Positions 1 through 64,000 of a DNA stretch of 64,000 nt are shown piece after piece. The notes under the pieces are model-generated. The model worked only from the letters and a program-made list of their open reading frames with translations. It was not told the DNA's origin and searched no databases. The DNA lies in the NCBI GenBank assembly GCA_017500825.1, contig JAFVYB010000024.1, positions 17,193 through 81,192 on the forward strand, in the 5' to 3' direction. The position numbers and the translations under genes were made by a program. Origin of the DNA: Myxococcaceae bacterium (GTDB lineage: Bacteria; Myxococcota; Myxococcia; Myxococcales; UBA5297). Positions within the stretch are counted from its first letter, which is position 1. The number at the start of each line of letters is the position of its first letter.

Positions 1-236
1 CACGGATCAGCGTCGCTGTCGAGACGGCGAAATGCGATCGCCTCGGGAATGGTGGGGGGGAGCATGGACAGGCCTTTCAGGCGACGCGACGGGCTTGAGT
101 TTCACGCGCCCGACCTCCCGCGCACGCGCCGCGCGACCCCCGCCGTCACCGCCGAACCGGGCGTGAAACCGCCTTGAAATCGCCGCGCGTTGCGGCTCCT
201 TACCCGCCCCCTCGATCGCCTCAAGGTTTTCCCCAG

Positions 237-1157
237 ATGAGCTTCACTCTGAAAAACACCTTCTCCTGGTCCAAATCCCGCCACGGCAAATTCGTCGAAT
301 GCCGCCGCCTCTATTGGTTTCACTATTACGGCAGCTGGGGGGGCTGGGACCCGGGGAAGGCGCCGCCGATCGTCCGCGAGCGCTACATCCTCAAAAACCT
401 GTCGAGTCGGCAGCAGTGGGCGGGCAGCGTGGTCCACGACTTCATCAGCGAGGCGCTCAAGGGCATCCGCCGGGGCACCTGGACCACCCTCGACGAGATG
501 ATGACGCGCGCGCGCCACACCATGCGCTGCCAGTTTCGCGACAGCCGCGCGGGCCTCTACCGACGCAGTCCCAAGCGCAATCCTGGGCTCATCGAGCACG
601 AGCTCAATCTCGACATTCCGGACGAGGAGTGGCGCCGCAACTGGGAGAACGCCGCCCAGTGTCTGCGGCAGTTCTTCGAGGCGGGATGGCCGGAACGGGC
701 GCGGACGCTGTCGCGAGACGACTGGCTGCCGGTGGACGCGATCGACTCGTTTTACCTCGACGGCATCAAGGTCTTCGCCGCGCCGGACTTCGCGCTGCGC
801 GAGGACGGCAAACTCGTCCTCGTGGATTGGAAGACGGGGCAGCCGAGGGAAGAGGACCACGAGCAGGTGCGGGGTTACGCGCTCTTCGCCGCCAGCCGCT
901 GGAGCGTGCCGCCCGAAAACATCGTGGGACGGCTCGTCTATCTGGGCGCGGGCAAGGAGATCGATGTCGCTGTCGACGAGGACGCGCTCGCCGAATTCCG
1001 CGCCCATTTTCGAGAAAGCGTCGCCGCGATGAACGCCTGTCTTCGGGATCCGGAGAGCAACAAGGCCCACGAGGACGACTTCCCCATGACCGAACACACG
1101 GAACGCTGCCGCCTGTGCGCGTTTGGGCGCCTGTGCGGCAGGGCGAGCGAGCGCTGA
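237..1157 (+). CDS. PD-(D/E)XK nuclease family protein, Cas4/RecB-nuclease-like with 4-Cys Fe-S cluster motif
   Basis: VDWKTG motif (the D/E-x-K of the RecB-nuclease fold), N-terminal Cys plus C-terminal CRLCAFGRLC triad typical of Cas4/AddB-type Fe-S nucleases. The ATG at 237 (MSFTLKN) is preferred over the ORF-track start at 174. Confidence 0.6.
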   Translation: MSFTLKNTFSWSKSRHGKFVECRRLYWFHYYGSWGGWDPGKAPPIVRERYILKNLSSRQQWAGSVVHDFISEALKGIRRGTWTTLDEMMTRARHTMRCQFRDSRAGLYRRSPKRNPGLIEHELNLDIPDEEWRRNWENAAQCLRQFFEAGWPERARTLSRDDWLPVDAIDSFYLDGIKVFAAPDFALREDGKLVLVDWKTGQPREEDHEQVRGYALFAASRWSVPPENIVGRLVYLGAGKEIDVAVDEDALAEFRAHFRESVAAMNACLRDPESNKAHEDDFPMTEHTERCRLCAFGRLCGRASER

Positions 1158-1173
1158 ACGCGAAGCGAACGAC

Positions 1174-2442
1174 TCACTCAAACGCCAGCCAGCCAAAGCG
1201 CGGCAGATGGTGAAAGTCGCCGACGAGCGGTGGCGAAAAGGCGGATCCCTCGTTGCGCTTGCGCTGCGAGTGCCATTCGAGCCGGTAGAGGTTGACGCGC
1301 CAGCGATCGCCGGGGCGTGGCGGCCAGCGCGGCACCTTGGCCAGACGGTCGACGGGGATGCGCATCTCGGCGGTCCAGCCCTCGTCGGTGTCGCGCGCGT
1401 CGTTGATCGTGCCCTTGAGTTGGACGGCCGATCTCATGCCCGAGTCCCAGGCGAGGTCCATGCCGCGTCGCCGGGCCGGAAAATAAGCGTCGAAGCGAAC
1501 ACCGCGCGGTGAGAGCTGCAGCTCGTTGTAGGTGCGCCCGTCGCCGTCCGCGTCGATGAAGATCTCGACCACTTCCTCCTCGTAGATCGGCGCGTCGTCG
1601 GCCTCGTGCGTGCCCCAGATGTCCGGATCCTCGACCTCGAAGGCCACGTAGAGCGCCGCGTCGTCCCAGGTGAGGCGCGCCCGCGTCGAAAAGCGCGGTT
1701 TCTGGCCGTCGCCTGTGCGGCGAAATGGCTCTGTCGGCGCGACGTGTCGCCAGCCCGCGTCGTCGAGTCTGCCGTCGATGGCGATATCGCCCGCGCGGCG
1801 CTTGACTCGGTAGATGGGCAGATCGCGCGGCGTTCCCTCGACCGAGATCGTGAATGCCCGCAGGCGGTTTTGGCCGTCGTGTTCGGCGCGCGCGTCGACC
1901 GGCAGGCGCTCGTTGAAGCGATAGAGGCCGAGCCAGCCGACGAGCCGATCCGGGGCGCTGTCCGGGATGGTGATCTCGTGCGCGTCCTCGATCAGATCGC
2001 CCTTTTTCCAGCGGTGCGTGGGCCACAGGCCGAGGACGGGGAAGTGGTCGCCGTTGACGAGGTTTCGCCGCGCGCGTTCCGGGGCGAGGTGCAGGAAGAC
2101 TTTCCAGCTGGCCGCCAGGGGTTCGATCACTTCGAAGTAGTGGGCCAGGCGCACGCGATCGCCACGGCGCACCGACTTGGGAGGCCTGGATGTGTCGGTG
2201 GGCTTGTCGCTCAGGGACCACAGCGAGCTGCCGAGGTAGCGCAGGCGGCCGCCGCCCATCTCGATCGAGGCGGGCCAGTGCGGGGTCGGGCGATTCTTGA
2301 GGAGGTGGCGCGCGACTTGGGCTTTTTGCGCGGCGTCGAGTGTGCGCGGGGGAGGCGCGGGCGCGGTTGGGTCGCTGCAGGCGAGCGCGCAGAGGAGGCC
2401 AAAAATCGCGAGGGCGAGGCTAGGGCGGGCTGGGGGCGTCAT
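1174..2442 (-). CDS. secreted (lipo)protein with CBM9-like carbohydrate-binding / DOMON-like domain
   Basis: N-terminal signal peptide ending ...LLCALACS. Central block DGRLDDAGWRHV...ALYVAFEVEDPDIW resembles CBM family 9-like domains. Confidence 0.45.
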   Translation of the reverse strand: MTPPARPSLALAIFGLLCALACSDPTAPAPPPRTLDAAQKAQVARHLLKNRPTPHWPASIEMGGGRLRYLGSSLWSLSDKPTDTSRPPKSVRRGDRVRLAHYFEVIEPLAASWKVFLHLAPERARRNLVNGDHFPVLGLWPTHRWKKGDLIEDAHEITIPDSAPDRLVGWLGLYRFNERLPVDARAEHDGQNRLRAFTISVEGTPRDLPIYRVKRRAGDIAIDGRLDDAGWRHVAPTEPFRRTGDGQKPRFSTRARLTWDDAALYVAFEVEDPDIWGTHEADDAPIYEEEVVEIFIDADGDGRTYNELQLSPRGVRFDAYFPARRRGMDLAWDSGMRSAVQLKGTINDARDTDEGWTAEMRIPVDRLAKVPRWPPRPGDRWRVNLYRLEWHSQRKRNEGSAFSPPLVGDFHHLPRFGWLAFE

Positions 2443-2539
2443 GAGGGGTCCTTGTGTCGACGCGTGGGCGTTGGCGCGCGCCTTTGCGGCAAAAGCGGCT
2501 GGCGCGTCGAGGGTCGATCAAGGCGTTGGCTGGCCGCGC

Positions 2540-4984
2540 TCACTGTTCGGCGACGAATGACTTGAGGACGTTGAGCGACTGGCCGTCAGTGACGAACGTG
2601 ATCGCGCCGTCGCGGTCGGTGCGGTGGATGGCGCTTCCCTGGGATTCGTAGCGGGCGACGACTTCGGCGTGCGGAAAACCAAAGCGGTTGTTGCGCCCAC
2701 AGGAAAAGACGACGTGGCCGGGCGAGATGGCGGCGACGAATTCCGGCGTCGAGCTCGTCCTGCTGCCGTGGTGCGGCGCCTTGAGCACGGTCGCGCGCAG
2801 ATCTCGGCCTGCGGAGAGCAACGCCTGTTCGCCCAGCGCCTCGATGTCGCCGGTGAAGAGAAACGAGATCTCTCCCAAGCTCAGGCGCGCGCTCAGGCTG
2901 GCGTCGTTTTCGCCAAGATGCGGGGCATTGGGAGGCGGGTGCAGGATCGCGACCTCGACGCCGCTCAGCGCTCGTCGGTCACCGGCCGCCAGCTCGACGA
3001 TTTGGGCCTTGGGCGCCGCGTCGACGAGGGCGCGAGAAAGTCCGCCGGGCACCTGGGTTTGTCCGCGGGCGATCCAGATTTCGCGCGGGCGCAGCGCTGC
3101 CGCCGACTCGATGAGCCCGTTCGCGTGATCCGGGTGCGGGTGAGAGAGCATGGCGATGTCGAGCCGTTCGACGCCCAACGCGCGCAACGCCGGGACAAGG
3201 ACGCGTTCGCCGACACGCCAGCGCCCCTCGGGATCACCGCCGCCATCGATCAGCATCGTCTGCCCGTCGGGGAAGCGAACCAGCGCCGCGTCGCCCTGGC
3301 CGATGTCGAAGAAGGTCACGCGCAGCGAGCGATCCATGTGGCGCGCCATCCACGGCAGGCCCGCGAAGACGACGAGACCCAAGGCGCCGATGCAGGCCGA
3401 CAACATCCCGGCGCGTCGCGAACGCGGCCAGAGCCAGAGCGCGAGGAGGCAGGCGTAGGCGGCGGCGACCACAGCGCCCGTGGGCGGCGACACGTCGAGG
3501 CTGGCCCAGGGCAGCGAAGCGAAAAGGCGCGTGATCGCGAGAAGCAGCGCGGCCAACGGATCGCAGAGGCACAGGAGGAGCGCGGCGATCGGTTCGCAAA
3601 GGCTCATCGCGAGCGCGGCGCAGGCGGAGAGGACGGTCAGGGCACTGCCCAGCGGCAGGGCGACGAGGTTGGCGAGCACGGCGACGATCGATGTCTGTCC
3701 AAAGGCCCGGGCCACGAGCGGCGCGGTGGCCAAAGAGGCGATCGCGGTCGCGGCCAGAGTCGCGCACAGCCAGCGGGCACAGCGCAAAAGGCGCGAACGT
3801 TCGTCCGACTCGTTGAGAGAGAGGCGGCGCGAGAGCCACTCGTTCAGAGGGCGGGTCCCCAGCATCAGCGAGGCCACCGCGACAAAGGAGAGCTGAAAGG
3901 AGATCGAGCGCAGCGCCGCGGGATCGCGCGCGAGAATGACGAGGGCGGCCAGGCAGAGCGCGCTCGGAGCGTCGTCGTCTCGTCCCAGGACGCGCGCCAA
4001 AAAGAGGGCGCTGACCATCACCCCGGAACGGACAGCCGGCACCTCGGCGCCGCTGAGAAAGACGTAGAGCCAACACATCGGCACCGTGAGCAGCGCGGCG
4101 AGGCGCGGGACATCGCAGCGCAGCGTGAGCGCGGAGAAGCGGGTGAGAAGCCAGCGCAACAGCCGGCAGAGGCCCAGCGCCACCACGCCCACGTGCAGGC
4201 CGGAAACGCTGAGCAGATGGGCGAGTCCGGTGTCGCGAAAGTCGGACAGCGTCTCTTCGGGCAGCGCGGCGCGATCTCCCAGGCCGAGGGTGCGGACGAG
4301 TCGCGCGGCGTTTCCTTCATCGATGGCGCGCGCGCACAACTCGGCGAATCGCTCGCGGTAGTCGCGCTGAAACCGGGCCGACGGCGGCGGAAACCCAATG
4401 GCGCTCCACTGACCGCGCACAGGCCTGGCCAAAAAAGCGATGCCCTGGGCCTGATCCTCGCCGCGTCGATCGCGCTGTCCCGGGTTGGTCGGGCCGCGCG
4501 GCTTTCGCAATCGCACCCGGGCCCGCACAGAGTCGCCGACATAGAGCGACGGCGCGCCGTCGAGGCTGAGCCAGACGCCAAAACGCGCGTCGAAAAACGC
4601 CTCTCCACGAATGACGCGATGGACCCGCAGATGGACCCGCGTCCGATTTTCGCGCGGCGGCGACACGGCAACGACGCGCCCTTCGACGACTTCTTCGGCG
4701 GCCAAATCCGCGGGCAACTCGATCGCCGCCTGACGCTGCGAAAGCCCAACGCCCCAAAGCGCCGAGGCCAGAGAGACGAGCGCAAACGACAAAATCGGCG
4801 CGCGGCGCGAACCGGCCAAAGCCATCGTCGACAGCAACAGCGCGACAACGAGCGCGACGCCCGGCGCCTGTGGCGACAGCGGACCGATCCAGACGCCAAG
4901 TCCAAAGAGCAGCGCCGCGAGCACAAGGGGACGGCCCGCCAGATCCCGCTCAAGCGACGATGACTTCGAAGCGCGCGCCCGCAT
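2540..4984 (-). CDS. comEC: DNA internalization competence protein ComEC/Rec2 (membrane channel + C-terminal MBL-fold domain)
   Basis: Long polytopic membrane region. C-terminal metallo-beta-lactamase signature LSHPHPDHANGL ... APHHGS typical of ComEC. Confidence 0.85.
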   Translation of the reverse strand: MRARASKSSSLERDLAGRPLVLAALLFGLGVWIGPLSPQAPGVALVVALLLSTMALAGSRRAPILSFALVSLASALWGVGLSQRQAAIELPADLAAEEVVEGRVVAVSPPRENRTRVHLRVHRVIRGEAFFDARFGVWLSLDGAPSLYVGDSVRARVRLRKPRGPTNPGQRDRRGEDQAQGIAFLARPVRGQWSAIGFPPPSARFQRDYRERFAELCARAIDEGNAARLVRTLGLGDRAALPEETLSDFRDTGLAHLLSVSGLHVGVVALGLCRLLRWLLTRFSALTLRCDVPRLAALLTVPMCWLYVFLSGAEVPAVRSGVMVSALFLARVLGRDDDAPSALCLAALVILARDPAALRSISFQLSFVAVASLMLGTRPLNEWLSRRLSLNESDERSRLLRCARWLCATLAATAIASLATAPLVARAFGQTSIVAVLANLVALPLGSALTVLSACAALAMSLCEPIAALLLCLCDPLAALLLAITRLFASLPWASLDVSPPTGAVVAAAYACLLALWLWPRSRRAGMLSACIGALGLVVFAGLPWMARHMDRSLRVTFFDIGQGDAALVRFPDGQTMLIDGGGDPEGRWRVGERVLVPALRALGVERLDIAMLSHPHPDHANGLIESAAALRPREIWIARGQTQVPGGLSRALVDAAPKAQIVELAAGDRRALSGVEVAILHPPPNAPHLGENDASLSARLSLGEISFLFTGDIEALGEQALLSAGRDLRATVLKAPHHGSRTSSTPEFVAAISPGHVVFSCGRNNRFGFPHAEVVARYESQGSAIHRTDRDGAITFVTDGQSLNVLKSFVAEQ

Positions 4985-5106
4985 GGCCTCCCCCCTCGGA
5001 CAAGAGAAGGCCAGCGTTTGAAGTCAGCGGCGAATCGGGCGCCAAGTCGCCATTTGGGTGGGCCGGCGTGGTTCGCGCCCGCCCCCCGGATCGCGCGGTC
5101 GGTGAA

Positions 5107-8100
5107 TCAGCCGGCAAGCAGCGATTCGTCGGCAGTGCCCCGTTCGCTCGATTTTGACGCGCGTCGCGGTTTGGCCGAGGCCCCGAGATCCGCGTCGATG
5201 GCGGCGACGGTCGACTTGCCGTTCGACTCACCCAGCGTCTCCGCCAACCGCTCGTGCGCCACCGACATGAAGAGCTTGATGCGGTTGATCTGGTTCGATT
5301 CGCAGGCGCCCGGGTCGTAGTCGATGGCGGCGATGTTGGCGTTGGGGCGGACGCGCTTGATCTCCTTGATCACGCCCTTGCCGGTGATGTGGTTCGGCAG
5401 ACAGCCAAAGGGCTGGAGGCAGAGGACGTTGGGCGCGCCGTGGTCGATGAGCTCCAACATGTCGGCGGTCAGCAGCCAGCCTTCGCCCGCCTGAAGTCCG
5501 GTGGTGATGACCTGCGCCGCCTTGCGCTCCAGATCGTCGATGTGCGCCACCGGCATGTAGCGCGTGCCCTCCAGCGCCTCGCGCAGCGCGTCGCGAAGCC
5601 CTTCCAAAACGCCCACGCTGAGCCGGTTGCTCAACTGCGCCGCCACGCTGCCGCCGTGATGCCTGCCCTGATAGACGGCGTCGCTCAGGCAGTAGAGCAG
5701 GAAGTCGTTGAAGTCGGTGACCACTGCCTCGCCGCCCTCCTGCTCGATGACGCGCACCGCGTTGTTGTTCGCGTCCGGGTGATACTTGAGCAGGATCTCG
5801 CCGACGACGCCGACGCGCGGCCTGATTTTGCCGTCGCGCGGGATGGCCTCGAAGTCGCGCACCATCTGTCCGAGGTGCCGCCGAAAGACATCGATGCGCG
5901 TTCCGGGCGACTCGACGTTGCTGCGCGCGCGCCTGAGCCAGAGCGCGGTCAAAGCGTCGGTCTCGCCTTTGCGCACCTCGTAGGGCCGCGTGGCGTTGGA
6001 CAGGCGCATCAGCATGTCGCCGTAGAGGCCCGCGAGCAGAAGGCGTTCGGCGAAGCGCAGCGTGACCTCAAAGCCGGGCTGTTGGTCGCCGCGGCCGCTG
6101 TTGAGCGAGAGCACCGGCACCTGGGGATAGCCCGCCTCGACGAGGGCCTTGCGCAGGAGCGGGATGTAATTCGTCGCCCGGCACGGACCGCACGTCTGCG
6201 TGAGCAGCATCGCCGTCGTGTCCGGGTCGTAATCGCCGCGCGTGAGCGCCTGCAGCTGTTGACCGATGACGACGAGCGCCGGGTAGCAGGCGTCGTTGTG
6301 AACGTATTTGAGCCCCAGCTCGATCGCAGCCCGGTCCACCTTGGGCAGGATGTCGAAGCGGTAGCCCGAAGCGCGGAAGGCCCCCTCGTAGAGGTCGAAG
6401 TGCAGCGGCATCATCTGCGGGGCGAGGATGGTGTGGGTGCGCCTCATGCGAGTGACGAAGGGGACGCGGCCGCGCGTGTTCGCCAGATACGTCGCCGGCA
6501 TCGACTCGCCTGTCCCCGCGCGAGAGCCCGCTTCCCGGTCTTCGCCGTCCTCGACCTGAACGCCGCCGAGCTGTCCCCCGCGCACAGCCGCCATCAGCGA
6601 TCGGATGCGAATGCGCGCCGGCCCCAGGTTGCCGCCCTCGTCGATCTTGATCAGCGTGTGCAGCTTGCCCGCGCCATCGAGGATGCGATGCGCCTCGTCT
6701 GCCGTCACCGCGTCCACGCCGCAGCCAAACGAAGTCAGCTGGACGAAATCCACATTCGGCAGCCGACCGACCAACGCCGCCGTCCGATAGAGGCGCGCGT
6801 GGTAGGTCCACTGGTTGACGATATCGAGCTCGGGCATGTCTGCCTGCAGATGGGCGATCGAGTCCTCGCTGATCAGCGCCGCGCCCAGCGAGACGACGAG
6901 CTCGTCGAGGCCGTGATTGACGAGCGGATCGACGTGGTAGGGCCGCCCGGCGAAGACGATGCCGTGGCCGCGTTTTTCCCTCACCCAGGCCAACGCGCGC
7001 TCACCCTCGCGGCGCAGTTCGGCCCGATAGCGTTCCAGTTCGCGGCGCGCCTTCTCGATGGCCGAGAGGAGTTCACGCTCCGGGATCTGGAAGAGCGGCG
7101 AGAGGATCCTGGCGAGCGACTTGGCGTGCGCCGGATTCACGCAAGGCGAGAAGTAGCGAACGCCCTCCTCCGCGAGCGCCTCGGTGTTGAGGCGGATGAC
7201 CTCGGGGTAGCCGCTGACGACCGGGCAGTTGAAGCAGTCGCGCGCGCTCGGGTGCTCCTTCGTCTCGCGCGGCACGGTCGGATAAAAAATCGTCTTCACG
7301 CCGCGCCTGAGCAGGTCGGCGATGTGTCCGTGGGCCAGCTTGGCCGGGAAGCAGACGGTCTGTGAGGGCATCGACGACAGCCCCAAATCGTAGAGCGCCT
7401 TGCTCGACGGCGACGAGAGCGTCACGCGAAAGCCGAGCGCGTCAAAGAGCGTGAACCAGAAGGGGAAGCTCTCGAACTGATTGAGCACGCGCGGAATGCC
7501 GATCTCGCCGCGCGGCGCGCGTTCCAGAGGCCGAGGCTCGTAGTCGAACAGCCGCTTGTTCTTCCACGCGTAGAGGTTGGGGGGGCGGTTCGTCAGTTCG
7601 AGCTTTTTGCCCGCGCCCTTCTCGCAGCGGTTGCCGGAGATGAAGCGCCGCCCGTCCGAGAAGCGGTTGATCGTCAGCAGGCAGCGGTTGCCACACCCCT
7701 GACAGCGCTGGGTTTTGGAGGTGGCGCTCAGCGCGCGCAGCTCGTCGAGCGAAAGCAGGCGGCTGGCGGGCAGGTCGCTCCCTTTGGTGTTCGCGAGCCG
7801 GACCTCGTCGCGGGCGAGCAGCGCCGCGCCAAAAGCCCCCATCAGGCCGGAGATCTCCGGACGAATCAGCGGGCGCCCGAGCAGCCACTCCATGGCGCAC
7901 AGAAGCGCGTCGTTGGCGAAGGCGCCGCCCTGGACGATGACGCGGTTGCCGAGTTCCTCCGGGTCGCGGATGCGCAGCACTTTGTAGAGGGCGTTGCGCG
8001 CGACCGAGTAGCAGAGCCCCGCCGCGATATCGCCGATGGCCGCGCCTTCCTTCTGCGCCTGCTTGACCTTCGAATTCATGAAGACGGTGCAGCGCGAACC

Positions 8101-9543
8101 GAGATCGGTCGGCCGCCGCGAGACGAGCGCGCTCTCGACAAAGTCGCGCAGGGGCAGGCCCAGGCTCTCGGCGAAGGTCTCCAAAAATGCGCCGCAACCG
8201 GCCGAGCAGGCTTCGTTGAGAGCGATGCCGACGATGCGTCGATCGCGCACCTTCAGGCACTTCATGTCCTGGCCGCCGATGTCGAGGACGTAGGTCGCGT
8301 CCGGAACGAGCTCACAGGCCGCGCGGCAGTGGGCCACAGTCTCCACCTCGGCCAAGTCGATGCCAAAGGCGACCTGCGCGAGGTCGGCGCCATAGCCGGT
8401 GGCGGCGGCTCGGCGAATGACGACGCCCTCGGGGAGTTTCTCCAGCAACGCCGCGAGCGAACGGCGAATCACCTCCAGCGGCGCCCCGCGATTGCGCTCA
8501 TACCAACTGTGCAACAGCTCACCGGCGTCGCTCAGGAGCACCGCCTTGACCGTGGTCGAGCCGATGTCGATGCCGAGGAAGGCCTCGCCGCGATAGCCCG
8601 CGAGATCGCGCTTTTTGGCCAGCTGGCGAGCGTGGCGCTCCTCAAACGAAGCGCGCTGCGTCTCGGTCTCAAAAAAGGGCGGCAGTGGCGGCGCTTCGAC
8701 AGGCGTCTCCCGGGCGCTCTGGGCGGCGCGGCGCGCCAAATCTTCCAGTGAGTGAACCTCTGCCCCAGCCTCGATGGCCGCGCCCAACGCGACGGTGAAC
8801 TGCGCGTCCGGCGGACAGACGACATCCTCGTCAGAGAGTCCCAAAGTCTCGACGAAACGCTTTTTCAGCTCGGAGAGGAAGTGCAGCGGCCCGCCGAGAA
8901 AGGCGATCTTGCCCTTGAGCGAAATGCCGCAGGCCAGTCCGCCAATCGTCTGGTCGACGACCGCCTGAAAAATCGAAGCGGCGATGTCCTCGCGCCGGGC
9001 GCCCTCGTTGATCAGCGGCACGATGTCGGTCTTGGCGAAGACGCCGCAGCGAGAGGCGATGGGGTAGAGCGTCGTGTGTCCCTCTGCCAGCGCGTTGAGC
9101 CCAGGCGCGTCCGTCTGCAAGAGCGCCGCCATCTGGTCGATGAAGGCGCCCGTCCCGCCCGCGCACGTCTCGTTCATGCGCAGCTCCATGCCCTGGCTCA
9201 GACAGAGGATTTTGGCGTCCTCGCCGCCGAGCTCGATCGCCACGTCCGTCTGGGGCGCGACGGCCATCAGCGCCCGCGCCGCCGCCATCACCTCCTGGAG
9301 AAACGGCAGCCCCAACACGTCGGAAATCGACAGCGCGCCGGAACCAGTGATCGCCCCGCGCACCTCCAGCCCCGGGTGACGCTGCGACAGATCCGCCAGG
9401 ATCGCCGCGAGCGTCTGACGAACGGCCGCGCCATGCCGCTGGTAGATGGCGTCGATGATCTCGCCGTCGGGCGAGCGCAGGACTGCCTTGGCAGTGGTCG
9501 AACCGATGTCGAGGCCCAGCGTGCAAGTTGTGGCGCGCTTCAT
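5107..9543 (-). CDS. acyl-CoA dehydratase activase (BadF/BadG/BcrA/BcrD ATPase) x2 fused to 2-hydroxyacyl-CoA dehydratase-like domain (YjiL/YjiM-type fusion), 1478 aa
   Basis: Two ASKHA activase modules (LGLDIGSTTAKAVL... and LGIDIGSTTVKAVLL...), a Cys-rich C-x-x-C region and an HgdB-like C-terminal half. The RBS is adjacent to a palindrome upstream. Confidence 0.8.
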   Translation of the reverse strand: MKRATTCTLGLDIGSTTAKAVLRSPDGEIIDAIYQRHGAAVRQTLAAILADLSQRHPGLEVRGAITGSGALSISDVLGLPFLQEVMAAARALMAVAPQTDVAIELGGEDAKILCLSQGMELRMNETCAGGTGAFIDQMAALLQTDAPGLNALAEGHTTLYPIASRCGVFAKTDIVPLINEGARREDIAASIFQAVVDQTIGGLACGISLKGKIAFLGGPLHFLSELKKRFVETLGLSDEDVVCPPDAQFTVALGAAIEAGAEVHSLEDLARRAAQSARETPVEAPPLPPFFETETQRASFEERHARQLAKKRDLAGYRGEAFLGIDIGSTTVKAVLLSDAGELLHSWYERNRGAPLEVIRRSLAALLEKLPEGVVIRRAAATGYGADLAQVAFGIDLAEVETVAHCRAACELVPDATYVLDIGGQDMKCLKVRDRRIVGIALNEACSAGCGAFLETFAESLGLPLRDFVESALVSRRPTDLGSRCTVFMNSKVKQAQKEGAAIGDIAAGLCYSVARNALYKVLRIRDPEELGNRVIVQGGAFANDALLCAMEWLLGRPLIRPEISGLMGAFGAALLARDEVRLANTKGSDLPASRLLSLDELRALSATSKTQRCQGCGNRCLLTINRFSDGRRFISGNRCEKGAGKKLELTNRPPNLYAWKNKRLFDYEPRPLERAPRGEIGIPRVLNQFESFPFWFTLFDALGFRVTLSSPSSKALYDLGLSSMPSQTVCFPAKLAHGHIADLLRRGVKTIFYPTVPRETKEHPSARDCFNCPVVSGYPEVIRLNTEALAEEGVRYFSPCVNPAHAKSLARILSPLFQIPERELLSAIEKARRELERYRAELRREGERALAWVREKRGHGIVFAGRPYHVDPLVNHGLDELVVSLGAALISEDSIAHLQADMPELDIVNQWTYHARLYRTAALVGRLPNVDFVQLTSFGCGVDAVTADEAHRILDGAGKLHTLIKIDEGGNLGPARIRIRSLMAAVRGGQLGGVQVEDGEDREAGSRAGTGESMPATYLANTRGRVPFVTRMRRTHTILAPQMMPLHFDLYEGAFRASGYRFDILPKVDRAAIELGLKYVHNDACYPALVVIGQQLQALTRGDYDPDTTAMLLTQTCGPCRATNYIPLLRKALVEAGYPQVPVLSLNSGRGDQQPGFEVTLRFAERLLLAGLYGDMLMRLSNATRPYEVRKGETDALTALWLRRARSNVESPGTRIDVFRRHLGQMVRDFEAIPRDGKIRPRVGVVGEILLKYHPDANNNAVRVIEQEGGEAVVTDFNDFLLYCLSDAVYQGRHHGGSVAAQLSNRLSVGVLEGLRDALREALEGTRYMPVAHIDDLERKAAQVITTGLQAGEGWLLTADMLELIDHGAPNVLCLQPFGCLPNHITGKGVIKEIKRVRPNANIAAIDYDPGACESNQINRIKLFMSVAHERLAETLGESNGKSTVAAIDADLGASAKPRRASKSSERGTADESLLAG

Positions 9544-9564
9544 GCAGATGCTCCTTCGTCAAAT

Positions 9565-9578
9565 TAGACAACTGTCTA
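9565..9578. promoter_or_regulatory. inverted repeat TAGACA-AC-TGTCTA, candidate TetR-type operator in the 5' leader of the activase-fusion gene
   Basis: Perfect 6-bp inverted arms 22 bp upstream of the activase ATG. A TetR gene lies immediately upstream on the same strand. The GTCTA half-site recurs in the (C)CGTCTAAAAAC boxes at 9641, 9666, 9776 and 10567. Confidence 0.4.
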
Positions 9579-9806
9579 GTAATCCCCTGAAACGGGGCGC
9601 CTAGATCGGCGAGAGCAGGCAAAAAGCAAGCGGGAAAATGTCTCTAAAACAGCGCGATTTGGACGACCGTATAAAAACACGGCAACACACGCTTCCCTCT
9701 GAGAGACGGGCCAACACTGGCGGTCAGAGCTCCGGCAGGCTCCAGGCACAGGCGAGGCGGCAATAACTGGACGATCGTCTAAAAACTTCGAACGCGCGCC
9801 GAACGC

Positions 9807-10550
9807 TCACTTGCCGTGAGGGCGTGGATCGTCGGCGAAGAGGCCAAATCGATCCGCCAGCTCGCTGACACCGCTGGAAAAGCGCTTGATGACCGACAAC
9901 GGCCCCGAACCGCGCGGGCGAAGGCCATTGAGGAGAATGCCCAGCCTGGCGCGGGCCACCTTTGCCGAGTTGAGCTCGTCGCGCGCCTCAATGCCGAGGA
10001 AGTTGCCCTCCGGATCGAGGCAGTCGAAGAGCTCTCGCGACCAGAACATGGGCAAAAACAGGGTGCTGCCGAGCGTGACCATGATCTGAACGGGCGAGAG
10101 GTCGTCGCGCAGAATCCCGGCCTTCTGGCTGTCGCGCACGAGCTCGAAGATCACTTTCAGGTGGCGCGGAAAATTGTTCGAGACCATCTCCGCGACGAGA
10201 GGCGTCCCCCGCACGCCGTCCTTGAAGAGAGCGCGCGCCAGTTCACGGTTCGAGTCGATGTAGTCGACGGCCTGATCGAGCACGGTCAAAAGCCGCTCCA
10301 GCGGGTTGTCCACATCCTGAACGCCCGTGACGATGTGGCGGAAAAACTCGTCGTAGGCCTGGGTCAAGAGCTGGCGCAGGAAGTTCTCCTTGGTGCGGAA
10401 GTGGTAGGTGAACATGCCGAGGTTCACGCCCGCGCGATCGCAGATCTGGCGCACGCTGATGCCCGTGATGCCCTTCTCCTTGAGCAGCTCGATGCCCGCG
10501 TCGAGGAGCAGGCGGTCGCAGTTTTTCGATGGTCTCACCATGGCTTGCAC
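9807..10550 (-). CDS. TetR/AcrR family transcriptional regulator
   Basis: N-terminal HTH LLDAGIELLKEKGITGISVRQICDRAGVNLGMFTYHF is a classic TetR_N. Helical C-terminal ligand domain. Confidence 0.8.
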   Translation of the reverse strand: MQAMVRPSKNCDRLLLDAGIELLKEKGITGISVRQICDRAGVNLGMFTYHFRTKENFLRQLLTQAYDEFFRHIVTGVQDVDNPLERLLTVLDQAVDYIDSNRELARALFKDGVRGTPLVAEMVSNNFPRHLKVIFELVRDSQKAGILRDDLSPVQIMVTLGSTLFLPMFWSRELFDCLDPEGNFLGIEARDELNSAKVARARLGILLNGLRPRGSGPLSVIKRFSSGVSELADRFGLFADDPRPHGK

Positions 10551-10825
10551 ACCTTTACTGTAATGCCGTCTAAAAACTCGTCTCCGGCCAGAAGCGGCGG
10601 GCTTCTAAGGGGGATCGTCGAACCAAGGCAAGGCGCGAGGCCGAGGGCGCAACAGCACCCTGTCACCGCCTTCCAACTCTCTCGGTCAGCGCCCCGCGCG
10701 CGATCCTTCGCCCCACAGGCCAATGGCGTGATCGCCTTCCCTTCGCAGGCAGCGCGAACGAGATTTTCCCCGCATCCGGCCAGCGACAACGCGGCCATCT
10801 CCACGAGTTTCCAGAGGAAATCGAC

Positions 10826-11993
10826 CATGAGCTTCCGCCCCTCCGCGCTTCACCCCATCCGCCGCGCCGTTCGTCGCGCCGCGTTCCTCTGCCTTCCTAT
10901 CGCCCTGAGCCTGTCCTTCGACGCCTGGGCAGCCGCCGACGGCAAGCTCGGACCACTCATCGCGGCCAACGCCACACCGCTGTCGACAGGCGCGGAACAG
11001 CTCCTCGACACCTGCCCCGCCATCGCCAAGTGGCGCTTCCGAGCGAACACCGCAGGTCACAACCTCGACGGCTTTGCCAGCCGCTGCCCACAGAGCGCGC
11101 TCGTCCTGCAGCCGACATTCGAGAGCTTTGGCGCGCGCCGACTCGACGAAGATCCCGCCCAGGCCGCCCTCCAGGCGTGGAGTGAAGCGGCGACATTCCA
11201 GACTCTGCTCTCCACACGCGACGATCGCCTCTGGCTCGAAGGCCCGGACGCGACCTCGCTCCCCAGTTGGCGCGAAACCGGCGCGCCGAGTTGGCTCTCC
11301 ACGTTTTGGAGCGCGCTCGCCAGCATGGCGCGTGAGAGCGGCGTGGGACTCCTCGTCCATCTCGATGGCCTGACGCCCGAAGGCGACCTCGACAGCCTCG
11401 TCACCGCGCTGGAGTCCACAGGCTGCCGCTATGGCTTCACGCGTTCGCTCTCGATCGACACCCTTTGCGTCGGCGCAACGCATCCGGCCCTCGACTTCGA
11501 GTCGCTCCTCCCCCGCCTGCCAGCAGAGCGCCCTGTCGTCCTCTCCCACGTCGAGCACGCCCACCTGCCCGCCACCGGACTCAACGACTGCGCGAGCGAC
11601 GACTACGTCACCTGGCTCACCTGGTTCGACGCCCGCCTGCGCCAAACCCCACGCGTTCTGGGGGCCGCGCTCCACGACTTTGGCAGCGCCAGCGCTTCAG
11701 CTCTCGACGCCTGCGTCAGCGCCATCGTCACCGCGCCCGTCCCGCCATCAGACTTCGCCCTGCCCGACTGCGCCGACGAGTCGGGGGAAGGCTCTGGAGG
11801 AGAGAGTTCCGACAACGAATCGCCCGACGCCCCATCCAACACCGGCTCGTCCATGGGCGCCTCCGGCACCTTCCGCGATACCGAGGACAGCGGCTGCGGC
11901 GTCCCCGGTTCGAGCGCGCCCCTCCATCCCCTGTTCGCCCTCGCGGCAATCCTCGGTCTCTGCCGACGAGGCGGCCAATGCGCCCGACGCTGA
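10826..11993 (+). CDS. secreted hypothetical protein with MYXO-CTERM-like C-terminal sorting tail
   Basis: ATG at 10826 preceded by GAGGAA. Signal peptide (RRAVRRAAFLCLPIALSLS). C-terminus GCGVPGSSAPLHPLFALAAILGLCRRGGQCARR (Gly/Cys, hydrophobic, Arg-rich) as in MYXO-CTERM. The upstream part of the ORF-track ORF (9816-10825) is antisense to tetR and rejected. Confidence 0.5.
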
Positions 11994-12027
11994 TCGAGTC
12001 ACGCCAGACGCCCGCGCCCTTCCGTCC

Positions 12028-13050
12028 TCAGCGCCGCCAACGCCTGAGGCCCGACAACAACGCCAGCGCCATCCAGCCCACCATTCCCACAGGTCCCGCG
12101 TTGCCCGCGCCCGCGCATCCACCGGCTGGAACGATGTCCTCACCTTCATCCGTGACTTCTTCCGCGCTCCCGCCCTGACAGGCCAAACGACTGTCAGCGG
12201 TAATGAAGACCCCCTCAGCCCCATCGAGCAGGCAAGGCGCCGCGGTCACAGGAATGGCGAACGCCTCCGAGGTGAGGGTGTAGTCGCGCACGTATTTGCC
12301 AGCGGGCGTGTAGAGCTTGCCCTTGACCGTCAGCGTGGCCTCGACCTCGCCGACCTTTGTCGGGCTCAGCGTCGTCAGGTTGAAGCTGTTCGTGCCGCGA
12401 TAGTCCTGCGACTTGAAGTCGACGCCCGCGCCCTTGAACTTGATGAACTTGCGGACGTTATCGGCCTCGATGCTCCAACCCGGCTCCGGCGCCGAGTCAT
12501 AGATGGTCAGCGGCAGCGTCTGTCCGGCCACGAGCCCGCCGTAATGCAGTCCCTCGTCGAGCACGCGCGCCGCCTCGATGACCGGCGGAATTTCAATCGG
12601 CTCTGAGACGCTCTCGACGCGCTCGCCTTCCTCGGCGCAGGCCCCGTTCTTGTCGAGCGACGCGCAGCAGCTGCCCGTGACGCGGACGCGATAGACAGCG
12701 CCGGGTTTGAGCGCGGCCGTCAGTTGCCGGGTCTGGCTGCCCACTTCCTGAAAGCTGGCACTCCCATCGAGCCGAAGCCCCGTCGCCGGATGGGGATCGA
12801 GCACGCCCGCGGCCGGATCAAAGTCGTAATCCAGCGTCGATCCAACAGCGCCCCCCGGACAGTTGAGCGACAGCGCGACCGGCACCTCGACAAAGGCCAT
12901 GGGGCGCCCGTTCTCGGTGGTCATCTCAATGGTGCCGTTCCAGGGGCCCATCGCGGCGCTGGCGTTGATCGATGTCTCGGCGGCAAAAGCCTGAGGCGCG
13001 ACATTCAAGGACAGGGCAAACACGGCGGCAGTCAGCGAATAGCGGGACAT
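12028..13050 (-). CDS. secreted hypothetical protein with MYXO-CTERM-like C-terminal tail
   Basis: Signal peptide MSRYSLTAAVFALSLNVAPQAFA. C-terminus GGCAGAGNAGPVGMVGWMALALLSGLRRWRR. Confidence 0.5.
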   Translation of the reverse strand: MSRYSLTAAVFALSLNVAPQAFAAETSINASAAMGPWNGTIEMTTENGRPMAFVEVPVALSLNCPGGAVGSTLDYDFDPAAGVLDPHPATGLRLDGSASFQEVGSQTRQLTAALKPGAVYRVRVTGSCCASLDKNGACAEEGERVESVSEPIEIPPVIEAARVLDEGLHYGGLVAGQTLPLTIYDSAPEPGWSIEADNVRKFIKFKGAGVDFKSQDYRGTNSFNLTTLSPTKVGEVEATLTVKGKLYTPAGKYVRDYTLTSEAFAIPVTAAPCLLDGAEGVFITADSRLACQGGSAEEVTDEGEDIVPAGGCAGAGNAGPVGMVGWMALALLSGLRRWRR

Positions 13051-13330
13051 GGGGTCTCCTCGTCAAAAAGGCGAAGCGCGGACACATTCAAAAAAAGCGC
13101 GATCCAAAGGCGCCGCTTGATGTGGCCAGACGCGGTGAATCTCAACCTTTGATTGCGACACATTTCATTTCGCCGAATAATTTTTAACCCCCAACAATCA
13201 TTCAACCACCCATTCCCCCACCAACCGCTCCATCCAACAACCAACAAAACACCCCGGACCAACAACCAATAAAAAGCCAGACAAACCAACATTCCATCAA
13301 ACAGCTCGATTTAATTTTTAAACAAAATTA

Positions 13331-13367
13331 AAAATAAAAAAAGCGCCCGAGAATCAATCCGGGCGCC
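13331..13367 (-). terminator. Rho-independent terminator downstream of cdnL
   Basis: On the minus strand: GGGCGCCCGG-attgattct-CGGGCGC followed by TTTTTTTATTTTTAATTTT. Located 30 nt after the cdnL stop. Confidence 0.7.
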
Positions 13368-13395
13368 CTTTGGGAAGTCATTCCAGTCAATTATC

Positions 13396-13893
13396 TCAGC
13401 GACTGAAAATCTTTTTGAGATCCTCGTCGATCTCTTCCTCGGTGCAACCTTTGGCCAGGCTCAATTCCTTGATCAAAAGCCCGCGCACGGTGTCGAGCAT
13501 TTTGCGCTCGCCAAAAGAGAGGTCCTTGTCGCCTTTGAGGCGCGACAGGTCGCGAAGCACCGCCGCCAGCTTGAGAATGTCGCCACCTTTGATTTTTTCC
13601 ATATATTCGCGATATCGCCGATTCCAGGTGGTGGCGTCGACCGACATGCCCTTTTCCCGCAGGACGGCATAGACATCCTTGACTGTCTGCTCGTCGACAA
13701 TGCCGCGCAGGTTGGCCTTTTCAAGCTTGGTGAGCGGAATCATAATCCGCATGCCATTCTCAAGAATTTTGAGAATGTAAAAGGATTGCCGCTGGCCGGC
13801 GACTTCCTTGTGCTCAATCCCGGTGATTTCGCCAACACCTTGTCCGGGATAAACGACTTTGTCCCCAATCTTGAAACTCTTCAAGGCTTCCAC
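13396..13893 (-). CDS. cdnL: CarD/CdnL family transcriptional regulator (RNAP-binding)
   Basis: FKIGDKVVYPGQGVGEITGIE... is the CarD_CdnL_TRCF N-domain. GTG start at 13893 is preceded by AAGGAG at 7 nt; the ORF-track N-terminal extension has no ATG. Confidence 0.8.
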   Translation of the reverse strand: MEALKSFKIGDKVVYPGQGVGEITGIEHKEVAGQRQSFYILKILENGMRIMIPLTKLEKANLRGIVDEQTVKDVYAVLREKGMSVDATTWNRRYREYMEKIKGGDILKLAAVLRDLSRLKGDKDLSFGERKMLDTVRGLLIKELSLAKGCTEEEIDEDLKKIFSR

Positions 13894-14343
13894 GTCGTTT
13901 GTCTCCTTACTGGTTGAAGTTATTACTAAATTACCAATTCCCTGCAAAAAACGCGGTGCGCTTAGCACATTTTCGACTTTCGGTCAAACACCGAAAATCG
14001 CAAAAGGTTCAACCTTTTGTCTCTTTCGGCGAATGAAGCGGCCCCGCCAACACGATCACAGGGCAACGCATTCCCAAGGCGCCCCTCTGTCAGGACAAAA
14101 ACACGCGAAAGTGGCGCATTCGAGAGGCGACAGCGCGTTTCGAATGCAACCCAAACTAATTTTACACCCAGGCCGCCACGCCGCGTCGCCAAAGCCCAAA
14201 TCCGCTCTCACAAACTGTTTTCGAGTCAGCAATCGCGGACATTTCACGAAGGTTTCTGGCGGATTTGATTCTCAGGCGCGACTCATCCAACAACATTCAA
14301 CGCCATTTGCCCCCCCCCCCAACGCCCATCCAACACCGCACAA

Positions 14344-14361
14344 AAATTAAATCGAGCAAAT
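14344..14361 (+). repeat. AT-rich intergenic box AAATTAAATCGAGCAAAT (copy 1)
   Basis: Exact 18-mer shared with 63879-63896 (reverse strand). 14-16-mer cores recur at 13304-13319 (reverse) and 14418-14436 (variant). Confidence 0.7.
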
Positions 14362-14468
14362 CGAGAGGCGTTTGCCAAACAGTTCGGTCGGCGAAAAAAA
14401 ACATTCAACGCCGCATTAAAATTAAACCGAGCGAATCAATGTTCAACGCGCTGGCGACAAATCACAAC

Positions 14469-15056
14469 TCAGACGGAGAGCGCCTCGCAGGCTGGCAGGA
14501 GTTTGACGCGCGCGGCCTCCAGTCGGTTGACCTCGCGCAAAAAATGCAAACCGGCGCATTTGTCGGAAACGAGCGTTGGCAATGTGGCCATCGAAGCAAA
14601 CGTGCGGTTGGCCTGACTGAAAGCCTCATTGACAAAAACATCGCAAAACGCCGCCAGCGATTCAGCAAAACGCCTGTCATTAAGCGCTTCGCCCGCATTC
14701 ATCGCCAGATTTTCCAAAATCAAAAGATCGCCATCGCCCAAATCCTGAACGAGCTTACGCACGCCGTCGCCCACGCAGTCGTCGGCAAACCGCGCCTCGC
14801 AGCGCAACAATTCGACGAGTCTGGCGGCGGTCGGTTCAATGGTCCGCCCCTCTGACCATCGGCCCCGGGGGTTTCCCTGATGCGTGGCGAGAATAACGCG
14901 CGCGCGCTGATCCAAGGCGTAGCGAATCGTCGGCAATGCCTCCTCAAAGCGGCGATCGTCGGGGACGCCCCGCTTCTGACCGACGGGCAAATCGAGATCG
15001 AGGCGGATGAGAACGCGGCGGCCCGAGAGGGCGACGTTTTTCACTGAGCGGATCAC
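14469..15056 (-). pseudogene. pgk: phosphoglycerate kinase N-terminal domain only (truncated/degenerate pgk)
   Basis: First ~175 aa are collinear with the PGK N-domain (VILATHQGNP.G ... LILENL ... FCDVFVNEAFSQANRTFAS...). The AFGTAHRAHAS motif is degraded to AFSQANRTFAS. A stop falls at the inter-domain hinge. No C-terminal nucleotide-binding domain is present in any frame downstream. The gene lies directly downstream of an intact gap. Confidence 0.6.
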
Positions 15057-15218
15057 GGGAAAACTTCCTGTCTTGCGGCGGCGAGCCTTCAGAGGGCGCG
15101 CGGCTAAAAGCGCTGTGCGTTGAATGGCGTTTGATTCGGGAAAGGCGCGCGAAAAAAGGCCCGCTCATTGTGCTGGAGCGGGCCTCTTGATTGTCTCTTC
15201 AGAGAGACTTTCGCTTTC

Positions 15219-16232
15219 TCAGAAACCGGCGTCGGCCATCAGCTTGCCGAGGTCGACCATGCGGTTGGAGTAGCCATACTCGTTGTCATACCAGGCCATG
15301 ACCTTCACCAGCTTGCCGTCGATCACGTAGGTGTCGAGGGCGTCGAAGGTGCTGCTCGCCGGGCAGTTGTTGTAGTCGATGGAGACGGTCTTCTCCTCGC
15401 TGTAGTCGAGGATGCCCTTGAGCGCGCCTTCGGAGGCGGCCTTCATCGCGGCGTTGATCTCCTCCTTGGTCGCGGCCTTCTCCAGCTCGACGGTCAGGTC
15501 AACGAGCGAGACGTTGGGGGTCGGCACGCGAATGGCCAAGCCGTCCAGCTTGCCCTTGAGCACCGGCAGCACCTCGCCGACAGCCTTGGCGGCGCCCGTC
15601 GTCGTCGGGATCATCGACATGGCACCGGCGCGCGCGCGGCGCAGGTCGGAGTGGGGCAGGTCGAGGATGCGCTGGTCGTTGGTGTAGGAGTGAATCGTCG
15701 TCATCAGGCCCTTCACGATGCCGAAGTTGTCGAGCAGGACCTTGGCGATCGGGGCCAGGCAGTTCGTCGTGCAGGAGGCGTTGGAGACGATGTTGTCCTT
15801 GGCCTTGTCGTATTGGTCGCTGTTGACGCCCATGACGATCGTCTTGTCCGGATTCTTGGCCGGGGCGCTGATGATCACCTTCTTGGCGCCGCGCTCCATG
15901 TGGACCATGGCGTCGTCGCGGCCCTTAAAGATGCCGGTGCACTCAAAGACGATGTCCACGCCCATGTCGGCCCAGGGATAGGTCTTGGGGTCGCGCAGCT
16001 TGAGCAGCTTGATCGACTTGCCATTGATGACGATCGAGTCGTCGGTGTGGGTGACGCAGCCCTTGAAGGTGCCGTGGACGCTGTCGTGCTTGAACAGGTA
16101 GGCCATCGTCTTGGCGTCGCCCAGGTCGTTGATTGCCACGACATCGATTTCGTTCTCGATGCCGCGCTCGTAGATGGCGCGGAGAATGTTGCGGCCGATG
16201 CGACCAAAGCCATTGATAGCGAACTTAGCCAT
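15219..16232 (-). CDS. gap: type I glyceraldehyde-3-phosphate dehydrogenase
   Basis: [19 protein letters not shown]..., [12 protein letters not shown] active-site Cys, full-length 337 aa. Confidence 0.95.
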
Positions 16233-16702
16233 GAATTCTTTCCTCGCTTGGTGTGAGAGTTCGGACTCAGAAAAGTCCGGTTGAAGGAGGGGCGACTTGC
16301 CGTGCCACCCCTCGAAAAAGCGGCGGCCATCTAGTCCGCCGATCCCGGTGAGTCAATGCGTTTTCTTCACCGTCTAACCTATTGATTTTATTGAATAATT
16401 TCCGTTTTTGAGCGCTGTTCGAGGGCCGATTTTTCGCCGCTTCCCAAGTCAGACGACGGCAACGCGACCCAAACGCGGCCCCAGACAGAGACGCGCGGTC
16501 AGAAACCTCGCGGCGCGCCGAGATCGCGCTTTGATCGTGTTTTCCCGACCATCCATCCGAGGCGTCTTTCAAATCTCGAAAAACAATTCTCAAAAAAAAC
16601 AAACGCGAGGAATCAAAGCCTGTGGCCATGAAACCTCGCGAATATCATTTCGCTAACGTGTTCCTGTCCGCGCCGGGCGATTCCAAAATACGCGGATTTA
16701 AA

Positions 16703-17254
16703 TTATTTATTTAAAACATGATAGATATTACAGCGCGAACCATTCATATCATAAAAGATTTTAAACTGCTGAGCCGACTCCATGCGCACCACGCCATTGC
16801 CAGCGATCTGGAAGTATTTCTTTCCGGAACGGGCCTTTTGCAAAAGATCCTGAACGTCAAAGCCTGGCCCCTGATCGCGAATGCTGAACAAAAGACCGCC
16901 CGGACCGAGATGGCCCTTAATATGAATGGGCAAATTGTCGCGGCGACTGTGCGCGTGACAAAAGGCGTTGGACAGCGCCTCGCTGAGGACGCCGCGCTCG
17001 CCGATGAGCTCAAAGCGCAGGTCGCGAATCCATGGCGGAGAGGCCTGCAGGACCTTTCGTTCGGCGATATAAAGCCAATCATAGCCGTTGCGATAAGGGC
17101 TGTTGGCCGCAAAGGGATGGTCTTCGGGAATGAGCTCCCAATCCAAAAAAACGGATTCCGCCTTGATTTGCGCGAGGGCAGTCTCAAGGGTGCTTATGAC
17201 GAACATTTCTTTCTCGGCGTCGAAGATTTTGTCGACAAAACTTTGGGCCGGCAT
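16703..17254 (-). CDS. ATP-binding protein, HATPase_c / anti-sigma-factor-kinase-like (RsbW/SpoIIAB-type fold)
   Basis: SEALSNAFCHAHS (N-box-like), GLLFSIRDQGPGFD (G1/G2-like). The start may be the internal Met at 17206, to avoid a 60-nt overlap with the upstream PHP gene. Confidence 0.5.
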   Translation of the reverse strand: MPAQSFVDKIFDAEKEMFVISTLETALAQIKAESVFLDWELIPEDHPFAANSPYRNGYDWLYIAERKVLQASPPWIRDLRFELIGERGVLSEALSNAFCHAHSRRDNLPIHIKGHLGPGGLLFSIRDQGPGFDVQDLLQKARSGKKYFQIAGNGVVRMESAQQFKIFYDMNGSRCNIYHVLNK

Positions 17255-17877
17255 TGTCCGGCAATAATGGCCTGCGCGAGCGCCTTTTCATCTTGAGGCA
17301 AAAAGGGAAATTCTGTCGCCGCAATGCCGACATTTTCCGGCGCATGCGCGTCACTGCCCCCGGTCATGTGCCAGCCGCGCTCCTGGGCGAGGCTTTTGGC
17401 GCGCTTGCTGTCGTCGCCTTTGGTCATGGAACTGGAAACCTCCAATCCATGAATTCCGAGGCGAATATCGGGAAAATGCTCGGGTGAAAGCATATTGCGG
17501 TAAACCAAGTAGGGATGCGCCCAGATAAGCGCCGCTCCCTGCTCCCGGGCGACATCAATGACCCGCTGAATAGGGCAACCACGCGGTGTCTCCGCCAATG
17601 ATTCCAAACCAAAGGCGAGAATATGCGCATGATCCGCAGAAATCTCGACGCCGCGATAAAGCCGGACACCCTCCACGCCTTCGGATGAACTGTGGATGAG
17701 CTCCTGCAATTCATCTTCGGACCAGAGCATGTCGTGCTCGGTAATAACGCCGCCGCTCAAACCGCGCTCGTGGAGTCTGGAGATAAGCATCTCCGGTTCC
17801 AAAAGCGGGGCACACGGCGAATAGCGCGACGTATGCATATGCAGATCAAGAATGAATCGTCCCATTCGTTCTCTCAA
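17194..17877 (-). CDS. PHP-domain metal-dependent phosphoesterase
   Basis: DLHMHTSRYSPC... and later HP / GGSDAH histidine motifs of the PHP (polymerase/histidinol phosphatase) fold. Confidence 0.7.
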   Translation of the reverse strand: MRERMGRFILDLHMHTSRYSPCAPLLEPEMLISRLHERGLSGGVITEHDMLWSEDELQELIHSSSEGVEGVRLYRGVEISADHAHILAFGLESLAETPRGCPIQRVIDVAREQGAALIWAHPYLVYRNMLSPEHFPDIRLGIHGLEVSSSMTKGDDSKRAKSLAQERGWHMTGGSDAHAPENVGIAATEFPFLPQDEKALAQAIIAGQCRPKVLSTKSSTPRKKCSS

Positions 17878-17946
17878 GATTAAAGGCGCCCCCGAACAAA
17901 TCGGAAGCGCCTTTTAAACAAGGCTTCAAAACAAAGCCTTGGATGA

Positions 17947-18948
17947 TTACCGCAGAACGGGCGCGATCTCGCTCATGGCGTTGTTGAGGCGCATCTTGGC
18001 GAGAGCGATGTTGCCCTCCTTCTCGATCATCATGATGACGTGGAAGTGAGCGCGGCCCTGCGCCGTCACGGTGTAGTCGGTGGCCTCGTTGAGGCAGCGG
18101 GCGAAGGCGTGACCCTTGGGCGCCTCCATATGGATAACCGTCGCGCGACCGACGCCCATGAGCTCGGCGGCGTTCTGGCTCTTGAGGAGGATGTCATTGG
18201 CCAGCGCGGCGACTTCGTTGAGTTTGAGTCCCTGTGGGTTGTTTTGGGCCAAAACCTCGCCTTCGGGCGAAACAATGGCGGCGCCAACAAAACCTTCAAC
18301 GGCCGACAGCTTCTTCAGGATCTTATCCAACTCTTCCATCTCTGCATCTCCTAGGTTGACGATTGTGGGCATGGGGGGAGCTGTTTCTAAGTCCTGTGAA
18401 CCTTCGGACTTGGCCTCCTCGGCGCCAGTGGACGCGTCGGAAGAACCGCTCTCCGGCATTTCAGGCGCGGCTTCTTGAGTCTGGACGGCCTCCGCGCCAC
18501 CGCCGTCCGATTCGGCTGGCACCGAGTCGACGGAAACATTTCCGTTCAACCAATTGTCCAAAAGGACCTCGGTGCTTTGAAAGTTTTCACGCTTAATTCT
18601 GCGTTTTGGGACGGGCAATTCATTGAGCTGGAAATCCTCCTCGCCCAATACTTCATAAAACGCGGGAATGCCTCGCAATTTACCGCTGACAGCATTCCAG
18701 AGCATTCCATCCTCAAAATAGAGAAAGGCGTTTCCTTTTTTGGAGACGACGGCAAAAAGCCCCGTCCTTTTTTCATAGGAAAATCCCCGCAATACATCCG
18801 CGAGTTTTACGCCTTTGGGACAAGCCAACCTCATAAGAACCACCTCTTTTATCCCGATGGCGAACGGGCGATCGCCTCTCTCAATCGTTTTTATCGACCC
18901 GCCGTCATCTGCCTTCGTCTCCCAGACCGAAGGTTGATTTGTCTTCAA
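17947..18948 (-). CDS. DUF4388 (PatA-like N-terminal) + Roadblock/LC7 (MglB-like) fusion protein with acidic linker
   Basis: N-terminal LADVLRGFSYEKRTGLFAVVSKKGNAFLYFEDGMLWNA... is the DUF4388 pattern. C-terminal VEGFVGAAIVSPEGEVLAQ... is Roadblock/LC7-like. An acidic Ser/Glu-rich linker lies between them. Confidence 0.6.
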   Translation of the reverse strand: MKTNQPSVWETKADDGGSIKTIERGDRPFAIGIKEVVLMRLACPKGVKLADVLRGFSYEKRTGLFAVVSKKGNAFLYFEDGMLWNAVSGKLRGIPAFYEVLGEEDFQLNELPVPKRRIKRENFQSTEVLLDNWLNGNVSVDSVPAESDGGGAEAVQTQEAAPEMPESGSSDASTGAEEAKSEGSQDLETAPPMPTIVNLGDAEMEELDKILKKLSAVEGFVGAAIVSPEGEVLAQNNPQGLKLNEVAALANDILLKSQNAAELMGVGRATVIHMEAPKGHAFARCLNEATDYTVTAQGRAHFHVIMMIEKEGNIALAKMRLNNAMSEIAPVLR

Positions 18949-19111
18949 ACATAAAAATTCGACACTCTGCCTAAACGCGTCCAGATGTCAAATTTCGCGG
19001 GGTACCTGTCGGTATCGAACCGCTTCGGTCCCTACCCCCACAGGCAAACGTCTGATTTGGGCGGCGCCCCATACACGCTGGCCGAGCGAAAGCAAGTCCC
19101 GAGGAGTCACG

Positions 19112-19570
19112 ATGAACACGGTCCCTGATGCCCGCGAACAAGACGAAACAAGACGCGATGGCACCGCTGTCGAGAGCGGTGAGCCGACACAGGCCGAGAG
19201 CGCTTTTAAGGATGCGGCTGACGGTTCCGAGGCAGGCGGGGCGAAGGGTGAAGGCAACGCGCGGGACACGAACCCAAAGGAGCAATCAGCGCCACGACGA
19301 GCCGAGCCGCGCTTTCACGTGAGGCCCAACGGCGGCGGGAGCGAATTGGACATTGCCGACTTCGCCGAGCTGCTGCGTCTGTATCGAGCGGGCTTCATTG
19401 GCGACGAGGACGAGATCCGGCGGGCGGGCACCGAGCTCTGGCGGCGGGCGGGACAGATGCCCGAACTGCGAACGCTCAGGCCGCGCCCATGGCTGGAAGG
19501 CAATGAGTTTCCTCTTTTGGCGGCCCTGCTCTGCGCGGTGACGCTCGTCCTGATTCTGATCCTGCGCTGA
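19112..19570 (+). CDS. hypothetical protein with GYF-like DUF4339 motif and C-terminal TM helix
   Basis: FHVRPNGGGSELDIADFAELLRLYRAGFIGDEDEIRRAGTELWRRAGQMPEL matches the NG..GP...EL..L...G.I...T.VW..GM..W pattern. Terminal LLAALLCAVTLVLILIL. Confidence 0.45.
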   Translation: MNTVPDAREQDETRRDGTAVESGEPTQAESAFKDAADGSEAGGAKGEGNARDTNPKEQSAPRRAEPRFHVRPNGGGSELDIADFAELLRLYRAGFIGDEDEIRRAGTELWRRAGQMPELRTLRPRPWLEGNEFPLLAALLCAVTLVLILILR

Positions 19571-19822
19571 GCCTGTTGGAGGCGGTTCGAGATGGGCGAT
19601 TCGAGGCTGTCTTTGAGGGAAAAACCGCTCTGCGGCGTCCCCTTTCCGGCGGCGCTTCTCCCCCTTGCGCGCGAAGTCTGATCTTCTAAAAGGCCGCCCC
19701 CCAACTTCAGGCGGCTGGTCGCTCCCTCTGGAAGCCTGGCGCCTGTCTGCAGGTCGCGGCGCACGGCATCGCGGCCTTGAGCGGGTGGGCCCACGCGCGC
19801 CCGCCACACGAAGGTGTCTTCA

Positions 19823-21469
19823 ATGACAAAGCTGAATTCCCTCTCAGGTTTCGAACGCCGCCGCGGGCCGGTGGTGCTGGTGATTATGGATGGCGTCGGC
19901 TTCGGCAAATACGAGGAGGGCGACGCGGTGAAAGCGGCCAGCACGCCCACGCTGGACGCGCTCCTCAAGGACGCGCCGAACTGCCGGCTCAAGGCGCACG
20001 GCCGGGCGGTTGGGCTGCCCTCGGACGCGGACATGGGCAACTCGGAGGTCGGGCACAACGCCATGGGCGCCGGACGCGTCTTTGATCAGGGCGCATCGCT
20101 CGTTTCCAAGTCGATCACCTCGGGCGACATGTTCGCGGGCAAGGCGTGGCGCGAGGTCGTCGACGGCGCCAAGGCGGACAAGGCGCTGCACTTTCTCGGC
20201 CTGTTCTCCGACGGCAACGTCCACAGCCACATCGATCACCTCAAGGCGATGGTCGAACGGGCCTGCGCGGAGGGCGTGAAGAAAATCCGCGTCCACATCC
20301 TGCTTGACGGCCGCGATGTGGGTGAGACGAGCGCGCTCGATTACGTCATCCCCTTCGAAGCCTTCCTCGCAGAGGTGCGCGCCAAGGGGTGCGACGCCAG
20401 GATCGCCTCGGGCGGCGGGCGAATGTTCATCACCATGGACCACTACGGCGCGGACTGGTCGATGGTCGAGCGCGGCTGGAAGACGCACGTGCTCGGCGAA
20501 GGGCGGCAGTTCGCCTCGGCCCAAGAGGCCATCGAGACGCTGCGCCAGGAGACGGGCGCCATCGATCAGGATCTCGGCGCGTTCGTCATCGCGGAGGGGG
20601 GCGTTCCTGTCGGCGCGATCGAGGACGGCGACAGCGTGGTGCTCTTCAACTTCCGCGGCGATCGCGCGCTGGAAATCACGGCGGCCTTCGAGAGTGGCGA
20701 CGACTTCGACAAGTTCGAGCGCGGTCGCGTCCCCCGCGTCACCTACGCCGGCATGATGGAATACGACGGCGATTTGCACGTGCCGCAGCGCTACCTCGTC
20801 GCGCCGCCCGCCATCGACCGGACCCTCGGCGAATACCTCTGCGCGCTGGGACTGCGCACGCTGGCCGTCTCCGAGACGCAGAAGTTTGGGCACGTGACCT
20901 ACTTCTTCAACGGCAACAAGTCGGGGAAGATCGACGAGGCGCTGGAGGAATACGTCGAGATTCCGTCGGACATCGTCCCCTTCGAGCAGCGGCCGTGGAT
21001 GAAGGGCGCCGAAATCACCGATCGCGTGATCGAGGGCATCGAGAGCGGTCGCTTCGACTTCATCCGCTGCAATTTCCCCAATGGCGACATGGTCGGTCAC
21101 ACCGGCAGCTTCGAGGCGGCGCGCATCGCGGTGGAGACCGTCGACCTGTGCCTCGCGCGCATCGTCAAGGCGGTGAAGAAGGCTGGCGGCGTCCTCGTCG
21201 TCACGGCCGATCACGGCAACGCCGACGACATGTTCGAGCACAAGAAGGACGGCAGCGTGCCCATGGTGAACGGCGTCAGGAAGGTGAAGACGGCGCACTC
21301 GCTCAACCCGGTGCCCTGCGTCGTCTACGACCCCGAGGGGAAGGGCGAATACGGCGCCACGTTGCGTGATGGACTGGGCATCAGCTCGATCGCGGCCACG
21401 GTCATCGAGCTGCTCGGCTACGCGGCCCCCACCGACTACGACCCGAGCGTTCTCGTCTTCGACGCCTGA
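19823..21469 (+). CDS. gpmI: 2,3-bisphosphoglycerate-independent phosphoglycerate mutase
   Basis: VVLVIMDGVGFG..., NSEVGHNAMGAGRV, C-terminal TADHGNAD. ATG at 19823 with aAGGTG upstream is preferred over the GTG at 19814. Confidence 0.9.
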   Translation: MTKLNSLSGFERRRGPVVLVIMDGVGFGKYEEGDAVKAASTPTLDALLKDAPNCRLKAHGRAVGLPSDADMGNSEVGHNAMGAGRVFDQGASLVSKSITSGDMFAGKAWREVVDGAKADKALHFLGLFSDGNVHSHIDHLKAMVERACAEGVKKIRVHILLDGRDVGETSALDYVIPFEAFLAEVRAKGCDARIASGGGRMFITMDHYGADWSMVERGWKTHVLGEGRQFASAQEAIETLRQETGAIDQDLGAFVIAEGGVPVGAIEDGDSVVLFNFRGDRALEITAAFESGDDFDKFERGRVPRVTYAGMMEYDGDLHVPQRYLVAPPAIDRTLGEYLCALGLRTLAVSETQKFGHVTYFFNGNKSGKIDEALEEYVEIPSDIVPFEQRPWMKGAEITDRVIEGIESGRFDFIRCNFPNGDMVGHTGSFEAARIAVETVDLCLARIVKAVKKAGGVLVVTADHGNADDMFEHKKDGSVPMVNGVRKVKTAHSLNPVPCVVYDPEGKGEYGATLRDGLGISSIAATVIELLGYAAPTDYDPSVLVFDA

Positions 21470-21495
21470 GCGACGCACCCACCAGCGAGGGTTTC

Positions 21496-21915
21496 ATGCA
21501 GAGCCTCAAGGACAAACTCGTTCAGGCGGGCGTGATCAGCGCCGATCGCGTAGCCGGTGAGACCGAGGAGCAGCGTTCGCGACGCCTCAACCGCGAGACG
21601 GCCGAGCGCCGCGCCAAGGTCAAGGCAGTGGTCCAAGGCGCCGCCATCGAGACCACCATCGGCGAGCACGTCTTTTTCTTCACCACGCGCTCCCGAAAGA
21701 TGCGGCGGCTGGTCATCGAGGCCGAGATCAAGGCCGGTTTGGAAGAGGGGCGCCTGGCGGTGGTCGAACTGCCGGACAAACCAGACTTTCCCTGGGCCGT
21801 CGTGCCGCGCGCCACCGCAGAGAAGGTGCTCAAGATCGACCCCGTCGCCGTCCGTTTCTACGTGCGGCGCAAGGGCGAGATTTTTGGAGCCGTCGCCGAC
21901 GACGATGTCAGCTAG
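21496..21915 (+). CDS. DUF2058-like hypothetical protein
   Basis: MQSLKDKLVQAGVIS... basic N-terminus with conserved C-terminal half. Family assignment is from memory only. Confidence 0.4.
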   Translation: MQSLKDKLVQAGVISADRVAGETEEQRSRRLNRETAERRAKVKAVVQGAAIETTIGEHVFFFTTRSRKMRRLVIEAEIKAGLEEGRLAVVELPDKPDFPWAVVPRATAEKVLKIDPVAVRFYVRRKGEIFGAVADDDVS

Positions 21916-21993
21916 CGCGCCCCGCTTCCTCCGCCACCGCGCGCCTCCTCGACTCTCGAAGGATCCACCCCCTCTCTCAACAGGAGTGTCCCC

Positions 21994-24174
21994 ATGATGC
22001 GCCTCCTCCCCCTCGCCCTCCTCTGCGCCGCCTTTGGCCTGAACTGCGGCGGCGAAGCGATCGTTCCCGGCACCCCAGGCAACACGGGCGTCTGCAGCCC
22101 GGGCACGGACAGCGTCCTCACCGCGCTCGAACTGACGCCCACGAGCGTCTCCCTGTCGCCCGGCGCGCGCGTCCAGCTCTCTGTGAAAGCGACTTACAGC
22201 GACGGCTGCAGCATCGACGCGACCAACGCGGTCTACCTGACCATCGGCGACAGCTCCCTGGCCAAGATCGGCCGCGAGAAGCTCGGCGACGGCAGCTCGA
22301 TTCGCTACGTCGAGGGCGTGGCGGTCGGACAGACATCGCTCATCGCCAGCACGCAGAAGGGCGGCGCGGGATTCGCCTCGGCGGCCACCAGCATCGACAT
22401 CGCCGACTGCTCAGTGGCGAGCGTGCCGGAGGGGACGCCTGTCGTGGCCCTGACCACCTTCCCCAGCCTCATCCAGATCGAGACCGGCGCCTCGACGCGC
22501 GTGCAGGCCTTCGCCACCTGGACGACGGGCTGTGTCTTCGACGCCTCTGACCGCATCCACTTCACCGTCGCCGACACCTCGGTGGCGAGCATGGGCGTGT
22601 CCACGAACGCGTCGGGCGAATCGATCCACCAGATCACGGGACAGTCGGTGGGGACGACCACGCTCATCGCCAGTCTCAAGGCCAATGGCGAAGGGCTGGC
22701 GGCGAGCCCTGTCACGGTCAACGTCATCGCGCCCGGCAGCGGCACGCTCCAGCCTCCCGGCGACAACACCGATCAGCCGGATCAACCCGACCAGCCGATC
22801 GATCAGCCTGTCGACACGCCCGAACCAACGCTGACGCTCTATCCGGCCAATCTCGACATGAGCCCGGTCGACCGAATGCCGATTCAGGTGGTGCTGACGA
22901 AGGCGGACGGCGTGACGCAGGACGTGACCAGTCTGGCGACGATCGCCACGGGCGACAGCGCGATCGCCAAATTCGTCGAGGTCAGTCTGGCGGTGGACAA
23001 GGCGACGCGGTTTGTCGAGGCGGTGGCCCACGGGGCGACGACGCTGAGCGCGAGTTACGCGGTCGACGGCAAGACGCTGACGGTGAGCAGGCCCATCACG
23101 GTGAAGAAGCGCGCCACGGAGACGCGGGGCATCTGGGTCTCGCGCTGGAACATCGGCACTTCGGAGTCGGCGGTGCGCGCCAACATCCAGAAGTTTGCCC
23201 AGCACGGGTTCAACGCCGTCTTCTTCCAGGTGATGGGCGACGGCACGGCCTATTACGACTCGAAGATCCTGCCGAAGAAGAACGCCAGCTGGGACGCGTT
23301 GGCGGTGGCGATCGACGAGGCGCGCAAGCAGGGCGTCGAACTGCACGCCTACATCAACGCGCTGGTCGGGCCGACGAGCGTTCCCTCGGGGCACATTCTG
23401 GAAAAGCACCCGGAATTCATCTGCCTCGACGCCTCGGGGAACGCCTATCCCAACGACGGCTACACCTGGATCGCGGCGGACGACGCCTACATCGAGCACT
23501 ACCGGCTGGTGGTGCGAGAGATCGTCCAGAACTACGACGTGGACGGCATCCACGTGGACCGCATCCGCTCGCCGAGCAAAGACACCTGCCACTCACCGGC
23601 GCTGGACGCGCTCTACGCCACGGAAAAGGCGGCGGGCCGGGTGTCGAGCTGGAGCGAGTTCTACACAGGGCGCGTCACCAAGATCATGCAGGCCATCTAC
23701 GAAGAGGTGGTGGCGCATAAGCCGAGCGCGCTCGTCTCGGTGGCGGCGTGGGGCATCTACAAGAAGTTCTCCGGCTGCGGCACGAGCCAGGGCATCGACT
23801 ACAATCAGGACACTGTGGCCTGGGCCGAGATGGGCATCGTCGACGCGCTGATGCCGATGACCTACTGGGATTTCGACGCCTATGGCGGCTGCGCGGACTG
23901 GGGGCGGCTGGCGGACTTCTTCAAGGCGAACCTCCACGGCCGGATGCTGGTCATGGGCATGCACGCCACGGAGTCCAACTCGCCGAACCACATGTACACG
24001 GATGGCAAGGTCCATCTGGATCGCATCACCGCCCGCATCGACTACGCGCGTTCGATCGACCTGGCCGGCACGGTGATCTTCGCCAGCAACTATCTGAGCG
24101 ACGCCGACTGGGACGGCATCCTCGCCGGGCCTTACGCGACCGACGCAGACCCGACGCCGATGGTCCACCGCTAG
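21994..24174 (+). CDS. lipoprotein with N-terminal Big_2 (Ig-like) domains and C-terminal glycoside-hydrolase-like family 10 (GHL10/YngK, DUF187) domain
   Basis: Lipobox LNC-GG. Repeated Ig-like LT/VS blocks. C-terminus GIWVSRWNIGTSESAVRANIQKFAQHGFNAVFFQVMGDGTAYYDS... typical of GHL10. Confidence 0.6.
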   Translation: MMRLLPLALLCAAFGLNCGGEAIVPGTPGNTGVCSPGTDSVLTALELTPTSVSLSPGARVQLSVKATYSDGCSIDATNAVYLTIGDSSLAKIGREKLGDGSSIRYVEGVAVGQTSLIASTQKGGAGFASAATSIDIADCSVASVPEGTPVVALTTFPSLIQIETGASTRVQAFATWTTGCVFDASDRIHFTVADTSVASMGVSTNASGESIHQITGQSVGTTTLIASLKANGEGLAASPVTVNVIAPGSGTLQPPGDNTDQPDQPDQPIDQPVDTPEPTLTLYPANLDMSPVDRMPIQVVLTKADGVTQDVTSLATIATGDSAIAKFVEVSLAVDKATRFVEAVAHGATTLSASYAVDGKTLTVSRPITVKKRATETRGIWVSRWNIGTSESAVRANIQKFAQHGFNAVFFQVMGDGTAYYDSKILPKKNASWDALAVAIDEARKQGVELHAYINALVGPTSVPSGHILEKHPEFICLDASGNAYPNDGYTWIAADDAYIEHYRLVVREIVQNYDVDGIHVDRIRSPSKDTCHSPALDALYATEKAAGRVSSWSEFYTGRVTKIMQAIYEEVVAHKPSALVSVAAWGIYKKFSGCGTSQGIDYNQDTVAWAEMGIVDALMPMTYWDFDAYGGCADWGRLADFFKANLHGRMLVMGMHATESNSPNHMYTDGKVHLDRITARIDYARSIDLAGTVIFASNYLSDADWDGILAGPYATDADPTPMVHR

Positions 24175-24373
24175 AGCGCGCCACATCCCGCAGGAGAGCC
24201 CGGGCCCCGAACGAGGACTCGGGCTTTTTTGCGCCGCCCGTTTTCCGAACGCCTTTTGGCCACGACGCGACCGCCGTGAGCGCCTTCGGTTCCGCGCCAC
24301 GTCAAGGCCGGGCCCCGATTGCCCCGCGCGGCAGCGACGCGACCGCCCAACGCCACGCGCCGAAGAGAGAGCA

Positions 24374-25975
24374 GTGTCCCTGAAGTCCACGCGACGCGAC
24401 CTGACCGCGATTCTCGCCAGCCGACGCCTGCGCGCGGTGAGCCTCCTCTCCATCTCCTCGGGACTGCCGCTGGGTCTCGTCACGGTGGCCATCCCGGCGT
24501 GGATGACGATGGTCGGCGCCGACATCCGCACGGTCGGACTGCTGACGGCCGCGCAGGCGCCCTACGCCTTCAAATTCCTCTGGGCGCCGCTCGTCGATCG
24601 CCTCGGCGTTCCAGGTCTTTCGGGCAAACGCGGCTGGATTTTCGCCAGTCAAATCGCCCTCGCCGCACTCACGTTCGCCCTGGCCGCGCAGGCGCATTCG
24701 CCCCAGGTCGGGCTGGTGGCCGCGCTCGCGCTCCTCGTCGCCTTGGCCTCGGCCACGCAGGACATCGCCATCGACGCCTACGCCGTGGAGGTCCTCCAGT
24801 CGGACGAACAGGGACTCGCCGTCGGCACGCGCACCGCCCTCTACCGCGCCGCCATGTGGCTTTCGGGCGCCATCGCCATCTCGGTCGGCCCTCTCGTCGG
24901 CTGGAGCTGGACCGTCGCCGCCCTCGCGCTCATCTACCTCGCGCTGTTGCCGGTGACCTGGCGCTCGCCCTCGCCCGAAGGGACATCGCCGCCGCCGCAG
25001 ACGCTCCGCGAAGCTGTCCTCGCGCCCCTGATCGGCCTGTGGCTCAAGCCGCGCGCGCTCGAAATCGTCGCCTTCGTCCTGCTCTACAAACTGGCCGACA
25101 ACCTGGCCGTGGCGCTCGTCCGCCCCTTTCTCGTCCAGGTGGGCTTCGCGCCGATCGATGTGGGCGTGGCCAGCGGCACGGTGGGTCTCATCGCGACGCT
25201 CCTCGGCACCTTTCTCGGCGGACTTTGGACAAACCGCCTCGGCGTGGGCCGTTCGCTGTGGGTCTTCGGGCTCCTGCAGGCCTTTGCCAACGGCGGTTAC
25301 GCGCTCCTCGCCGAATCAAGGCCAAACCGGGCGTTGCTCTACGCGGCCACGGCCTTTGACTCGGGCGCCTCGGGGCTCGGCACAGGCGCCTTCATGGTTC
25401 TGCTCCTGAGACTCACCTCGAAGCGCTTCAGCGCCACGCAATACGCCGTCCTCTCCAGCCTCTTCGCCATTGGCCGAACCGTGGCCGGGCCCGTCGCCGG
25501 GGTGCTCGCCGACGCTTTGGGCTGGCGCGATTTTTTCCTCGTCACCATCGCCTTCAGCGCGCCCGGGCTGTGTCTGCTGCAGCGCTTCGTCCCCTGGCGC
25601 GAACGCGATTTGCCCACCTCGATCGAAGGGGATGGCGGACGCGATGTGATGTGTTCTCCCCTCGCCATCGAACGACGCGCCCTCGTCGGCCCAGTCATCT
25701 GCGGCGGCATTCTCGGCTTTGCCCTGGCCACGGTGGCACTGATGGCGACGGCGGCGCTCAAGGCCCACCGACTCGGCGAGGCCTTTTCGGCGCTCGACTG
25801 GCTGATGGCGCTCCTGAAGCCCTCGTCCCTCGACGCGGCGCTCGATCTTTTGGGCGCTCTGGCCTGCGCGATGCTCCTCGGCCTGACGCTGGCGGCGCAC
25901 CGGGCGGCGCAGCTGGCTCAGCGACTCGATTCCCCACCCAAGGCGCCGGAAATGCCCGCGACACCGGCAAGTTAG
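24374..25975 (+). CDS. ampG: AmpG family muropeptide MFS permease
   Basis: FKFLWAPLVDR signature, ~14 TM helices, 533 aa. Confidence 0.8.
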   Translation: MSLKSTRRDLTAILASRRLRAVSLLSISSGLPLGLVTVAIPAWMTMVGADIRTVGLLTAAQAPYAFKFLWAPLVDRLGVPGLSGKRGWIFASQIALAALTFALAAQAHSPQVGLVAALALLVALASATQDIAIDAYAVEVLQSDEQGLAVGTRTALYRAAMWLSGAIAISVGPLVGWSWTVAALALIYLALLPVTWRSPSPEGTSPPPQTLREAVLAPLIGLWLKPRALEIVAFVLLYKLADNLAVALVRPFLVQVGFAPIDVGVASGTVGLIATLLGTFLGGLWTNRLGVGRSLWVFGLLQAFANGGYALLAESRPNRALLYAATAFDSGASGLGTGAFMVLLLRLTSKRFSATQYAVLSSLFAIGRTVAGPVAGVLADALGWRDFFLVTIAFSAPGLCLLQRFVPWRERDLPTSIEGDGGRDVMCSPLAIERRALVGPVICGGILGFALATVALMATAALKAHRLGEAFSALDWLMALLKPSSLDAALDLLGALACAMLLGLTLAAHRAAQLAQRLDSPPKAPEMPATPAS

Positions 25976-25983
25976 GACTCGCC

Positions 25984-26898
25984 ATGGTCAACCTCTTCCA
26001 GAGCCACAGCCGTTCTTTTGAAGACAACCGCCACGTCTACCCAGTGGTCAGTCGCCGGGCGCGCGGCATGTCCATCGGCGTCGACCTCTGCCCCGGCCGC
26101 TGCACCTTCCGCTGCGTCTATTGCAGCGAGTTCGGCGCGCTCACCTCGCCACCTTCCGACGTGCCAACGCACTGTGCCGAGCAGGCGCGCGGCGGCATCG
26201 ACCTCGACCTGTTGCGACGCGAACTGACGGCCATGCTCGCGGCCATCCTCGGCGGCGAGATCTTCCTGCACCCGCCCTTTGACGAGACGCCCGACGCCTA
26301 TCGACGCCTCAACGACATCGCCCTGAGCGGTTCTGGCGAGCCGACACTTTCGCCCGCGTTCGAGGCTGCCTGCGCGCTGATCGGCGAACTCGGCCAGTCG
26401 GTGCGTGGCCAGGAACCGGGCAAGTGGCCTCGTCCCAAGCTGGTCCTGATCACCAACGCGACGGCGCTCCACCTGCCGAGCGTCTGGCGCGGCCTCGACG
26501 CCCTGAGAGCGCAGGGAGCCATGGAGGCGGAAATCTGGGCCAAGCTCGACGCCGGGACCGAGGCGCACTACGCGGCGATGAACCGCGCGCGCGTTCCCCT
26601 GGACCGGGTGCTCCAGAACCTTTTGACGGCAGGACGGCGGCACAGGCTCGTCATCCAGTCGCTCTTTGGCGAACTCGACGGACGGCCTCCCTCCGCGGAC
26701 GAGATCGACGCCTGGCTCGACAGGCTCGACGCGCTGCGCCAGGGCGGCGCCGACATCGCTGGCGTGCAGGTCTACACGGTGGCGCGACAGACAGCCGAAC
26801 CGACGATCCGCGCCCTGTCGGACGAGGCGCTGGTGGCCATCGCCGAACGCGTCCGATCTCGCGGTTTTGTCGCCGACTGGTTTGGCAGCGGTCGCTGA
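25984..26898 (+). CDS. radical SAM protein
   Basis: CPGRCTFRCVYC (CxxxCxxC) near the N-terminus. ATG at 25984 lies 8 nt after the ampG stop, with AGGA upstream. The ORF-track N-terminal extension overlaps ampG out of frame and is rejected. Confidence 0.65.
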   Translation: MVNLFQSHSRSFEDNRHVYPVVSRRARGMSIGVDLCPGRCTFRCVYCSEFGALTSPPSDVPTHCAEQARGGIDLDLLRRELTAMLAAILGGEIFLHPPFDETPDAYRRLNDIALSGSGEPTLSPAFEAACALIGELGQSVRGQEPGKWPRPKLVLITNATALHLPSVWRGLDALRAQGAMEAEIWAKLDAGTEAHYAAMNRARVPLDRVLQNLLTAGRRHRLVIQSLFGELDGRPPSADEIDAWLDRLDALRQGGADIAGVQVYTVARQTAEPTIRALSDEALVAIAERVRSRGFVADWFGSGR

Positions 26899-27016
26899 AA
26901 CGCCCTGAAACGCCCCTCGCGAACGCGCGCGTTTCTCCCCGGTCCAACCGTTGCGCCAAGAGTCCTCTCCCGCTAGGGGCGCGCCGCCAATCGAGCCCCT
27001 CCCCCATCGCAGCACT

Positions 27017-29908
27017 GTGGAACCGCCCGCCGTGAACCGTCATCCCACCGCCTGGACCATCGCCCTCGTCGTCATCTTCACCGTCGTGCTCTCGCTGTTG
27101 CCGCTGCCTGACTCGCTGCAGCCACTCGCGTTTCGCAAAGACGGCGTGGGGCCGACGCTGCTGGCCACGCTCATGCCGCAGCACGGGCGCCAGACGCTCG
27201 ACGAAATCCGCCACGCCCACCTCGACGAACAGACCAGCGCCTCAGCGCCCGAAGCGCTCGCCGACCTGCTCGCGGCAACACCGACAGAGGTCGCGCCAAA
27301 GGCGAGTGACGCGGCGACCGGCGACAAGAACGCGCAAGCGGACAAACTCGACAGCGAGAGCGGGCCCCAACCGGCGGCCAAGGCGGCGGACGCGGACCCG
27401 AATTTTTGGCTGCACACGAACAGCGCGCCTCCCGTGGCCTGGCTCAGCGCGGGCGCCAAATCGTTCGCCGACTTCCGGCGCATCGAGGCTCTGGCGCGAC
27501 GTGTGGGCGCCTCGCACCGCGACATCGAAGAAGGCTGCCGAGACCCTTCATCGGACACGGCGACCAACGCGGACGCGGCCAACGCCACAGGAACAAGCGG
27601 CGGCGCCAGACCGACCGCCTGCCATCAGCGCGCGCTCGATCCCTTTTTCGACGCCCTGGCCGAGATCGGGGCGGGAGAACGGCGCGAAGCGGTGCGCGTC
27701 GTCCACATCGGCAACTCGCTGATCGCCTCGGATTACGTGGCCAGCACCATTCGCCGTCAGCTCTCGGACCGATACGGTTCGGGCGGCACGGGATTTCTCT
27801 TCGTCGACAGGCCGACGCGCATCTCCGGGAGCTTCGACCGCGTGGGCAAGGCGAGCGCTGGCTGGAACATCTCGCTGCTCACCGATCGCGGCGACCGCAG
27901 CCGGCAGGGGCTGGGGGGCGCGCGCTACACCTCCAAGACGAACGCCCGCGAAGAAGTCCGCTTTGCCCTGCGCGACAACACGAGCGCCGAGATCGCCTGG
28001 CTGGCCCGCGCCGACGGCGGCCTGATCGACATCGCCATCGACGGCAAGCGCCACGGCAAGCCCATCTCCACGCGCGGACCCGCAGACGAAGCGTCCTTCA
28101 CCAAAATCGACCTGCCCAAAGGCGCCCGCGAGCTCACGCTGTCGACGCGCGAGGGATCGGTCGAGCTCTTCGGCGTCACGCTGGAAAACGGCAGGCCGGG
28201 CATCGTCCACGACACCTACGGTCTGCCGGGCGGCACCGCCGATGTCTTCCTGCAGGCGGACGAGGCGATCTTTGGCGCGCAGCTCAAACGGCGCGACCCG
28301 GCGATGGTGCTGATCATGCTCGGCGGCAACGAGAGCTACGAGATGAGCCGTGGCTGGATGAGCGCGGCCAAGGCACGCAAGACGGCGGGCGACTTCATCG
28401 ATCGCGTCCGCGGCAACGTCCCCAACGCCGCCTGCGTCGTCACCTCCCCGCTCGACGCCGGCGTCCGCAGCGCCAGCGGCACGATCTCGCCGCGACCGTT
28501 CGGCCCCGAGGTGCGCGACATGCTGCGCGAGGAGTCACTCAAGCGCGGCTGCGCCTTCTGGGACATGCACGGCGCCATGGGCGGCGTCGGTTCGGCAGGG
28601 CGCTGGTTCGAGGCCAAACTCATGAGCGAGGACCTGGTTCACCCGCGCGGCAAAGGCGCTGAAATCCTCGGACACCTCTTTGTCGCGGCGCTGGAACGGG
28701 CCCGGCTGACGCGCGCGGCCACGGCGAACGACCTGCGTCAGGACCCTCCGGGCATCGGCGCGCCTGAACGACTCGAACGATTCTTCGGCAAGCTCGACGC
28801 GCTCGATCGCAAGGAGCGACAGGCGCCCGTCAACGTCGTGCAGATCGGAGCCTCGCACACCGCGGCGCACTTTTTCACCGACGCGGCGCGAACGAGGCTC
28901 GCCAAGGAATTCGGCGGTTCGGGCCGGGGGTTTGTCGCCGCGGGCGCCTCTTCCAAGCGACTGCGTCAGGCCGGTGTCGAGCGCACCCCTGTCGGCGACT
29001 GGAAGGTCCACGACGCGCGCGAGTTTCCGCCGGGCGGTATCTGGGGGCTGACCGGTATCCGCGCCGAAGGCCAGCCAGGCGTGCGACACGTCTGGCGTTT
29101 TGGTCTCGACGACAAGCGGGCCGACAAAACTCCGGGCTCGATCTCGCTCCACTTCCTCGACGCGCCGGATCTTAAAGGGCGTCTCTCTGTGAAGATCGAC
29201 GGCGGCGCCCCGATGGCGATCGAGCTCGGTGGCGTGAATGAACCGACCGCGCGCGTGGAGCGTTGGCCAGTTCAGGGCGTCTCGCACCTCATCGAGGTCA
29301 CCAACGAGAGCCAGTCGGCGGTTTCGCTCTTTGGCGCGGCGCTCGATCTCGACCGCCCGGGCATCCGCTGGGACGCGCTTGGACTTCCCGGAGCCACGGC
29401 CATCCTCGCCGACGGCTTTGACAGGCGCGCCCTCAAGGCCCAGCTCGCCACGCGCCAGGCCGACCTCCTCGTCCTCTTCTACGGGACGAACGAAGCGGAC
29501 CTCATCGACCTCGACGCCGCCACGCTCACCGCGCACTACACCTCGCTCCTGACGACCCTCCGCGGCGCCGCGCCCGAGGCCGAGTGCCTGATCATCGGCC
29601 CCACCGACCGCCTCGACCCATCCAAAGGACCGCAGGCACTGGCGCCCTCGATGGCGCTCTCCAACGCGACGATCCGCCAGGTGGCGCGCGACGCTGGATG
29701 CGCGTTCTGGTCTTCGCGGCGGGCCATGGGCGGGACGCGCTCGATGTTGCGCTGGCAGGAGGCGACCCCTCCGCTCGGACACCGCGACGGCGTCCACCTG
29801 ACCCCCAAGGGCTACGAGATCCTCTCCACCGCCCTGACCGACGCCCTCCTCGACGAGTGGCGCGCGCACCAAAAACGCGCCCAGGCCAGCGCCAAGACAA
29901 CGCCCTGA
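27017..29908 (+). CDS. membrane-anchored protein with two tandem SGNH/GDSL hydrolase-type esterase domains
   Basis: N-terminal TM helix (WTIALVVIFTVVLSLL). Two repeats each with VVHIGNSLI / VVQIGASHT (block I Ser), MLGGNE / FYGTNE (block III) and DLVHP / DGVHL (block V). The start is uncertain: GTG at 27017/27032 is likelier than the TTG at 26951. Confidence 0.6.
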   Translation: MEPPAVNRHPTAWTIALVVIFTVVLSLLPLPDSLQPLAFRKDGVGPTLLATLMPQHGRQTLDEIRHAHLDEQTSASAPEALADLLAATPTEVAPKASDAATGDKNAQADKLDSESGPQPAAKAADADPNFWLHTNSAPPVAWLSAGAKSFADFRRIEALARRVGASHRDIEEGCRDPSSDTATNADAANATGTSGGARPTACHQRALDPFFDALAEIGAGERREAVRVVHIGNSLIASDYVASTIRRQLSDRYGSGGTGFLFVDRPTRISGSFDRVGKASAGWNISLLTDRGDRSRQGLGGARYTSKTNAREEVRFALRDNTSAEIAWLARADGGLIDIAIDGKRHGKPISTRGPADEASFTKIDLPKGARELTLSTREGSVELFGVTLENGRPGIVHDTYGLPGGTADVFLQADEAIFGAQLKRRDPAMVLIMLGGNESYEMSRGWMSAAKARKTAGDFIDRVRGNVPNAACVVTSPLDAGVRSASGTISPRPFGPEVRDMLREESLKRGCAFWDMHGAMGGVGSAGRWFEAKLMSEDLVHPRGKGAEILGHLFVAALERARLTRAATANDLRQDPPGIGAPERLERFFGKLDALDRKERQAPVNVVQIGASHTAAHFFTDAARTRLAKEFGGSGRGFVAAGASSKRLRQAGVERTPVGDWKVHDAREFPPGGIWGLTGIRAEGQPGVRHVWRFGLDDKRADKTPGSISLHFLDAPDLKGRLSVKIDGGAPMAIELGGVNEPTARVERWPVQGVSHLIEVTNESQSAVSLFGAALDLDRPGIRWDALGLPGATAILADGFDRRALKAQLATRQADLLVLFYGTNEADLIDLDAATLTAHYTSLLTTLRGAAPEAECLIIGPTDRLDPSKGPQALAPSMALSNATIRQVARDAGCAFWSSRRAMGGTRSMLRWQEATPPLGHRDGVHLTPKGYEILSTALTDALLDEWRAHQKRAQASAKTTP

Positions 29909-29970
29909 CCAACACTTCGCGCTTTGGGTGAACGCCTCGGCGACGCCCTTTCCAGGACCCCTCCCCGGCC

Positions 29971-30957
29971 ATGTTCGACACCTCCCTCGCCGCGCTGCCG
30001 CTCTGGTTTTGGGCCGCCACCGCCTTCCTCATGGCCGCCTGCATCGGCAGCTTCCTCAACGTCGTCGTGGCCCGCGTGCCGCGCGAAGAGTCCATCGTCT
30101 GGCCGGGTTCGCACTGCTTCACCTGCGGCGCCCCCATCGCCGCGCGACACAACCTGCCGATCCTCTCCTGGTTCCTGCTGCGCGGGCGCTGTCACGACTG
30201 CAAGGCGCCCTTCTCCATCCGCTACGCCCTGGTCGAGCTGGCCTTTGCCTCCCTCTGCTGCCTGGCCATCGTCCGCCACGGAGGCCCGACGCTCGCCGCG
30301 TTCGAGGAATGCGCGCTTCTGGCCCTGCTCATCACGCTGGCCTGCATCGATCTCGACACCTGGCTCTTGCCGCACAGCGTGACCATCCCGGGCATCGCCA
30401 TCGGCCTCGCCTTTGCCCTGCCGCTCGGCTCGGACATCTTCCTCAACCGCCTTTTGGCCGCGGGCATCGGCTACGCGGTGCTCTTCGTCGGCGCGCTCAT
30501 CGGCGAACGGGTGCTCGGCAAGGAGGCGATGGGCGGCGGCGACTTTGTCCTCTTCGCCCTCATCGGCGCCTTCCTCGGAACGCGCGCGCTTTTGCCGGTC
30601 ATCTTCCTCGCCTCGCTTCAGGGGGCGGCCGTTGGCATCGCGCTGATTGCCCACAAACGCGCGGCAGGCCTTTCGACGGACGACGAAGACACCAACGACG
30701 GCGCGGACGGCGAATCGGCGGAAACCTCCACCAAAAACGAGACTGAAAACGCGGCGGAAACAGAGCAGGGCGCCGCGGCGATCGCGCTCACGCCTCAGGC
30801 AGAGCACAACCCGCTGAGCATCAGCGCCAAGATCCCCGACGACGGGTGGGAGCCCGATCCCCACGCCATCCCCTTCGGCCCCTTCCTCGCTCTGGGCGCG
30901 GCGGAGGTCCTCTACTTCTCCCGCCTGCCCGACATCCTCTTCCCCTGGATCCCCTAG
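29971..30957 (+). CDS. pilD: prepilin (type IV leader) peptidase/N-methyltransferase, A24 family, with C-terminal acidic insertion
   Basis: N-terminal Zn-binding tetracysteine domain (CFTCG...CHDC) and polytopic A24 core (GGGDFVLFALIGAFLG). Confidence 0.8.
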   Translation: MFDTSLAALPLWFWAATAFLMAACIGSFLNVVVARVPREESIVWPGSHCFTCGAPIAARHNLPILSWFLLRGRCHDCKAPFSIRYALVELAFASLCCLAIVRHGGPTLAAFEECALLALLITLACIDLDTWLLPHSVTIPGIAIGLAFALPLGSDIFLNRLLAAGIGYAVLFVGALIGERVLGKEAMGGGDFVLFALIGAFLGTRALLPVIFLASLQGAAVGIALIAHKRAAGLSTDDEDTNDGADGESAETSTKNETENAAETEQGAAAIALTPQAEHNPLSISAKIPDDGWEPDPHAIPFGPFLALGAAEVLYFSRLPDILFPWIP

Positions 30958-31002
30958 GCCCGGCGGCCAACGCCGCCAGACGACCCGCTCCGAAAGGCCC
31001 CC

Positions 31003-31704
31003 ATGCCCTCCCAGTTCGCAATCACCTACCGCTTCCACCTCTCCGAGGGCGCGCCCGTCGAATGCACCGTCTCGCTCGACCCACGCACGATGCGCATTCA
31101 AACGCCGCTGCCAGCCACGCTCCCCGCCTGGACCGCCCTCGGCTACGAGCGCTGCCCCAACTGCACGCTCGACAGCGACGAACACCCCTGCTGCCCGACC
31201 GCCGCCCACATCGTCGCCCCCATCAAGCTCTTCTCGCAGATCCCCTCGTTCGCCCAGGCGCGCGTCGAGTGCGTGACCGCCGAGCGCACGAGCTTCAAGG
31301 ACTGCACGGTGGCCGAGGGCCTCAGCTCGCTCTACGGCATCTACATGACGGGCAGCGGCTGTCCGGTCCTCAAAGTGCTGCGCCCCCTGGTCCGCTACCA
31401 CCTGCCCTTCGCCACGCGCGACGAGACGGTCTACCGCGCGGCGTCGCTCTGGCTGCTCGGCCAATACCTTCGCGAGTTCAACGAGAACGAGACGATCGAC
31501 TTTTCGCTGCGCAAGCTCTCGGCGCACTACCGAGAAATCGGCGAGGTCAACGCTGCCTTCGCGCGCCGCATCCAGTCAGCGGTGGCCCTCGACGCCAGCC
31601 TCAACGCCATCGTTCAGCTCGACTACTTCGCCCAGTCGTCGACCAACTTCATCGAGAACGGGTTGAAGGATCTGCGCGCCATGTTCTCGGCCTGGCACGA
31701 CTGA
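31003..31704 (+). CDS. hypothetical protein (Cys-rich: CPNC...CC...C)
   Basis: No recognised family. Sits co-directionally between pilD and lpdA. Confidence 0.35.
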   Translation: MPSQFAITYRFHLSEGAPVECTVSLDPRTMRIQTPLPATLPAWTALGYERCPNCTLDSDEHPCCPTAAHIVAPIKLFSQIPSFAQARVECVTAERTSFKDCTVAEGLSSLYGIYMTGSGCPVLKVLRPLVRYHLPFATRDETVYRAASLWLLGQYLREFNENETIDFSLRKLSAHYREIGEVNAAFARRIQSAVALDASLNAIVQLDYFAQSSTNFIENGLKDLRAMFSAWHD

Positions 31705-31826
31705 GGCGCGTCCCGATTTCACGCGGTTGGCCGAGGGGCATTCGCCCGTTTGACGCGGATGTCGCGCGCCGAATTCGACGCATCGCGTGACTCATCGCGC
31801 GTTCAGATCGAACGAGGAGTGACTGA

Positions 31827-33230
31827 ATGGCTCAAGCATTTGACGTGGTGGTGGTTGGCGCTGGTCCCGGTGGCTATGTGGCGGCCCTGCGCGCGGCGCG
31901 AAACGGACTCAAGGTCGCGCTCGTCGAGAGGGAAAAACGCCTCGGTGGCACCTGCCTTTTGCGCGGTTGCATCCCGACCAAAACCCTCCTCGAAACGGCG
32001 CGCCGACTCGACGAAACGCGCCACGCCGCCGACTTCGGCATCGATCTTGTCCAGGCGCCCACCGCCGATCTCGCGCGCGTCGTCCGCCGAAAGGATCGCG
32101 TCGTCGCCAAGCTGGCCGCTGGCATCGCCGGGCTGTGCCGCCGGGCCTGTGTCACCGTGATTCAGGGCGCCGCCCGACTGACCTCGCCCCACGACCTCCG
32201 CGTGACCCTGTCCGACGGCGCCGAAGAGTCGATCACGGCCCGCCACATCATCCTCGCCACCGGTTCCTCGGTGCGCGACCTCGCGGGACTGACGCCAGAC
32301 CACCGACGCATCCTCACCAGCGACTCGGCCCTCGCGCTCACCTCGCTGCCGCCAAAACTCCTCGTCCTCGGATCGGGCGCCGTTGGTTCCGAATTCGCCT
32401 CGCTCTTCCGAAGCCTGGGATCCGAAGTCACCGTCGTCGAGCTCATGGAGCGCCTGCTGCCGCTGGAGGACGAAGAGGTCTCGCGTGAAATCGAACGCGC
32501 CTTCCGCCGTCGCGGCATCGACTGCCTCACCTCGACGCGTCTCGAATCAGCCGAGCTCACCGATTCGGGCGTGCGCGCGCGCCTGCGCACCGGGGATGAA
32601 GACAGGACCATCGACGTCGACGCCCTGCTCGTCGCCATCGGCCGCGCCCCCAATTCCAGCGACCTGGGACTCGAATCGATCGGCATCACGCCCGACGCGC
32701 GCGGCCTCATTCCAGTCGACGCGTCCATGCGGACCCAGGCGCCGAGCGTCTTCGCCATCGGCGATCTCGTCGACTCGCCAGCACTGGCCCATGTGGCCTC
32801 GCACGAAGGTCGCATCGCCGCCGACGCCATCGCCGGCAAACCCACGCGCCCCCTCGATCGCGATCGCGTTCCAAGCGCCGTCTACACCTGCCCAGAGGTC
32901 GCCTCTATCGGCCTGACCGAAGCCGTGGCCCACTCGCGCGGCATCGGCACCCGCGTCGGCAAATTCCCCTTCGCCGCCAGCGGCAAGGCCAGCGTCCAGG
33001 GCGAGAGCGCGGGCTTTGTCAAACTCGTCGCCGACGAGAGGAACGGACGCCTCCTCGGCGCGCAAATCGTCGGGCCGCACGCCACCGAACTCATCGGCGA
33101 GATGTGCGCGGCACTGACCACCGGCGCGACGCTGGACGCCATCGCCGAGACCATCCACCCGCACCCCACGCTGAGCGAAACCGTCGCCGAGGCCGCGCTC
33201 GTCGCCTTGGGAACGCCACTGCACATCTGA
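31827..33230 (+). CDS. lpdA: dihydrolipoyl dehydrogenase
   Basis: VVVVGAGPGGYVAALRAA FAD motif, redox-active GGTCLLRGCIPTK, 467 aa. Confidence 0.9.
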   Translation: MAQAFDVVVVGAGPGGYVAALRAARNGLKVALVEREKRLGGTCLLRGCIPTKTLLETARRLDETRHAADFGIDLVQAPTADLARVVRRKDRVVAKLAAGIAGLCRRACVTVIQGAARLTSPHDLRVTLSDGAEESITARHIILATGSSVRDLAGLTPDHRRILTSDSALALTSLPPKLLVLGSGAVGSEFASLFRSLGSEVTVVELMERLLPLEDEEVSREIERAFRRRGIDCLTSTRLESAELTDSGVRARLRTGDEDRTIDVDALLVAIGRAPNSSDLGLESIGITPDARGLIPVDASMRTQAPSVFAIGDLVDSPALAHVASHEGRIAADAIAGKPTRPLDRDRVPSAVYTCPEVASIGLTEAVAHSRGIGTRVGKFPFAASGKASVQGESAGFVKLVADERNGRLLGAQIVGPHATELIGEMCAALTTGATLDAIAETIHPHPTLSETVAEAALVALGTPLHI

Positions 33231-33258
33231 ACGTGGCGCCGTGAGCGCGCGGGCGCGA

Positions 33259-33684
33259 CTAGGCCCTTGGTCCCACGAGCTCGATGCCGAGCCGCTGCGC
33301 GATCTCGAAGATGCGGCTGTCCCGATAGAACTCGCCAAAGACGATGCGCCTGAGCCCGGCGTTGGCGATCAGCTTGAAGCAGGGCCAGCAGGGACTGGCG
33401 GTGATGTAGATGTCGCCGCCCTCGATGGAGACGCCGTTTTTGGCCGCCTGGATGATCGCGTTGGCCTCGGCGTGAATGGTGGCGACGCAGTGGCCGTCCT
33501 CCATCATGTGGCCCACCTCGTCGCAGTGCGGCAGGCCGCGAATCGAGCCGTTGTAGCCAGTCGAGAGGATGGTGCGGTCGCGGACGATGACGGCGCCGAC
33601 GTGCTTGCGATCGCAGGTCGCGCGTGAGGCCACCACCTCGGCGATGCGCATGAAATAGTCGTCCCAATTCCTGTCGCTCTGCAT
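33259..33684 (-). CDS. dCMP deaminase / cytidine-deoxycytidylate deaminase family protein
   Basis: HAEANAI and PCWPCFKL zinc-binding motifs. ATG at 33684 gives 141 aa; the ORF-track N-terminal extension is rejected. Confidence 0.8.
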   Translation of the reverse strand: MQSDRNWDDYFMRIAEVVASRATCDRKHVGAVIVRDRTILSTGYNGSIRGLPHCDEVGHMMEDGHCVATIHAEANAIIQAAKNGVSIEGGDIYITASPCWPCFKLIANAGLRRIVFGEFYRDSRIFEIAQRLGIELVGPRA

Positions 33685-33836
33685 CGCTTCGCTCCCGAAG
33701 ATGGCGACTCGATGGGGGGGCGAGCCGCTCGGCGCCAGAGGCCTTAGCTTGGCGGGTGAAGAGGGCCGCGCGTGAAAGCGCATTTCGCCTGGTCGGTAAA
33801 GGCCGCGCGGCAGAGCGATTCGGGAAGGGGGAAGCG

Positions 33837-34217
33837 ATGGGCTGGGCGCTGGTGGCCGTTCTCGTGTTTGTCGCGGCCGACGCTGTCGACGCGGGGACGT
33901 GGCGCGAGATCACGGGGACGATTCGGCGGATCGATCACCAGAAGAAGGTGATCGCCATCGATGTGGCGCGCGAGGAACCGCTCGTCCTCCAGGTCGATCC
34001 GGCGACGACCATTCTCATCGACGGCCAAATCTCGGCGCTCGATGAACTGACGCGGGGCAGCCAGGCGCGGGCGTCTTTTCGCGAGGGGAAGTCACAGTGC
34101 CGCGCGCAGTGGATCGAGGTCCAGCGCGAGCGAACAGAGCGGGAACCGCCGAGCGACCCGCGCGCCAAATCGCCACTGCCCCGACCCGCCAACGATCAGC
34201 CCAGGCCCGCGCGCTGA
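33837..34217 (+). CDS. small secreted hypothetical protein
   Basis: MGWALVAVLVFVAADAVDA signal peptide, GGGGA upstream, 126 aa. Confidence 0.4.
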   Translation: MGWALVAVLVFVAADAVDAGTWREITGTIRRIDHQKKVIAIDVAREEPLVLQVDPATTILIDGQISALDELTRGSQARASFREGKSQCRAQWIEVQRERTEREPPSDPRAKSPLPRPANDQPRPAR

Positions 34218-34235
34218 CATCGACGGGCCATCGCC

Positions 34236-35612
34236 TCACGGCGCCGCAGGTGTTCCAGGCGTCTTGGCCGCAGCGTTCGCCGACTCTTCGCCTGCGCTCG
34301 CTGGCGACGCCGCCACCAGTCGCGCCTCCGCCAAAGAGATCGTCGCCGCCAGATGCCGTCCCGAAGGCCAGCTCGACCACTCGTCGGGCAGGATTCGATC
34401 GAGGAGCACGCGCCGATCCAAACGGATGATCAGCCGAACCTGCGGAGCGATGTCGGCACGCGCGCGATCGATCCAGATCTCGATGGCGCCGGACGTGTCC
34501 GCCGGAATGACCGCGCGCGAGGTGTAGCCATCCGACGAAAGCGCGCACCACGGACGCGGCGAAGCGAACGCGCAAGTTTCGACACCGCTGGCCGAGGGCG
34601 AAGTGGCTTCCCGGCGACGCGTGACACTGAGCGAGAGCCCGCGCGCCCCCTCTGGCTCCTCCTCGACGAGCTCGATCTCGTAGTCGGGCACACCGGCGCT
34701 GAAATCGATCTGGCGGCGGCTCGTCAGACCATCGACGCGGGAAGCGGTCACTCCCAGGCGGAACAGGCCCTCGGCGCGGATGGGCAGGCGAACCTGGAGA
34801 TCGTCGACGCGTTCCATGGCGCCCTTCACGGAGGCGACGTTCATTTGCTCGATTTCATTTTTAGACGGCCGTGCAGAAACGTTGTCGGACACGGCCTCCC
34901 GATCGTTTTTAGACGGCTGTGCAGGAATGTTTTCGGGCGAGGCCAACAGCTCGAAATCAATCCGCGCTCCCGGCTCGCTCTGCGCCGCGCAGATCACCGA
35001 GTCACCGACGCGCGGCAGGGGCATCAGGCCCTCGTTCTGGTAGGGCGCGACCGGATGTTCGACGCGGCAGCTCAGCTCAAGCGCGGGCGGGTTGAGGCAG
35101 CTCTGGGCGCGATTCTGGCGCACGGCAAAGCGCACCTCGCCCTGATGTCGCGGCACGGCGACGAGGGCGGCGGGATAGGTCGCCCCTGGCGGAAACGGGC
35201 AACCCGACGCGGGCAGGCGCTCCTCGACGGCGACGTGGAGCGTGTCCTTCTCCCTGGTGATCCGCTCAAAGGCGATGGCGTGCCCGATCGATGGCCGCTC
35301 TCCGGAAAAGGCGACGAGGATCATCTCGCGCGAAAAATCGATGGTCGGGACCGGGATCGAGGCGGGCCACAGCGAGAGCCACTCAGCGCGCGTGCGAATG
35401 ACATGAAAGCCGCGTTTGCGCGCGCCCGGATGATTGGAAAAAGCGCGAGAGGGCCGCACGGCGACGGCCGGCAGACTCAGACGGCGCGACGACGCATCGA
35501 CGACGCGAATCTGATTGGGCGCTGGACAGCCCGTGACGAGAAACGCGGCGAGGGCGAGCGACAGGGGGATCGCGCCCAGTCTGCGACGCCGAAAAAAAGG
35601 AGGGTGGGTCAT
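34236..35612 (-). CDS. hypothetical lipoprotein containing an internal 15-aa tandem repeat
   Basis: MTHPPFFRRRRLGAIPLSLALAAFLVTGC is a lipoprotein signal peptide. Internal AQPSKNDREAVSDNV / ARPSKNEIEQMNVAS repeat is encoded by a tandem 45-bp DNA repeat of lower GC. Confidence 0.5.
   Translation of the reverse strand: MTHPPFFRRRRLGAIPLSLALAAFLVTGCPAPNQIRVVDASSRRLSLPAVAVRPSRAFSNHPGARKRGFHVIRTRAEWLSLWPASIPVPTIDFSREMILVAFSGERPSIGHAIAFERITREKDTLHVAVEERLPASGCPFPPGATYPAALVAVPRHQGEVRFAVRQNRAQSCLNPPALELSCRVEHPVAPYQNEGLMPLPRVGDSVICAAQSEPGARIDFELLASPENIPAQPSKNDREAVSDNVSARPSKNEIEQMNVASVKGAMERVDDLQVRLPIRAEGLFRLGVTASRVDGLTSRRQIDFSAGVPDYEIELVEEEPEGARGLSLSVTRRREATSPSASGVETCAFASPRPWCALSSDGYTSRAVIPADTSGAIEIWIDRARADIAPQVRLIIRLDRRVLLDRILPDEWSSWPSGRHLAATISLAEARLVAASPASAGEESANAAAKTPGTPAAP
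34857..34945. repeat. tandem ~45-bp direct repeat (x2) inside the lipoprotein gene carrying the box GCCGTCTAAAAA(C)
   Basis: tttttagacggccgtgcagaaacgttgtcggacacggcc / tttttagacggctgtgcaggaatgttttcgggcgaggcc. Its reverse complement matches the 13-mer at 10566 exactly. Confidence 0.7.
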
Positions 35613-35947
35613 CGTTCGCGGACGGCGCGCCAAAAAAGAAAAGCCCGGCTCGCTGGAGTCGGGCTTTCCGAGTGGGGTGGTCGAACACACGAGAGGTTTC
35701 GCTACCGTTGCTTCCTTCCGGACCTGGCGGGGTTCACGGCCCCCCGTTGCCCGACCATAAACGCGATGAGAGGCGCCCAGTCGCCAAGGCGCCTCAAAAA
35801 CGGCGCGGCCCTCTAGCAGGGCGATCCCGGTGCGCCAAGGCTTTTTTGGCCCCCCAAATGGGCCTCTTGACAGGCCTGAAATCGACGTTCCCGCCCCCCG
35901 GAAAGCGGCTTGCGGCGCCTCCCCCCCAGCCCTAAAGCGCGCGCGCC

Positions 35948-36778
35948 ATGAACTACCTGCAAGCCGTCGTCCTCGGGCTCGTCCAGGGATTGACCGAGTT
36001 TCTGCCCATCAGCTCGACCGCCCACCTGCGCATCGTTCCGGCGCTCTTTGGCTGGCGCGATCCGGGGTCGGCCTTCTCGGCGATCATCCAGATCGGCACC
36101 ACCGCCGCCGTCATCGCCTACTTCGCGCGCGACCTCTGGGCGATCCTGCGCGACAGCGTGCTCGGCCTCGTCCACCGCAAACCCTTCGAGACGGCCAACG
36201 CGCGCCTCGGCTGGTTCATCGTCCTCGGCACCATCCCCATCGGCGTGGCTGGGCTCGCGCTCAAGGACTTCATCGAAGGCCCCTTTCGCTCGCTCTACGT
36301 CATCGCCGCCGCCGCCATTGGACTGGCGCTCCTTCTGCTCCTCGCGGAACGACGCGCGCGCCACGACCGCCCCATCGACGCGCTTCGGCTGCGCGACGCG
36401 ATCCTCATCGGTGTTGCCCAGGCGTTCGCGCTCATCCCGGGCGCCTCGCGTTCGGGCGTGACACTGACCGCCGGACTCTTTGCCGGACTCACGCGCGAAG
36501 CCGCCGCCCGCTACTCGTTCCTGCTCTCGGTTCCCGCCACCCTGGCCGCTGGCCTCTTCGAACTGCGCCACCTCATGGGCGACACCCCGGCGCTGGACGC
36601 AGGCCCTCTGGCCGTGGGCACGATTTCCGCCTTTGTCTTCGGACTGGCCGCCATCGCCTGGATGCTGAAATTCCTGCGCACGCACACGACGAAGGCCTTC
36701 ATCGCCTACCGCGTCGCCCTTGGCGTCCTCATCCTGGCGCTCGTCGGCGCGGGCGTCGTCTCGCCCTTCGAGAGCTGA
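35948..36778 (+). CDS. uppP: undecaprenyl-diphosphate phosphatase
   Basis: MNYLQAVVLGLVQGLTEFLPISSTAHL..., 8 TM helices, second PGxSRSGxT-like motif. Confidence 0.9.
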   Translation: MNYLQAVVLGLVQGLTEFLPISSTAHLRIVPALFGWRDPGSAFSAIIQIGTTAAVIAYFARDLWAILRDSVLGLVHRKPFETANARLGWFIVLGTIPIGVAGLALKDFIEGPFRSLYVIAAAAIGLALLLLLAERRARHDRPIDALRLRDAILIGVAQAFALIPGASRSGVTLTAGLFAGLTREAAARYSFLLSVPATLAAGLFELRHLMGDTPALDAGPLAVGTISAFVFGLAAIAWMLKFLRTHTTKAFIAYRVALGVLILALVGAGVVSPFES

Positions 36779-36799
36779 AAACGCCCGTCGCGCCTCGTC

Positions 36800-38101
36800 T
36801 CAATCTGCCGCGAGCAAGGCCTCGACGCGCTCCCGCCAGCCCGGGCCGTGAATGACGCGGCCGATAAAGGCGGATCGAAGCGCCGACAGCGCGGGCACAT
36901 GGCGCAGCGCGAGTCGCAAAGTCTGATGGCGTGGCTGCCGAATCGCCTCGTCGCTCAGGTGGATGGGCGAGCGGCGAAATCCCAGGGCGACGAGATCTCG
37001 GGCCACCTCGATCACCCGCGTTCGCGCCAAGGCGGCGAGCTCGTCGAAAGGCAGCGACGCGTAGCGGGCGCGGGCGGCGATGCGGAAGAGATACGTCGCG
37101 CGGCCCGTGCGGCTGGCGACCTCGACGGCGATGGCATTGCCGGGCAGCGTTCGGTCGGCGGCGGCGATGGGAAAGAGGAAAAACGCGAGGTGATCCCCGA
37201 GGTGGACGCGCCCCGCGGCCAGATCTGTGTCGTCGTCATCACCACCGTCGGTGTCGAGGTTGAACAGGCCGTGAACCTCCTTGAAGGCCAGCGCCTGTTC
37301 GCCAGCGAGTGAGCGCGAATCGAGGAAGCGCACCGAATCCACGAGCTCTGGCGCCAGGACCGCCTGTGTCAGTCGGTCGAAGAGGCCTGGAACGACGCCG
37401 TCGATGTCGCGCCTGATCGCGGGAACGCCATCGGGGAGCAGGGCCGCGAGCTGTCGCGTCTGTCCAAAAGAAAGCCCGGGCGCGAGGGAGCCGAGCGCGT
37501 CGCCAACACGACCGCGCAACTGGGAGAGGCGTTCCTCCAGGAGCGAGAAAAAAGCCTGTGTGGCCCGTCCCAGCTTGCCGACGCTCACCCGCCCGCCATC
37601 GCGCAGCTCAAGATCAACGGCGTAGCGGTCCTCGTTGAACGACGCGCGCGCCACCTCGCCGAGAGCGATGGCAAAGGGCACGTGCTCGCGCGGAAAGGCG
37701 GACAGTCGCGTTCGATACAGGCGCACTTCGGCCGCACCGGATATATCCGCCGCCTTCACCCATCCCTCAAAGCGCTCGCCGCCCTCGGCCTCGTCCAAAA
37801 ACAGCGCCCTGTTCTGAAAATCGCGCAGCCGCTCGGAGAGAAGTCCAAACGCCTCGTCAAAGCGCCGCCCCAACATCGAGAACTCCAGGCGCGTGCCGCC
37901 TTCGAGCGCGAGGCCAAAGCGCAATTCGTCCGGCAAGAGGAAGTCGACCTCGGCAAAGTCGACCGTCGAAGGCGCGCCCGACGCAGGCTGGATGCCAACA
38001 GCGTCCCCGCAGATCTCGAAGGTGGCCTGAAATCGTTCACACTCGCGGCCATCGGCGGTGAGCAGGCGGAGGCGGGCATCGAAGGGCACGCGGGCGGTCA
38101 T
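36800..38101 (-). CDS. hypothetical protein
   Basis: ATG at 38101 preceded by AAGGAG. No recognised domain. Confidence 0.4.
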   Translation of the reverse strand: MTARVPFDARLRLLTADGRECERFQATFEICGDAVGIQPASGAPSTVDFAEVDFLLPDELRFGLALEGGTRLEFSMLGRRFDEAFGLLSERLRDFQNRALFLDEAEGGERFEGWVKAADISGAAEVRLYRTRLSAFPREHVPFAIALGEVARASFNEDRYAVDLELRDGGRVSVGKLGRATQAFFSLLEERLSQLRGRVGDALGSLAPGLSFGQTRQLAALLPDGVPAIRRDIDGVVPGLFDRLTQAVLAPELVDSVRFLDSRSLAGEQALAFKEVHGLFNLDTDGGDDDDTDLAAGRVHLGDHLAFFLFPIAAADRTLPGNAIAVEVASRTGRATYLFRIAARARYASLPFDELAALARTRVIEVARDLVALGFRRSPIHLSDEAIRQPRHQTLRLALRHVPALSALRSAFIGRVIHGPGWRERVEALLAAD

Positions 38102-38206
38102 GGCGGGACTCCTTGGACAAGGCAGGGGCACAAAAAAGCCCCGGCAGTGGGAGCGCCGGGGCGGGGTGAAGGGTCAAAGGTCAAGTCGGACGCGCGACAG
38201 GACGCC

Positions 38207-38776
38207 TCAGAGCTTGGCTTCCGCGTCGAGGACGAGGCTGACGAGCGGGGTGAGCTCGCGGCCTGCCAGGTCGGTGACGAGCACGGTGAACCAATTGTTC
38301 TTCTTCCACAGCACGACGTTGAAGCCGTTCATGTTGGCGACGCGCAGCTCGCGGTTGAGGGCGCGCATCGTGCCCATCGTGCTCGGGTCAAACGACTTGT
38401 TCACCGGGACGAGGAAGATGCTGAAGCGCCGGTTCTCGTCGACATCCATTCGGTAGAGCGTCGTCGAGACCTTGTGCGGGCCGATCGTCGAGATGGCCGT
38501 TCCCACCGTGTTGGCGCGCGGCAGGAGATTCAGCGTCGGGCGCTCGGGCGGGAAGTTCTCGTTGATCAACATCATCCCCAGCTGATCGGGCGGCGTCAGT
38601 TCGAGCATTCCCTCGATGGCGTTGGCGTGGATGGCCACGACCTGAGTCGGGATGTCGAAGGTCTCGATGCTGTTCGCGGCGACCTGCTGCTTGTGCTTCA
38701 GGATGATCTGATGACCGGCCAGGAGAAACGCCGCCAGGACGGCCAACCCAATGACGATTTTGAGGAACGATTTCAT
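38207..38776 (-). CDS. hypothetical membrane-anchored protein (single N-terminal TM helix)
   Basis: MKSFLKIVIGLAVLAAFLLAG then a soluble domain. ATG at 38776. Confidence 0.4.
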   Translation of the reverse strand: MKSFLKIVIGLAVLAAFLLAGHQIILKHKQQVAANSIETFDIPTQVVAIHANAIEGMLELTPPDQLGMMLINENFPPERPTLNLLPRANTVGTAISTIGPHKVSTTLYRMDVDENRRFSIFLVPVNKSFDPSTMGTMRALNRELRVANMNGFNVVLWKKNNWFTVLVTDLAGRELTPLVSLVLDAEAKL

Positions 38777-38944
38777 GGCGGCGGAAACAACTCGATGCAA
38801 TTTCGCTCGTCAAGGCGTCCTCGGGAGGCACTGGTCAGGCGTCCGATGAGAACGGCGGCGCCTCGCGTCCACGCCTTTCCCCGCTCTCTGCCCCGGCACG
38901 CTTTGTTCTGGATTTTTGCGGCCAGGCATCGCCTAGGCGCGGCC

Positions 38945-39529
38945 ATGAAATTCCAACGCCTCATCCTCGCTTCCGCCTCGCCCCGCCGACTGGCGCTCCT
39001 CACCCAGCTCGGCCTCTCGCCCATCGTCGAACCGCCCGCCATCGATGAGCGCCCGCTGCCCGGAGAAGACGCCCGTTCGCTCGCCGCGCGCCTGGCCCGC
39101 ATGAAGGGATCCGCCATCGCCGCGCGCGCCGCCCACCGAGACGCCGTTGTCCTGGCCGCCGACACCGTGGTCGCGCTCGACGGCGAACTGCTCGGCAAAC
39201 CATCCTCTCCCGAAGACGCCATGCGCATGCTGCGAACGCTCTCTGGCCGAACGCACAGCGTGATCAGCGGACTCTTCGTCGCCAGCCCGCGCCACATGGA
39301 AACGCTGGCCGTCGAGACGCGCGTCCGATTCCGCGCCCTGAGCGAGTCCCAAATCCGCTGGTACGCCGCCACCGACGAGCCGCTCGACAAGGCCGGCTCC
39401 TACGCCATCCAGGGCATCGGCGGCGCCTTCGTCGAATCGATCGAGGGCAGCCACTCCAACGTCATCGGCCTGCCGCTCGCCGAGGCATTGGCCGCGCTCG
39501 AACGCGCCGGACTCGTCCTGCCCTGGTGA
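38945..39529 (+). CDS. maf: Maf family nucleoside triphosphate pyrophosphatase (septum formation protein)
   Basis: LILASASPRR ... KAGSYAIQG, 194 aa. Confidence 0.85.
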   Translation: MKFQRLILASASPRRLALLTQLGLSPIVEPPAIDERPLPGEDARSLAARLARMKGSAIAARAAHRDAVVLAADTVVALDGELLGKPSSPEDAMRMLRTLSGRTHSVISGLFVASPRHMETLAVETRVRFRALSESQIRWYAATDEPLDKAGSYAIQGIGGAFVESIEGSHSNVIGLPLAEALAALERAGLVLPW

Positions 39530-39547
39530 ACGCCGCCGCGGCCAGAC

Positions 39548-42025
39548 TCAGCGCGCCGGGCCAATCCAAGGCGAGAGCACCATCGCCCGCCCTTCCTCCT
39601 CCAACATGAAGAGGATGAGCTGCGCGTCTAGTTCGCCGAGGAGCTTGTCAAAGACAGCGTTCTCGCGCCTCTCCGGCCACAGGGCTCGGACGCGCTCGCC
39701 AAATCCCGGACCGCCGAGGACCTCCACATCGATTTCCTCGTCCGTCAGCCGCGCCAGTTCCTGCGCCCGGGCGATGGCCTGCTCCAGACCGCCAAACTTG
39801 TCGACGAGCCCCTTTTCTCTGGCCGCGCTGCCGCCCCAGACCCGCCCCTGGGCCACCGCCTCGATCTGGCCGCGCTCCATGCCGCGCCCCTCGGCCACGC
39901 GATCGATGAAGAGGTTGTAGGTCTCGTCGATGGCGCGCGTGAGCTCGCCCTTTTCCTCGTCGGTCCAAGTGCGCACGAGCGAAGTCAAATCAGCGCTCTC
40001 GCCGCGCTTGAGGATGACCTCGTTCACGCCCAGCGTGTGCAGCAGCTTCCCGAAGCTCGGCTTGATCATGAAGACGCCGATCGAGCCGGTCAGGGTGGAG
40101 GGCGAGGCGAAGATCTCGTTGCCAGCGGAGGCGATGTAGTAGCCGCCCGAGGCAGCCACGTTGCCCAGCGAGACGACGACCGGTTTTTTCTGCGCGACGA
40201 GACGGACCGCCCGCCAGATGAGGTCGCTGGCCAGGCTGCTGCCACCGCCAGAATCGATGGCCAACACGAGCGCCTCGTAGCTGTCGTCCGCGAGCGCCAC
40301 CTGAAGCGCCTGGAGGACCGTGGCCGCCCCAGTCTGCCGTCCGCTCAGGGGACCACCCACGCTGGCACCGGCCGTGATCAGGCCATCGACGCGAACGAGG
40401 GCGATCTTGGGTCGCGTTCCCCACAGACGCGGCACTGCGAGCGCGTCTGGCAGGCCATCGATGAGGCCGACGCGCCGCCCCTCCAGCTCCCCGAGTTTGG
40501 CGACGAGCTGATCGCTGAAGATGACCTCGTCCACGAGACCGGCTTTTTGCGCGGCGTTGGCGCCGAGGATGCCCTGGTTGAGCAATTCGTAAGCGCGCTC
40601 CTCGTCGAGCTTGCGCGCCTTGGCCAGCGTCGCGGCGTAGCGCGGGTAGATCTCGTTGAGCCAGGCCATCAGCTGGACGCGGTCGGCGTCCGACATCTCG
40701 CCGCTGGAGAACTCGTCCGGCGCCGTCTTGTATTGGCCGACGCGCACGACGTCGATGTGGATGCCCAAGCGGTGCAGCAGGCGCCCCATGAAGGTCGAAG
40801 AGACGCTGAAGCCATTGACGAGCAGGTTGGCCGCCGGGACGGCGTAGATGCGGTCGCTCGCCAGGGCCACGAGGTAGTCCGGATCTTCGGCGCCGATGAG
40901 CAGGCTGACGACCTTCTTGCCGCGCTTTTTCAGATCGATGAGCGCCTCGTGCAGCGCCTCGGCCCGCGCCAGACCGAGCGCCCCACCGCCTTCCAGCTTG
41001 ATCACGACGCCGGGAATGTCCTCGTCGTCGCCGACGCGCCGCAGCATCGCCATCAAGTCGAGCCACGGATCGCCGCGATGGAAGAGGGTGGAGAGTCCCG
41101 TCTGCCCCCCCAGGACGCGCTCAAGATCGATGAGCACGTAGCTTTTGAGCGCGATGTCGAGTCCGCGTTGGCGTTCGCTCGTCAGGCGCAGCCAGGCCTG
41201 ATGGCTGGCGACTTTGGTCTCGTCGAACTGGGCCCCGAGCGCGTAACCGCCCGCCACATAAGGCACGCGCAATTCGAGGCCGATCTGTCCGGCGAGTTCT
41301 TCGCCCTGAAAGTCGGTGGAAAAACCGGCGAGCAACAGCAGCCCCTCAATCACTTCGCCGCGCACTGCGATGTCGATGTTGGAGCGCTCAAAGGGCGTCA
41401 GGTCGTCGAAGCGCCAGTCCACCGCGATCTCGACGCGATCGGTGAAGGGACGAAAGCCGACGCCGAGGTCGAAGCGACGCGCGATCCGTCGACCGCCAAA
41501 CTCGGGCGCGTTGAGGTCGAACGCCGCGGCGCCAAAGGCGAAGTAGCGCCAGGGGCGGACCGTGAGCCCGACATCCCAGGTGATCATCCGGTCGAGCACG
41601 CGGCTCTCGTTCGACGAGAAGAGATTGAGGCTGGTGCCGATCGAGATGAGCTCGTTGCCCAGCGCCAGCGTCCAGGCCGTCTTGCGGTGGTTGGGCAGGA
41701 TGTCGCCGTAGCGCATCCAGTGGGTGGAGAAGCCGAGCGTCACAGGCCCGGCGCCCGCCGCGAGAAAGAGCGCGTCGGCGATGCGATCGAGCGGCACGTC
41801 GCGCTCATGCAGATAACCGAGCGAGAGCCCCTTCAGGCCGCCCAGCCCCGCCGGATTGATGCCCGGCGCCATCACGTCGTCGGCAATCGCGGCGCCTGTC
41901 GGTGGAACGGGCGCGCCTTCGGTCAGCGTCGCCTGGCGAACAGCGCTCACCTGGGCGAGCGCGGGCACAGAGAGAAGGAGGGCAAGCGTCAGAAGCGCGA
42001 CACGGACAAGAGAGAGACGAGGCAT
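39548..42025 (-). CDS. sppA: signal peptide peptidase SppA (protease IV, tandem S49 domains) with ~300-aa beta-rich N-terminal extension
   Basis: Two ClpP/crotonase-like S49 repeats (VVIKLEGGGALGLARAEAL..., LVLAIDSGGGSSLASD...NVAASGGYYIA). ATG at 42025 (MPRLSLVRVALL, signal peptide) preceded by AAGGA. The ORF-track extension to 43027 is rejected. Confidence 0.8.
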   Translation of the reverse strand: MPRLSLVRVALLTLALLLSVPALAQVSAVRQATLTEGAPVPPTGAAIADDVMAPGINPAGLGGLKGLSLGYLHERDVPLDRIADALFLAAGAGPVTLGFSTHWMRYGDILPNHRKTAWTLALGNELISIGTSLNLFSSNESRVLDRMITWDVGLTVRPWRYFAFGAAAFDLNAPEFGGRRIARRFDLGVGFRPFTDRVEIAVDWRFDDLTPFERSNIDIAVRGEVIEGLLLLAGFSTDFQGEELAGQIGLELRVPYVAGGYALGAQFDETKVASHQAWLRLTSERQRGLDIALKSYVLIDLERVLGGQTGLSTLFHRGDPWLDLMAMLRRVGDDEDIPGVVIKLEGGGALGLARAEALHEALIDLKKRGKKVVSLLIGAEDPDYLVALASDRIYAVPAANLLVNGFSVSSTFMGRLLHRLGIHIDVVRVGQYKTAPDEFSSGEMSDADRVQLMAWLNEIYPRYAATLAKARKLDEERAYELLNQGILGANAAQKAGLVDEVIFSDQLVAKLGELEGRRVGLIDGLPDALAVPRLWGTRPKIALVRVDGLITAGASVGGPLSGRQTGAATVLQALQVALADDSYEALVLAIDSGGGSSLASDLIWRAVRLVAQKKPVVVSLGNVAASGGYYIASAGNEIFASPSTLTGSIGVFMIKPSFGKLLHTLGVNEVILKRGESADLTSLVRTWTDEEKGELTRAIDETYNLFIDRVAEGRGMERGQIEAVAQGRVWGGSAAREKGLVDKFGGLEQAIARAQELARLTDEEIDVEVLGGPGFGERVRALWPERRENAVFDKLLGELDAQLILFMLEEEGRAMVLSPWIGPAR

Positions 42026-42189
42026 GGGCCATCCTTGGTCAAAAGAGAGCTGCCTCGGATCTGGACGCCCTCGCCGCGTTCGGCCAGCGCGCGAACGCGA
42101 TTCATTCCGGGGGAGACACGCCCACTCGATGCACCGCTCACACGCCCGACGCCGACGCTCCGGCCCTGCCTCCACCTTCCGCCAGACGC

Positions 42190-42346
42190 GCGCTTCACCG
42201 CTCAGTTCATGATCGACGGCTTGGGCGGCTCCGGCAGCTTGTCCACGTCGATTTGGATGAGCGGCCCCGCCGTCGTTCCCGAGCGCTTCGCCGCTCAGTT
42301 CATGATCGACGGCTTGGGCGGCTCCGGCAGCTTGTCCACGTCGATG
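42190..42346. repeat. ~94-bp tandem duplication; each copy carries a 60-bp block encoding the 3' end (IDVDKLPEPPKPSIMN-stop) of the DUF3467 gene
   Basis: gcttc(a/g)ccgctcagttcatgatcgacggcttgggcggctccggcagcttgtccacgtcgat occurs at 42190 and 42284. The second copy is the real gene end; the first is a downstream remnant between the gene and sppA. Confidence 0.8.
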
Positions 42347-42606
42347 ACGCCGTAGCTCTTCTCGTAGCGCGCCAAATTTTCCTGCATGGCCGCGATCAGG
42401 CGCTTGAAGTGCAGCGGGCTGGTGATGACGCGCGAGCGAATCTTCCCCTTGGGCTGCTGCGGCTGCATGAAGATGAAGTCGAGGACGAACTCGCCCGGCG
42501 AATGGTTGACGATCGCCAGATTCGAATACGCGCCCTGCGCGGTCTGGTCGTCGATCTCGATGCGGAACTGGATCTCCTGCGGTGCTGGCTTGGTCGGCTC
42601 GCTCAT
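42295..42606 (-). CDS. DUF3467 domain protein
   Basis: YSNLAIVNHSPGEFVLDFIFMQP... pattern. ATG at 42606 with GGAGG upstream. Confidence 0.55.
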   Translation of the reverse strand: MSEPTKPAPQEIQFRIEIDDQTAQGAYSNLAIVNHSPGEFVLDFIFMQPQQPKGKIRSRVITSPLHFKRLIAAMQENLARYEKSYGVIDVDKLPEPPKPSIMN

Positions 42607-42845
42607 GTCGTCCTCCAGAGGATGTCGGGCGCTCAGGCCCAAAAAAAGGCGCGGCCCTATAGCCGGTCCCCCTCGCGCTGCGGGCTTTTTTCCAAGGTGC
42701 GGCGGCCCAGGCGACAGACGGCGCACCAGAGCGAATTTCTGCCAATAGGCCTTCCCTTTCGCGGCCAGTCGACTCACGGCGGACGCGCCTCAGACAAGCG
42801 ACACCGCCCCTCCCAAACCCAAACACGCCCCAGCGGAGACAGCCC

Positions 42846-43931
42846 ATGGCGCACCTCTTGCCCACCCTCATCATCGGCGCGGCGCTCACCCAGGCCGCGA
42901 CCATCGCCCCAACGCCCGCGACGCCCGCCTCCCCGCTCGCCAACGCGCCGACCGAGACACCCGCGCCCACGTCCCCTGCCGCTGACAAGCCCGCGCCCGC
43001 CGCCCCCTCCAACGACGATCTCGCCAACTGGCGGCAGCTGGCAGCCCAAGGCGCCTGGGACGATCTCTATCTGGCGACGGCTGCGGCTAGTCCCGAACGC
43101 CACTCGGCCACCGCGCGCGCCGAGATCAGCGCTCTCCTGCTGAAAGGCGCCGCCGCCTCCGAGTCCGACCGCGTCATCGCCCTCTCGCTCGCCGAAACAG
43201 CCCTGCGCTTCGAGGAAAGCGCCGAAGCCCTGACATTGGCGGCGACCCACGCGCTCGCGCTCGGCGATCAGGCGACCGCCAGCCAACACCTCGAACGCGC
43301 CCTGGCCCGTCGCCCCGACGACGCGCGGATCAAGCTCCTCAGGGCCCACCTCGCGCGCGCCCAACGCGACTGGACGACAGCCGAGCGCCTCTATTCGGAA
43401 ATCAGCGCCCAAAGTCCCGAACACGCCGAAGCCCAGGCCGCCCTCCAATCGCTCGCCACAGACCGCGCCGCCGACGAAGAACGTGCCGCCGAAGGCGCCA
43501 GACGCGACCTGTTGCGCCGCCGCGTCGAGGCCGAAGCCATGGTCGCCGCCATGCCGGTCAGCGAATTCGACCTCTGTCGCACCCACACCGTGGCCGCCTG
43601 CGAAGCCATCGCCGCCTGCAAACAAATCTCGGCCAACTGCTCCCTCCTCGTCGACACCTGCCCCGCCTCGCGCCTCGACAGCGGCATGCCACGCGATCGC
43701 CTGAACGCCTGCGCCGAAGCCCTCGCCAAAATCGACTGCGCCACCCGCCAACAAGCGCTCGCCACACTCACGGGCGACACCTGCCGCGGCCTCAAACTGC
43801 GCAGCGACAAACGGTTACTGCCCGAGGGCGCAGACAGCGCCGACGCCCCCAAAGACAGCCTTTCCGGCGCAGGACACCATGGCGGCGACTTGAGGCGCAT
43901 CCTTCAGGAAGCGGCGCGCCAGGGATTCTAA
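42846..43931 (+). CDS. secreted Ala-rich TPR-like protein with Cys-rich C-terminal region
   Basis: Signal peptide MAHLLPTLIIGAALTQAATIA. Helical-repeat composition. Six Cys in the last 100 aa. Confidence 0.4.
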   Translation: MAHLLPTLIIGAALTQAATIAPTPATPASPLANAPTETPAPTSPAADKPAPAAPSNDDLANWRQLAAQGAWDDLYLATAAASPERHSATARAEISALLLKGAAASESDRVIALSLAETALRFEESAEALTLAATHALALGDQATASQHLERALARRPDDARIKLLRAHLARAQRDWTTAERLYSEISAQSPEHAEAQAALQSLATDRAADEERAAEGARRDLLRRRVEAEAMVAAMPVSEFDLCRTHTVAACEAIAACKQISANCSLLVDTCPASRLDSGMPRDRLNACAEALAKIDCATRQQALATLTGDTCRGLKLRSDKRLLPEGADSADAPKDSLSGAGHHGGDLRRILQEAARQGF

Positions 43932-44280
43932 AAACGCGAATACATTTATTTATATATTTGGGCGCGTGGCGTTTGTTTCATGCCGTGCGCCTTTGTTTTG
44001 TCCAAACGCAATAAACAAAAAAACTCCCGCAAAAAAACAAACGCGGCACCAAAATAAATCACTTTTTTGCGCGATATTTATCAAAAGATACAATTTTATA
44101 TTATTTTGGCGTTCTATCGCATGACATCGACCTTAAAACGCCGCGATCAATTCGCTAATTTTGCGCCAAAAACGCGAATTCGCCTGAAACACAAAACAAC
44201 AGCGGGCGTTCAATTAACAAAAACAAAAAACCACTGAAACGCTTTTATGCCGCACAAAAATCGTCAAACAATTAATTTTA

Positions 44281-44910
44281 TTAAAGGTGAAGAATTTCCG
44301 GACATCGACCTTGAAGCGGCTCGCCATCTGCCGCGGCGATAATTAATCCGCCTTTTTCGCTACTCCATAATCCAAAGAGCAAATCGAGCATTCGCCGCGC
44401 GGTTCCTGGGTCGAGGCCGGCGAGGGGATCGTCGGCGAGGAGGTAGCGCGGGCGGGCGACGATGGCGCGTGCCAGGCCGAGGCGTTTTTTCATGCCGCCC
44501 GAGAGTCGTTCGGGGAGTGTGCGCGCCTGTGCGTCTAGTCCCACAGAGGCGAGTGCCTGCATGGCGCGCTCTTTGGCTTCGGCGGCGGGGATGCCACGGC
44601 GGCGCAGGGGAAACATGACGTTGTCGAGGACATCCATCGAATCGAAGAGGGCATCGCTCTGGAAGATGAGTCCGAAGCGCAGGCGGACGCGGCGCAGGCT
44701 GTCGCGGTCGAGGCGTGCGAGATCTTCGCCGTCGACGAGCACGCGGCCAGAAGAGGGGCGCAAAAGGCCGACCATGGCGCGCATGAGCGTCGTCTTGCCG
44801 CTGCGAGAGGGGCCGACGATGGCCAGGTTGCCCTTGCCAAAGCGCCCCGAGAGGGGCCCGAGGACGCGGCGGCCTTCGAACGACACCTCCACCTCGTCGA
44901 GCTCGATCAC
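44281..44910 (-). CDS. ABC transporter ATP-binding protein (MlaF/Mkl-like), no permease adjacent
   Basis: Walker A GPSRSGKTT, signature LSGGMKKRLGLARA, Walker B LLADDP. GTG at 44910 (MIELDEVEVSF) with GGAG upstream. Confidence 0.65.
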   Translation of the reverse strand: MIELDEVEVSFEGRRVLGPLSGRFGKGNLAIVGPSRSGKTTLMRAMVGLLRPSSGRVLVDGEDLARLDRDSLRRVRLRFGLIFQSDALFDSMDVLDNVMFPLRRRGIPAAEAKERAMQALASVGLDAQARTLPERLSGGMKKRLGLARAIVARPRYLLADDPLAGLDPGTARRMLDLLFGLWSSEKGGLIIAAADGEPLQGRCPEILHL

Positions 44911-44988
44911 GTCAGGGCTCCGCGGGCGCGAGGGGTGGCGGCTGGTCGCGAAAGACGCCGGGGGCACTCGTCGGCAAAAGCGCGCAAC

Positions 44989-46815
44989 TCACGGCTCCTC
45001 GGAGGCGGGACGACCGGTGGCGGTTTCTGACGCTGGCGGGCGCGCGCTGGCGGCGGCAGACACGGCAGAGGACGCGGCGATCACGGCTGGGCGCGTGGGC
45101 GAGGTGGCGACGCGGCGCGGGCGGCGGGCGCTCAAAACGCGCGTCAGGCTCACCTTGAAGCTCTTGCCGCTGAAGAAGCTCCAGGCCAGGGCGATGCCGA
45201 AGAGCAGGCCAATGCCGAGGCAGGAGAGAAGCGCGGGCATGGGGATGCCGAGCACCGAGGCTTCGATCTTCGAGATGGAGAGGAAGATGCCGATGGTCAG
45301 GCCACAGGCGAGGAAGCCGAGGAAGATGATCACGCCGAGCCCTTTGAGGCTGTTGTTGATCTGGTTGAGCTCCTCGCTGGCGAGGTTGACCTTGAAGCGG
45401 CCGCTCTCGAGGTCGAGCAGGATTTGCGACAGCTGCATCGGCACGTCGCTGGAGAGCGTTTGCAGGCGGAGCAGCGCGCGCAGGCCCACGGCGCTGGCGT
45501 CGGAGCTCTCGTAACGGCCGAGGAGCATCTGCTTGGCGTAGGGCAGGATGGCCTGCTCGATGTTGAGGCGCGGGTTGAGGCGCTGCACCACGCCCTCGAT
45601 GGTGACCGCAGAGCGGCAGAGGATGGCGTAATCCTTGGGGATGCGGACGTGGTGGCGGACGGCCAGGTTGAGGAGCTCGGGGATGAGCTGCCCGGCGTCG
45701 ATGTGCTCCAGCGTCTTGGCCTGGGTGAGGTATTTGTCGAGGGCGGCCTGGATGTCGGACTTGAAGGCGACGAGGTCGGTCCGCTCGCCCGAGGCGCTGG
45801 CGACCCGGTAGATGAGGCGCGCCACGGTGTCGGCGTCCTTGAGGGCCACGGCCATCATCAGAAGGACGAGGTTTTCCTGCATCTGCGGGGTGAGGCGGCC
45901 GACGGCGCCCAGGTCGAGGATGCCGAGGTGGCCGTTGTCGAGCAGCAGCAGGTTGCCGGGGTGGGGATCGCCGTGAAACAGCCCGTCGACGAAGAGCTGG
46001 CGGAAGGCGTCGTCGACGATCAGCTGGCAGACGCGCTCACCCTCTTTGCGCGGCAGGTCGCATTCGCGCAGCTTGCGGCCGACGAGTCGCTCCATCGTCA
46101 GGACGATTGAGTTCGACAGCTCGGGATAGGGGCGCGGGACGGTGATCGAGGGGCGGTCGCGGTGGTGCCCGTAGAACTCGCTGAGGTTTTTCAGCTCATT
46201 GTCGAAGTCGAGCTCCTCCAGGATCGAGGTCTCGAAGGCGTCGACGATGTCGATCGGCGAGTAGACGGCGCTCTCCTCGAAGACGGCCTCGGCCATGCGC
46301 GCGAGCTTGTGCAGCAGATCGAGATCGGCGCGGATGGTGTCGGCGATGTGCGGGCGCTGCACCTTGACCACGACCTCGTGGCCGTCGAGCGTCACGGCGC
46401 GGTGGGCCTGGGCGATGGAGGCGGAAGCCAGCGGCGTCTCGTCAAAGGCGCTGAAGAGCGCGTCGAGGGGTTTGCCAAAGGAAGTTTCGATTTGGGCGCG
46501 AATGCGATCGAAGGGCTCGGGCGTCACGTCGTCCTGCAGGCGGGAGAGCTCCTGGATGTATTCGCGCGGCAACAGGTCGACGCGGGTCGAGAGGATCTGG
46601 CCGAATTTGATGAAGGTCGTGCCCAGCTCGTTCAGGAGGCACCGGAAGCGCTCTGGGGCGCTGCGCTGCGCGACTTCGGGGTTTTCCTGAACCGGCTCCT
46701 CGCGGCCGAGGATCTCCGAAAGCGCCTTGCGGTTGAGCTTGTCGCCAAGGCCGTGCCTCAGGGAGAGGCGCGCGATCTCGCGGATGCGCTTCATCTCTTG
46801 AATGGTCTGGAACAT
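44989..46815 (-). CDS. ubiB: ABC1/UbiB family atypical kinase (AarF), C-terminal TM segments
   Basis: ASIAQAHRA...VVVKVQRP ... FHGDPHPGNLLL kinase motifs, 608 aa. Confidence 0.8.
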   Translation of the reverse strand: MFQTIQEMKRIREIARLSLRHGLGDKLNRKALSEILGREEPVQENPEVAQRSAPERFRCLLNELGTTFIKFGQILSTRVDLLPREYIQELSRLQDDVTPEPFDRIRAQIETSFGKPLDALFSAFDETPLASASIAQAHRAVTLDGHEVVVKVQRPHIADTIRADLDLLHKLARMAEAVFEESAVYSPIDIVDAFETSILEELDFDNELKNLSEFYGHHRDRPSITVPRPYPELSNSIVLTMERLVGRKLRECDLPRKEGERVCQLIVDDAFRQLFVDGLFHGDPHPGNLLLLDNGHLGILDLGAVGRLTPQMQENLVLLMMAVALKDADTVARLIYRVASASGERTDLVAFKSDIQAALDKYLTQAKTLEHIDAGQLIPELLNLAVRHHVRIPKDYAILCRSAVTIEGVVQRLNPRLNIEQAILPYAKQMLLGRYESSDASAVGLRALLRLQTLSSDVPMQLSQILLDLESGRFKVNLASEELNQINNSLKGLGVIIFLGFLACGLTIGIFLSISKIEASVLGIPMPALLSCLGIGLLFGIALAWSFFSGKSFKVSLTRVLSARRPRRVATSPTRPAVIAASSAVSAAASARPPASETATGRPASEEP

Positions 46816-46846
46816 CGTCTTCGCGGGAATGAGGCCAGAGGGCGCG

Positions 46847-48115
46847 TCACTCGGCGGCCTGGAGTTTTTTGAGCGCCTCGCGGGCGCGCGCGTTGTTCGA
46901 GTCGTAGTCGAGCGAGCGTTCGAGGAAGGTCTCGGCCCGCGTCGCGTCGCGCTTCAGGAACGCCTCGCCCGCCTGCAGGTAGAGGTTGGAGAGCGCCTGA
47001 CCCACGCGACGGCCGGGGACGCTGGAACGGCCCGACTTGTCGGCGGCGCAGATCTCCTCGTCGAGGGCGAAGGCCTCTTCGTAGTGCTGAATGGCCTCGG
47101 TGCCCTTCTTGAACGAGAAGGCCGCGCGCGCGGCGCCCTCTGACTTGCGAAATTCCCGCATCTGATTGGCCAGGTGGGCGACGCCAGAGGCTTCGGCGAC
47201 CTCGATGGCCTGATCGACCTCGCCCTCCATGTAGAGCTTGCGGGCCTGGCGCTCGGCGCGGGCGCGATTCACTCGGGAGACCTGGCGGCGAGATTCCTCT
47301 TCCTGTTTGCGGGCGGAGAGTCGGCCGCTGCTCTCGCGATAGGTCGCGGCGGCGGAAGCGGGCGGGGGTGGCGGCGGGACCACCTTGGGCGCTGGCTGGG
47401 GAGAGGCTGGCGCAATCGGCGCTACCGGCGACGGGATGGGGGAGGCAGCTGCCGGCGGTGTCGCTGTCGTGGCCTGTGGCGTCGGGGCAGGCGAATCACT
47501 CGGCGGCGAGGAAGGCGGCGCGCCCGTCCGCGACGGTTGAGGCTGTGCCGCGCTGGAGGTGGGCGGCGCGGGGGTGTCACCAGTGCCAGAGCCCGTGTTG
47601 ATGACGCCGAGTCGCGGCAGCACGTGGATGAAGAGAACCAGGCCAAAGGCTATGGCCAGCACAAAAGTGACCAGCCGCTTCACATAGAAGGCCAGGCCGC
47701 CACGCCCGTCCTCGTCGTCGAGAGGGTCGACGGCCCGCTTCTTCGGCTCCGGCGCGCGCTCGCGGACGCCATCGATGATCAGGCAGAGGACCGAATCGCC
47801 GATTTGAAGGCGATCACCGGCCCGCAACAGGGTGTCTTCGCGGATCTCCTCCTCGTTGACGTAGGTCCCGTTGTGGCTTCCCGCGTCGCGCAGGACGATC
47901 GCGTCCGACTGCCGAAAGATCGTGGCGTGGTGGCGGCTGGCGGCCTCGTTGTCGACGCGAAAGTCCGAATCGCTGGAGCGCCCCAGACGCGTCGCTCCCT
48001 CGGGGATGTCCTGACGCGCGCCCTTGCCCGGTCCGGCGATGATTTCCAGCTGGACGCGCACTGGCCGGGAGCTGAGCGCCGACGCCTGCCTGCCTGTCTG
48101 TCGCGAAGGTGCCAT
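46847..48115 (-). CDS. FHA domain protein with TM helix, Pro-rich linker and C-terminal TPR-like region
   Basis: ATRLGRSSDSDFRVDNEAASRHHATIF...GSHNGTYVNEEEI is an FHA domain; then FVLAIAFGLVLFIHVL TM helix, PAPxP low complexity and a helical C-terminus. Confidence 0.65.
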   Translation of the reverse strand: MAPSRQTGRQASALSSRPVRVQLEIIAGPGKGARQDIPEGATRLGRSSDSDFRVDNEAASRHHATIFRQSDAIVLRDAGSHNGTYVNEEEIREDTLLRAGDRLQIGDSVLCLIIDGVRERAPEPKKRAVDPLDDEDGRGGLAFYVKRLVTFVLAIAFGLVLFIHVLPRLGVINTGSGTGDTPAPPTSSAAQPQPSRTGAPPSSPPSDSPAPTPQATTATPPAAASPIPSPVAPIAPASPQPAPKVVPPPPPPASAAATYRESSGRLSARKQEEESRRQVSRVNRARAERQARKLYMEGEVDQAIEVAEASGVAHLANQMREFRKSEGAARAAFSFKKGTEAIQHYEEAFALDEEICAADKSGRSSVPGRRVGQALSNLYLQAGEAFLKRDATRAETFLERSLDYDSNNARAREALKKLQAAE

Positions 48116-48252
48116 GAGTGCCTCTGTTGGGATGGCGCGACGCCTCTCGAACGCCGTGGGCCGCCAAAGAACCACCTGCCCGGCGGCGCCATTCGAAAAG
48201 AACGCGTCTGGCCCGTCCTGCTGTGCCGCCAGTCACCTCGGGCAGCGTGCCG

Positions 48253-49008
48253 TCAGCGGTTTGAGTCGACCGCCTCGGGCAGCTCAACTTCCGCGAGTTC
48301 GTAAAGCCTGCACCTGTTTTGGACGTGGAGTGTGTGGCCAATCAGCGTGACGATGCCCGATCGCTTGAGGTCGCCGACGATCGAGGAGACGAACGTGCGC
48401 ACCGAGCCGATGTATTCGGCCAAATCCTGTTGCGTCATCCCCGAGAGCGCGATCGCGCCTGTGGTGGGATGGGGAACACCAAAGCGCTCACAGAGATCGA
48501 CAAGCGCCCACATCAGCCGCGAGGGGACATCGCGCGTGGTGAGCCGACTCATGCGCTGTCGCTGGTGGCAAACGCGCTCGTGCTGCGCCTGGCAGACTTC
48601 CTGCGCAAATTTGGAGCGCGCGCCCAGAAGCGTCTGAAAAGTCGCCGCGTCGAGCGTCCATATCTCCGAGCCCGCATCGACATAGGCCGACTCCGCTCCC
48701 CTGATGGCCGAGTGGACGCTCAGGTTGCCGAAGAAATCACCCGGCCCGAGGAGATCGACCAGTGCCTCGCCGCGCGCCTCGATCCGCGAGCGCAACCGAA
48801 CGCGGCCTCGACCGATAAAGTGGACCTCAGAGCAGAGTTCCCCCGCTCTTTGAATGAGGCTGTTCTCCTGGTGGCGTTTAATCCTGAAGTAATCCTGCAA
48901 TTCGGTGGTCGCCGGCCTGTTGGCGATGAGACGCCGGTCTTTAAGATTCTTCAGCTCCAAGCGAGAGAGCTCTTCGGGCGAGAGGTCATCCAGCGAACGG
49001 GCAAACAT
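48253..49008 (-). CDS. Crp/Fnr family transcriptional regulator
   Basis: cNMP-binding beta-roll (GDFFGNLS) plus C-terminal HTH (MTQQDLAEYIGSVRTFVSSIVGDLKRSGIV). Confidence 0.7.
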   Translation of the reverse strand: MFARSLDDLSPEELSRLELKNLKDRRLIANRPATTELQDYFRIKRHQENSLIQRAGELCSEVHFIGRGRVRLRSRIEARGEALVDLLGPGDFFGNLSVHSAIRGAESAYVDAGSEIWTLDAATFQTLLGARSKFAQEVCQAQHERVCHQRQRMSRLTTRDVPSRLMWALVDLCERFGVPHPTTGAIALSGMTQQDLAEYIGSVRTFVSSIVGDLKRSGIVTLIGHTLHVQNRCRLYELAEVELPEAVDSNR

Positions 49009-49130
49009 CTGGGCAGGGACTCCTTGTACTGCGGATTTCAGGACAGGCGCGCGAATGAATGGGGGCAAATCAATGATTTGGCGCGCGCGTAATAAAAAAA
49101 CGGCGATTTATTGATTCGTGAATCGACAAA

Positions 49131-49769
49131 TTACTTTTTGGGAAAATCATAAATCTGTTCCGGAGAGATATTCCTGTAACGCCCGAATTTGAGGTGCATT
49201 TTCGAGAGCGACCAGACAAAGGCGCGCCAATCAAAATCCGGTTCGTATTTTTTGCGACGTTTGATTTCGGCCAAAATCGCCTTTCGCACCACGCTCGGGT
49301 GAAAAATGACCGCGTCGGAGAGGACGCGCTTCTCGCCCATCGGCAAAAGGCGCGCTTCTAGGATGTCGCCCTTGGACAGGCCGATGAGCTGGCGACGCTC
49401 GAAGACCTCCACGTCGCGCTCGGTGAAGAGATCGCGCAGCCGCAGGCTTTCCTTGCCCAGCTTGCGCACCTCCCAGAGCGAGAGCCACGTCTGCAGAAAC
49501 CCCTCGAAAAGCGGGGCGTCGTCCGGGCAGGCGAACTGTCCGCGAAGCCAGAAGCGCTCGGCGGGGGTGGCCGCGTCGTCCTCGATCTTCCAGTCGAAGA
49601 CGTAGAAATCGCGGAAGGCGGCCATGCGCTGCTCGAACGAGTCGTCATCCTCGAAGACCTCGCCCGTCGCGCCGAAATAGACGGCCTTGGCCTTGAGCAG
49701 CTCGGGCATCAGGGAGGCGTCGCTCGCGAAGGCGAGCAGCTCGTCGAATTGGCTCTGCAGGATCACCAT
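49131..49769 (-). CDS. hypothetical protein
   Basis: ATG at 49769 (MVILQSQFDELL). No recognised domain. Preceded by an AT-rich spacer. Confidence 0.4.
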   Translation of the reverse strand: MVILQSQFDELLAFASDASLMPELLKAKAVYFGATGEVFEDDDSFEQRMAAFRDFYVFDWKIEDDAATPAERFWLRGQFACPDDAPLFEGFLQTWLSLWEVRKLGKESLRLRDLFTERDVEVFERRQLIGLSKGDILEARLLPMGEKRVLSDAVIFHPSVVRKAILAEIKRRKKYEPDFDWRAFVWSLSKMHLKFGRYRNISPEQIYDFPKK

Positions 49770-49975
49770 GGACCTCTCGAAGCGAGGCCTCGGGGCGGGG
49801 GCTCCGAAGCGAAAAAGGCGGCGGAATCTACGGATTTCACCATGGCCGCGCATCTGCGAATTTCACGATTCGGTCGGGGCGGGCGCAGCCATCCGGGAAG
49901 GCAAATCAGCCAAAAAAACGCCCCCGGATCGCGTGGATCCAGGGGCGCTGTCAGGTCAGGTGGGCAGAGGTGGGG

Positions 49976-52900
49976 TTACTTCCACGTGCAGCTGCCGAAA
50001 TCGATCGATTTCTTCTTGCCCTGAACTTCCAGGGAGACGCGCAGGCGATCTTGCTTCATTTCGGGGTCCTCATGCGCGGAGGTGGTGTTCGAGTAGGTGA
50101 CGCTGCCAGTGTAGCCCTGCTCCCAATTGAAGAAGCGCACCTTCTGGTGACAGATGGCGTTTGTCATCTCGAGGTTGCAGGGCTTGGCGGTCTCTTTATC
50201 GAACCAGCCGATCTGGATGCCAAAGCCAAAGCCGTCGAGGCCGATCTCGTCGAAGAGCTTGACGCTGAGCGTTCCGTTGATTGCTTCGACAGTGAACTCG
50301 TGATCGGCCTGAACCCGGTTGAGATTTCGGTCGGCGAAATAGGCCTCGAACATGTCAGTCGAGTCGAAGCCGTAACAGCCATCGATGGTGTCGTAGCGGC
50401 TGAAGACATTACCCGCTGTTGGATACTCGTAGAGGTTGGGACGGGCCGAGTTCTCATCGTCACGATCCATGCGTGCCGCCATGTAGACAGGAAAACCACT
50501 GTAGAGCACATGGGTAAACGTCCAGATGGTGGTGTCGGGGTCGTATTTGTTGTTGGGCGGGTCCCAGGAGCCGTCTTCATCCACGTCGACGTAGAGCTCG
50601 TCATAGTCCCGGACGCCGTTGTCGTTGGCGTCCACATAGGGTTCGCCCTGGTCGTAGTAGGCCTCGCCCGAGTCCCAGATGCCGTTGCCGTTGTCGTCGT
50701 GGAAGAACTCCTCGCCGCGCGCGTAGGCGATCAGCGTCACCAGGCCGTCGCGCGGGTTGCGGATCATGGCGCCTTCCGCAATCGAGGGCTCAGCAAGTCG
50801 CGCTATGGGCAACTGCTCGCCGTCGGCCGTCAGCGGTTCCACGTCGCGCGGCGCAGCAGGGCCGCCCCAGGTGTTGAAGTAAACGGTGGCCGCGCCTTCC
50901 TCGACGTTATCGCCGGTGGTCTCGTAGGGCATCGTCGTGGCGGCATTGGGGATGGAGCCGGCCTCGGTCTTGAACTGGATGGGCGTGGCGACGCCGATCG
51001 GGTTGCCGTAGCGGTCGGAGAGTTTGACCTTGCAGGAGAAGGTCGCGTCGATCGGCTGGTCGAGATAGGGCGTGATGAGGACCGTCTGGTTCACCGTCTC
51101 GCACATGAAGGTGAAGTTGCGGTTTGAGGGCGTGATGCCGCGGATGCCGATGTTGGGGCTGCGCGTCTGCACATCGTCGTTGACGACGGCGTGGACGTTG
51201 AAGACGCCGATGACCTTGCCCGTGGTGACGTTGGTCGAGACGAGGCCCTGCTCGTTGCTCACGCCTGAGACGGCGAAGGTCGTTCCCTGAGGCGGGTTGT
51301 TGATGTCGAAGGTGACGGGGACGTTGGCCACCGGGTTGCCCATGGAGTCGCGGACGATGAAGGTGACGAGCGCCTGCTCGTTGAAGCCCGAACCGCGGAT
51401 GCCCATCAGCGTGCATTCCTCGCCGTTGCAGGTCGTCGAGTAGTGGCTGATCTGGTTGACGGTCACGAACTCGACCGTGTGCGACTCCTGGGTGCCGGAC
51501 AGAGCGTGTTTGACCGTGATGGTGGCGACGCCCGTCTTCGGGTCTTGGTCATCAGCCGGCTCCTGCGACTGATCGAGCTGCGTGAAGCGCGCCTGGGACA
51601 CCCCCTTGCCGTTGCCCTTCACCGTGACCGCCCGCTCCTTGGCGTCGGCGGTGTCGCTCATCGTCGTGAAGCCGCCGAGGTTGGTCGAGAATTCGAGATC
51701 CGCGAAGGGGATGATCTCGCCGGTCGCCGCGTTCTTGAGCGTCGCCGAGATGACGATCGAGTCGCCCACGCCGGAGAAAATGCTGGGGCGGTCGGAGGTG
51801 ATCTCCAGGGCGTTGCCGGTGACCTCGATGTTGATCGAGCGGCTCAGCCCGTTTTCCATCAGCGTCGCCGTGATGACCGCGGTGCCCGTGCCGCTGGAGT
51901 TGAAGACCACGGTCGCGTTGCCTTCGCTGTCGGTGTTGGCCTCGACGGATTGCGTTCCAGCTTGCGTCTGCCCGACGAGCGATAGGGTGCCGAGATCGGT
52001 CGAGAAGGTGATCCGCTGGCCGGCGATGGCGTTGTCGTTGGCGTCGCGCAGGGTGGCGGTGACGTTCGTCGACTTGCCGCTGTAGAGCGTCTCGCTCTCC
52101 GCCCGCAGGGTCAGCTTTTGCGAGATCACCTGAATTTCGACCTTCGCGGTGGCGTTCGATTCCAGATGCTTCACCTCGACGATGGCCGTTCCCTGAGCGT
52201 CGTTGGCGTAGAAGCGCAGCTCGAACTCGCCCTCGCTGTTCGTCCTGCCCGTGAGCGTGGTGCTCTGAATGGCGCCGTCGTAGTTGGCCGACAGCTGGCC
52301 AAGCGTCGTCGAGAAGGTGAGCTCGGCGTTGGCGACGGGTTGGAACGAGTCGTCGCGCAGGGCGGCGATGAGGATGGCCGGGGTCGCGCTGCCCGAGAAG
52401 ACTTCCGAATCAGAGGTGGTGATCGAGAGTCCGCGCGTGAGGAAGCTGACGGTGAGGGTGGTGCTGGCCGCGCTCGCGTCGTGGGCGATGGTGACGGTGG
52501 CGGTGCCTGCCTGGCCCTGTTCGTAGAGCGTGACGTAGGCCACGCCGTTGGTGTCGGTGATCGCGGTCGTCGTGTTGCCGCTGCCCGTCGTGCCGCTCGT
52601 GAAGCTTCCCAGCGTCGTGCTCAGGCGCAGCTGCTCTCCGGAGAGGGCGTTGCCGTCGTTGTCGGTCAGAGTGATTTCGAGGGTGGTCGACTCGCCGTTG
52701 CCGACAAACAGGCTGGGGGGCGAGGCCGTGGCCGAGAGGGCGTTGCGGACGAAGGCGACGTTGGCCGTGGCGCGCACATCCGAGGCGACGTGTTGGGCGG
52801 TGACCTGCGCCTCGCCGAGGGTGCTGTCCGGGTAGAGGCGGACTTTGGCGAAGCCTTGCTCATCGGTGAGGACCACGGGCGCGTTCTCAAATTCGGCGCC

Positions 52901-53461
52901 GTCCACGTCAGCGGAGAGCTGGCCGCGCGTCGTCGAGAACTGGATCTGCTGACCAGCCGAGTTCGCCGTGTTCATCGACTCGCCGAGCTGCGCGGTGAAC
53001 ACGATGTAGGCGTCCTTGTCCGGGTAGACCGTGTCCTTGGAGGCGCTCAGCTCAAGGGTGAACGCGAGGGGCGAGAGCTGGATCGACTTCTGCCGCTGCA
53101 GGTCGTTCCAGGTGGCGGTGATGCGCTGTTGTCCAACGCAGTCGAGGTGCAGGCGGGCGTCGCAGGCGTATTTGACCGAGGCGCTGCCGTTGCTCAGGTC
53201 GACCGTGTATTCGCTGCCGCCACCGTTGAAGCTGCCAGTGGCCGCCGAGAAGGTGACCTCGCCCAGGCCGGGCGAGCTGTCCGCGGCGGTCGCCGTCGCG
53301 ACGATGTCGGCGGTGGTGCCGTCAGCCGGGATCGACGAGGGGGAGATGGCGAGTGAGAGGAAGGCGTCGCCGGCGTTCGATGTGTCGTCGCTGCAGGCAA
53401 AAAGGCCGAACGCGAGCACGGCGCAGGCGATGAAGCGAGCAATGCTTCGTTGGGTGCTCAT
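49976..53461 (-). CDS. large surface lipoprotein with ~7 invasin/intimin-type Ig-like (Big_1) repeats and C-terminal Asp-rich Ca-binding (thrombospondin-type-3-like) repeats
   Basis: Lipobox FGLFAC-S. Reiterated ~95-aa TxTAxVxD...G blocks. C-terminal DDNGNGIWDSGEAYYDQGEPYVDANDNGVRDYDE... region. Confidence 0.6.
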   Translation of the reverse strand: MSTQRSIARFIACAVLAFGLFACSDDTSNAGDAFLSLAISPSSIPADGTTADIVATATAADSSPGLGEVTFSAATGSFNGGGSEYTVDLSNGSASVKYACDARLHLDCVGQQRITATWNDLQRQKSIQLSPLAFTLELSASKDTVYPDKDAYIVFTAQLGESMNTANSAGQQIQFSTTRGQLSADVDGAEFENAPVVLTDEQGFAKVRLYPDSTLGEAQVTAQHVASDVRATANVAFVRNALSATASPPSLFVGNGESTTLEITLTDNDGNALSGEQLRLSTTLGSFTSGTTGSGNTTTAITDTNGVAYVTLYEQGQAGTATVTIAHDASAASTTLTVSFLTRGLSITTSDSEVFSGSATPAILIAALRDDSFQPVANAELTFSTTLGQLSANYDGAIQSTTLTGRTNSEGEFELRFYANDAQGTAIVEVKHLESNATAKVEIQVISQKLTLRAESETLYSGKSTNVTATLRDANDNAIAGQRITFSTDLGTLSLVGQTQAGTQSVEANTDSEGNATVVFNSSGTGTAVITATLMENGLSRSINIEVTGNALEITSDRPSIFSGVGDSIVISATLKNAATGEIIPFADLEFSTNLGGFTTMSDTADAKERAVTVKGNGKGVSQARFTQLDQSQEPADDQDPKTGVATITVKHALSGTQESHTVEFVTVNQISHYSTTCNGEECTLMGIRGSGFNEQALVTFIVRDSMGNPVANVPVTFDINNPPQGTTFAVSGVSNEQGLVSTNVTTGKVIGVFNVHAVVNDDVQTRSPNIGIRGITPSNRNFTFMCETVNQTVLITPYLDQPIDATFSCKVKLSDRYGNPIGVATPIQFKTEAGSIPNAATTMPYETTGDNVEEGAATVYFNTWGGPAAPRDVEPLTADGEQLPIARLAEPSIAEGAMIRNPRDGLVTLIAYARGEEFFHDDNGNGIWDSGEAYYDQGEPYVDANDNGVRDYDELYVDVDEDGSWDPPNNKYDPDTTIWTFTHVLYSGFPVYMAARMDRDDENSARPNLYEYPTAGNVFSRYDTIDGCYGFDSTDMFEAYFADRNLNRVQADHEFTVEAINGTLSVKLFDEIGLDGFGFGIQIGWFDKETAKPCNLEMTNAICHQKVRFFNWEQGYTGSVTYSNTTSAHEDPEMKQDRLRVSLEVQGKKKSIDFGSCTWK

Positions 53462-53512
53462 GGTGTCTCCTTCTGGAGTTGGGGGATTGGGGCTGCGTTG
53501 GGTGGCGCCCTC

Positions 53513-54166
53513 TCAGGCGCGCAGGGAAGCGATGGCGGCCGCGTAGTCGCTTTGGCCAAAGACGTAGGAGCCGGCCACGAGCACGTTGGCCCCGGCCGAG
53601 AGGAGAAGCGAGGCGTTCTTGTCGCTGACGCCGCCGTCCACCTCGATGTCGATGGAGAGTCCGCGCGCGTCGGCCATCGCCCTCAGGCGACGGATCTTGT
53701 CGAGCGCGCTCTCGATAAAGGCCTGGCCGCCAAAGCCGGGATTGACGCTCATCACGAGCACCATGCCGACTTCGCCCAGAACCTCTTCGACCATGCAGAG
53801 CGGCGTGGACGGGTTGAGGGCGACGGCAGGCATGGCACCGGCGCGGCGGATCTGCTGCAGCGTGCGGTGCAGATGCGGACATGTCTCGGCGTGGACGCTG
53901 ACGCGGTCGGCGCCGGCGGCGACAAAGGCGTCGATGTGGCGCTCCGGCTCGACGATCATCAGGTGGACATCGAGCGGCAAAGCTGTCGAGCGCTTCATGG
54001 CGGCGACGACGGCGGGGCCAAAGGTGATGTTGGGGACGAATCGGCCGTCCATCACGTCGAGGTGGGCCAGGTCGGCGCCGGCGCGTTCGATGGCGCGCAC
54101 CTCGTCGGTGAGGCGGCCAAAATCGGCGGAGAGCAGCGAGGGGGCGATGAGGGTCTGCTGGGACAT
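53513..54166 (-). CDS. rpe: ribulose-phosphate 3-epimerase
   Basis: APSLLSADF...HLDVMDGRFVPN...VMSVNPGFGGQ. ATG at 54166. Confidence 0.9.
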   Translation of the reverse strand: MSQQTLIAPSLLSADFGRLTDEVRAIERAGADLAHLDVMDGRFVPNITFGPAVVAAMKRSTALPLDVHLMIVEPERHIDAFVAAGADRVSVHAETCPHLHRTLQQIRRAGAMPAVALNPSTPLCMVEEVLGEVGMVLVMSVNPGFGGQAFIESALDKIRRLRAMADARGLSIDIEVDGGVSDKNASLLLSAGANVLVAGSYVFGQSDYAAAIASLRA

Positions 54167-54243
54167 GGTGTGGGTTGATCCTGGTCGTGGGCCCGCGCGC
54201 GGCGGGGCGGGTGGAAGGGCGATGTCGGCGGGCGGGGCGCATC

Positions 54244-55716
54244 TCAGCGGCGGATCAGCCGGGCGCCAAAAAAGCCGTCGCAACCGTGGCGGTGCGGATA
54301 GGTGGCGATGAAGGGGCGCGCGGCGTTCTCAATGGGCCAATCGATGGGGTGCGCGCTGTCGGGTGGAACGAGTTCAAGGCCCATGTCGGCGAGCGCGGCG
54401 AGGTGGTCGCTCCCCTCCTCCGGCTCCATGGAGCAGACGGCGTAGACGAGTTGCCCGCCGGGCCTGAGGTAGCGCGCGAGGTTTTGGACGATGGCGATTT
54501 GCAGTTGGGCCATGCGCGCCGGGGCGCTTTCAGGACGGCGGTGGCGGATTTCGGGGTGGCGCCGGAGCGTCCCCAGGCCGGTGCAGGGCAGGTCGGCGAG
54601 GATGAGGTCGAAGGAGGCTTCTTCGAAGGGAAGTGGCGCGCTGGCGTCGGCGGTGGCGCATTCGATTCGCCTGTTCAGTTCCAGTCGCCTCGCCTCCTGG
54701 CTCAGGCGGCGCAGGCGGTGCGCGTGCAAGTCGAGGGCGTGGACCGTGCCCGATTCGCCCAGTCGCTCGGCCAGATGGCACGTCTTCCCCCCGGGCGCGG
54801 CGCAGGCGTCGAGAACGCGCATCCCCGGCTCGACACAAGGCAACAACCCGACCAGCTGAGCCGCCTCGTCCTGAACCTGAAAGAGCCCCTCGGCGAAGGA
54901 CTTGAGCTCGGCGAGGTGGCCGCATCCCTCCAGCGTGAGCCCGACCGGCGAGAGCGCAGTGGCGCGGGCGTCGACACCTTCTTCGGCGAGTCGCTCAATC
55001 AGCGCCTGACGCGACACGCGCGCCGGATTGAAGCGAATGTCGATTTTCGGCGGTTCGTTCTGCGCCGCGCACAAAAGGGCCGTCTCCTCGATGCCAAAGC
55101 GCCGTTCCCAGCGTTCGACGAGCCAGTTTGGCTGCGAATGGGCGATGGCCAGTTTCTCGACCTCTGTCCCCTTGAGCTCGGGCAGGCAGACCATTCGCGC
55201 CAGAGCGCGCAAAAGCGCGTTGACGAATCCCGCGGCGTGGCGATGGCGCGGCAGCTCCTTGACGAGCTCGACGGTCTCGTGAACGGCCGCGTGGGGCTTC
55301 GTCCGCATGAAGAAGAGCTGGTAGGCGCCCAGTCGCAGGGCGGCGCGGACTTCCGGGTCGAGGCGTTCGAGTGGACGCGAGGCGTGAACGGCGATGGCGT
55401 TGTCGAGCGCGCGCTGATGACGGGTCACCCCGTAGACGAGTTCGGTCGCCAGGGCGCGATCGGGCTGGGAAACACCGGGGGAGGACTTGAGCGCCGCGTC
55501 GAGGGCGAGATTGAGGAAGGCGTCTGTGCGTTCGACGCGAATGAGCGTTTGCAGGGCGAGGGCGCGGGCGGTGGTGGACACGGTCGTTTCTCCTGCGGGG
55601 AGGGGGGGGGCCGTCCGAAGCGGGCGGCCTTTTAGGCCCAAGGCGCGCGCTTCCTCGAAGATTTTGTCGGCGCGTTTCCGCGATTTTGACGCGCCCGTTT
55701 TTGACGCCGCAGCCAT
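54244..55716 (-). CDS. rsmB: 16S rRNA (cytosine967-C5)-methyltransferase RsmB/Sun
   Basis: NusB-like N-domain plus SAM MTase (VLDACAAPGGKT). Catalytic Cys region DLPCTGLG...YAVCS. The start is approximate. Confidence 0.8.
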   Translation of the reverse strand: MAAASKTGASKSRKRADKIFEEARALGLKGRPLRTAPPLPAGETTVSTTARALALQTLIRVERTDAFLNLALDAALKSSPGVSQPDRALATELVYGVTRHQRALDNAIAVHASRPLERLDPEVRAALRLGAYQLFFMRTKPHAAVHETVELVKELPRHRHAAGFVNALLRALARMVCLPELKGTEVEKLAIAHSQPNWLVERWERRFGIEETALLCAAQNEPPKIDIRFNPARVSRQALIERLAEEGVDARATALSPVGLTLEGCGHLAELKSFAEGLFQVQDEAAQLVGLLPCVEPGMRVLDACAAPGGKTCHLAERLGESGTVHALDLHAHRLRRLSQEARRLELNRRIECATADASAPLPFEEASFDLILADLPCTGLGTLRRHPEIRHRRPESAPARMAQLQIAIVQNLARYLRPGGQLVYAVCSMEPEEGSDHLAALADMGLELVPPDSAHPIDWPIENAARPFIATYPHRHGCDGFFGARLIRR

Positions 55717-55871
55717 GGGTCGACTGACCGCCCACCGAGCCCACGCCTTTCGCCTTGTCGGAACACCTTTTCGGCCCATCGCTTCGGGGCGTTGTCGCCT
55801 CTGAGAGCGCTGCGCACCGTGCCTCCTCGCAGTCCGTCAACCCGTCACCGACGCCCGCGAAGGAGGCCGCC

Positions 55872-56726
55872 ATGTCGCTCGAAAGTTTTTTGGACGAAGA
55901 ATCCAGCCCGCTCACGCCAGAGGAATGGCGCCAGATGCACGCGCACGTGGTCGACGTGGCGCGGCGGCACCTGGTCGGACGGCGGATCGTCGACCTCTTC
56001 GGCCCGCTCGGCGCAGGCGTGGAGGCAATCGGCCTGACGCAGAGTGTCGAACGCCAGAGAGCCTCTCTCGATGACGAGGAGCAGATCGATGGCGCTCCAC
56101 TCTCGCGGCGCATGGCGCGTTCGCCCAAGTCGATCCCGGTCATCCACCGCGATTTCACGCTGCACTGGCGCGAGATCGCCGCCGCTCACGACAACGGCGT
56201 TCCCCTCGATTTTTCGCCCGCCGTCGAGGCCGCCCTCGCCTGCGCCCGCCGCGAAGACGAGCTCGTCTTTTACGGAGACGAATCGCGCGGCGTTCCCGGA
56301 CTCCTCACCGCCCCGGGCCGCGTTCAGGTGCCCCTCGGCGACTGGCGCGCGCCTTCAGAGGGGCTTTCCGCCGTGGTCCGCGCCGCCGAAGCGCTGCAAC
56401 ACGACAACCCCCTGCCCTACGCGCTCCTCCTCTCGCCGCGGCTCTTCTCGATGCTCCACCGCGTGTTTGGCGACGGCGGCACGCTGGAGATCGACGCCAT
56501 CAGGAGCTTCATCCAGGGAGGCGTCTTCGTCTCCAACCAGCTCGAACTGGAGACAGCGGCGCTCATCGCGCCCGGGCCGCACAACTTCGACCTCGCCGTG
56601 TCCATCGACCTGAGCGTGGCCTACCTCGGCGCCGAAGAGATGGAGCACCCCTTCCGCGTGCTGGAGGCGGTCCTGCCGCGCGTCAAGCGACCGCTGGCCA
56701 TCTGCACCCTCGAAAAAACGCTGTGA
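55872..56726 (+). CDS. family 1 encapsulin nanocompartment shell protein (HK97-fold, linocin M18-like)
   Basis: Collinear with T. maritima-type encapsulin: LTPEEWRQMHAHVVDVARRHLVGRRIVDLFGPLG..., FTLHWREIAAAHDNGVPLDFSPAVEAALACARREDELVFYG..., C-terminal FRVLEAVLP...LEKTL. ATG at 55872 with a perfect AAGGAGG RBS. Confidence 0.85.
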   Translation: MSLESFLDEESSPLTPEEWRQMHAHVVDVARRHLVGRRIVDLFGPLGAGVEAIGLTQSVERQRASLDDEEQIDGAPLSRRMARSPKSIPVIHRDFTLHWREIAAAHDNGVPLDFSPAVEAALACARREDELVFYGDESRGVPGLLTAPGRVQVPLGDWRAPSEGLSAVVRAAEALQHDNPLPYALLLSPRLFSMLHRVFGDGGTLEIDAIRSFIQGGVFVSNQLELETAALIAPGPHNFDLAVSIDLSVAYLGAEEMEHPFRVLEAVLPRVKRPLAICTLEKTL

Positions 56727-56769
56727 CGAGCGCGCCGGACGCCGTTCGACCAGGGGCGAGCGAGCCCGA

Positions 56770-57468
56770 TCACGCGTCCTCGACCACGAGGATCTGATCG
56801 CCCAGGCGCAGGCAGTCGCCCTCTTCCAGCTCGATCGGTTCGCCGACGGGCAGCCGGAGGAAGGTTCCGTCTTCGCTGCCCAAATCGCGCAGGAAGGTGC
56901 CCTTGGCCTCGAACGACAATTCGCAGTGGCGCGCCTGCACCAGAGGGTCGTCGGGGAAGTCGAGGTCGCAGCCGCCATGACCGACGATCAGCCTCGGCGC
57001 GGGACGAACGACGCGCCGGCCCGGGATCGCGCCGCGAAAGAGCTCCTCGACGGCGAAAATCGGCCGCTTGGTCAGCGTCTGCCTGGTGTCGAGCCCCGAG
57101 GCGTTGGGCAGCTGTCCGAGAAATCGAAGGTGGTGGCCGCCAACACTGAAGAACGCGCCCGGCTCAATCAGCGCTTCGCCGCGCAGCCGCCGATAGACGC
57201 CCGTCCTGGTCGGGAACGCGCGCAGGGTCAGCCGCCCGTGTTCGTCGCGCGTCAGGAGCGCGTGCGGGTCGTCGAGCGAGCGATCGGAGGCAAAACTGAG
57301 GGCGCCACGCGTCCGGCCAACGAGAAACTCGCCGCTTTCGGGCAGATGAAAGGTCTTGCCGGCGTGCTCGCCGCGCAGCTGGCGCAGGCAGAGGTGGATT
57401 TTGGCGGAGGAAGGCGCGTCTGAACGCGGCGGCGAGGACGGTCGCTTGAGGGGAGGTGTCGATGTCAT
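56770..57468 (-). CDS. tandem FHA-domain protein
   Basis: Two FHA-like modules (FLVGRTRGALSFASDRSLDDPHALL...; LIVGHGGCDLDFPDDPLVQARHCELSF...GSEDGTFL). ATG at 57468. Confidence 0.6.
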   Translation of the reverse strand: MTSTPPLKRPSSPPRSDAPSSAKIHLCLRQLRGEHAGKTFHLPESGEFLVGRTRGALSFASDRSLDDPHALLTRDEHGRLTLRAFPTRTGVYRRLRGEALIEPGAFFSVGGHHLRFLGQLPNASGLDTRQTLTKRPIFAVEELFRGAIPGRRVVRPAPRLIVGHGGCDLDFPDDPLVQARHCELSFEAKGTFLRDLGSEDGTFLRLPVGEPIELEEGDCLRLGDQILVVEDA

Positions 57469-57506
57469 GCGGCGGGCTCCTGTCCGGCGCCGGGCGGCGC
57501 GCCATG

Positions 57507-58130
57507 TCAGGCGGTGGGAGGCGTTGCGGTCGGGGCGATGACGGTCTCCCCGTTGACGGTTGGGTTCGATTTGTCCGGCAGGCCGGCCACGCGGCGCCCG
57601 AGTCGCGTTTGAGCGAAGATCAGCGCGGGCAAAACCCCATAGGCGCAGCCGAGCAACGCGCCGACGATGACCTGCGAGGGATAGTGGCGTCCCAGATAGA
57701 CGCGCGAGACGCCGACGGCGCAGGCGACGAGGGCGAGCGGCAGTCCGACGCGGGCGCGGCGCAGGGCGATCCCAAGGAAGGTGGCGACGGCGAAGAAGTT
57801 GATCGCGTGGTTGGAGGGCATGCCGCGGCGCGCGCCTGGGCAGGTGTCCGGCATCCAGTCGAGATGGGCGAGCTCCAGGCAGGGGCGCGGCTGGGCGATG
57901 AGATGCTTGAGGACGTTGCCGTTGAGGTCGGCGAGGCCGAGGACGGCGAGCGTCAGGGCGAAGGTGATGAGGCCGTCGCGTCGCCATCGGAGGCACAGGC
58001 CGAGGCAGATGAGGGCGAGGAGCGGGACGGCAAAGGCCGCGCGCAGAGAGACAAAGGCCAAAACCGCGTCGGCGACCGGATGAGAGAGCGCCTCGCGCAG
58101 GGCGATGAGCAGCTCGGCGTCGAGACTCAT
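57507..58130 (-). CDS. PAP2 family phosphatase (phosphatidic acid / undecaprenyl-PP phosphatase type 2)
   Basis: KHLIAQPRP, PSNH and SRVYLGRHYPSQV motifs. ATG at 58130 overlaps the prmC stop (ATGA). GGAGG RBS. Confidence 0.8.
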   Translation of the reverse strand: MSLDAELLIALREALSHPVADAVLAFVSLRAAFAVPLLALICLGLCLRWRRDGLITFALTLAVLGLADLNGNVLKHLIAQPRPCLELAHLDWMPDTCPGARRGMPSNHAINFFAVATFLGIALRRARVGLPLALVACAVGVSRVYLGRHYPSQVIVGALLGCAYGVLPALIFAQTRLGRRVAGLPDKSNPTVNGETVIAPTATPPTA

Positions 58131-58985
58131 TCCGGCAACCTCCCCACCGCCACGCGTTCGAGTCCGGCCAGGTCGCGCTCGATTTTGGTCCCGGTGAACC
58201 CCGCCGCCCGCAGCATCTCCAAAAGCGCCGCGCCCTGTCCCTCGCCGATTTCCAGACAAATCGCGCCGCCCGGTTCGAGAAATTCCGGAGCGCCCGCGAC
58301 GATGGTCCGAATGAGGTCGAGCCCGTCCTCGCCGCCGTCGAGCGCCATCGCCGGTTCGCGCCGCACTTCGGGGGCAAGGTTCGCGATCTCGCCGCGCGGC
58401 ACATAGGGCGGGTTGCTGGCGACGAGGTCGAAGCGCCTGCCCGCCACTGGTCCAAAGAGGTCGCCCTGCAAAAACTCGACGCGTTCCGTCAGACCGAGGG
58501 CGCGGGCGTTGTCGCGGGCCACATCGAGGGCGTCTGGCGAGAGGTCGGTGGCGCACAGGCACGCGTTGGGGTGTTCGGCGAGAATCGTCAGGCCCACACA
58601 GCCAGAGCCAGCGCACAGGTCGAGGACGCGCCGCTCGTCATCGCGGTCGCCCAGGAGGACGAGGGCGGCGTCGACGAGGTGTTCCGTCTCGGGGCGCGGC
58701 ACGAGGACGCGCTCGTCGACCTGAAAAACGCGGCCAAAGAACGAGCGTCTGCCGGTCAGGTAGTAGGTCGGCTCGCCAGCGGCGCGGCGGCGGACGAGGT
58801 CGCGAAAGCGCGCGCGCTCGGACTCTTCGAGAGGGCGATCGAACTCGATGTAGAGGCGGACGCGCTCCATTCCGAGGGCGTGGGCGAGCAGAAGCTCGGC
58901 GGTCAGGCGTGGGCTGTCGATGCCCCGGCGCTCGAAAAAGTCGCTCGTCCAGAGGAGCAAGCGCTGGATCGTCCACACTTCTGTC
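58127..58985 (-). CDS. prmC: peptide chain release factor N5-glutamine methyltransferase
   Basis: VLDLCAGSGCVGL and NPPY motifs. GTG start at 58985. Confidence 0.8.
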
Positions 58986-59136
58986 ACGGCTGCCTCACCA
59001 CCTGCTCTGCTGTCCCTGGGGCGGCATCGTTCCGTCCCTCCACGCGCCCCGAGCGGCTCGCGCGGCATAAAAAACGCGGCGTTCTCAAGCCAGCCTCGGC
59101 CGTCAGCTGGAGAGAGCGCCGCGCGTCCAGTGTCGA

Positions 59137-59910
59137 TCAGCCGCGAATGCGGAAATCGCGGATTTTGACGATGCCGTCCGCGAGCTGAGGCGCGTCCTGG
59201 CGGTGCTGCGTCAACAGGAACATCGAGACGGCGCCGGGGAAGATCTTCTGCAGCAGGTTGCTGTTGGCCGGCTCGTTCTCAAAGATGGCCACCACCTCGC
59301 CGATGCGGTCGAGATAGGCGGCGACGTTCTCTTTGAAGATGCCGTCGTCCTGGTCGAAGTCCTTCTTGGTCATGGTCATCGTGCCGACCACGCCCACCGG
59401 GAAGCCGCACATGCGCAGGGTCTCGGTCAGGCCGACCAGCATGTTCACGTCGCGGCCCGTCAGATAAATCACCGTCGCGCCCGCCTCGTAGACTTGGGAG
59501 ACGAAGTTCTTGGCGCCGGGCAGGGGCACGTCGAAGTGCTGGTAGTCGTCGGTGAAGAAGCGCTTGGCCCACTGCTCGGAGATGATCTCGCGCTCGCGCG
59601 GGTCGGTCACGCCCATGCCGTCGAGCGTCGCCATGGGGCCGTATTTGATGATGTCGAGGTCCTGGAGCGCGTTGCTGTCGATGGCCTTCACCAGCTGGGG
59701 CAGCTCTGACTCAAATTGGTCGGCGATCTGTCGCAGGATGTAGGCAGTGCGCGGGCGGTTGTCGAAGAGCGTTCCGTCAAGGTCGAAAATGGCCAGAGAC
59801 GAGGCCTGGCGCGCGGTCTTGGCCTGAATGCGCTCGATGACGCGCTGCAGGTAGGTGTTCTGGCGCTGCTGGTCGTCCTGGGTCCATGTGGTCGTCAAGG
59901 CGTCGGTCAT
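59137..59910 (-). CDS. HAD superfamily hydrolase
   Basis: IFDLDGTLFDN motif I. ATG at 59910 with AGGAGG upstream. Confidence 0.6.
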   Translation of the reverse strand: MTDALTTTWTQDDQQRQNTYLQRVIERIQAKTARQASSLAIFDLDGTLFDNRPRTAYILRQIADQFESELPQLVKAIDSNALQDLDIIKYGPMATLDGMGVTDPREREIISEQWAKRFFTDDYQHFDVPLPGAKNFVSQVYEAGATVIYLTGRDVNMLVGLTETLRMCGFPVGVVGTMTMTKKDFDQDDGIFKENVAAYLDRIGEVVAIFENEPANSNLLQKIFPGAVSMFLLTQHRQDAPQLADGIVKIRDFRIRG

Positions 59911-60117
59911 CGTTCCTCCTGAAAATCGAAAAGGCAGCGCCGACGCCGTCGAGATGAAGCGCCTCGCTGCCGAAAAAAGGCCGCGCAGAGTGGCAGTGCC
60001 GCCGCGAAAAACAAGCACCTAAAATTTGCGGTTTTCCGCTTGTCCGCCCGTGGCGCGTGAGGCAGGCGCCCGTCGCCTCGACCGGGGGGATCCGGCAGAG
60101 AGAAAGGGAGGCGTGAG

Positions 60118-61173
60118 GTGGCGATGTCAGTGGAAGGCGGCGCGCGCGCAGGTGTCCAGAAGGAGAGGCGGGCGGCAAAGCGCGAACTCATCGGCGAAAG
60201 TCCCGGAATGCGCCTCGTTCGCGACCTCATCGCGCGGGCGGCACTCTCGGACGCCACCGTGTTCGTCTTTGGCGAAAGCGGAACGGGCAAGGAACTGGTC
60301 GCGCGCGCCCTGCACGAACGTTCGCCTCGCTGCCGCAAGCCATTCGTGGCGGTCAATTGCGCTGCCTTGAACGAGTCCCTGCTCGACAGCGAGCTGTTTG
60401 GCCATGTCAGGGGCGCCTTCACCGGCGCGATCCGTTCCCGCCGGGGCCTTTTCGAAGAGGCGGACGGCGGCACGCTCTTCATCGACGAGATCACTGAGAC
60501 GAGTTCCGGCTTCCAGGCCAAGCTCCTGCGCGCTCTCCAGGAGAGGGAAATCCGGCGCCTCGGCGACAACAGCGCCATCCACATCGACGTGCGCGTCATC
60601 GCCGCGACCAACCGCGATCCGACGCTTGCCATCCGCGAAGGGCGCCTGCGCGAGGACCTCTTCTATCGGCTCAACGTCGTCCCCCTGGCCGTCCCCCCGC
60701 TGCGCGATCGCCCCGAGGACATCCCGCTGCTCGCCCGCCACTTTCTCCAGCGCGCCGCATCGGCCCAGGGCAGGCGGCTGACACTCTCAGACGAGGCGCT
60801 CGAACACCTGCGCGCGCGGACCTACCCGGGCAATGTGCGCGAACTGGAAAACGCCATCGAACGCGCCGTGGCCCTCGCCACTTCGGAGGTGCTCGGCCCA
60901 GAGAATTTCCCCCTCGACGCGACCGCCAAACCCCTCGACGCGATTGCCGCCGACCACGACACCCCAGCGGAAGACCTGATCCTCGACATCCAGCTCCATC
61001 ACGGGCTCGCCGAGATCCTGGAGCAGGTCGAGCGCGCGCTCATTACCAACGCGCTGGCGCACTTTTCAGGCGATCTCGAACTCGTGGCAGAGGCGCTCAA
61101 AATCTCACCGACCACGCTCTGGCGAAAAATGCGCCGCCACGGCCTCAAGCCCCCCAAACCCGGCGATTCATGA
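60118..61173 (+). CDS. sigma-54-dependent transcriptional activator lacking an N-terminal sensory/receiver domain (PspF-like: AAA+ + Fis-type HTH)
   Basis: GESGTGKE Walker A, GAFTGA loop, ESELFGH, C-terminal HTH ISPTTLWRKMRRHGL. Only ~25 aa precede the AAA+ core. Confidence 0.85.
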   Translation: MAMSVEGGARAGVQKERRAAKRELIGESPGMRLVRDLIARAALSDATVFVFGESGTGKELVARALHERSPRCRKPFVAVNCAALNESLLDSELFGHVRGAFTGAIRSRRGLFEEADGGTLFIDEITETSSGFQAKLLRALQEREIRRLGDNSAIHIDVRVIAATNRDPTLAIREGRLREDLFYRLNVVPLAVPPLRDRPEDIPLLARHFLQRAASAQGRRLTLSDEALEHLRARTYPGNVRELENAIERAVALATSEVLGPENFPLDATAKPLDAIAADHDTPAEDLILDIQLHHGLAEILEQVERALITNALAHFSGDLELVAEALKISPTTLWRKMRRHGLKPPKPGDS

Positions 61174-61287
61174 CCGCGGCCGCGCGCCGGCGTGCCCCTG
61201 CCGCGCCGCCGGAAACCCTTCTTGAATCCCCCTTGGGCGCTTGCTACGAACCCGCGCTTTTTTTTGGGCCCCATCCCTGGAGGAACC

Positions 61288-62157
61288 ATGCGCCGCATCT
61301 GCCTTGCCACCGCCCTCACCGTCGCTCTGCTGAGCGCGAGCTCCGCCTGGGCAACGTCCGCTGAAGATTTCAAAATTCATCAGCTGGGGAACCCTGCGGA
61401 ACCGGCGGCGGACATGCGCTTTCGGCTGTTCGCGAACCAGCTCGGCGTGGCGCTCTCCGGCTTCAACTTCTCCCCGGCCCAGACGCTCGGCCACTCGGGC
61501 TTTGGCGTCTCTCTCGAATACGGCGTCGCCAAGATCGATTCTGCGTATTGGCCCCGCTATTCGCAGGGCGACTCCAACTTCGTCTTCCTGCCGTCGCTGC
61601 ACGTGCGCAAAGGCCTCGGCTTCTCCTTCGAGCTCGATGGCCGCCTCACCTACCTGCAGAACTCCCGCATGGCCGCCGGCACCCTGGCGCTCAAATGGGC
61701 GCTCAACGAAGGCTTCACCTACGCCCCCGACTTCGCCGTGCGCGGCCACGTGACCAAGCTCTTCGGCGCCACCGACTTCGACCTGACGACAGCTGGCGTC
61801 GATGTGGGCATCGGCAAGGAGTTCGGCCTTGGCGGCGTGATGACCCTGACGCCCTACATCGGCTGGAACCTGCTCTTCGTTCACGCCACCTCGCGCCTGA
61901 TCGAGACCGAGCCCACCCGCGACGAAGCCACGGCGATGAGCGAGCCATTGGCCACGCTCAATTATTTCAGCACCGTCGACATGGCCGACAACTTCTCCCA
62001 CCGCTTCTACGGCGGCCTGCGCTTCATCTTCGCCACCGCTGTCGAGATCGGCCTGGAGTTTTCCTACACGCGCATCAGCGTCTCGCACGACATCGAGGAA
62101 CTCCCCACGCAGATGGACGTGATGACCTTCGGCGGCAAATTCGGCGTCGACTTCTGA
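61288..62157 (+). CDS. putative outer-membrane beta-barrel protein
   Basis: GGAGGAACC-ATG. Signal peptide MRRICLATALTVALLSASSAWA. Alternating amphipathic strands. C-terminal ...FGVDF (terminal aromatic) is typical of OMP barrels. Confidence 0.5.
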   Translation: MRRICLATALTVALLSASSAWATSAEDFKIHQLGNPAEPAADMRFRLFANQLGVALSGFNFSPAQTLGHSGFGVSLEYGVAKIDSAYWPRYSQGDSNFVFLPSLHVRKGLGFSFELDGRLTYLQNSRMAAGTLALKWALNEGFTYAPDFAVRGHVTKLFGATDFDLTTAGVDVGIGKEFGLGGVMTLTPYIGWNLLFVHATSRLIETEPTRDEATAMSEPLATLNYFSTVDMADNFSHRFYGGLRFIFATAVEIGLEFSYTRISVSHDIEELPTQMDVMTFGGKFGVDF

Positions 62158-62236
62158 GCCCAGCCGCTTCCCCCGCGCGGGCAGCCCCCTTTCGAGTCAG
62201 ACGGCGCTCTCCTCTCTTTGGGAGCGCCGTTTTCGT

Positions 62237-63067
62237 TTGCCGATCCCATTCGCCATTCCCCCGCGGGAGACTCTCCCCCTCGCCATCATGACCCGACTCG
62301 TCGCCATCGCCCGACTCCTCATCGCCATCCCGCCCTTCCTCGTCGCCCTCTGCGTCCTCGGCAACCTCATGATCGTTGGTGGCCTCTTCACGCGGCGCTT
62401 CCATCCGGCCCTCTTCCGCGCCTGGGCCCGCGTCACCATCTGGGTCGCCGGCCTGCGCCTCACCGTCGACGGCAGGAACCACATCGATCCCGGGCGGCAA
62501 TACATCTTCGTCTGCAACCACCAGAGCCTCCTCGACATCCCCATCGTCACCGCCTCGCTGCCGCAGCCGCCGCGCTTCGTCGCCAAGAGCTCCCTCGACC
62601 GCATCCCCTTCTTCAGCGCCATCATGCGCCAGCTGGGCACCATCACCATCGACCGCGCCAACCACCGCGAGGCCATGGAACGCCTCCGCGACGCCCAGCG
62701 CTCACTGGCCCGCCACCGCGACGCCATCGTCTTCTTCGCCGAGGGAACGCGCACCAAAGACGGCGAAATCGGCCCCTTCAAAAAGGGCGCAGTGATGACG
62801 GCCCTCTCCCTCCAGGTGCCAATCGTCCCCATCGCTCTCGCCGGCGCTTTCGAAGCTCTGCCGCGCGGACGATTCGCCCTGCATCCAGGCCCGGCTCGCG
62901 TGGCCATCGGCGCGCCCATCGAGGTCGGCAGTGACACACCCGAGGAAAAAGACCGCCTGATGCGCCTCGTCCAAACGCGCGTCGGCGAACTCTACGAAGG
63001 CATCCGCCACAACCTGACCGACACTCCCCCCGACGACGCGACCGATGACGCGCTCAAGGCGGCCTGA
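62237..63067 (+). CDS. plsC: 1-acyl-sn-glycerol-3-phosphate acyltransferase (LPLAT family)
   Basis: NHQSLLD (HX4D), FAEGTRT, PIVPIAL motifs. The start may be the internal Met at 62288. Confidence 0.8.
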   Translation: MPIPFAIPPRETLPLAIMTRLVAIARLLIAIPPFLVALCVLGNLMIVGGLFTRRFHPALFRAWARVTIWVAGLRLTVDGRNHIDPGRQYIFVCNHQSLLDIPIVTASLPQPPRFVAKSSLDRIPFFSAIMRQLGTITIDRANHREAMERLRDAQRSLARHRDAIVFFAEGTRTKDGEIGPFKKGAVMTALSLQVPIVPIALAGAFEALPRGRFALHPGPARVAIGAPIEVGSDTPEEKDRLMRLVQTRVGELYEGIRHNLTDTPPDDATDDALKAA

Positions 63068-63736
63068 ATGACCATCTCCCCCTCACCCGCGCCGCCCTCC
63101 GCCCCGTCACGCGCCGCCCTCTACACACCGCGCGAAGAGCGGGCCAACGCCCTGACCCACGCCGCCGGCATCCTCCTCTCCCTCGCCTTCCTCAGCGCCC
63201 TCCTCGTCAAGGCCCAGGGAGCGGCCCAACTGTGGAGCGCCATCGCCTTTGGCGGCGGCCTGCTGCTGACCTTCACCGCCTCGACGCTCTACCACGCGGC
63301 GCGCGCGCCCTCGCTCAAACGCCGCCTGCGCATCCTCGACCACGCGTCAATCTACGTGCTCATCGCCGGCACCTACACACCCTACATGGTGCTGGCCCTG
63401 CCCAAACAAGGCGGCCTGCCCATGACAGCGGCCATCTGGACCGCGGCGCTCGTCGGCATCGCCATCGAATGCCTCTGGCTCAACCGCCCCAAATGGCTCA
63501 TCGCCGGTCTCTACGTCGTCCTCGGCTGGTGCATCATGATCAAAGGCGCGGCCATTTACGCGACAGTGGGCGCGGAAGGCTTTTGGCTCCTCATCGCCGG
63601 CGGAGCGAGCAGCACCCTTGGCGTCGCCTTTTATGTGCAAAAGAAAAAAGAATTTATGCACGCCCTGTTCCACATGTTTGTTTTCCTGGCGACAATACCG
63701 GCGTATTGCTCGATTTATTTTTACGTCTTCAAATAA
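63068..63736 (+). CDS. hemolysin III / PAQR family membrane protein
   Basis: 7-TM with conserved HAAG, SxxYH, HxxxH motifs (ALTHAAGILL, TLYHAAR, HALFHMFVF). Confidence 0.8.
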   Translation: MTISPSPAPPSAPSRAALYTPREERANALTHAAGILLSLAFLSALLVKAQGAAQLWSAIAFGGGLLLTFTASTLYHAARAPSLKRRLRILDHASIYVLIAGTYTPYMVLALPKQGGLPMTAAIWTAALVGIAIECLWLNRPKWLIAGLYVVLGWCIMIKGAAIYATVGAEGFWLLIAGGASSTLGVAFYVQKKKEFMHALFHMFVFLATIPAYCSIYFYVFK

Positions 63737-63878
63737 ATCTGGAACTCCAACGCACTCCTTTAAAAGACGCATTTCCACTATGGCGCCGCGCAAAACAATG
63801 CGCTTGACGCGCACGGAATTTCAAATCCGCTTTAGCGCGGGGCAATTTAATTTTATTTTGATATCAATTTGAACCTGA

Positions 63879-63896
63879 ATTTGCTCGATTTAATTT
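63879..63896 (-). repeat. AT-rich intergenic box AAATTAAATCGAGCAAAT (copy 2, reverse strand)
   Basis: Reverse complement of atttgctcgatttaattt; identical to the 14344-14361 copy. Confidence 0.7.
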
Positions 63897-64000
63897 ATTC
63901 AAAAAACGAGCATTCTCCCCCCAAACGGGATCCCCCAAATGATTGGCTGATTTTAATTTGGCCAACGTGTATTTTGACGGGGCGGAGGTGCTGGAGGGAG

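Follow-up and report, generated by a model that had tools for sequence, protein, structure and literature searches.

The locus considered here raises the question of what a cluster of short, related boxes is doing around a TetR-family regulator gene and the giant gene that lies beyond it in the same direction. A sequence-only reading of the 64,000-nucleotide stretch of DNA that was analysed (the window) had taken these boxes for an autoregulated TetR operator set with a common GTCTA half-site, and all of its gene and box positions were found again to within 1-2 bases.

Gene organisation and the TetR regulator

The regulator gene (tetR, 9807-10541, minus strand) encodes a TetR-family protein of 244 aa with the N-terminus MVRPSKN, its start being the ATG at 10541 rather than the GTG at 10550 according to the starts of orthologues; a database protein of 244 aa (P0001) is 100% identical to it. 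The giant gene (5107-9543), also on the minus strand, is separated from tetR by a spacer of 263 bp and encodes a 1478-aa PlsA/Ger-like protein that combines two BcrAD_BadFG activase domains with DUF2229 and a dehydratase-like C-terminal part. Its ribosome-binding site GAAGGAG (9551-9557, minus) lies 7 nt ahead of the ATG at 9543 and is kept in four of the five loci compared below. ComEC is encoded downstream. On the other side of tetR and syntenic with it, a divergent gene (10827-11993, plus) encodes a secreted protein of about 388 aa of unknown family, with a signal-peptide-like N-terminus from the ATG at 10827. By tblastn its product is 52-54% identical to the divergent neighbours in loci L001 and L003 and 33-35% in L008 and L013, and searches of it against Pfam and NCBIfam gave no match.

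The regulator is a bona fide member of the TetR family. Its TetR_N domain is recognised by Pfam (PF00440, E = 6.4e-11, residues 15-60), and the AlphaFold2 model (mean pLDDT 81.5) displays the all-helical TetR-family fold (13 DSSP helical segments) and an additional C-terminal helix at residues 216-232. Two cysteines of the protein, Cys34 and Cys8, are conserved. The best solved structure, 3dew (E = 1.3e-15), is an uncharacterised Geobacter protein. The top 50 PDB matches obtained with Foldseek are all TetR-family regulators. As a clue to the ligand the Foldseek matches are generic TetR folds, among which the acyl-CoA binders FadR, KstR2 and AibR are included and none is prominent. The top NCBIfam match, RefZ, scored far under its cut-off.

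With classical TetR modules (TetR-tetO, QacR-IR1, AcrR and the FadR type) the locus shares the TetR_N helix-turn-helix and all-helical ligand domain, AT-rich palindromes as predicted operators beside both tetR and the target gene, and a predicted autoregulation plus adjacent-gene control. It differs from them in having no characterised relative and in carrying 3-4 sites per locus, of which one precedes promoter-like blocks.

The boxes are halves of palindromic sites

The boxes are halves of predicted palindromic operators, the full site being a 22-24 bp palindrome, TTTTT-RGAC-N4-GTCY-AAAAA, of which the GTCTAAAAAC boxes of the sequence-only reading are the right halves. Four such palindromes are found around tetR, all given here on the minus strand. 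O_R (10554-10577) lies in the tetR leader, where its core (TAGAC-GGCA-TTACA, 10559-10572) precedes the ribosome-binding site AAAGGTG; its right half TTACA fits GTCTA poorly. O_X (9763-9786) is an extra copy directly past the tetR stop codon, with the core TAGAC-GATC-GTCCA at 9768-9781 (which reads TGGACGATCGTCTA). The remaining two are the predicted promoter-distal and promoter-proximal operators of the plsA-like gene, namely O_D (9655-9678; core TATAC-GGTC-GTCCA at 9660-9673, which reads TGGACGACCGTATA) and O_P (9560-9583; core TAGAC-AGTT-GTCTA at 9565-9578). The O_X and O_D cores are 5-N4-5 palindromes and that of O_P is a perfect one. The inverted repeat noticed earlier near the activase ATG is the O_P core, TAGACAACTGTCTA at 9565-9578, which lies 21 nt ahead of the ATG and has its sole match within the window there; the notation TAGAC-N4-GTCTA suits it better than TAGACA-N2-TGTCTA, since the orthologues show no palindromy at the inner bases.

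The five boxes proposed earlier thus need a correction, since four belong to palindromic sites and the one near 9641 (GTCTCTAAAAC, 9640-9650) is not a site of the operator type, its conservation being confined to the GAGACATTTTC part. Likewise, what had been read as boxes with a GTCTA half-site are 5-N4-5 palindromes whose flanks are rich in T/A.

The motif is strongly over-represented in the window. With at most one mismatch, CGTCTAAAAAC occurs 7 times against 0.32 expected, a count reached by none of 100 shuffles, and GTCTAAAA occurs exactly 4 times (9777, 10568, 34859 and 34907) against 0.27 expected. A weight matrix trained on the orthologous loci alone, with the window excluded, was then run over the window. 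The top-scoring site was O_X (35.6 bits), and O_R scored 27.1, O_P 19.7 and O_D 18.8 bits, the last two (19-20 bits) being well below the orthologous sites (30-43 bits). The top positions also include 34857-34880 (22.9 bits) and 34905-34928 (21.3 bits), within a lipoprotein gene, and an AT-rich stretch at 13314 devoid of a GAC/GTC core scored high as well (23.0 bits). Six sites score at least 18.8 bits, whereas 300 local shuffles gave 0.07 such sites on average and never more than 2.

Conservation in orthologous Myxococcales loci

The comparison set consisted of the window and four independent orthologous Myxococcales loci (L001, L003, L004 and L006), whose TetR proteins are 74-83% identical to that of the window. 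Further scans for close orthologues yielded L012 (the same as L006) and one 51% relative from genomes, and one 51% relative from metagenomes. The five loci are well diverged: the tetR coding sequences have 59-67% identical codons at identical amino acids, and the spacers between tetR and the enzyme gene (263, 374, 247, 308 and 304 bp) are unalignable beyond conserved blocks. O_R, O_D and O_P nevertheless stand at matching positions in all five, O_R as TTTTTRGAC-N4-TTACARTAAAGGTGT, O_D as TTTTTAGAC-N4-GTCCAA and O_P as TTTTTRGAC-N4-GTCTAATTT, with a distance of 95-96 bp between the centres of O_D and O_P in every locus. Absence of the boxes from orthologous loci had been named beforehand as a result that would speak against the proposal; they are present in every one of these loci, and the proposal therefore withstands that test.

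Between O_D and O_P lie conserved blocks that are not operators (9594-9645, minus): AGAGACATTTTC (9634-9645), CTTGCTTTTTG (9620-9630) and CTCGCCGATCTAGGCGCCCC (about 9594-9613), invariant or nearly so in the five loci, which make up a candidate promoter of the plsA-like gene. O_D is situated about 30 bp upstream of these promoter-like blocks, and O_P between them and the ribosome-binding site. A candidate -35 (TTGCTT, 9624-9629) plus a -10 may be assigned to the plsA-like gene, an assignment made by inference only because a sigma-70 consensus scan called no promoter there; nor did it call one in the tetR upstream region. For tetR, a tentative promoter at 10602-10631 (minus) would consist of TTGCCT (10626-10631), an 18-nt spacer and TAGAAG (10602-10607). 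The corresponding pattern (TTGCCY, a 17-18 nt spacer and TAnnAG) recurs in the window, L001, L003 and L004 and is missing from L006; in the window and L003, the candidate -10 would precede O_R by more than 20 nt. A sigma-54 promoter in the conserved CTTGCT block was considered and rejected, the spacing to any GG element being judged unfit by eye.

It could be argued that the boxes bind no protein and are terminator T-runs, UP-like AT tracts or remnants of small repeats that spread locally, their recurrence being the result of local duplication. Several features speak in that direction: the 9776 box is preceded by a weak terminator-like hairpin and then GTTTTT, extra copies are duplicated locally together with their flanks (the two copies in L001 share flanking sequence), and one copy is tandemly repeated within a coding region. 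O_X itself has a counterpart at other positions in L001 and L006 and none in L003 and L004, and is therefore regarded as a lineage-specific duplication. On the other hand, what is fixed in position across the five diverged loci is the palindromic cores, beyond any T-runs. An intrinsic terminator past tetR was rejected, the hairpin being weak and unconserved and the scan matches fewer than in shuffled sequence (1 vs 1.6); since two orthologous loci have no site at that place, the box does not represent a conserved terminator. An RNA element was likewise rejected, since the 263-bp spacer gave no Rfam match at E <= 1. An origin of the boxes without any binding function is thus hardly credible.

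The motif follows the regulator rather than the enzyme

Distant homologues of the regulator (about 30-63% identical) from unrelated phyla (Burkholderiales, Elusimicrobia and others), most of whose loci encode efflux operons (HlyD, ABC ATPase and ABC-2 permease) and not the enzyme, have a related palindrome, TATAC-N4-GTATA, in the 150 bp ahead of the gene. When this 150-bp stretch before the tetR start was scanned for T[AG][GT][AT]C-N4-G[AT][AC][CT]A in the homologue loci, the palindrome was present in 64 of 78 genome loci (6 matches in 761 kb elsewhere in these loci) and in 43 of 64 metagenome loci (3 matches in 225 kb elsewhere), hence in 107/142 loci combined, against 9 matches in about 1 Mb elsewhere. 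The distant members have multiple operators per locus, with tandem sites 16 bp apart, and the counterpart of O_R is a palindrome about 22-50 nt before the start codon. In Noviherbaspirillum sp. ST 5-3 (Burkholderiales, L045) the predicted palindrome is ATTATTAGTC-N4-GTATAATAAT.

The regulator and the enzyme can moreover be told apart in this respect. Where a 51% identical TetR occurs without the enzyme gene (L008, L013 and L100), ATTTGGAC-ATCA-TTCCAAAAAT is present upstream; where homologues of the enzyme occur without this TetR (L094, L096, L097 and L099), no such palindrome is found near the gene. Furthermore, the recognition helix AGVNLGMF-x-YHF is invariant across the TetR subfamily apart from residue x, and that residue varies with the half-site, H accompanying TATAC, and T or S accompanying TAG(A/T)C. 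The motif therefore follows the regulator rather than the enzyme.

The most serious alternative source of such palindromes is another regulator, for instance an oxygen or redox sensor of the CRP/FNR family, with TetR a mere neighbour. CRP/FNR-family proteins use 5-N4-5 inverted repeats (FNR: TTGAT-N4-ATCAA), a geometry in which the GAC-N4-GTC core resembles sites of the CRP/FNR type, and such a sensor would suit an enzyme family that is active only in anoxic conditions (PMC13159169). That explanation is quite improbable, however, given the position of the motif directly upstream of TetR homologues in 107 loci, mostly of efflux operons in unrelated phyla, its absence where the enzyme homologues are without this TetR, and the co-variation of a half-site base with a recognition-helix residue of TetR. 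The association of the motif with the upstream regions of the homologues ties it to TetR itself, and the reading of the predicted operators as an autoregulated set, put forward earlier, is consequently well supported by both the orthologous loci and the distant homologues across phyla.

The organisation of the distant members, before HlyD/ABC ATPase/ABC-2 permease operons, is shared with cecR-ybhGFSR of E. coli. CecR (YbiH) was rejected as a prototype of the subfamily, as there is no sequence relationship and its palindrome differs: BLASTP aligned it with the window TetR weakly (54 residues around the helix-turn-helix, 28% of them identical) and gave no significant match with the L045 protein (E = 2.2), and the cecR upstream region has TCTTAATCAATCATTTGATTAAGA. 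In the literature no prior description of an operator TAKAC-N4-GTMTA with T/A flanks was found.

Relationship of the giant gene to the PlsA/Ger family

The enzymes of the PlsA/Ger family (anaerobic plasmalogen synthase / glycerol ester reductase) are oxygen-sensitive and act on membrane glycerolipids, in which they convert the sn-1 ester to a vinyl-ether or alkyl-ether bond. The sequence-only reading had spoken of an enzyme of unknown substrate; its family can be named, since the protein matches this ether-lipid family by its domain architecture and by similarity over its full length. Pfam finds two BcrAD_BadFG domains (E = 7.6e-57) and DUF2229 (E = 7e-75), i.e. the "BBD" core that is conserved in the Ger homologues of all strains with confirmed saturated alkyl ethers (PMC13159169), here present in one polypeptide whose length falls in the 1400-1500 aa range. 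Both the core and this length are shared with the PlsA/PlsR plasmalogen synthase (Clostridium perfringens; single-gene forms in Enterococcus, Lactococcus and Bifidobacterium) and with its variant Ger (Tmari_0479 of Thermotoga maritima and SHJ90043 of Desulfatibacillum alkenivorans). Validated single-gene plsA genes measure 4248-4920 bp (PMC12838417).

Identity is about 50%, over 96-97% of the length, to single-gene homologues of 1400-1500 aa from Firmicutes, Desulfovibrio and others. The match in Listeria monocytogenes (WP_014600632.1; 47.8% identity over 97% of length) surpasses the criterion of the Ger paper (E <= 1e-50, coverage >= 30%), although as a match to a homologue and not to Tmari_0479 itself; the comparison as a whole was made with homologues of experimentally validated PlsA and Ger proteins. 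Listeria has been cited as having active pls orthologues (PMC9702350). In the C-terminal part a second DUF2229 match is weak (E = 0.003) and HGD-D (PF06050) is not detected at E up to 10; this part shows many variations among Ger proteins (PMC13159169). Membership in the PlsA/Ger family is thus supported by homology, and the product would be either a vinyl ether (as with PlsA) or a saturated alkyl ether (as with Ger). Ger/PlsA homologues are reported to be common in deltaproteobacteria, and myxobacteria are known for other routes to ether lipids, elbB-E and agps (PMC13159169).

A TetR gene beside a pls gene has been described before. In Enterococcus faecalis and other facultative anaerobes, EF1326 (TetR/AcrR) lies upstream of the pls gene EF1327 and was proposed to limit plasmalogen synthesis to suitable (anoxic) conditions (PMC9702350). 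The window has this arrangement too, its TetR gene immediately preceding a single-gene plsA homologue; no operator was reported in Enterococcus, unlike the operators predicted in the window. In Paenibacillus aceti (L096), a TetR gene lies downstream of the plsA homologue and its product, 24% identical over the helix-turn-helix, is not of the same subfamily, which suggests that pls genes have acquired TetR regulators on more than one occasion. No TetR gene adjoins the enzyme gene in Listeria, in Klebsiella indica or beside the 60% identical homologue P0038 (L094/L095).

Operator-like copies inside a lipoprotein gene

The recurrence of a 13-mer of the boxes within a distant lipoprotein gene (34236-35612, minus), pointed out in the sequence-only reading, proved correct, the 13-mer belonging to two 48-nt tandem repeat units (34841-34936, minus) whose cores on the plus strand are TTTTTAGAC-GGCC-GTGCA at 34857-34880 and TTTTTAGAC-GGCT-GTGCA at 34905-34928. 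These copies fall outside what the autoregulated switch accounts for, and the window holds no second TetR of the subfamily, including near the lipoprotein gene. The repeat is an in-frame insertion with a GC content of 50% (68% in the remaining gene) and a third-codon-position GC of 50% (79%), and an orthologue of 80% identity has three units.

With slightly better than an even chance, the copies are neutral leftovers of an in-frame insertion and tandem expansion in a tolerant linker, unused by TetR, their likeness to operators being either coincidental or inherited from operator DNA. This is consistent with the absence of the insertion from orthologues of 50-59% identity, with the departure of the left half-site GTGCA from the consensus and with the scores of the cores, each of which alone is met by the maximum of 1-2% of shuffled windows (1.0% for 22.9 bits and 2.3% for 21.3 bits). 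The window and L092 lineages are also close, with 80% identical codons at identical amino acids. Against neutrality, however, all five units agree in the core TG-N-AC-N-GC-N-GTCTAAAAA and the other 28 nt are variable, the substitutions in the core region sit in the N4 spacer despite the amino-acid changes that they bring (Q to R, P to L), every unit retains two rare codons, TCT (7% of Ser) and AAA (27% of Lys), and the tetR leader site contains the same 13-mer.

That the lipoprotein-gene cores are functional TetR sites is a doubtful proposition. If true, a lineage-specific array of 2-3 copies, enlarged through tandem duplication with the reading frame preserved, would link the expression of an envelope lipoprotein with the ether-lipid switch, whether by roadblock, by titration or through an internal promoter, and a repressor regulon would have grown via operators in protein-coding DNA. 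A Neisseria-type uptake sequence (DUS) was considered on account of the ComEC gene and of ATGCCGTCTAAA, which resembles a DUS (11/12 resemblance to ATGCCGTCTGAA), and was rejected, as such a sequence is spread through a genome at high density, whereas the exact GTCTAAAA copies in the 64 kb are at two loci only, and their core has CTA, not the conserved CTG of a DUS.

Regulatory model and significance

Taken together, the boxes are very probably operators of the adjacent TetR repressor, through which it would control its own gene and the co-directional PlsA/Ger-family gene, and repression of both genes is its most likely action. In such a model one TetR dimer would occupy each palindrome, with one helix-turn-helix on each TAGAC half-site, and the conserved N-terminal arm (RPSxN) may contact the T/A-rich flanks. 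Binding to O_R in the tetR leader would confer autoregulation. By analogy with the TetR family in general, the ligand-free repressor on its sites would block initiation or elongation of both transcripts, and binding of a small molecule or lipid by the C-terminal domain would release it. Sensing of lipids or of the membrane state by this TetR subfamily, an unlikely but distinct suggestion, would explain its control of both ABC-2 exporters in other phyla and the ether-lipid enzyme.

The switch is of an ordinary kind and reveals no new principle; what is new is the predicted operators of this TetR subfamily, a TetR gene beside pls being already known in Enterococcus (PMC9702350). As the regulated gene would belong to the PlsA/Ger family, the switch would gate anaerobic ether-lipid synthesis in a Myxococcales lineage. 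Carriage of a Ger gene does not always amount to lipid production, and physiological regulation has been suggested (PMC13159169), the sole regulator of PlsA/Ger ether-lipid synthesis mentioned before being the uncharacterised Enterococcus TetR gene (PMC9702350). For a Myxococcales PlsA/Ger homologue, the locus thus offers a testable regulator-operator pair with a defined site of 22-24 bp, of practical use in binding assays, ligand screens and, as a promoter-operator cassette, as a biosensor. It also provides a predicted operator consensus for a widespread, uncharacterised TetR subfamily that stands before HlyD/ABC-2 exporters in Burkholderiales, Elusimicrobia and others.

Gene organization of the tetR locus

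tetR and the gene for the 1478-aa enzyme were both found on the minus strand, the regulator upstream and co-directional as the sequence-only reading had placed them, and all the features of that reading were found at their positions. tetR covers 9807-10541, its orthologues beginning at the ATG at 10541 (N-terminus MVRPSKN), and is separated by a 263-bp spacer from the enzyme gene (5107-9543, minus strand), directly downstream of which lies a ComEC-type competence gene (2540-4984, minus strand). Divergent from tetR is a gene (10827-11993, plus strand) whose secreted product of about 388 aa matched no family in Pfam or NCBIfam. Region 12001-20000 of the window, with a GC content of 0.54-0.60 versus about 0.67 and AT-rich intergenic runs, may be foreign DNA.

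The regulator carries a TetR_N domain (Pfam), while no NCBIfam family scored above cut-off. Its AlphaFold2 model (mean pLDDT 81.5) displays the usual helical fold with an extra C-terminal helix, and Foldseek and PDB sequence searches returned generic TetR-family proteins only, the best being the uncharacterised 3dew.

Palindromic sites in the window

Boxes sharing a GTCTA half-site had been proposed as TetR operators. TAGACAACTGTCTA occurs once in the window, at 9565-9578. Allowing up to one mismatch, the window holds 7 copies of CGTCTAAAAAC (expected number, 0.32), and GTCTAAAA is present in exactly 4 copies (9777, 10568, 34859 and 34907), the last two in the lipoprotein gene where the reported recurrence of the 13-mer was confirmed. 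The repeat finder extended the boxes to a length of 19 nt (TGGACGACCGTATAAAAAC, TGGACGATCGTCTAAAAAC and TGTAATGCCGTCTAAAAAC), which read on the gene strand as TTTTTAGAC-GATC-GTCCA and TTTTTATAC-GGTC-GTCCA. This is the 5-N4-5 inverted repeat also seen in TAGAC-AGTT-GTCTA beside the start codon. Therefore, the box together with the A-rich sequence flanking it makes up one half of a palindrome of 22-24 bp, TTTTT-RGAC-N4-GTCY-AAAAA: the positions were real, but the boxes are palindrome halves. The one near 9641 does not belong to this site type, since conservation there is limited to the GAGACATTTTC block that it overlaps and does not include its GTTTTA part. In addition, 9773-9795 and 10512-10534 were paired by the repeat finder (78% complementary), probably by chance.

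The tetR-leader box at 10563-10574 reads ATGCCGTCTAAA, and a ComEC-type gene lies on the same locus, downstream of the enzyme gene. This box is identical to the Neisseria uptake sequence at 11/12 positions; the likeness was judged a coincidence because the motif is found at only two loci in 64 kb.

A weight matrix was built from 14 orthologous sites alone, the window sites being left out. The top window score, 35.6 bits, fell on O_X, the site past the tetR stop (9763-9786), followed by O_R in the tetR leader (10554-10577, 27.1 bits), two copies in the lipoprotein gene (34857-34880, 22.9 bits; 34905-34928, 21.3 bits) and, on the enzyme side, the promoter-proximal O_P (9560-9583, 19.7 bits) and promoter-distal O_D (9655-9678, 18.8 bits). 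Six matches of at least 18.8 bits are present in the window; in 300 local shuffles their number averaged 0.07 and never exceeded 2. An AT-rich run at 13314-13337 also scores high in the scan, spuriously, being without the GAC/GTC core.

Conservation in orthologous loci

Database searches restricted the close relatives of the window TetR to uncultured Myxococcales, where tetR followed by the 1478-aa gene is present in four independent contig families (L001/L002, L003, L004/L005 and L006/L007/L012) with 74-83% identity to the window for TetR and 80-92% for the enzyme. By sequence comparison these lineages are well diverged; where tetR amino acids are identical, the same codon is used in only 59-67% of cases between the window and the four families. 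The spacers (263, 374, 247, 308 and 304 bp in the window and the four families) are unalignable save for a few blocks. One, TTTTTRGAC-N4-TTACARTAAAGGTGT, stands in the tetR leader and immediately precedes the start codon. Ahead of the enzyme gene come O_D (TTTTTAGAC-N4-GTCCAA), then AGAGACATTTTC, CTTGCTTTTTG and CTCGCCGATCTAGGCGCCC, and finally O_P (TTTTTRGAC-N4-GTCTAATTT), the RBS GAAGGAG and the ATG, with O_D and O_P spaced by 95-96 bp centre to centre in every locus. Extra palindrome copies occur in varied places, right past the tetR stop in the window, about 70 nt past it in L001 and, in L006, 31 bp upstream of O_D, with none in L003 and L004. The boxes are therefore kept in all four families, three of them at fixed positions, in the comparative-genomics check that had been proposed for them. 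In L006/L012, a Cas3-like helicase gene (11647-12717) comes after the enzyme gene.

The palindrome follows the regulator

A 51% identical TetR (L008, L013 and L100) has no enzyme gene after it and keeps the divergent secreted-protein gene, and the shared upstream region carries ATTTGGAC-ATCA-TTCCAAAAAT. The secreted-protein gene, still paired with this relative in L008 and L013, may be a further TetR target because the palindrome there is nearer to it than to tetR.

Homologues of about 30-63% identity have in common a recognition helix AGVNLGMF-x-YHF and an N-terminal RPSxN arm. Among 78 genome loci of such distant homologues (Burkholderiales, Elusimicrobia and other groups), 64 carry T[AG][GT][AT]C-N4-G[AT][AC][CT]A in the 150 bp preceding the tetR start, mostly about 22 nt before it, with only 6 matches in 761 kb elsewhere; in an independent metagenome set it was found upstream in 43 of 64 loci (consensus ATAAYTATAC-N4-GTATARTTAT), with 3 matches in 225 kb elsewhere. 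TetR residue 45, which precedes the invariant Tyr and is the one variable position within the recognition helix, is H with TATAC in 166 of 202 half-sites; in the Myxococcales clade and one further lineage it is T or S, and the half-sites are TAGAC, TGGAC or TAGTC. It may be a determinant of half-site specificity, a hint drawn from few independent lineages. No such palindrome was found near enzyme homologues without this TetR, and no second TetR of the subfamily within the window. On these comparative grounds, the palindrome goes with the TetR, and neither the enzyme nor chance accounts for it, because it is kept without the enzyme, stands upstream of distant homologues and has a half-site that tracks a helix residue.

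In fifteen distant loci, two or three palindromes lie exactly 16 bp apart upstream of tetR, often with TATAAT as left flank, so that in these members the operator may overlap the -10 element, the leaders then being very short. Distant members precede HlyD, ABC ATPase and ABC-2 permease operons, a layout like that of E. coli cecR-ybhGFSR, and some of these operons also include an outer-membrane factor; CecR was rejected as a relative, having no sequence relationship to the subfamily and a different palindrome.

Operator-like copies in the lipoprotein gene

The lipoprotein ORF (34236-35612, minus strand; lipobox LVTGC, PrcB_C domain) contains an in-frame insertion of two 48-nt tandem units (34841-34936) holding, on the plus strand, TTTTTAGAC-GGCC-GTGCA and TTTTTAGAC-GGCT-GTGCA. 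An 80% identical orthologue (L092, 3670-3813) has three units, and the insertion is absent from orthologues of 50-59% identity, P0023 included. The GC content of the insertion is 50%, compared with 68% in the remainder of the gene (third positions, 50% versus 79%). All five units share TG-N-AC-N-GC-N-GTCTAAAAA without change, and variation is confined to the other 28 nt and, within the core region, to the N4 spacer, where substitutions occur although amino acids change; every unit keeps TCT and AAA, both rare codons. Such a pattern resembles that of DNA under constraint, with the caveats that the window and L092 lineages are close, the units non-independent and the left half-site off consensus. 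The copies would be either additional working sites or a neutral insertion with its origin in operator-like DNA. Each unit encodes (Q/R)(P/L)SKN with rare codons, and the pentapeptide RPSKN (CGGCCGTCTAAAAAT, 34857-34917) is shared with the TetR N-terminus MVRPSKN (AGACCATCGAAAAAC, 10527-10541) at about 10/12 nt, probably by chance.

The enzyme is probably of the PlsA/Ger family

The enzyme had been described as being of unknown substrate; its two BcrAD_BadFG domains plus DUF2229 (Pfam) and its full-length homologies point to the PlsA/Ger family. The same BBD core is known from the glycerol ester reductase Ger, studied in Thermotoga maritima and Desulfatibacillum alkenivorans (PMC13159169), a modified anaerobic plasmalogen synthase PlsA converting the sn-1 ester of membrane lipids to an ether bond under anoxic conditions only (PMC13159169; PMC8788747); validated single-gene plsA measure 4248-4920 bp (PMC12838417). 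Across 96-97% of its length, the enzyme shares about 50% identity with 1400-1500-aa proteins of Clostridia, Paenibacillus, Desulfovibrio, Klebsiella indica and others, and 47.8% identical over 97% to that of Listeria monocytogenes, Listeria being cited as carrying active pls orthologues. Pfam HGD-D was not detected in its C-terminal part. From the comparison with these homologues, it probably belongs to the PlsA/Ger family, as either a PlsA or a Ger.

The TetR-pls pairing as such is already known (Enterococcus EF1326/EF1327, PMC9702350). In Paenibacillus aceti, a TetR just downstream of the plsA homologue has 24% identity over the helix-turn-helix to the window TetR, which suggests independent recruitment. 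On that contig (L096), a cardiolipin-synthase-like gene (1378-2835) lies nearby, and the unrelated TetR gene (8236-8835) overlaps the 3' end of the plsA homologue.

Predicted regulation

No promoter was found by a consensus scan of the locus; conservation points to TTGCCT-N18-TAGAAG as candidate tetR promoter and to TTGCTT with a TAGG-containing block as candidate enzyme-gene promoter. Comparison of the loci linked the four palindromes, of which three keep their positions, to the TetR subfamily, and their interpretation as predicted operators is well supported. TetR-family repressors in general provide the basis for dimer occupancy, repression and ligand release. Taken together, one TetR dimer would occupy each palindromic site. 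O_P, between the promoter-like blocks and the RBS, would block initiation or early elongation, and a contribution may come from O_D, which precedes the candidate -35 by about 30 bp, because its 95-bp (nine-turn) phasing with O_P is conserved. Some ligand would release the repressor, and O_R in the tetR leader would confer the autoregulation that had been predicted, for which orthologue conservation and the subfamily association of the palindrome now argue.

Follow-up and report, generated by a model that had tools for sequence, protein, structure and literature searches.

An AT-rich 18-bp box as the very probable signature of a mosaic intergenic repeat family in an uncultured gut bacterium labelled Myxococcaceae

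REP elements are GC-rich imperfect palindromes of 20 to 40 nt, and BIMEs alternate their orientation. The hairpins of BIME/REP and BOX elements can terminate or stabilize transcripts, and some of the modules bind architectural proteins. Integrons carry attC sites with R''-L''/L'-R' inverted cores (GTTRRRY) together with an adjacent intI integrase gene. In NIMEs, a 20-bp inverted repeat called dRS3, ATTCCCNNNNNNNNGGGAAT (ATTCCCN8GGGAAT), separates more than 100 families of 50- to 150-bp segments, and this short repeat has been hypothesized to be the site of a recombinase (PMC1797815). Short asymmetric sites are also described as operators: C1 of phage P1 has a 17-bp asymmetric operator consensus, ATTGCTCTAATAAATTT, and 22 dispersed operators (PMC8546580), and the repressors of temperate mycobacteriophages bind multiple asymmetric operators (PMC1934351).

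Here, we compare with these systems an AT-rich box that recurs in a 64-kb stretch of DNA (64,000 nt; the whole stretch analyzed, here called the window) from an uncultured gut bacterium of ~66% GC with the NCBI label “Myxococcaceae bacterium.” The GAPDH and hemolysin-III proteins of the window are identical to NCBI proteins labelled “MAG: Myxococcaceae bacterium,” and the nearest named relatives of its CarD are Myxococcus proteins; the window also encodes ComEC and a prepilin peptidase. The box very probably marks a family of mosaic intergenic repeats that has not been described before. The explanation that we consider best overall, and reasonably probable, combines two statements: that the box belongs to a lineage-specific family of mosaic arrays and that it serves as a recognition or crossover site for a protein.

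A search of the window with up to 3 mismatches allowed found the 18-mer AAATTAAATCGAGCAAAT exactly at positions 14344 to 14361 on the plus strand and 63879 to 63896 on the minus strand, as the earlier note on this DNA had reported. Four further sites were found: 34843 to 34860 (minus strand; 1 mismatch), 14419 to 14436 (plus strand; 2 mismatches), and 13300 to 13317 and 63704 to 63721 (both minus strand; 3 mismatches each), with an exact 14-mer, AAATTAAATCGAGC, at 13304 to 13317 within the 13300-13317 box. The related cores that had been reported near 13304 and at 14418 to 14436 are the 3-mismatch and 2-mismatch boxes at 13300 and 14419, respectively. A seventh, weak copy (4 mismatches) lies at 63942 to 63959 on the minus strand. 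Matches to a shorter core, AAATCGAGC, at 5146, 44381, and 58177 fall in ordinary coding sequence without AT-rich flanks and were treated as chance. The description of the surrounding islands as atypically AT rich was accurate, with a local GC content of 0.45 to 0.55 compared to ~0.66 to 0.70 elsewhere in the window. The same description had all copies inside intergenic islands, and this is only partly right: it holds for the boxes at 13300, 14344, 14419, and 63879, but two copies that had been missed, those at 34843 to 34860 and 63704 to 63721, overlap open reading frames (a lipoprotein gene and the hemolysin-III gene, respectively).

AT-rich strings recur more easily in AT-rich islands, and the 14344 and 14419 copies form a local tandem duplication of which the 14344 box is one extra unit, so the copies might be chance matches or the functionless relic of one old local duplication. 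However, 6 sites were found at ≤3 mismatches where window shuffles gave an expectation of ~0.01 (0/100 shuffles), which bears out the claim that chance recurrence is negligible; the box also occurs in at least 26 nonredundant contexts in other contigs and is conserved at syntenic sites between lineages, as described below. We therefore regard chance or a local relic as an extremely improbable account of these copies.

The box consensus, aAAATTAAAYCGAGCAAAT, is asymmetric, AT rich, and non-palindromic. Across 26 nonredundant copies, the discrete conserved unit measures 18 to 20 bp, and the information content is near maximal at positions 1 to 18 and drops abruptly on both sides, a profile that is only indicative because these copies were selected by similarity. 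Compared by eye with the sigma-70, sigma-54, and IHF consensus sequences, the DnaA box, dif, the CtrA box, rrn boxA, and the H-NS nucleation site, the box fails at conserved positions, and when the literature was searched for its sequence, nothing but unrelated primers came up.

The exact 18-mer was searched for in 185,579 species genomes, in the JGI metagenomes, and in IMG/VR (with Y allowed at positions 9 and 18 in the viral set). The metagenome and viral contig scans gave chance matches only, and the species-genome scan gave 27 loci, almost all of them single chance matches in AT-rich genomes. Only two of these loci, L013 and L032, proved to be related; each carries four boxes, and both match positions 63799 to 63899 of the window. 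They are labelled Eubacteriales (L013) and Candidatus Spyradenecus, Lentisphaerota (L032), labels that are probably the result of wrong binning of AT-rich repeat contigs. Because gene callers sometimes call spurious open reading frames across repeats, we also searched the protein database with such reading frames, and this returned spurious “proteins” on small contigs, 27 distinct ones across the module called M1 and 7 across the module called M2 (both described below). The M2 query was a frame reading KLNKLNRAN across the box, and the contigs that were reached included L131 to L135 and L140. These array contigs are short and come from several samples, and some of the “different loci” may be alleles.

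Besides these spurious reading frames, two observations indicate that the family is present in multiple copies. All nine contigs from other samples that carry the hemolysin-III gene of the window end 9 to 255 nt after its stop codon, as expected of a repeat with many copies, and the 81-kb contig that contains the window ends ~170 nt past it. In addition, contig L140 (10.5 kb; core genes of 65% GC) holds two arrays, 6.5 kb apart, that share 366 nt at 87% identity, and the family is thus multi-copy within one genome.

The arrays in L013, L032, L131 to L135, and L140 are non-coding, AT rich, and 0.5 to more than 1.1 kb in length, with 3 to 5 boxes each, and the same modules of 60 to 350 nt recur in different combinations across them. 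Module E1/M0 is a long hairpin with a stem of ~28 bp and a box variant in its loop (AAATTAAA...TTTGATGGAAT). In M1, the box is followed by ~170 nt containing two strong GC-rich hairpins, and in the B1 and B2 units it is followed by ACCGNTCRTCTGAGG. In M2, the box leads into tcaggttcaaat and then an A-rich stretch, after which come three units of 26 nt that each carry a GCGC..AAGCGC hairpin. The remaining components are a run of short sub-repeats and a C-rich module that ends in a weak box. The box sits at the 5' edge of the modules; upstream of M2, at least three unrelated sequences occur, and similarity begins exactly at the box. Boxes within arrays are mostly direct repeats spaced 75 to 350 nt apart, and some arrays are partly palindromic, with the boxes facing outward. 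Three M1 copies have a degenerate box (AAATAAACCYGGGCAAAT) in an otherwise intact module, suggesting that there the module, and not the box, may be the selected unit. A repeat search of L013 and L032 revealed internal palindromes of considerable length and, flanking a two-gene segment, inverted repeats of 260 bp; inversion of this segment between L013 and L032 was considered and dropped, the two contigs being reverse complements of one arrangement. One suggestion of the earlier note, that the box might be a small dispersed repeat, is thus supported on a larger scale, the box forming the shared core of arrays that are modular, occur at many loci, and measure from 0.5 to more than 1.1 kb.

When the window copies were set against the right relatives, similarity among them reached beyond the 18-mer, and BLAST comparison with the related arrays allowed each window box copy to be assigned to a module type. 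The arrays matched the window only at the sites already picked out from its sequence, with 13271 to 13317 corresponding to E1, 14302 to 14360 to B2, 14419 and 63747 to 63902 to the M2 type, and 63933 to 64000 to the C-rich module. Three of these copies surround the CarD gene. On the minus strand, the gene order is GAPDH (15219 to 16232), a 195-amino-acid open reading frame (14469 to 15056) that matches only the N-terminal half of phosphoglycerate kinase (PGK), a 575-nt spacer, CarD/CdnL (13396 to 13893), and a 340-amino-acid protein (12028 to 13050) that has no Pfam match and an N terminus resembling a signal peptide. A solo box of the M0/E1 type (13271 to 13330, minus strand), made up of AAATTAAATCGAGCTGTT (13300 to 13317) plus TTGATGGAAT, lies directly after the hairpin and T-run of the CarD terminator and ~250 nt upstream of the 340-amino-acid gene; in a sensitive BLAST search, positions 13271 to 13317 showed 77% identity over 48 nt to the E1 module of L135. 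The B2-type box (14302 to 14361, plus strand) comprises the exact 18-mer at 14344 to 14361 and ~40 nt of upstream family similarity, with 71 to 74% identity over ~62 nt (sensitive BLAST) to the B1-B2 junction of L013 and L133. In the M2-type box (14400 to 14449, plus strand), AAATTAAACCGAGCGAAT (14419 to 14436) is followed by caatgttcaac; this box lies 33 nt past the stop codon of the short PGK-like gene and is aimed at the 3' end of that gene. Both the 14344 and the 14419 boxes are found just past the PGK-like stop codon and point toward the PGK-like gene. The three copies that flank CarD are short and degenerate remnants of individual modules and represent three module types.

At the other end of the window, 63.70 to 64.00 kb is the proximal end of an array. 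A box-like sequence (15/18; 63704 to 63721, minus strand) in the last codons of the hemolysin-III gene (YCSIYF) resembles a B1 unit (..CTGAGCAAATACCGGT..). It is followed by an M2 module at 63747 to 63896 (minus strand), in which the exact box at 63879 to 63896 leads into tcaggttcaaat, an A-rich stretch, and short GCGC..AAGCGC hairpins, and which is 81 to 89% identical over ~100 nt to the M2 modules in L032, L131 to L135, and L140. Further array sequence (63897 to 64000, minus strand), with the weak box AAATTAAAATCAGCCAAT (63942 to 63959) and a C-rich module, runs past the window end and matches the end of L133 at 90% identity over 69 nt. The boxes at 63704, 63879, and 63942 all lie at or beyond the 3' end of the hemolysin-III gene and are aimed into it.

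Two copies reside in genes. The box at 34843 to 34860 (17/18, minus strand) is inside a PrcB_C lipoprotein reading frame, where it encodes the codons KNEIEQ of a repeated low-GC3 linker; it falls in the lowest-GC3 region of the frame, within the duplicated PSKN(D/E) linker, and its region is 88% identical over 26 nt to a box at the end of L136. The last hemolysin-III codons, with the 15/18 box, have a GC3 of 0.58 compared to 0.82 for the whole gene, and the L136 lineage has GCTCAGTTT, a CTGAGC variant of the family, in the same codons. Replacement of the hemolysin-III C terminus by an element was rejected, since this C terminus is native and conserved in all strain variants. We could not explain the two in-gene boxes by insertion; with both copies in frame, gene conversion from the arrays or selection for the DNA motif would fit better.

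Another reading is that of a DNA uptake signal like the Haemophilus USS or Neisseria DUS, accumulated by biased uptake and recombination. AT tracts flank the core of the box, the copies occur in both orientations, near terminators, and in genes by way of AT-rich codons that are unusual for them, and the presence of ComEC and a prepilin peptidase among the products of the window would suit this reading. However, known uptake sequences have a density of the order of one per kilobase, in coding and non-coding DNA. The window has ~1 box per 10 kb, roughly 10 times below that density: there are 6 to 7 copies in 64 kb, and 4 to 5 of these lie in ~2 kb of repeat-family intergenic DNA. Moreover, most copies are found within long repeat arrays and are not singly scattered, and ComEC and PilD are widespread in non-competent bacteria. 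Taken together, these observations make an uptake signal very unlikely.

Six strain-level loci, which fall into two lineages, allowed conservation to be followed at the CarD region; L003 and L006 represent the sister lineage. The blocks holding the PGK-proximal box (14419; 87% identity) and the post-CarD box (13300; 86% identity) are conserved between the lineages, as are, to a similar extent, the neighboring coding and promoter blocks, and the adjacent spacers are ~40% identical, i.e., unalignable. The L003/L006 lineage has a canonical 18/18 box at the PGK-proximal site and lacks the second unit (14344), so that the PGK-CarD spacer contains one unit there versus two in the window. After the hemolysin-III gene, too, the modules differ between the window and L136, in which a variant box is located further out. 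The earlier note had proposed a check for conservation in relatives and had named a relic duplication without conservation as the scenario that would count against its reading; the 86 to 87% identity of the box blocks answers the first, and the presence of two copies at syntenic sites in the sister lineage shows that the second does not apply. More distantly, L117 and L118 (CarD 92% identical, same local gene order) have no box in the CarD neighborhoods examined (4 to 20 kb) save for a 14/18 relic after PGK, and L111 to L116 (CarD 81 to 82% identical, local gene order not kept) have none within the 3 to 20 kb examined. Conservation in the sister lineage, differences in units, and near-absence in relatives together mark the family, on sequence comparison, as young and lineage restricted and its arrays as dynamic.

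Most arrays adjoin gene 3' ends. The orientation of the boxes relative to the neighboring genes is inconsistent: they are aimed at the gene in the cases of PGK, hemolysin-III, LarC, an AMP-dependent ligase, and a ddrB-ParB-like gene and away from the gene in the cases of CarD and two different HsdS genes. In L131 and L132, the HsdS stop codon is inside the box. Two boxes are found 250 to 460 nt upstream of co-directional genes. Arrays adjoin a type I restriction specificity gene (HsdS), a Fic gene, and a ddrB-ParB/AllG gene pair, and the HsdS, Fic, and ddrB-ParB neighbors are imported low-GC genes. Among the neighboring genes of the examined loci, no recombinase, transposase, or cognate binding protein was found beside any array, and no integrase was seen in any examined locus.

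A discrete asymmetric site of 18 to 20 bp that is kept against unrelated flanks, in arrays adjoining imported low-GC genes, could formally be an operator bound by a sequence-specific repressor or regulator that a mobile element may encode, in which case the arrays would be operator clusters; the dispersed asymmetric operators of P1 C1 and the “stoperators” of mycobacteriophages would be the models. Indeed, the reverse complement of the box, ATTTGCTCGATTTAATTT, matches the 17-bp P1 C1 consensus at 13/17 positions, ungapped. However, this is a likeness between two AT-rich strings and was found after many motifs had been tried, and tblastn searches of the window and 14 related loci with P1 C1 as the query yielded no match with an E value below 1. 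The boxes, moreover, are not at promoters, and many of them lie between convergent genes or at 3' ends, where there is nothing to control. We thus consider an operator function unlikely. The idea of a regulatory site, one of those put forward in the earlier note, may hold in part: the box may bind a protein, but nothing points to a global transcriptional regulator.

The structure of the modules bears on a further explanation. In comparisons with shuffled sequences, M1 folded far better on either strand, with z = -4.5 when read on the box strand and z = -3.6 on the opposite one, and where copies have diverged, paired substitutions preserve its hairpins (CCCCACC/GGTGGG to CCCCATC/GATGGG); in a covariation analysis, the eight M1 copies are too similar to decide between RNA and DNA structure or between the strands. 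Every module starts immediately at the box, and it is conceivable that the box is a compact promoter or start signal, read by an alternative sigma factor or an unusual polymerase, and that the modules are small structured RNAs. The strong structure of M1, slightly better on the box strand, the paired substitutions that maintain its hairpins, and the two boxes upstream of co-directional genes are all consistent with this idea. On the other hand, no -35/-10 pair of the sigma-70 type, with its spacing of 16 to 18 bp, was found at any box (window positions 12900 to 14600 and 63500 to 64000; L140 positions 1480 to 2640), the boxes have no shared -35 element upstream, and the hexamers that might serve inside the box are missing either the conserved A at -11 or the T at -7. 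The organism does have ordinary-looking promoters of the sigma-70 type, which were seen on inspection upstream of the SRP RNA and CarD genes. On the box strand, the modules are not followed by a terminator, and most of the transcripts would enter the neighboring genes in antisense. Finally, Rfam 15 identified only the SRP RNA in the window and gave no credible matches in 12900 to 14600, L013, L032, or L131 to L133 (E ≤ 1 to 5). A start signal for small RNAs is therefore improbable in our judgment, and the simpler suggestion that the box is a promoter element is not supported, given the lack of a -35/-10 partner, the position of most boxes by gene 3' ends, and their inconsistent orientation.

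A scan for terminators gave a different picture on the strand opposite the box, where terminator-like hairpins with T-rich tails were found, one of them at 63798 to 63814. On its opposite strand, M2 reads as short GC hairpins followed by T-rich tails, the last tail being the box itself, and in the window the plus strand of 63747 to 63896 accordingly presents hairpins and then a T-rich tail downstream of the hemolysin-III gene. As far as the sequence goes, this arrangement fits a terminator for the convergent gene. A more general version, in which the box would be the 3' half of a small terminator, was rejected, since among the copies only the B2 units show the required pairing (CGAGC-N7-GCTCG).

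We hypothesize that a sequence-specific DNA-binding protein, whose gene would lie elsewhere in the genome, recognizes the box or uses it as a crossover site; this protein could be a recombinase- or transposase-like enzyme or an architectural protein. Recombination at the box would let arrays grow, shrink, and swap modules, and M2, on its opposite strand, may double as a hairpin-plus-T-tail terminator of the adjacent convergent gene. A recognition or junction site is favored because homology breakpoints coincide with the box, unit numbers vary, and the box is conserved against unrelated flanks; taken on its own, this part of the explanation is nevertheless only tentative. The asymmetry of the box, unlike most recombinase core sites, counts against the proposal of a recombinase site. 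The repeat search of L013 and L032 found no pair of terminal inverted repeats and target site duplications bounding the box units, and the related contigs yielded no clean pair of empty and filled sites, no target duplication, and no terminal inverted repeat. A stronger version of the proposal, that the box is the crossover site of a dedicated site-specific recombination system that moves non-coding modules and whole gene cassettes in and out of chromosomal arrays, seems to us doubtful; such a cassette-exchange system would have an asymmetric AT-rich core, unlike integrons or NIMEs.

If our interpretation is correct, these arrays represent a new interspersed mosaic repeat family in uncultured gut Myxococcota, a phylum and habitat without described ones. 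Because of the arrays, every metagenome assembly breaks at the same points, and recognition of the box would help scaffolding and binning. They also mark hypervariable spacers beside conserved genes and imported defense-type genes and, judged from their sequence, are candidate recombination hot spots and host-adopted terminators.

Several described systems resemble the family in part. MITEs and Correia elements are likewise small, non-coding, multi-copy intergenic elements that may carry terminators and affect neighboring genes, but whereas a MITE is a unit of less than ~500 bp bounded by terminal inverted repeats and a target site duplication, the repeat search of L013 and L032 showed no such pair around the box units, and the units are chained in arrays instead of being singly inserted. 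The P1 C1 operators share with the box an asymmetric, AT-rich site of 17 to 18 bp with many dispersed copies and the 13/17 sequence match; in contrast, the boxes are chromosomal, are located in repeat modules and not over promoters, and have no C1 homologue in the window and 14 loci searched. BIME/REP elements of enterobacteria and BOX elements of pneumococci are also modular mosaic intergenic repeats that are often found at gene 3' ends or in convergent spacers. Unlike the REP palindrome, however, the box is AT rich, non-palindromic, and mostly directly repeated, and its arrays reach greater lengths (up to more than 1.1 kb). The closest likeness in architecture is to NIMEs: both are long non-coding intergenic arrays in which a repeat of ~20 bp lies between variable segments of 50 to 300 bp, in which array length and unit number vary between strains, and in which base composition is off the genome average. 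The arrays described here, with their 3 to 5 boxes, modules of 60 to 350 nt, and unit number and content that differ between lineages, have this NIME-type organization. They differ in that dRS3 is palindromic, whereas the box is asymmetric, AT rich, and unrelated in sequence, and in that the host is a myxobacterium-like gut bacterium, the modules include long GC-rich hairpins, and no phage or recombinase is linked to the box. Because the sequence-level features, the palindromic dRS3 and REP, do not hold for the box, we view the family as an analogue, and not a member, of the NIMEs and BIMEs.

The mosaic repeat arrays, AT-rich and non-coding and built of modules led by the recurrent AT-rich 18-mer (the box), are accompanied by other repeats in the related contigs that carry them. 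In L032, inverted repeats of about 260 nt that are 83 to 85% complementary (positions 2-262 and 2533-2919), each containing a box of M2, the module of three short hairpins, enclose 2.3 kb of DNA with genes for two proteins, one ddrB-like with a ParB domain and the other AllG-like. Three to four iteron-like repeats (..TTGAATTGATATT..) adjoin the arrays in L013 (1425-1570), L032 (3480-3600), and L140 (1733-1782). Since these repeats are also present within a chromosomal array of L140, they may represent a further array module rather than a plasmid origin. Upstream of the copies in L013 are a 76-aa open reading frame (ORF) that gives a weak MarR-like match, and a Fic-HTH gene; a perfect 23-nt tandem duplication (GCGCTTTCGTGACACAGTCTGAC, two copies, L013 66-111) lies directly upstream of the Fic gene.

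L117, a relative whose CarD neighbourhood lacks the box, carries different short AT-rich repeats (TGAATTC/ATTCATTT and GGATCGGYATTC) at 2560-2620 and 3470-3540, in spacers equivalent to those of the window. The intergenic repeat vocabulary seems to evolve separately in each lineage.

Base composition is atypical around CarD. Between 13200 and 19200, GC content is 0.49 to 0.59, compared to about 0.66 to 0.70 in the remainder of the window, and the CarD-bearing stretch is about 49% GC. GAPDH lies inside this low-GC stretch and nevertheless has a GC3 of 0.93. By inspection, the CarD gene of L117 is clearly higher in GC than that of the window, although the two proteins are 92% identical. An 11-nt C homopolymer (G on the gene strand) occupies 14310-14320, between the box at 14344 and the CarD upstream region, and alignment of otherwise near-identical strains gave run lengths of 5, 8, and 11, reflecting either homopolymer slippage or assembly noise. 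Adjoining GAPDH is a "phosphoglycerate kinase" ORF of 195 aa (14469-15056, minus strand) that covers positions 1 to 176 of the 379 in the Pfam PGK model, i.e., only the N-terminal domain. Gene calls in all three lineages, L117 among them, give this same short version.

An AT-rich island (450 nt, about 40% GC, 43932-44380), located between genes for a TPR protein and, convergent to it, an ABC ATPase, showed no similarity to the box family when the arrays were compared with the window sequence. It contains numerous A-tracts and coincides with the cumulative GC skew minimum of the window. Elsewhere, the window encodes an encapsulin-like protein (55755-56726, plus strand; matched to Linocin_M18 in the annotation of contig L102), two FHA-domain proteins, and one sigma-54 activator; the last two types are common in Myxococcota.

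One box copy (34843, minus strand) lies inside a lipoprotein ORF, with a bacterial small SRP RNA (35672-35760, minus strand; Rfam RF00169, 58 bits) about 800 nt upstream. The ORF also contains two copies of a 22-nt direct repeat, TTYCTGCACRGCCGTCTAAAAA, with starts 48 nt apart (34865-34940, minus strand), which are read as PSKN[DE] in the protein, and the second of them continues directly into the box. Genes for ComEC (2540-4984, minus strand; Competence, DUF4131, and metallo-beta-lactamase domains) and an A24 prepilin peptidase (29971-30957, plus strand) bear only on the improbable reading of the box as a DNA uptake sequence. The neisserial uptake sequence begins GCCGTCT, and the occurrence of this heptamer in the lipoprotein-ORF repeat is probably coincidental.

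Follow-up and report, generated by a model that had tools for sequence, protein, structure and literature searches.

We found that the minus-strand open reading frame at 14469–15056 of the window (the whole 64-kb stretch of DNA that was analysed), which we call PGK_N, encodes the N-terminal domain of phosphoglycerate kinase (PGK) without the rest of the enzyme. PGK_N is probably derived from the lineage's own pgk, as a single-domain protein that is catalytically dead and maintained by selection, and it may have a non-catalytic binding role. PGK ranks with the most conserved enzymes known, and nearly always its two domains lie on one chain.

The product of PGK_N is 195 aa long, starts at a GTG codon, and comprises the PGK N-terminal (3-PG-binding) domain, a hinge helix, and a short conserved tail, KLLPACEAL. 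It matched the Pfam PGK family (PF00162) with an E-value of 5e-47, over profile positions 1–176 of 379 only, and aligned with residues 4–174 of T. maritima PGK (PDB 1vpe) at ~40% identity; PGK structures in the PDB were matched at an E-value of 7e-35. These matches agree with the initial annotation, which had read the open reading frame as a PGK N-domain alone beside gap, and its LILENL and VFVNEAF blocks were confirmed by the LLILENLAMN and CDVFVNEAFSQANRTFAS blocks found in the protein. The stop codon, earlier placed at the inter-domain hinge, indeed falls approximately where the first C-domain strand would start, and the nucleotide-binding C-domain (~200 residues) is entirely missing. Likewise, the similarity of N-only proteins to canonical PGK ended at residue 175–179 in every case. 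Searches by tblastn with full-length and partial PGK queries (E up to 10) found no PGK C-domain in any frame of the downstream spacer or the rest of the 64-kb window, as had been claimed for the downstream DNA, and no TIM similarity was found in any frame of the spacer. A weak PGK-query match at 58154–58876 was rejected as a C-domain, since this locus encodes the PrmC methyltransferase. Across 326 kb of loci from the N-only clade, tblastn with PGK and TIM queries (E ≤ 0.01) detected no remnant of a PGK C-domain or of tpiA.

The exact 195-aa protein is present at NCBI as MBR2978620.1, under the name "MAG: phosphoglycerate kinase [Myxococcaceae bacterium]". This public name, assigned by PGAP, is an over-annotation, because the protein has no C-domain, its basic patch is incomplete, and its only NCBIfam match, PRK13962, scored 165.7 bits against a cutoff of 883.

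The initial annotation had offered an assembly error at a C11 tract as one explanation for the truncation. It is extremely improbable that an assembly or sequencing artefact, through an indel at this tract or elsewhere, masks a full-length pgk. Spacer homopolymers do differ in length among assemblies, as such an artefact might suggest: in an alignment of 11 independent assemblies, across which the spacer was otherwise near-identical, the C11 homopolymer (14310–14320, plus strand; a G-run on the gene strand) ranged from 5 to 11 nt between strains and the A8 homopolymer (14394–14401, plus strand; a T-run on the gene strand) from 7 to 13 nt. However, both tracts lie 70–160 nt past the PGK_N stop codon and nothing downstream encodes PGK, so no indel could restore a full-length enzyme; C-domain residues are not encoded in the spacer or anywhere else in the window, whichever frame is read. 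Moreover, the identical 195-aa protein occurs in 85 indexed blocks of independent assemblies (ENA, Logan, JGI, and NCBI), the same open reading frame and stop recurring across differing studies and assemblers, and gene order was identical at all of the listed places that carry the exact sequence (10/10).

Downstream of PGK_N lies cdnL (13396–13893, minus strand), which encodes a CarD-like RNA-polymerase-binding protein of 165 aa with Pfam CarD_TRCF_RID and CarD_C domains, was called at this length in all relatives, and corresponds to the CdnL of myxobacteria. Because cdnL starts at a GTG at 13893, the spacer between the two genes spans 13894–14468 (minus strand, 575 bp) and not 13969–14468, the 500-bp extent first proposed; the accompanying description of an AT-rich, non-coding stretch stood, with a GC content of 0.50 against 0.55–0.70 in the flanks. 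The direct repeats and C11 tract reported earlier were both found, the former as 36-nt copies at 14327–14362 and 14402–14437 with 83% identity. This local duplication, both homopolymers, and the motif GGCGTTGAATG belong to a species-specific insertion of ~190 bp (approximately 14280–14468, minus strand) that is missing from the 382–400-bp spacers of four relatives (L003, L007, L008, and L009). As a dispersed element or operator, GGCGTTGAATG was rejected: it occurs only locally, is not enriched in the window, and reached the same count in 13 of 100 shuffles, and TRF reported no tandem array. A structured RNA was rejected as well, since the spacer had no Rfam match at E ≤ 1 and the distal half, which contains the insert, folds like shuffled sequence (z 0.11). 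The proximal half is mildly structured (z −2.3), and only its last ~110 nt are conserved. The sole part of the spacer conserved in the same four relatives is 13894–14005 (minus strand), in which TTGACC (−35-like, 13982–13987) is followed after 17 nt by TAAGCG (13959–13964), a T-run, and the ribosome-binding site AAGGAG. We consider this region a putative cdnL promoter and leader; a consensus promoter scan did not call the TTGACC-17-TAAGCG arrangement upstream of cdnL. Rather than a C-domain relic, the spacer is normal intergenic DNA that carries a lineage-specific insertion.

On the other side, gap (15219–16232, minus strand) encodes an intact type I glyceraldehyde-3-phosphate dehydrogenase (GAPDH) of 337 aa with Pfam Gp_dh_N and Gp_dh_C domains. 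Its score of 451.8 bits against the type I GAPDH model TIGR01534 (cutoff 367) bears out the initial description of an intact gene. An intrinsic terminator of gap was read from the sequence at 15152–15184 (minus strand), consisting of GGCCCGCTC, a 9-nt loop, GAGCGGGCC, and T6. The hairpin and T-run are conserved in L003, L007, L008, L009, L023, L005, and L116, whereas canonical sister lineages have a GC-rich hairpin at the same spot with a weak or absent T-run. Between this terminator and PGK_N, a Shine-Dalgarno-like AGACAGGAAG (15064–15073, minus strand) lies 7 nt upstream of the GTG, and AGACAGGAA is invariant in the intergenic alignment of the window with L003, L007, L008, and L009. Because PGK_N lies behind a strong gap terminator and has a start and a ribosome-binding site of its own, its expression seems uncoupled from that of gap and would proceed from this conserved ribosome-binding site.

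We then considered whether the truncated gene is maintained. A homologue search recovered P0003–P0007, which are 58–77% identical to PGK_N and each 195 aa long, as well as P0002, which is 78% identical and was called as 231 aa via an upstream alternative start. Two more proteins of 195 aa came from a profile search and a genome scan, namely P0078/L116 (54%) and that of Myxococcales bacterium UBA1203 (L023, 57%). The length of 195 aa therefore recurs in at least eight lineages, down to 54% identity. Orthologue N-termini read (V/L)IR(S/T)(V/I)KN from a GTG or TTG start, and the KLLPACEAL tail is invariant in the 74–99% subclade. The family is small: in the GTDB genome scan, the 195-aa form occurred in only two species representatives, and the metagenome scan yielded one further partial copy, so that the family comprises these two GTDB representatives and a handful of metagenomic lineages. 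Separately, a 717-bp contig carries P0083 (199 aa), a singleton that looks like an independent N-only PGK.

Nei-Gojobori estimates gave a dN/dS of 0.10–0.38 in all pairs (21/21), at dS values of 0.5–2.3, and Fisher tests on seven pairs gave pN/pS ratios of 0.14–0.49 with p values from 1e-8 to 1e-27. These values bear on the earlier suggestion that pgk was lost or relocated and left a degrading fragment behind. The positional part of that suggestion stands, as PGK_N sits where sister lineages have pgk, and a decaying pgk pseudogene that merely happens to stay open would also be truncated, carry altered catalytic residues, and evolve faster than canonical PGK, as PGK_N does. Decay itself is nevertheless very improbable. 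The gene keeps exactly 195 aa across at least eight lineages, its pN/pS is low with p no greater than 1e-8, its start codon, Shine-Dalgarno sequence, and tail are conserved, and even the replaced residues are invariant; neutral dN/dS, variable length, and broken frames in relatives, as expected of a pseudogene, were all absent. Because synonymous sites are at or near saturation, a neutral open reading frame would long since have been broken, losing its frame and length in the eight lineages, and the high dS contradicts the spread of one recent sequence. These comparisons indicate that PGK_N is a genuine gene under purifying selection and is not decaying.

The origin of PGK_N was traced through gene order, a comparison with related Myxococcota that the initial annotation had proposed. 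gap lies directly upstream of PGK_N in the window and in L003, L004, L007, L008, L009, L005, L023, and L116; L010 seems to share this layout, its upstream open reading frame being cut, and L001/L022 is the only lineage in which gap does not adjoin PGK_N. Sister Myxococcales with a gap 69–75% identical to that of the window carry the canonical arrangement. In L024, gap is followed by pgk (393 aa, with every catalytic motif in its canonical form) and tpiA; in L025–L027, gap is followed by a full-length pgk of 391–393 aa; and L011 and L102 likewise have gap-pgk-tpiA. PGK_N occupies the position that pgk holds in these sister lineages, and tpiA does not follow it.

In a neighbor-joining (NJ) tree, every one of 50 bootstraps recovered the N-only sequences as monophyletic, and the stem leading to them was long. 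The tree did not place this clade inside the canonical PGKs of Myxococcota, which is probably due to its long branch; the case for an origin in situ hence rests on synteny. Paired identities differed between the two groups: canonical lineages with 95% identity in gap share 91% in the PGK N-domain, and those with 78% share 79%, whereas in the N-only clade 95% identity in gap accompanies only 74–79% in PGK_N, and 81% accompanies 57–64%. PGK_N evolves ~4–5 times faster than a working PGK, and, as judged from these identities, the constraint on the N-domain changed after truncation. From its synteny, PGK_N most likely arose by truncation of the lineage's ancestral pgk in situ, in a single event. 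In the ancestor of a small uncultured Myxococcota clade, the pgk of a gap-pgk-tpiA operon would have been cut in place at the start of the C-domain. tpiA would have been lost from the gap-pgk locus in the same ancestral series of events, and the remaining N-domain would have gained its conserved C-terminal tail and new fixed pocket residues.

Next, we asked what remains of the enzyme in the truncated protein. An AlphaFold2 model of PGK_N built on a 28-sequence alignment reached a pLDDT of 89.3 and a pTM of 0.90, and Foldseek superposed it on PGK N-domains, including that of 1vpe (TM 0.83, rmsd 2.6 Å). The protein is thus confidently predicted to retain the PGK N-domain fold. The roles of PGK residues were mapped onto PGK_N by alignment, with canonical numbers referring to human PGK. 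R38, which we take to be a key substrate-positioning residue, is kept as R36. In PGK, the 3-phosphate is held by R65, R122, and R170, H62 touches the bridging oxygen, and D23 and N25 contact O2; R65 also makes a domain-closure salt bridge with D218 of the C-domain (PMC7729029). PGK_N further keeps D23 (as D20), H62 (as H59), and R170 (as R151), leaving four of the seven 3-PG-contacting residues and one of the three phosphate-binding arginines. The other positions have changed: N25 is D22, R65 is N62 (S or T in relatives), R122 is A118, G166 is S147, T167 is Q148, H169 is N150, and H172 is F153.

The replacements N25D, R122A, T167Q, and H169N are common to PGK_N orthologues, which have also lost R65, and the 89 invariant columns of the family alignment (A3) include D22, Q60, A118, Q148, N150, and R151. 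The initial annotation had described an AFGTAHRAHAS-type motif degraded to AFSQANRTFAS. The motif is indeed altered, but since Q148, N150, and R151 are invariant it is better called re-fixed than degraded. More broadly, the conservation pattern indicates that the substrate site is re-fixed in a new, less basic state and has not been eroded. Active archaeal-type PGKs likewise have "THQ" at the H62 motif (L115), so the L63Q change by itself means little.

With no nucleotide-binding domain and one of three phosphate-binding arginines, PGK_N cannot, by established PGK enzymology, transfer phosphate alone; its sequence thus argues that it cannot by itself be a kinase. Set against what characterizes a functional PGK (PF00162/EC 2.7.2.3), the protein has homology to the N-domain in sequence and fold but lacks a C-domain in the same polypeptide, the full 3-PG ligand set, and agreement with the curated whole-protein model. 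It does combine the features of a pseudoenzyme, namely homology to an enzyme, loss of catalytic elements, and evolutionary conservation. We therefore regard PGK_N as a pseudoenzyme, its presumed inactivity following from the loss of the C-domain, R65, R122, and N25.

A kinase might still be assembled from two pieces, with PGK_N binding 3-PG or 1,3-BPG and working in trans with a separately encoded C-domain protein. The steps on both sides of PGK are present, in gap and in gpmI (19814–21469 in the window), so PGK activity should be needed. The most critical substrate-positioning residues, R38, R170, H62, and D23, are retained and invariant, which speaks for a split enzyme. In addition, no full-length pgk could be tied to PGK_N-bearing genomes: among the 120 closest canonical myxobacterial PGKs, none of the ten checked (0/10) had an accession near MBR2978620, and the contigs of two canonical PGKs that were looked up (P0360 and P0356) did not come from any assembly or sample known to carry PGK_N. 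A C-domain search returned fragments only, and C-domain-only PGK open reading frames do exist on long contigs elsewhere (P0252 and P0279); however, these are unlinked to the PGK_N clade and may be frameshifts in long-read assemblies. Since R65 and R122 are gone, the rate has risen 4–5-fold, and no C-domain was found by tblastn in the 326 kb of clade loci, we rate a split PGK as quite unlikely. The two lost residues are two of the three 3-phosphate arginines, R65 being also the partner of D218 in domain closure (PMC7729029), and such a rate rise is not expected of a half that is still catalytic.

Contigs with pgk-tpiA-secG and no gap upstream (L103–L112) were also observed; they could represent the relocated operon of a PGK_N-bearing genome but are not linkable to the PGK_N clade. 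A more radical proposal, which we hold to be decidedly unlikely, is that the clade lacks any conventional PGK, with PGK_N serving either as half of a two-piece PGK or as an accessory of a PGK-less lower glycolysis. In the first form, another locus would supply the nucleotide-binding half, perhaps as a non-homologous or strongly diverged protein; in the second, the product of GAPDH would be handled without a classical PGK. If the proposal were true, a free-living bacterial lineage would have taken apart a glycolytic enzyme that is universal and made as a single chain.

We return to the reading of PGK_N as a selected, non-catalytic protein. The initial annotation had listed a repurposed single-domain PGK homologue among its options, and this is the option that the evidence supports, through conserved length, selection, and fixed residues. 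PGK_N may act as a non-catalytic binding module, regulatory or scaffolding, although we propose this with low confidence. Because R38, R170, H62, and D23 are kept while two arginines are lost and an aspartate is gained, the pocket may bind a less charged acid; the remodelled, less basic site might accommodate a small acidic metabolite akin to 3-PG or glycerate. Another option is that PGK_N binds a partner protein, for which the neighbouring GAPDH is the obvious candidate because gap adjacency persists; this adjacency may equally be mere inherited synteny, being lost in L001/L022. Both proposals draw on which residues are kept.

A functional role unrelated to glycolytic metabolites, for example as a structural or interaction module with cdnL, the RNA-polymerase machinery, or other partners, strikes us as unlikely. 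cdnL lies downstream of PGK_N in the 74–99% subclade, much of the pocket's positive charge is gone, and the C-terminal tail, which is invariant, could serve in docking. On the other hand, cdnL is not directly downstream in L001/L022, L005, L023, or L116, and in L023 and L005 a different gene lies within 100 bp after PGK_N. The invariant residues also include former substrate-site positions, which suggests that the pocket still matters.

Taken as a whole, PGK_N resembles canonical PGK in its N-domain (40% identity to 1vpe and 49% to the L024 Pgk over ~177–180 residues), its fold (TM 0.83), its slot directly after gap, and its D23, R38, H62, and R170. It differs from canonical PGK in the absent C-domain, in N25D, R65N, R122A, T167Q, and H169N, in its new conserved tail and 4–5 times faster evolution, and in not being followed by tpiA. 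A stand-alone PGK N-domain is plausible in nature, because the isolated N-domain of yeast or Bacillus PGK, as used in folding studies, folds autonomously as a stable unit of ~175–190 residues. Unlike PGK_N, those domains are laboratory constructs of active-site-intact enzymes.

The literature that we searched, with partial coverage, held no description of a bacterial N-domain-only PGK, and its only analogues were the PGK-like (PGKL) proteins of Kinetoplastea. These homologues of PGK lack substrate-binding or catalytic residues and are for that reason predicted to be inactive; short forms of 28 kDa or 270 aa occur among them, and they are thus comparable to PGK_N as inactive or truncated homologues (PMC7729029). 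In contrast to PGK_N, they are eukaryotic and of independent origin, and many carry PAS, cyclic-nucleotide-binding, or transmembrane domains; the truncated T. grayi protein keeps only the 3-PG-binding residues, whereas PGK_N has remodelled them; and no PGKL protein is reported to form a conserved bacterial family that takes the place of pgk in a gap operon (PMC7729029). PGK_N consists of a PGK domain only and belongs to a monophyletic bacterial clade near myxobacterial PGKs, so it resembles the PGKL proteins in kind without being one of them.

PGK_N thus appears to be a natural, selected, stand-alone PGK N-domain in the pgk slot of the gap operon, and to show, in bacteria, a core glycolytic enzyme that has become a pseudoenzyme. 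At 195 residues, it is tractable enough for studies of ligand binding by a remodelled 3-PG pocket. Its annotation as phosphoglycerate kinase would lead metabolic reconstructions from these MAGs to include a PGK step that PGK_N cannot perform. Finally, the clade provides a test case for whether pgk and tpiA have been relocated, replaced, or lost in uncultured Myxococcota; if they have been lost, the consequences for central metabolism would be considerable.

Immediately 3′ of gap, on the minus strand of the window, lies a strong intrinsic terminator (15152-15184) that is kept across the whole clade encoding the 195-aa N-domain-only phosphoglycerate kinase (PGK). The canonical gap-pgk sisters carry a hairpin at the equivalent site, but its T-run is weak or absent. 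Given this difference and the conservation of the terminator within the N-only clade, termination 3′ of gap seems to have been strengthened following the truncation of pgk.

We compared the non-coding spacer between the PGK fragment and the CarD-like gene cdnL across 11 independent assemblies, all from one species. In the spacer alignment, two homopolymers (plus-strand letters) differed in length, with the C-run at 14310-14320 ranging from 5 to 11 and the A-run at 14394-14401 from 7 to 13, while the remainder of the 575-bp spacer was almost identical. Either these tracts, which lie upstream of cdnL, are genuinely hypervariable, or the length differences are homopolymer noise from sequencing and assembly. 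The longest ORF of the CarD-like gene (13396-13968, 190 aa) begins at a GTG at 13968. Its relatives are all called at 165 aa, with the start at the GTG at 13893 and a conserved AAGGAG ahead of it; judged by this comparison of sequences, the 190-aa ORF is over-extended. The domains and size of the protein fit the myxobacterial CdnL type.

Upstream lies a conserved three-gene block on the minus strand (16703-18948), encoding a Roadblock/LC7 + DUF4388 protein, a PHP-domain protein and an RsbW-like HATPase_c_2 protein. In three other N-only loci (L003, L004 and L007), the PHP and HATPase_c_2 genes likewise accompany gap, the PGK fragment and cdnL, and are preceded by a gene of ~262-303 aa in a position matching the window block. 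The gap protein of UBA1203, encoded at 8689-9858 of the N-only locus L023, exceeds its counterparts at these loci by ~20 residues, spanning 360 aligned columns in tblastn versus the 337-aa window protein. By eye, two short insertions, ...NAEKDADGKIVKNGS... and ...ADRVDDKGEKYGK..., seem to account for the extra length.

Elsewhere in the window, we identified an encapsulin shell protein (55755-56726, plus strand; Linocin_M18, E 4e-57) and a 1478-aa protein (5107-9543, minus strand) with two BcrAD/BadFG ATPase domains and DUF2229 ("CoA enzyme activase"). Proteins of the latter type are typical of anaerobic radical dehydratase or reductase activation, and the presence of one here hints at an anaerobic lifestyle of this myxobacterium.

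Logan contigs bearing the protein P0356 (L103-L112) carry pgk-tpiA, with 76% identity to the sister-lineage PGK; in L103, a small membrane ORF resembling secG follows. No gap was found in the 270-355 bp upstream of pgk-tpiA, and all but one of the contigs end at roughly the same point. They could represent a pgk-tpiA operon that has been relocated in a related genome, a candidate not linkable to the N-only genomes. A singleton 717-bp ENA contig (L113) encodes P0083, a complete 199-aa PGK N-domain ORF ending in ...GLPAVEALL, which retains H62, R65, H169 and R170 (human PGK numbering) but has N25 replaced by D and R122 by F. In the tree, P0083 falls outside the N-only clade and so may reflect a truncation that occurred independently. 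Two PGK C-domain-only ORFs from unrelated sources, P0252 (187 aa) and P0279 (183 aa), lie on very long contigs of 316 kb and 247 kb, respectively. They may be true split PGKs or long-read frameshifts, comparable to the pgk of the canonically arranged locus L011, which is split into ORFs of 240 and 165 aa.

The window encodes the enzymes on either side of the PGK step, and both pgk and tpiA are missing from its 64 kb. The cofactor-independent phosphoglycerate mutase gene gpmI (19814-21469, plus strand) lies 4.7 kb from gap, and a ribulose-phosphate 3-epimerase gene (53513-54283, minus strand) lies further along. The PGK fragment (14469-15056) corresponds to NCBI entries MBR2978620.1 and MBQ4334862.1, publicly named "phosphoglycerate kinase". 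Its sole NCBIfam match reaches 165.7 bits where the cutoff is 883, and half of the enzyme is missing. Through this mis-naming, automated metabolic reconstructions would falsely assign these MAGs a PGK on the strength of this gene.

Follow-up and report, generated by a model that had tools for sequence, protein, structure and literature searches.

A radical SAM gene attached to ampG in one clade of uncultured Myxococcota, in a loose neighbourhood of probable peptidoglycan-turnover genes

A gene for a radical SAM enzyme (rSAM) lies directly behind ampG in one clade of uncultured Myxococcota, where the pair is kept while rSAM identity declines from 87% down to 55% and the flanking genes differ. 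The explanation that we favour, with a confidence only slightly better than even, is that the surrounding genes serve a known pathway of peptidoglycan turnover and that an independent radical SAM enzyme has been fixed beside ampG. As part of this same guarded explanation, the neighbourhood of the three turnover genes (GHL10, ampG and the SGNH gene) would be loose and lineage-specific and would fit a pathway already described. Most likely rSAM carries out the same chemistry as its orthologues that are not linked to ampG, and its link to ampG is most probably an operon that became fixed a single time in this clade and not a step of a general pathway. The locus is thus mostly ordinary, with rSAM as its one unexplained passenger.

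Layout of the locus

The window, by which we mean the whole 64-kb stretch of DNA analysed, carries five genes on the plus strand between positions 21,994 and 30,957: a GHL10 gene, ampG, rSAM, a tandem SGNH gene and PilD. An earlier note on this DNA had listed these genes, and the analysis bears out their presence, their shared direction and the kinds of protein named there. The same note had joined them into one envelope module, and this we reject. Only ampG and rSAM are tightly spaced, a hairpin and a 199-nt gap follow the GHL10 gene, and loci L169, L085, L086 and L087 have neither the SGNH gene nor PilD beside the pair; outside the close relatives only ampG-rSAM is retained. The distance from rSAM to the SGNH gene, roughly 50-135 nt depending on the start of the latter, is not tight either.

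The hairpin (24,206-24,233, plus strand) was found by a consensus scan and in the sequence itself, 32 nt past the GHL10 stop and within the gap ahead of ampG. It is followed by a T-run and, as a match to the consensus, may act as a terminator. Rfam detected no riboswitch or leader in the 199-nt gap upstream of ampG (sub-threshold noise only), and the SRP RNA is the sole Rfam element in the whole window. A sigma-70 promoter scan from 19.5 to 33.5 kb returned 0 sites, a result that is uninformative for this organism.

PilD, a prepilin peptidase (29,971-30,957, plus strand), has both A24 domains in Pfam, A24_N_bact (PF06750, E 6.6e-30) and Peptidase_A24 (PF01478, E 2.8e-18). Only in the close relatives L081 and L084 does PilD likewise stand after the SGNH gene, and in distant homologues an MBOAT gene takes this place. 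PilD is a neighbour only and unrelated to the functional unit.

The ampG-rSAM pair and its distribution

The permease (24,374-25,975, plus strand; 533 aa) is, judged by homology over the full length of its core, a member of the AmpG muropeptide family (TIGR00901 / TC 2.A.1.25) of the MFS. It scores 334.1 bits against TIGR00901 (E 1e-99), where the NCBIfam subfamily cut-off is 350, and falls far under the cut-offs of the NCBIfam equivalogs NF008867 and NF008238. The cryo-EM chain of E. coli AmpG (9c3f) matches it with E 1.5e-75 over the 12-helix core, residues 18-402 against 16-402, and two more hydrophobic segments follow at the C-terminal end (435-464 and 484-510). The core and the extra C-terminal pair are thus common to the AmpG proteins of E. 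coli and P. aeruginosa and to the permease of the window, which differs from them in lying below the equivalog and subfamily cut-offs. We know of no AmpG for which a translationally coupled radical SAM gene after ampG has been described.

At the junction of the two genes (25,970-25,983, plus strand) the ampG stop TAG (25,973-25,975) is embedded in a Shine-Dalgarno-like TAGGA situated 7-8 nt ahead of the rSAM ATG at 25,984. The spacer is 8 nt, exactly as the earlier note gave it. The junction motif of the window, GGTTAGGA, is also present in L081, L084 and L085, with GGAG/GGAA in L086 and L087. In the seven loci that carry the pair (the window, L081, L084, L169, L085, L086 and L087) the spacing varies from -4 to +10 nt. 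Such an arrangement suggests a two-gene operon, the only tight unit of the locus, whose genes would be co-transcribed and in which rSAM would be translated by coupling or by re-initiation at the ampG stop.

Conservation of the adjacency in related genomes was the test by which the earlier note had proposed to judge a shared function. The adjacency survived it, as relatives with rSAM identities as low as 55% still have it while the flanks change. The pair is confined to one small clade. No ampG-like gene lies within 10 kb at 77 of the 80 rSAM-family loci taken from GTDB (72 of the 80 with at least 1.7 kb of upstream sequence). Seen from the other side, none of 80 ampG relatives with 35-59% identity has rSAM within 5 kb (relatives at 45% identity or more: n=37, of which 27 extend 900 nt or more downstream). 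On the rSAM tree as well as on the ampG tree the linked copies group in a single clade, which indicates a single origin of the pair.

Some features of this clade count against the explanation that we favour. In L169, a 70% relative, synteny breaks directly after rSAM, and just upstream of the pair two non-homologous genes of lytic-transglycosylase type are found according to subclade: the window and L169 have GHL10, whereas L086 and L087 have SpoIID. The pair thus outlives synteny breaks on both sides, a pattern as expected from selection for co-expression, and has repeatedly been embedded in a cell-wall context.

A second, independent juxtaposition of the two genes was seen in L014. Here ampG and rSAM are divergent and belong to different clades on both trees, and the nearest ampG relatives, L128 and L167, have no adjacent rSAM. 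By rough estimate such an event has a chance of about 3%, and it too counts against the favoured explanation.

The radical SAM protein and its family

The product of rSAM (25,984-26,898, plus strand; 304 aa) was identified by cluster motif, fold and family alignment as a cytoplasmic radical SAM enzyme. The sequence CTFRCVYC provides the CX3CX2C motif with a single [4Fe-4S] site (C40, C44, C47), SGSGEPT is the SAM-binding motif of GGE type, and the fold is a partial TIM barrel. Homologues begin at an identical M-V-N-L-F-Q, and GC3 (0.84) is the same as in the neighbouring genes. The protein is a soluble, single-cluster enzyme with a minimal core like that of the PFL activase. PFL activating enzyme shares this core at 13% identity; unlike it, rSAM has an extra N-terminal hairpin with an invariant YPVxSRRxxGxSxG and additional C-terminal strands. 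The enzyme would reductively cleave SAM to a 5'-deoxyadenosyl radical and abstract a hydrogen atom from its substrate.

Several known classes of radical SAM enzyme could be set aside. A SPASM/twitch domain, whose presence the earlier note had left to be checked, is absent: only the three cluster cysteines are invariant in the family, and the model has no extra domain. In two members of the family, L009 and L024, the whole protein contains three cysteines. A TYW1/Taw1 wyosine synthase would show conserved N-terminal cysteines for a second cluster and TYW1 as its closest fold; rSAM, with three conserved cysteines only, does not fit. For the same reason we reject the RlmN/Cfr mechanism, which requires an extra cysteine, and the Cys-dependent peptide epimerases. 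Glycyl-radical-enzyme activases (PFL-AE, NrdG) are rejected as well, there being no match to an activase model in NCBIfam and no glycyl-radical enzyme gene nearby. The family profile had no match at E<=1 among all PDB chains. NCBIfam and PADLOC gave no match to rSAM, which is accordingly neither a defence gene of a known kind nor viperin-like. Clear membership in a housekeeping family (TYW1, for example), which by the terms of the earlier note would have refuted its proposal, is not seen either.

The rSAM family is large, mostly planctomycete and stand-alone, with its centre in Planctomycetota. It comprises at least 582 clusters (50% identity) at E<=1e-30, and nearly all members are single-domain proteins of 280-310 aa. 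When raw open reading frames at the loci were clustered, most groups came from alternative frames of the GC-rich DNA, and these were filtered. A Pfam survey of the genes next to rSAM on either side at 80 family loci revealed no recurrent partner, the best being KARI (4/77). In 19 of the 80 loci, all from Planctomycetia, ilvH-ilvC lies co-directionally upstream of rSAM, which shows that members of the family enter different operons from one lineage to another. The rSAM of the window keeps all invariant residues of the family and is apparently the sole family copy of its lineage; it therefore most likely shares the chemistry of the unlinked orthologues.

Probable peptidoglycan-turnover genes around the pair

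The GHL10 gene (21,994-24,174, plus strand) encodes a secreted protein of 726 aa that has a signal peptide and Ig-like repeats with weak matches; towards the C-terminus, at residues ~377-650, lies a GHL10 TIM barrel. The GHL10 assignment made earlier is confirmed, with Pfam PF02638 at 79.6 bits (E 2.9e-22), where the cut-off is 27.9. In the PDB search, residues 400-650 match the Cwp19 chain 5oq2 (E 1.9e-13), besides weak Lig/Big_2 matches. The GHL10 domain of C. difficile Cwp19, a lytic transglycosylase, yields 1,6-anhydromuropeptides (PMC6016235). By homology, the protein of the window is a probable peptidoglycan lytic transglycosylase of Cwp19 type. The catalytic domains are homologous and the products of Cwp19 are AmpG cargo, whereas the accessory domains are Ig-like repeats in the protein of the window and CWB2 repeats in Cwp19, and the setting in a diderm is periplasmic or at the outer membrane, unlike that of C. 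difficile. The cysteine of the signal peptide (...AAFGLNCGGE) has Asn at -1, so that L-N-C differs from the canonical lipobox L-[AS]-[GA]-C and the term lipoprotein used in the earlier note is provisional. A 68%-identical homologue upstream of ampG in L169 keeps N-C-G-G-E around this cysteine.

The tandem SGNH gene (27,032-29,908, plus strand, with the start uncertain among 26,951, 27,017 and 27,032) encodes an inner-membrane-anchored, Ape1-like protein of ~958 aa. A GTG start at 27,017 or 27,032 seems more likely than TTG 26,951, because relatives have 952-988 aa. Its description as a membrane-anchored protein with two complete SGNH domains proved correct: Pfam detects two Lipase_GDSL_2 stretches, there is one N-terminal hydrophobic segment, and the catalytic residues of blocks I, II, III and V (Ser, Gly, Asn, Asp-x-x-His) are present in both repeats. 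Among 28 sequences, S229, G431-G432-N433, D534 and H537 are invariant in repeat 1; in repeat 2, G818, N820, D919 and H922 are invariant and S608 is kept in at least 90%.

Each repeat combines an SGNH esterase domain with a CBM35-like beta-sandwich inserted into it, which is the architecture of Ape1. Comparison with Ape1, suggested earlier, identified both repeats as full-length homologues: against N. meningitidis Ape1 (4k3u) repeat 2 has E 1.3e-23 and repeat 1 has E 1.2e-12, with alignments spanning chain residues 11-368 and 54-370. The AF2 model (pLDDT 86.6) gave Foldseek target TM values of 0.86 for 4k3u and 0.81-0.85 for C. jejuni Ape1 (8gkd/8gld), the next fold class reaching 0.35. Neither repeat matches solved PatB structures by sequence. 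Thus nearly the whole length, the inserted beta-sandwich and the Ser/Gly/Asn/Asp-x-x-His set of Neisseria and Campylobacter Ape1 recur in each repeat. In contrast to those proteins, the one in the window fuses two Ape1 modules and adds an N-terminal membrane anchor.

In the distant homologues L170-L172 an MBOAT gene begins 0-2 nt after the tandem SGNH gene, which resembles the patA-patB-ape1 cluster, where ape1 and patB accompany patA. The locus of the window differs in lacking patA (MBOAT); no MBOAT was found in the 64 kb, and PilD follows the SGNH gene instead. The tandem Ape1 protein is specific to Myxococcota and usually coupled to an MBOAT gene, and represents a condensed variant of the machinery for O-acetyl-peptidoglycan.

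O-acetylation blocks lytic transglycosylases, and Ape1 reverses it (PMC1199599, PMC12148441). In the periplasm, the anchored tandem esterase would strip O-acetyl groups from MurNAc and so let lytic transglycosylases act. The secreted GHL10 enzyme would then cut glycan strands to 1,6-anhydromuropeptides, and AmpG would import them. The cell-wall theme of the earlier note is therefore real and becomes sharper, with the SGNH repeats as Ape1 homologues and Cwp19 as a characterised GHL10 member. The undescribed pathway that it proposed is not needed for these three genes, since they already fit de-O-acetylation, lytic transglycosylase action and AmpG import. The locus also gives a coherent annotation to genes named by NCBI 'hypothetical protein', 'MFS transporter' and 'family 10 glycosylhydrolase'.

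Possible roles of the radical SAM enzyme

What points to independence of rSAM from the AmpG cargo is its distribution. If the enzyme acts on what AmpG imports, it would provide a cytoplasmic radical step in the catabolism or recycling of muropeptides in these Myxococcota, which are probably anaerobic and host-associated. Such a step might oxidise 1,6-anhydroMurNAc, open its ring or cleave the lactyl ether, in each case in place of AnmK/MurQ, and translational coupling would hold rSAM in step with the permease. We consider this unlikely: at 77 of 80 loci the orthologues, whose invariant residues are identical, have no link to ampG, close relatives of ampG occur without rSAM, the adjacency in L014 is not common to L128 and L167, and no other recycling genes (nagZ, ampD, anmK, murQ, ldcA, mpl) were found within the 64-kb window. 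To our knowledge there is no radical chemistry of this kind on anhydroMurNAc or muropeptides, which also speaks against it. A literature search linked no radical SAM enzyme with peptidoglycan recycling or AmpG, and a search for COG0731 gave nothing relevant. A broader form, in which rSAM is a new recycling step on AmpG cargo in this clade and the wider planctomycete family does the same on cell-wall sugars without clustering with ampG, seems to us quite improbable. If the coupling is functional, rSAM would be the first radical SAM enzyme in peptidoglycan recycling and a large orphan family would gain a function; the ampG-rSAM operon is the best available handle on what this family does.

Other roles would make the place beside ampG incidental. 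The ilvH-ilvC genes upstream of rSAM and the fusion of P0268 (499 aa) to a CoaB-like phosphopantothenate-cysteine ligase domain would suit an enzyme of branched-chain amino acid, pantothenate or CoA-related metabolism. We give this little credence, as the ilvHC synteny occurs in one class only and may be inherited gene order, and the fusion, which stands alone in the set of the 150 best representatives, may be an artefact of gene calling; moreover, we know of no radical SAM step in these pathways. Still more doubtful, and in our view very unlikely, is an RNA-modification enzyme. IMG names many homologues 'wyosine [tRNA(Phe)-imidazoG37] synthetase, radical SAM superfamily', which we take to be the COG0731 name, and rSAM has the three conserved cysteines only, as described above. 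In L088 (Myxococcales) thioredoxin and QueG, which acts in the synthesis of tRNA queuosine, come after the family gene, and at one other locus a queuosine mannosyltransferase-like gene is a neighbour.

Gene Order and Limits of the Unit

The gene map, guided by GC3 and Pfam scans, gave a co-directional + strand run that contains the five genes as the earlier note had described them: iPGM (19814-21469), DUF2058 (21496-21915), GHL10 (21994-24174), AmpG (24374-25975), the radical SAM gene, rSAM (25984-26898), tandem SGNH (about 27032-29908), PilD (29971-30957), DUF6901 (31003-31704) and dihydrolipoyl dehydrogenase, Lpd (31827-33230). The window proteins are identical to MBR2978628-38 of the metagenome-assembled "Myxococcaceae bacterium". 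There the NCBI names are "family 10 glycosylhydrolase" for GHL10, "MFS transporter" for the permease and "hypothetical protein IKC51_01705" for rSAM.

The ampG-rSAM pair is the sole tight unit in this run. The ampG stop codon, TAG at 25973-25975, is contained in a Shine-Dalgarno-like TAGGA, and the rSAM ATG at 25984 lies 8 nt away, the spacing noted before. This ATG is the genuine start, since every homologue opens with M-(V/A)-N-L-F-Q. The GC3 of rSAM (0.84) is similar to that of neighbouring genes. A terminator-like hairpin and its T-run lie in the 199-nt gap between GHL10 and ampG, where no RNA element was detectable. At the other end the probable start of the SGNH gene is 27017 or 27032, so this gene does not tightly abut rSAM. 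Such limits, together with flanks that change in relatives, speak against the proposed five-gene module from GHL10 to PilD.

Probable Peptidoglycan-Turnover Genes

The permease is a genuine member of the family of AmpG, the importer of compounds of the 1,6-anhydromuropeptide class. It matched TIGR00901 at E 1e-99, slightly below the cut-off, and aligned across the whole core with E. coli AmpG (cryo-EM chain, E 1.5e-75); it has two extra hydrophobic segments at its C-terminus. In the "GHL10 lipoprotein" the domain matches the solved C. difficile Cwp19 domain (E 1.9e-13); the lipobox is non-canonical (L-N-C). The Cwp19 domain is a lytic transglycosylase whose products are 1,6-anhydromuropeptides (PMC6016235).

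The SGNH protein, membrane-anchored, consists of two Ape1 modules. Both repeats aligned nearly end to end with N. meningitidis Ape1 (4k3u; E 1.2e-12 for repeat 1 and 1.3e-23 for repeat 2), and the AF2 model (pLDDT 86.6) had target-normalised TM of 0.81-0.86 against Neisseria and Campylobacter Ape1, while the next fold class, CE2 esterases, reached only 0.35. Both catalytic sets are kept across 28 family members. Lytic transglycosylases are blocked where MurNAc is O-acetylated, and Ape1 reverses this modification (PMC1199599, PMC12148441), so that the putative esterase, putative transglycosylase and permease match a described turnover route. The cell-wall theme is thereby supported and sharpened. 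These three genes call for no new pathway, and the undescribed one suggested earlier is not supported.

All 35 clusters of the tandem Ape1 family come from Myxococcales or "Deltaproteobacteria" MAGs. In three distant Myxococcota members an MBOAT (DltB/PatA-class) gene lies 0-2 nt 3′ of the tandem Ape1-like gene (L170:7001-11079, L171:7001-11338, L172:7001-11489). This adjacency mirrors that of patA with patB and ape1, and by analogy it suggests that the family may form a condensed O-acetylation/de-O-acetylation system for peptidoglycan. In the window and close relatives PilD, not MBOAT, comes next, and no MBOAT gene was found within the 64 kb.

Conservation and Distribution of the Pair

The adjacency of ampG and rSAM is kept in related genomes from 87% to 55% rSAM identity. 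Relatives with 87% and 70% identity (L081-L084) retained the order ampG-rSAM-SGNH-PilD-DUF6901-Lpd. Another 70% relative, L169, retained the upstream iPGM-DUF2058-GHL10-ampG-rSAM, its GHL10 being 68% identical to that of the window, and all its genes 3′ of rSAM differ. At 60%, 56% and 55% identity (L085, L086 and L087, respectively) only ampG-rSAM is left of the run, with spacing from -4 to +10 nt. A gene of the SpoIID family, another type of glycan-cleaving cell-wall enzyme, stands two to three genes 5′ of the pair in L086 (5583-6860) and L087 (4379-5479), a position comparable to that of GHL10 in the window and L169. Upstream of ampG, the window has the ComEC-CBM9 pair at a distance of ~20 kb (1174-4984, - strand) and L085 has it at ~2.5 kb (2004-5848), indicating residual long-range synteny, of which BacA, also nearby, is part.

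The scan of GTDB species genomes from the rSAM side gave at least 581 loci, and the best 80 were analysed, most of them from Planctomycetota; 72 had at least 1.7 kb of upstream sequence. An AmpG-like gene lay within 10 kb in only 3 of these 80: L001 and L002, of the same clade, and L014, where it is divergently oriented. GHL10, tandem SGNH and PilD were near rSAM in none of the 80. From the ampG side we sampled 80 metagenomic relatives with 35-59% identity (37 with at least 45%, 27 of these with at least 900 nt downstream). None had a member of the rSAM family within 5 kb or a GHL10 or SGNH gene nearby. Neighbour-joining trees group the linked rSAMs in a single clade, and likewise the linked AmpGs, which are nested among unlinked ones; the co-directional pair thus arose once. 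L014 falls outside the linked clades on both trees and is one further, non-conserved juxtaposition.

In another Myxococcales MAG (L088:8001-10278) thioredoxin and QueG (epoxyqueuosine reductase) come after rSAM, and no ampG precedes it.

The Radical SAM Family

The exhaustive HMMER search gave 582 clusters at E<=1e-30, almost all of 280-310 aa. The median pI is 6.2. The alignment has 58 invariant positions, including C40, C44, C47, the SG(S/D)GEPT motif and the N-terminal YPVxSRRxxGxSxG hairpin. Some members have only three cysteines in total, so the enzyme has a single cluster and lacks an auxiliary site of the SPASM, twitch or TYW1 type. Searches of PDB chains, NCBIfam models and PADLOC models gave no match at the sequence level. 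The IMG label "wyosine synthetase" for homologues is unsupported. A lone member, P0268 (499 aa), also contains a CoaB-like phosphopantothenate-cysteine ligase domain (PF04127); this fusion may be real or an artefact of gene calling.

Possible Meaning of the Adjacency

We lean slightly towards regarding the adjacency as an incidental, lineage-specific arrangement. Selection on co-expression is argued for by the translationally coupled junction, kept with synteny breakpoints on both sides, and also by L014 as an independent case and by the cell-wall genes that recur upstream. Direct action of rSAM on the AmpG cargo is unlikely: the overwhelming majority of orthologues that share its invariant residues have no link to ampG, and such orthologues join other operons, rSAM is missing beside close ampG relatives, and literature searches gave no chemistry or publication tying radical SAM enzymes to muropeptide recycling.

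Neighbour profiling of the family gave no conserved partner gene except ilvH-ilvC (acetolactate synthase small subunit and ketol-acid reductoisomerase), co-directionally upstream in 19 of the best 80 loci, all Planctomycetia (e.g., L051:8280-9957). A role in branched-chain or CoA-related metabolism is nevertheless quite improbable, and one in RNA modification a little more so. The ampG-rSAM operon itself is real, a curiosity of narrow distribution that involves an orphan family of enzymes.

Other Features of the Window

Region 12000-19800 has lower GC (0.54-0.60 versus ~0.67 for the window) and carries GAPDH (15219-16232, - strand) and several short ORFs; no tRNA or Rfam matches were found there. 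The longest ORF at 34236-35690 (- strand) bears a PrcB_C domain, and its first ~19 nt coincide with part of a bacterial small SRP RNA (35672-35760, - strand, 58 bits); the true start of this gene is probably further downstream. The encapsulin shell protein gene (55755-56726, + strand; Linocin_M18, E 3.8e-57) is followed by a 165-aa ORF (56926-57423) with no match in Pfam. The large 1478-aa BcrAD/BadFG ATPase with DUF2229 (5107-9543, - strand) is of the "CoA enzyme activase" type, typical of anaerobes, and is consistent with an anaerobic lifestyle of the source organism.
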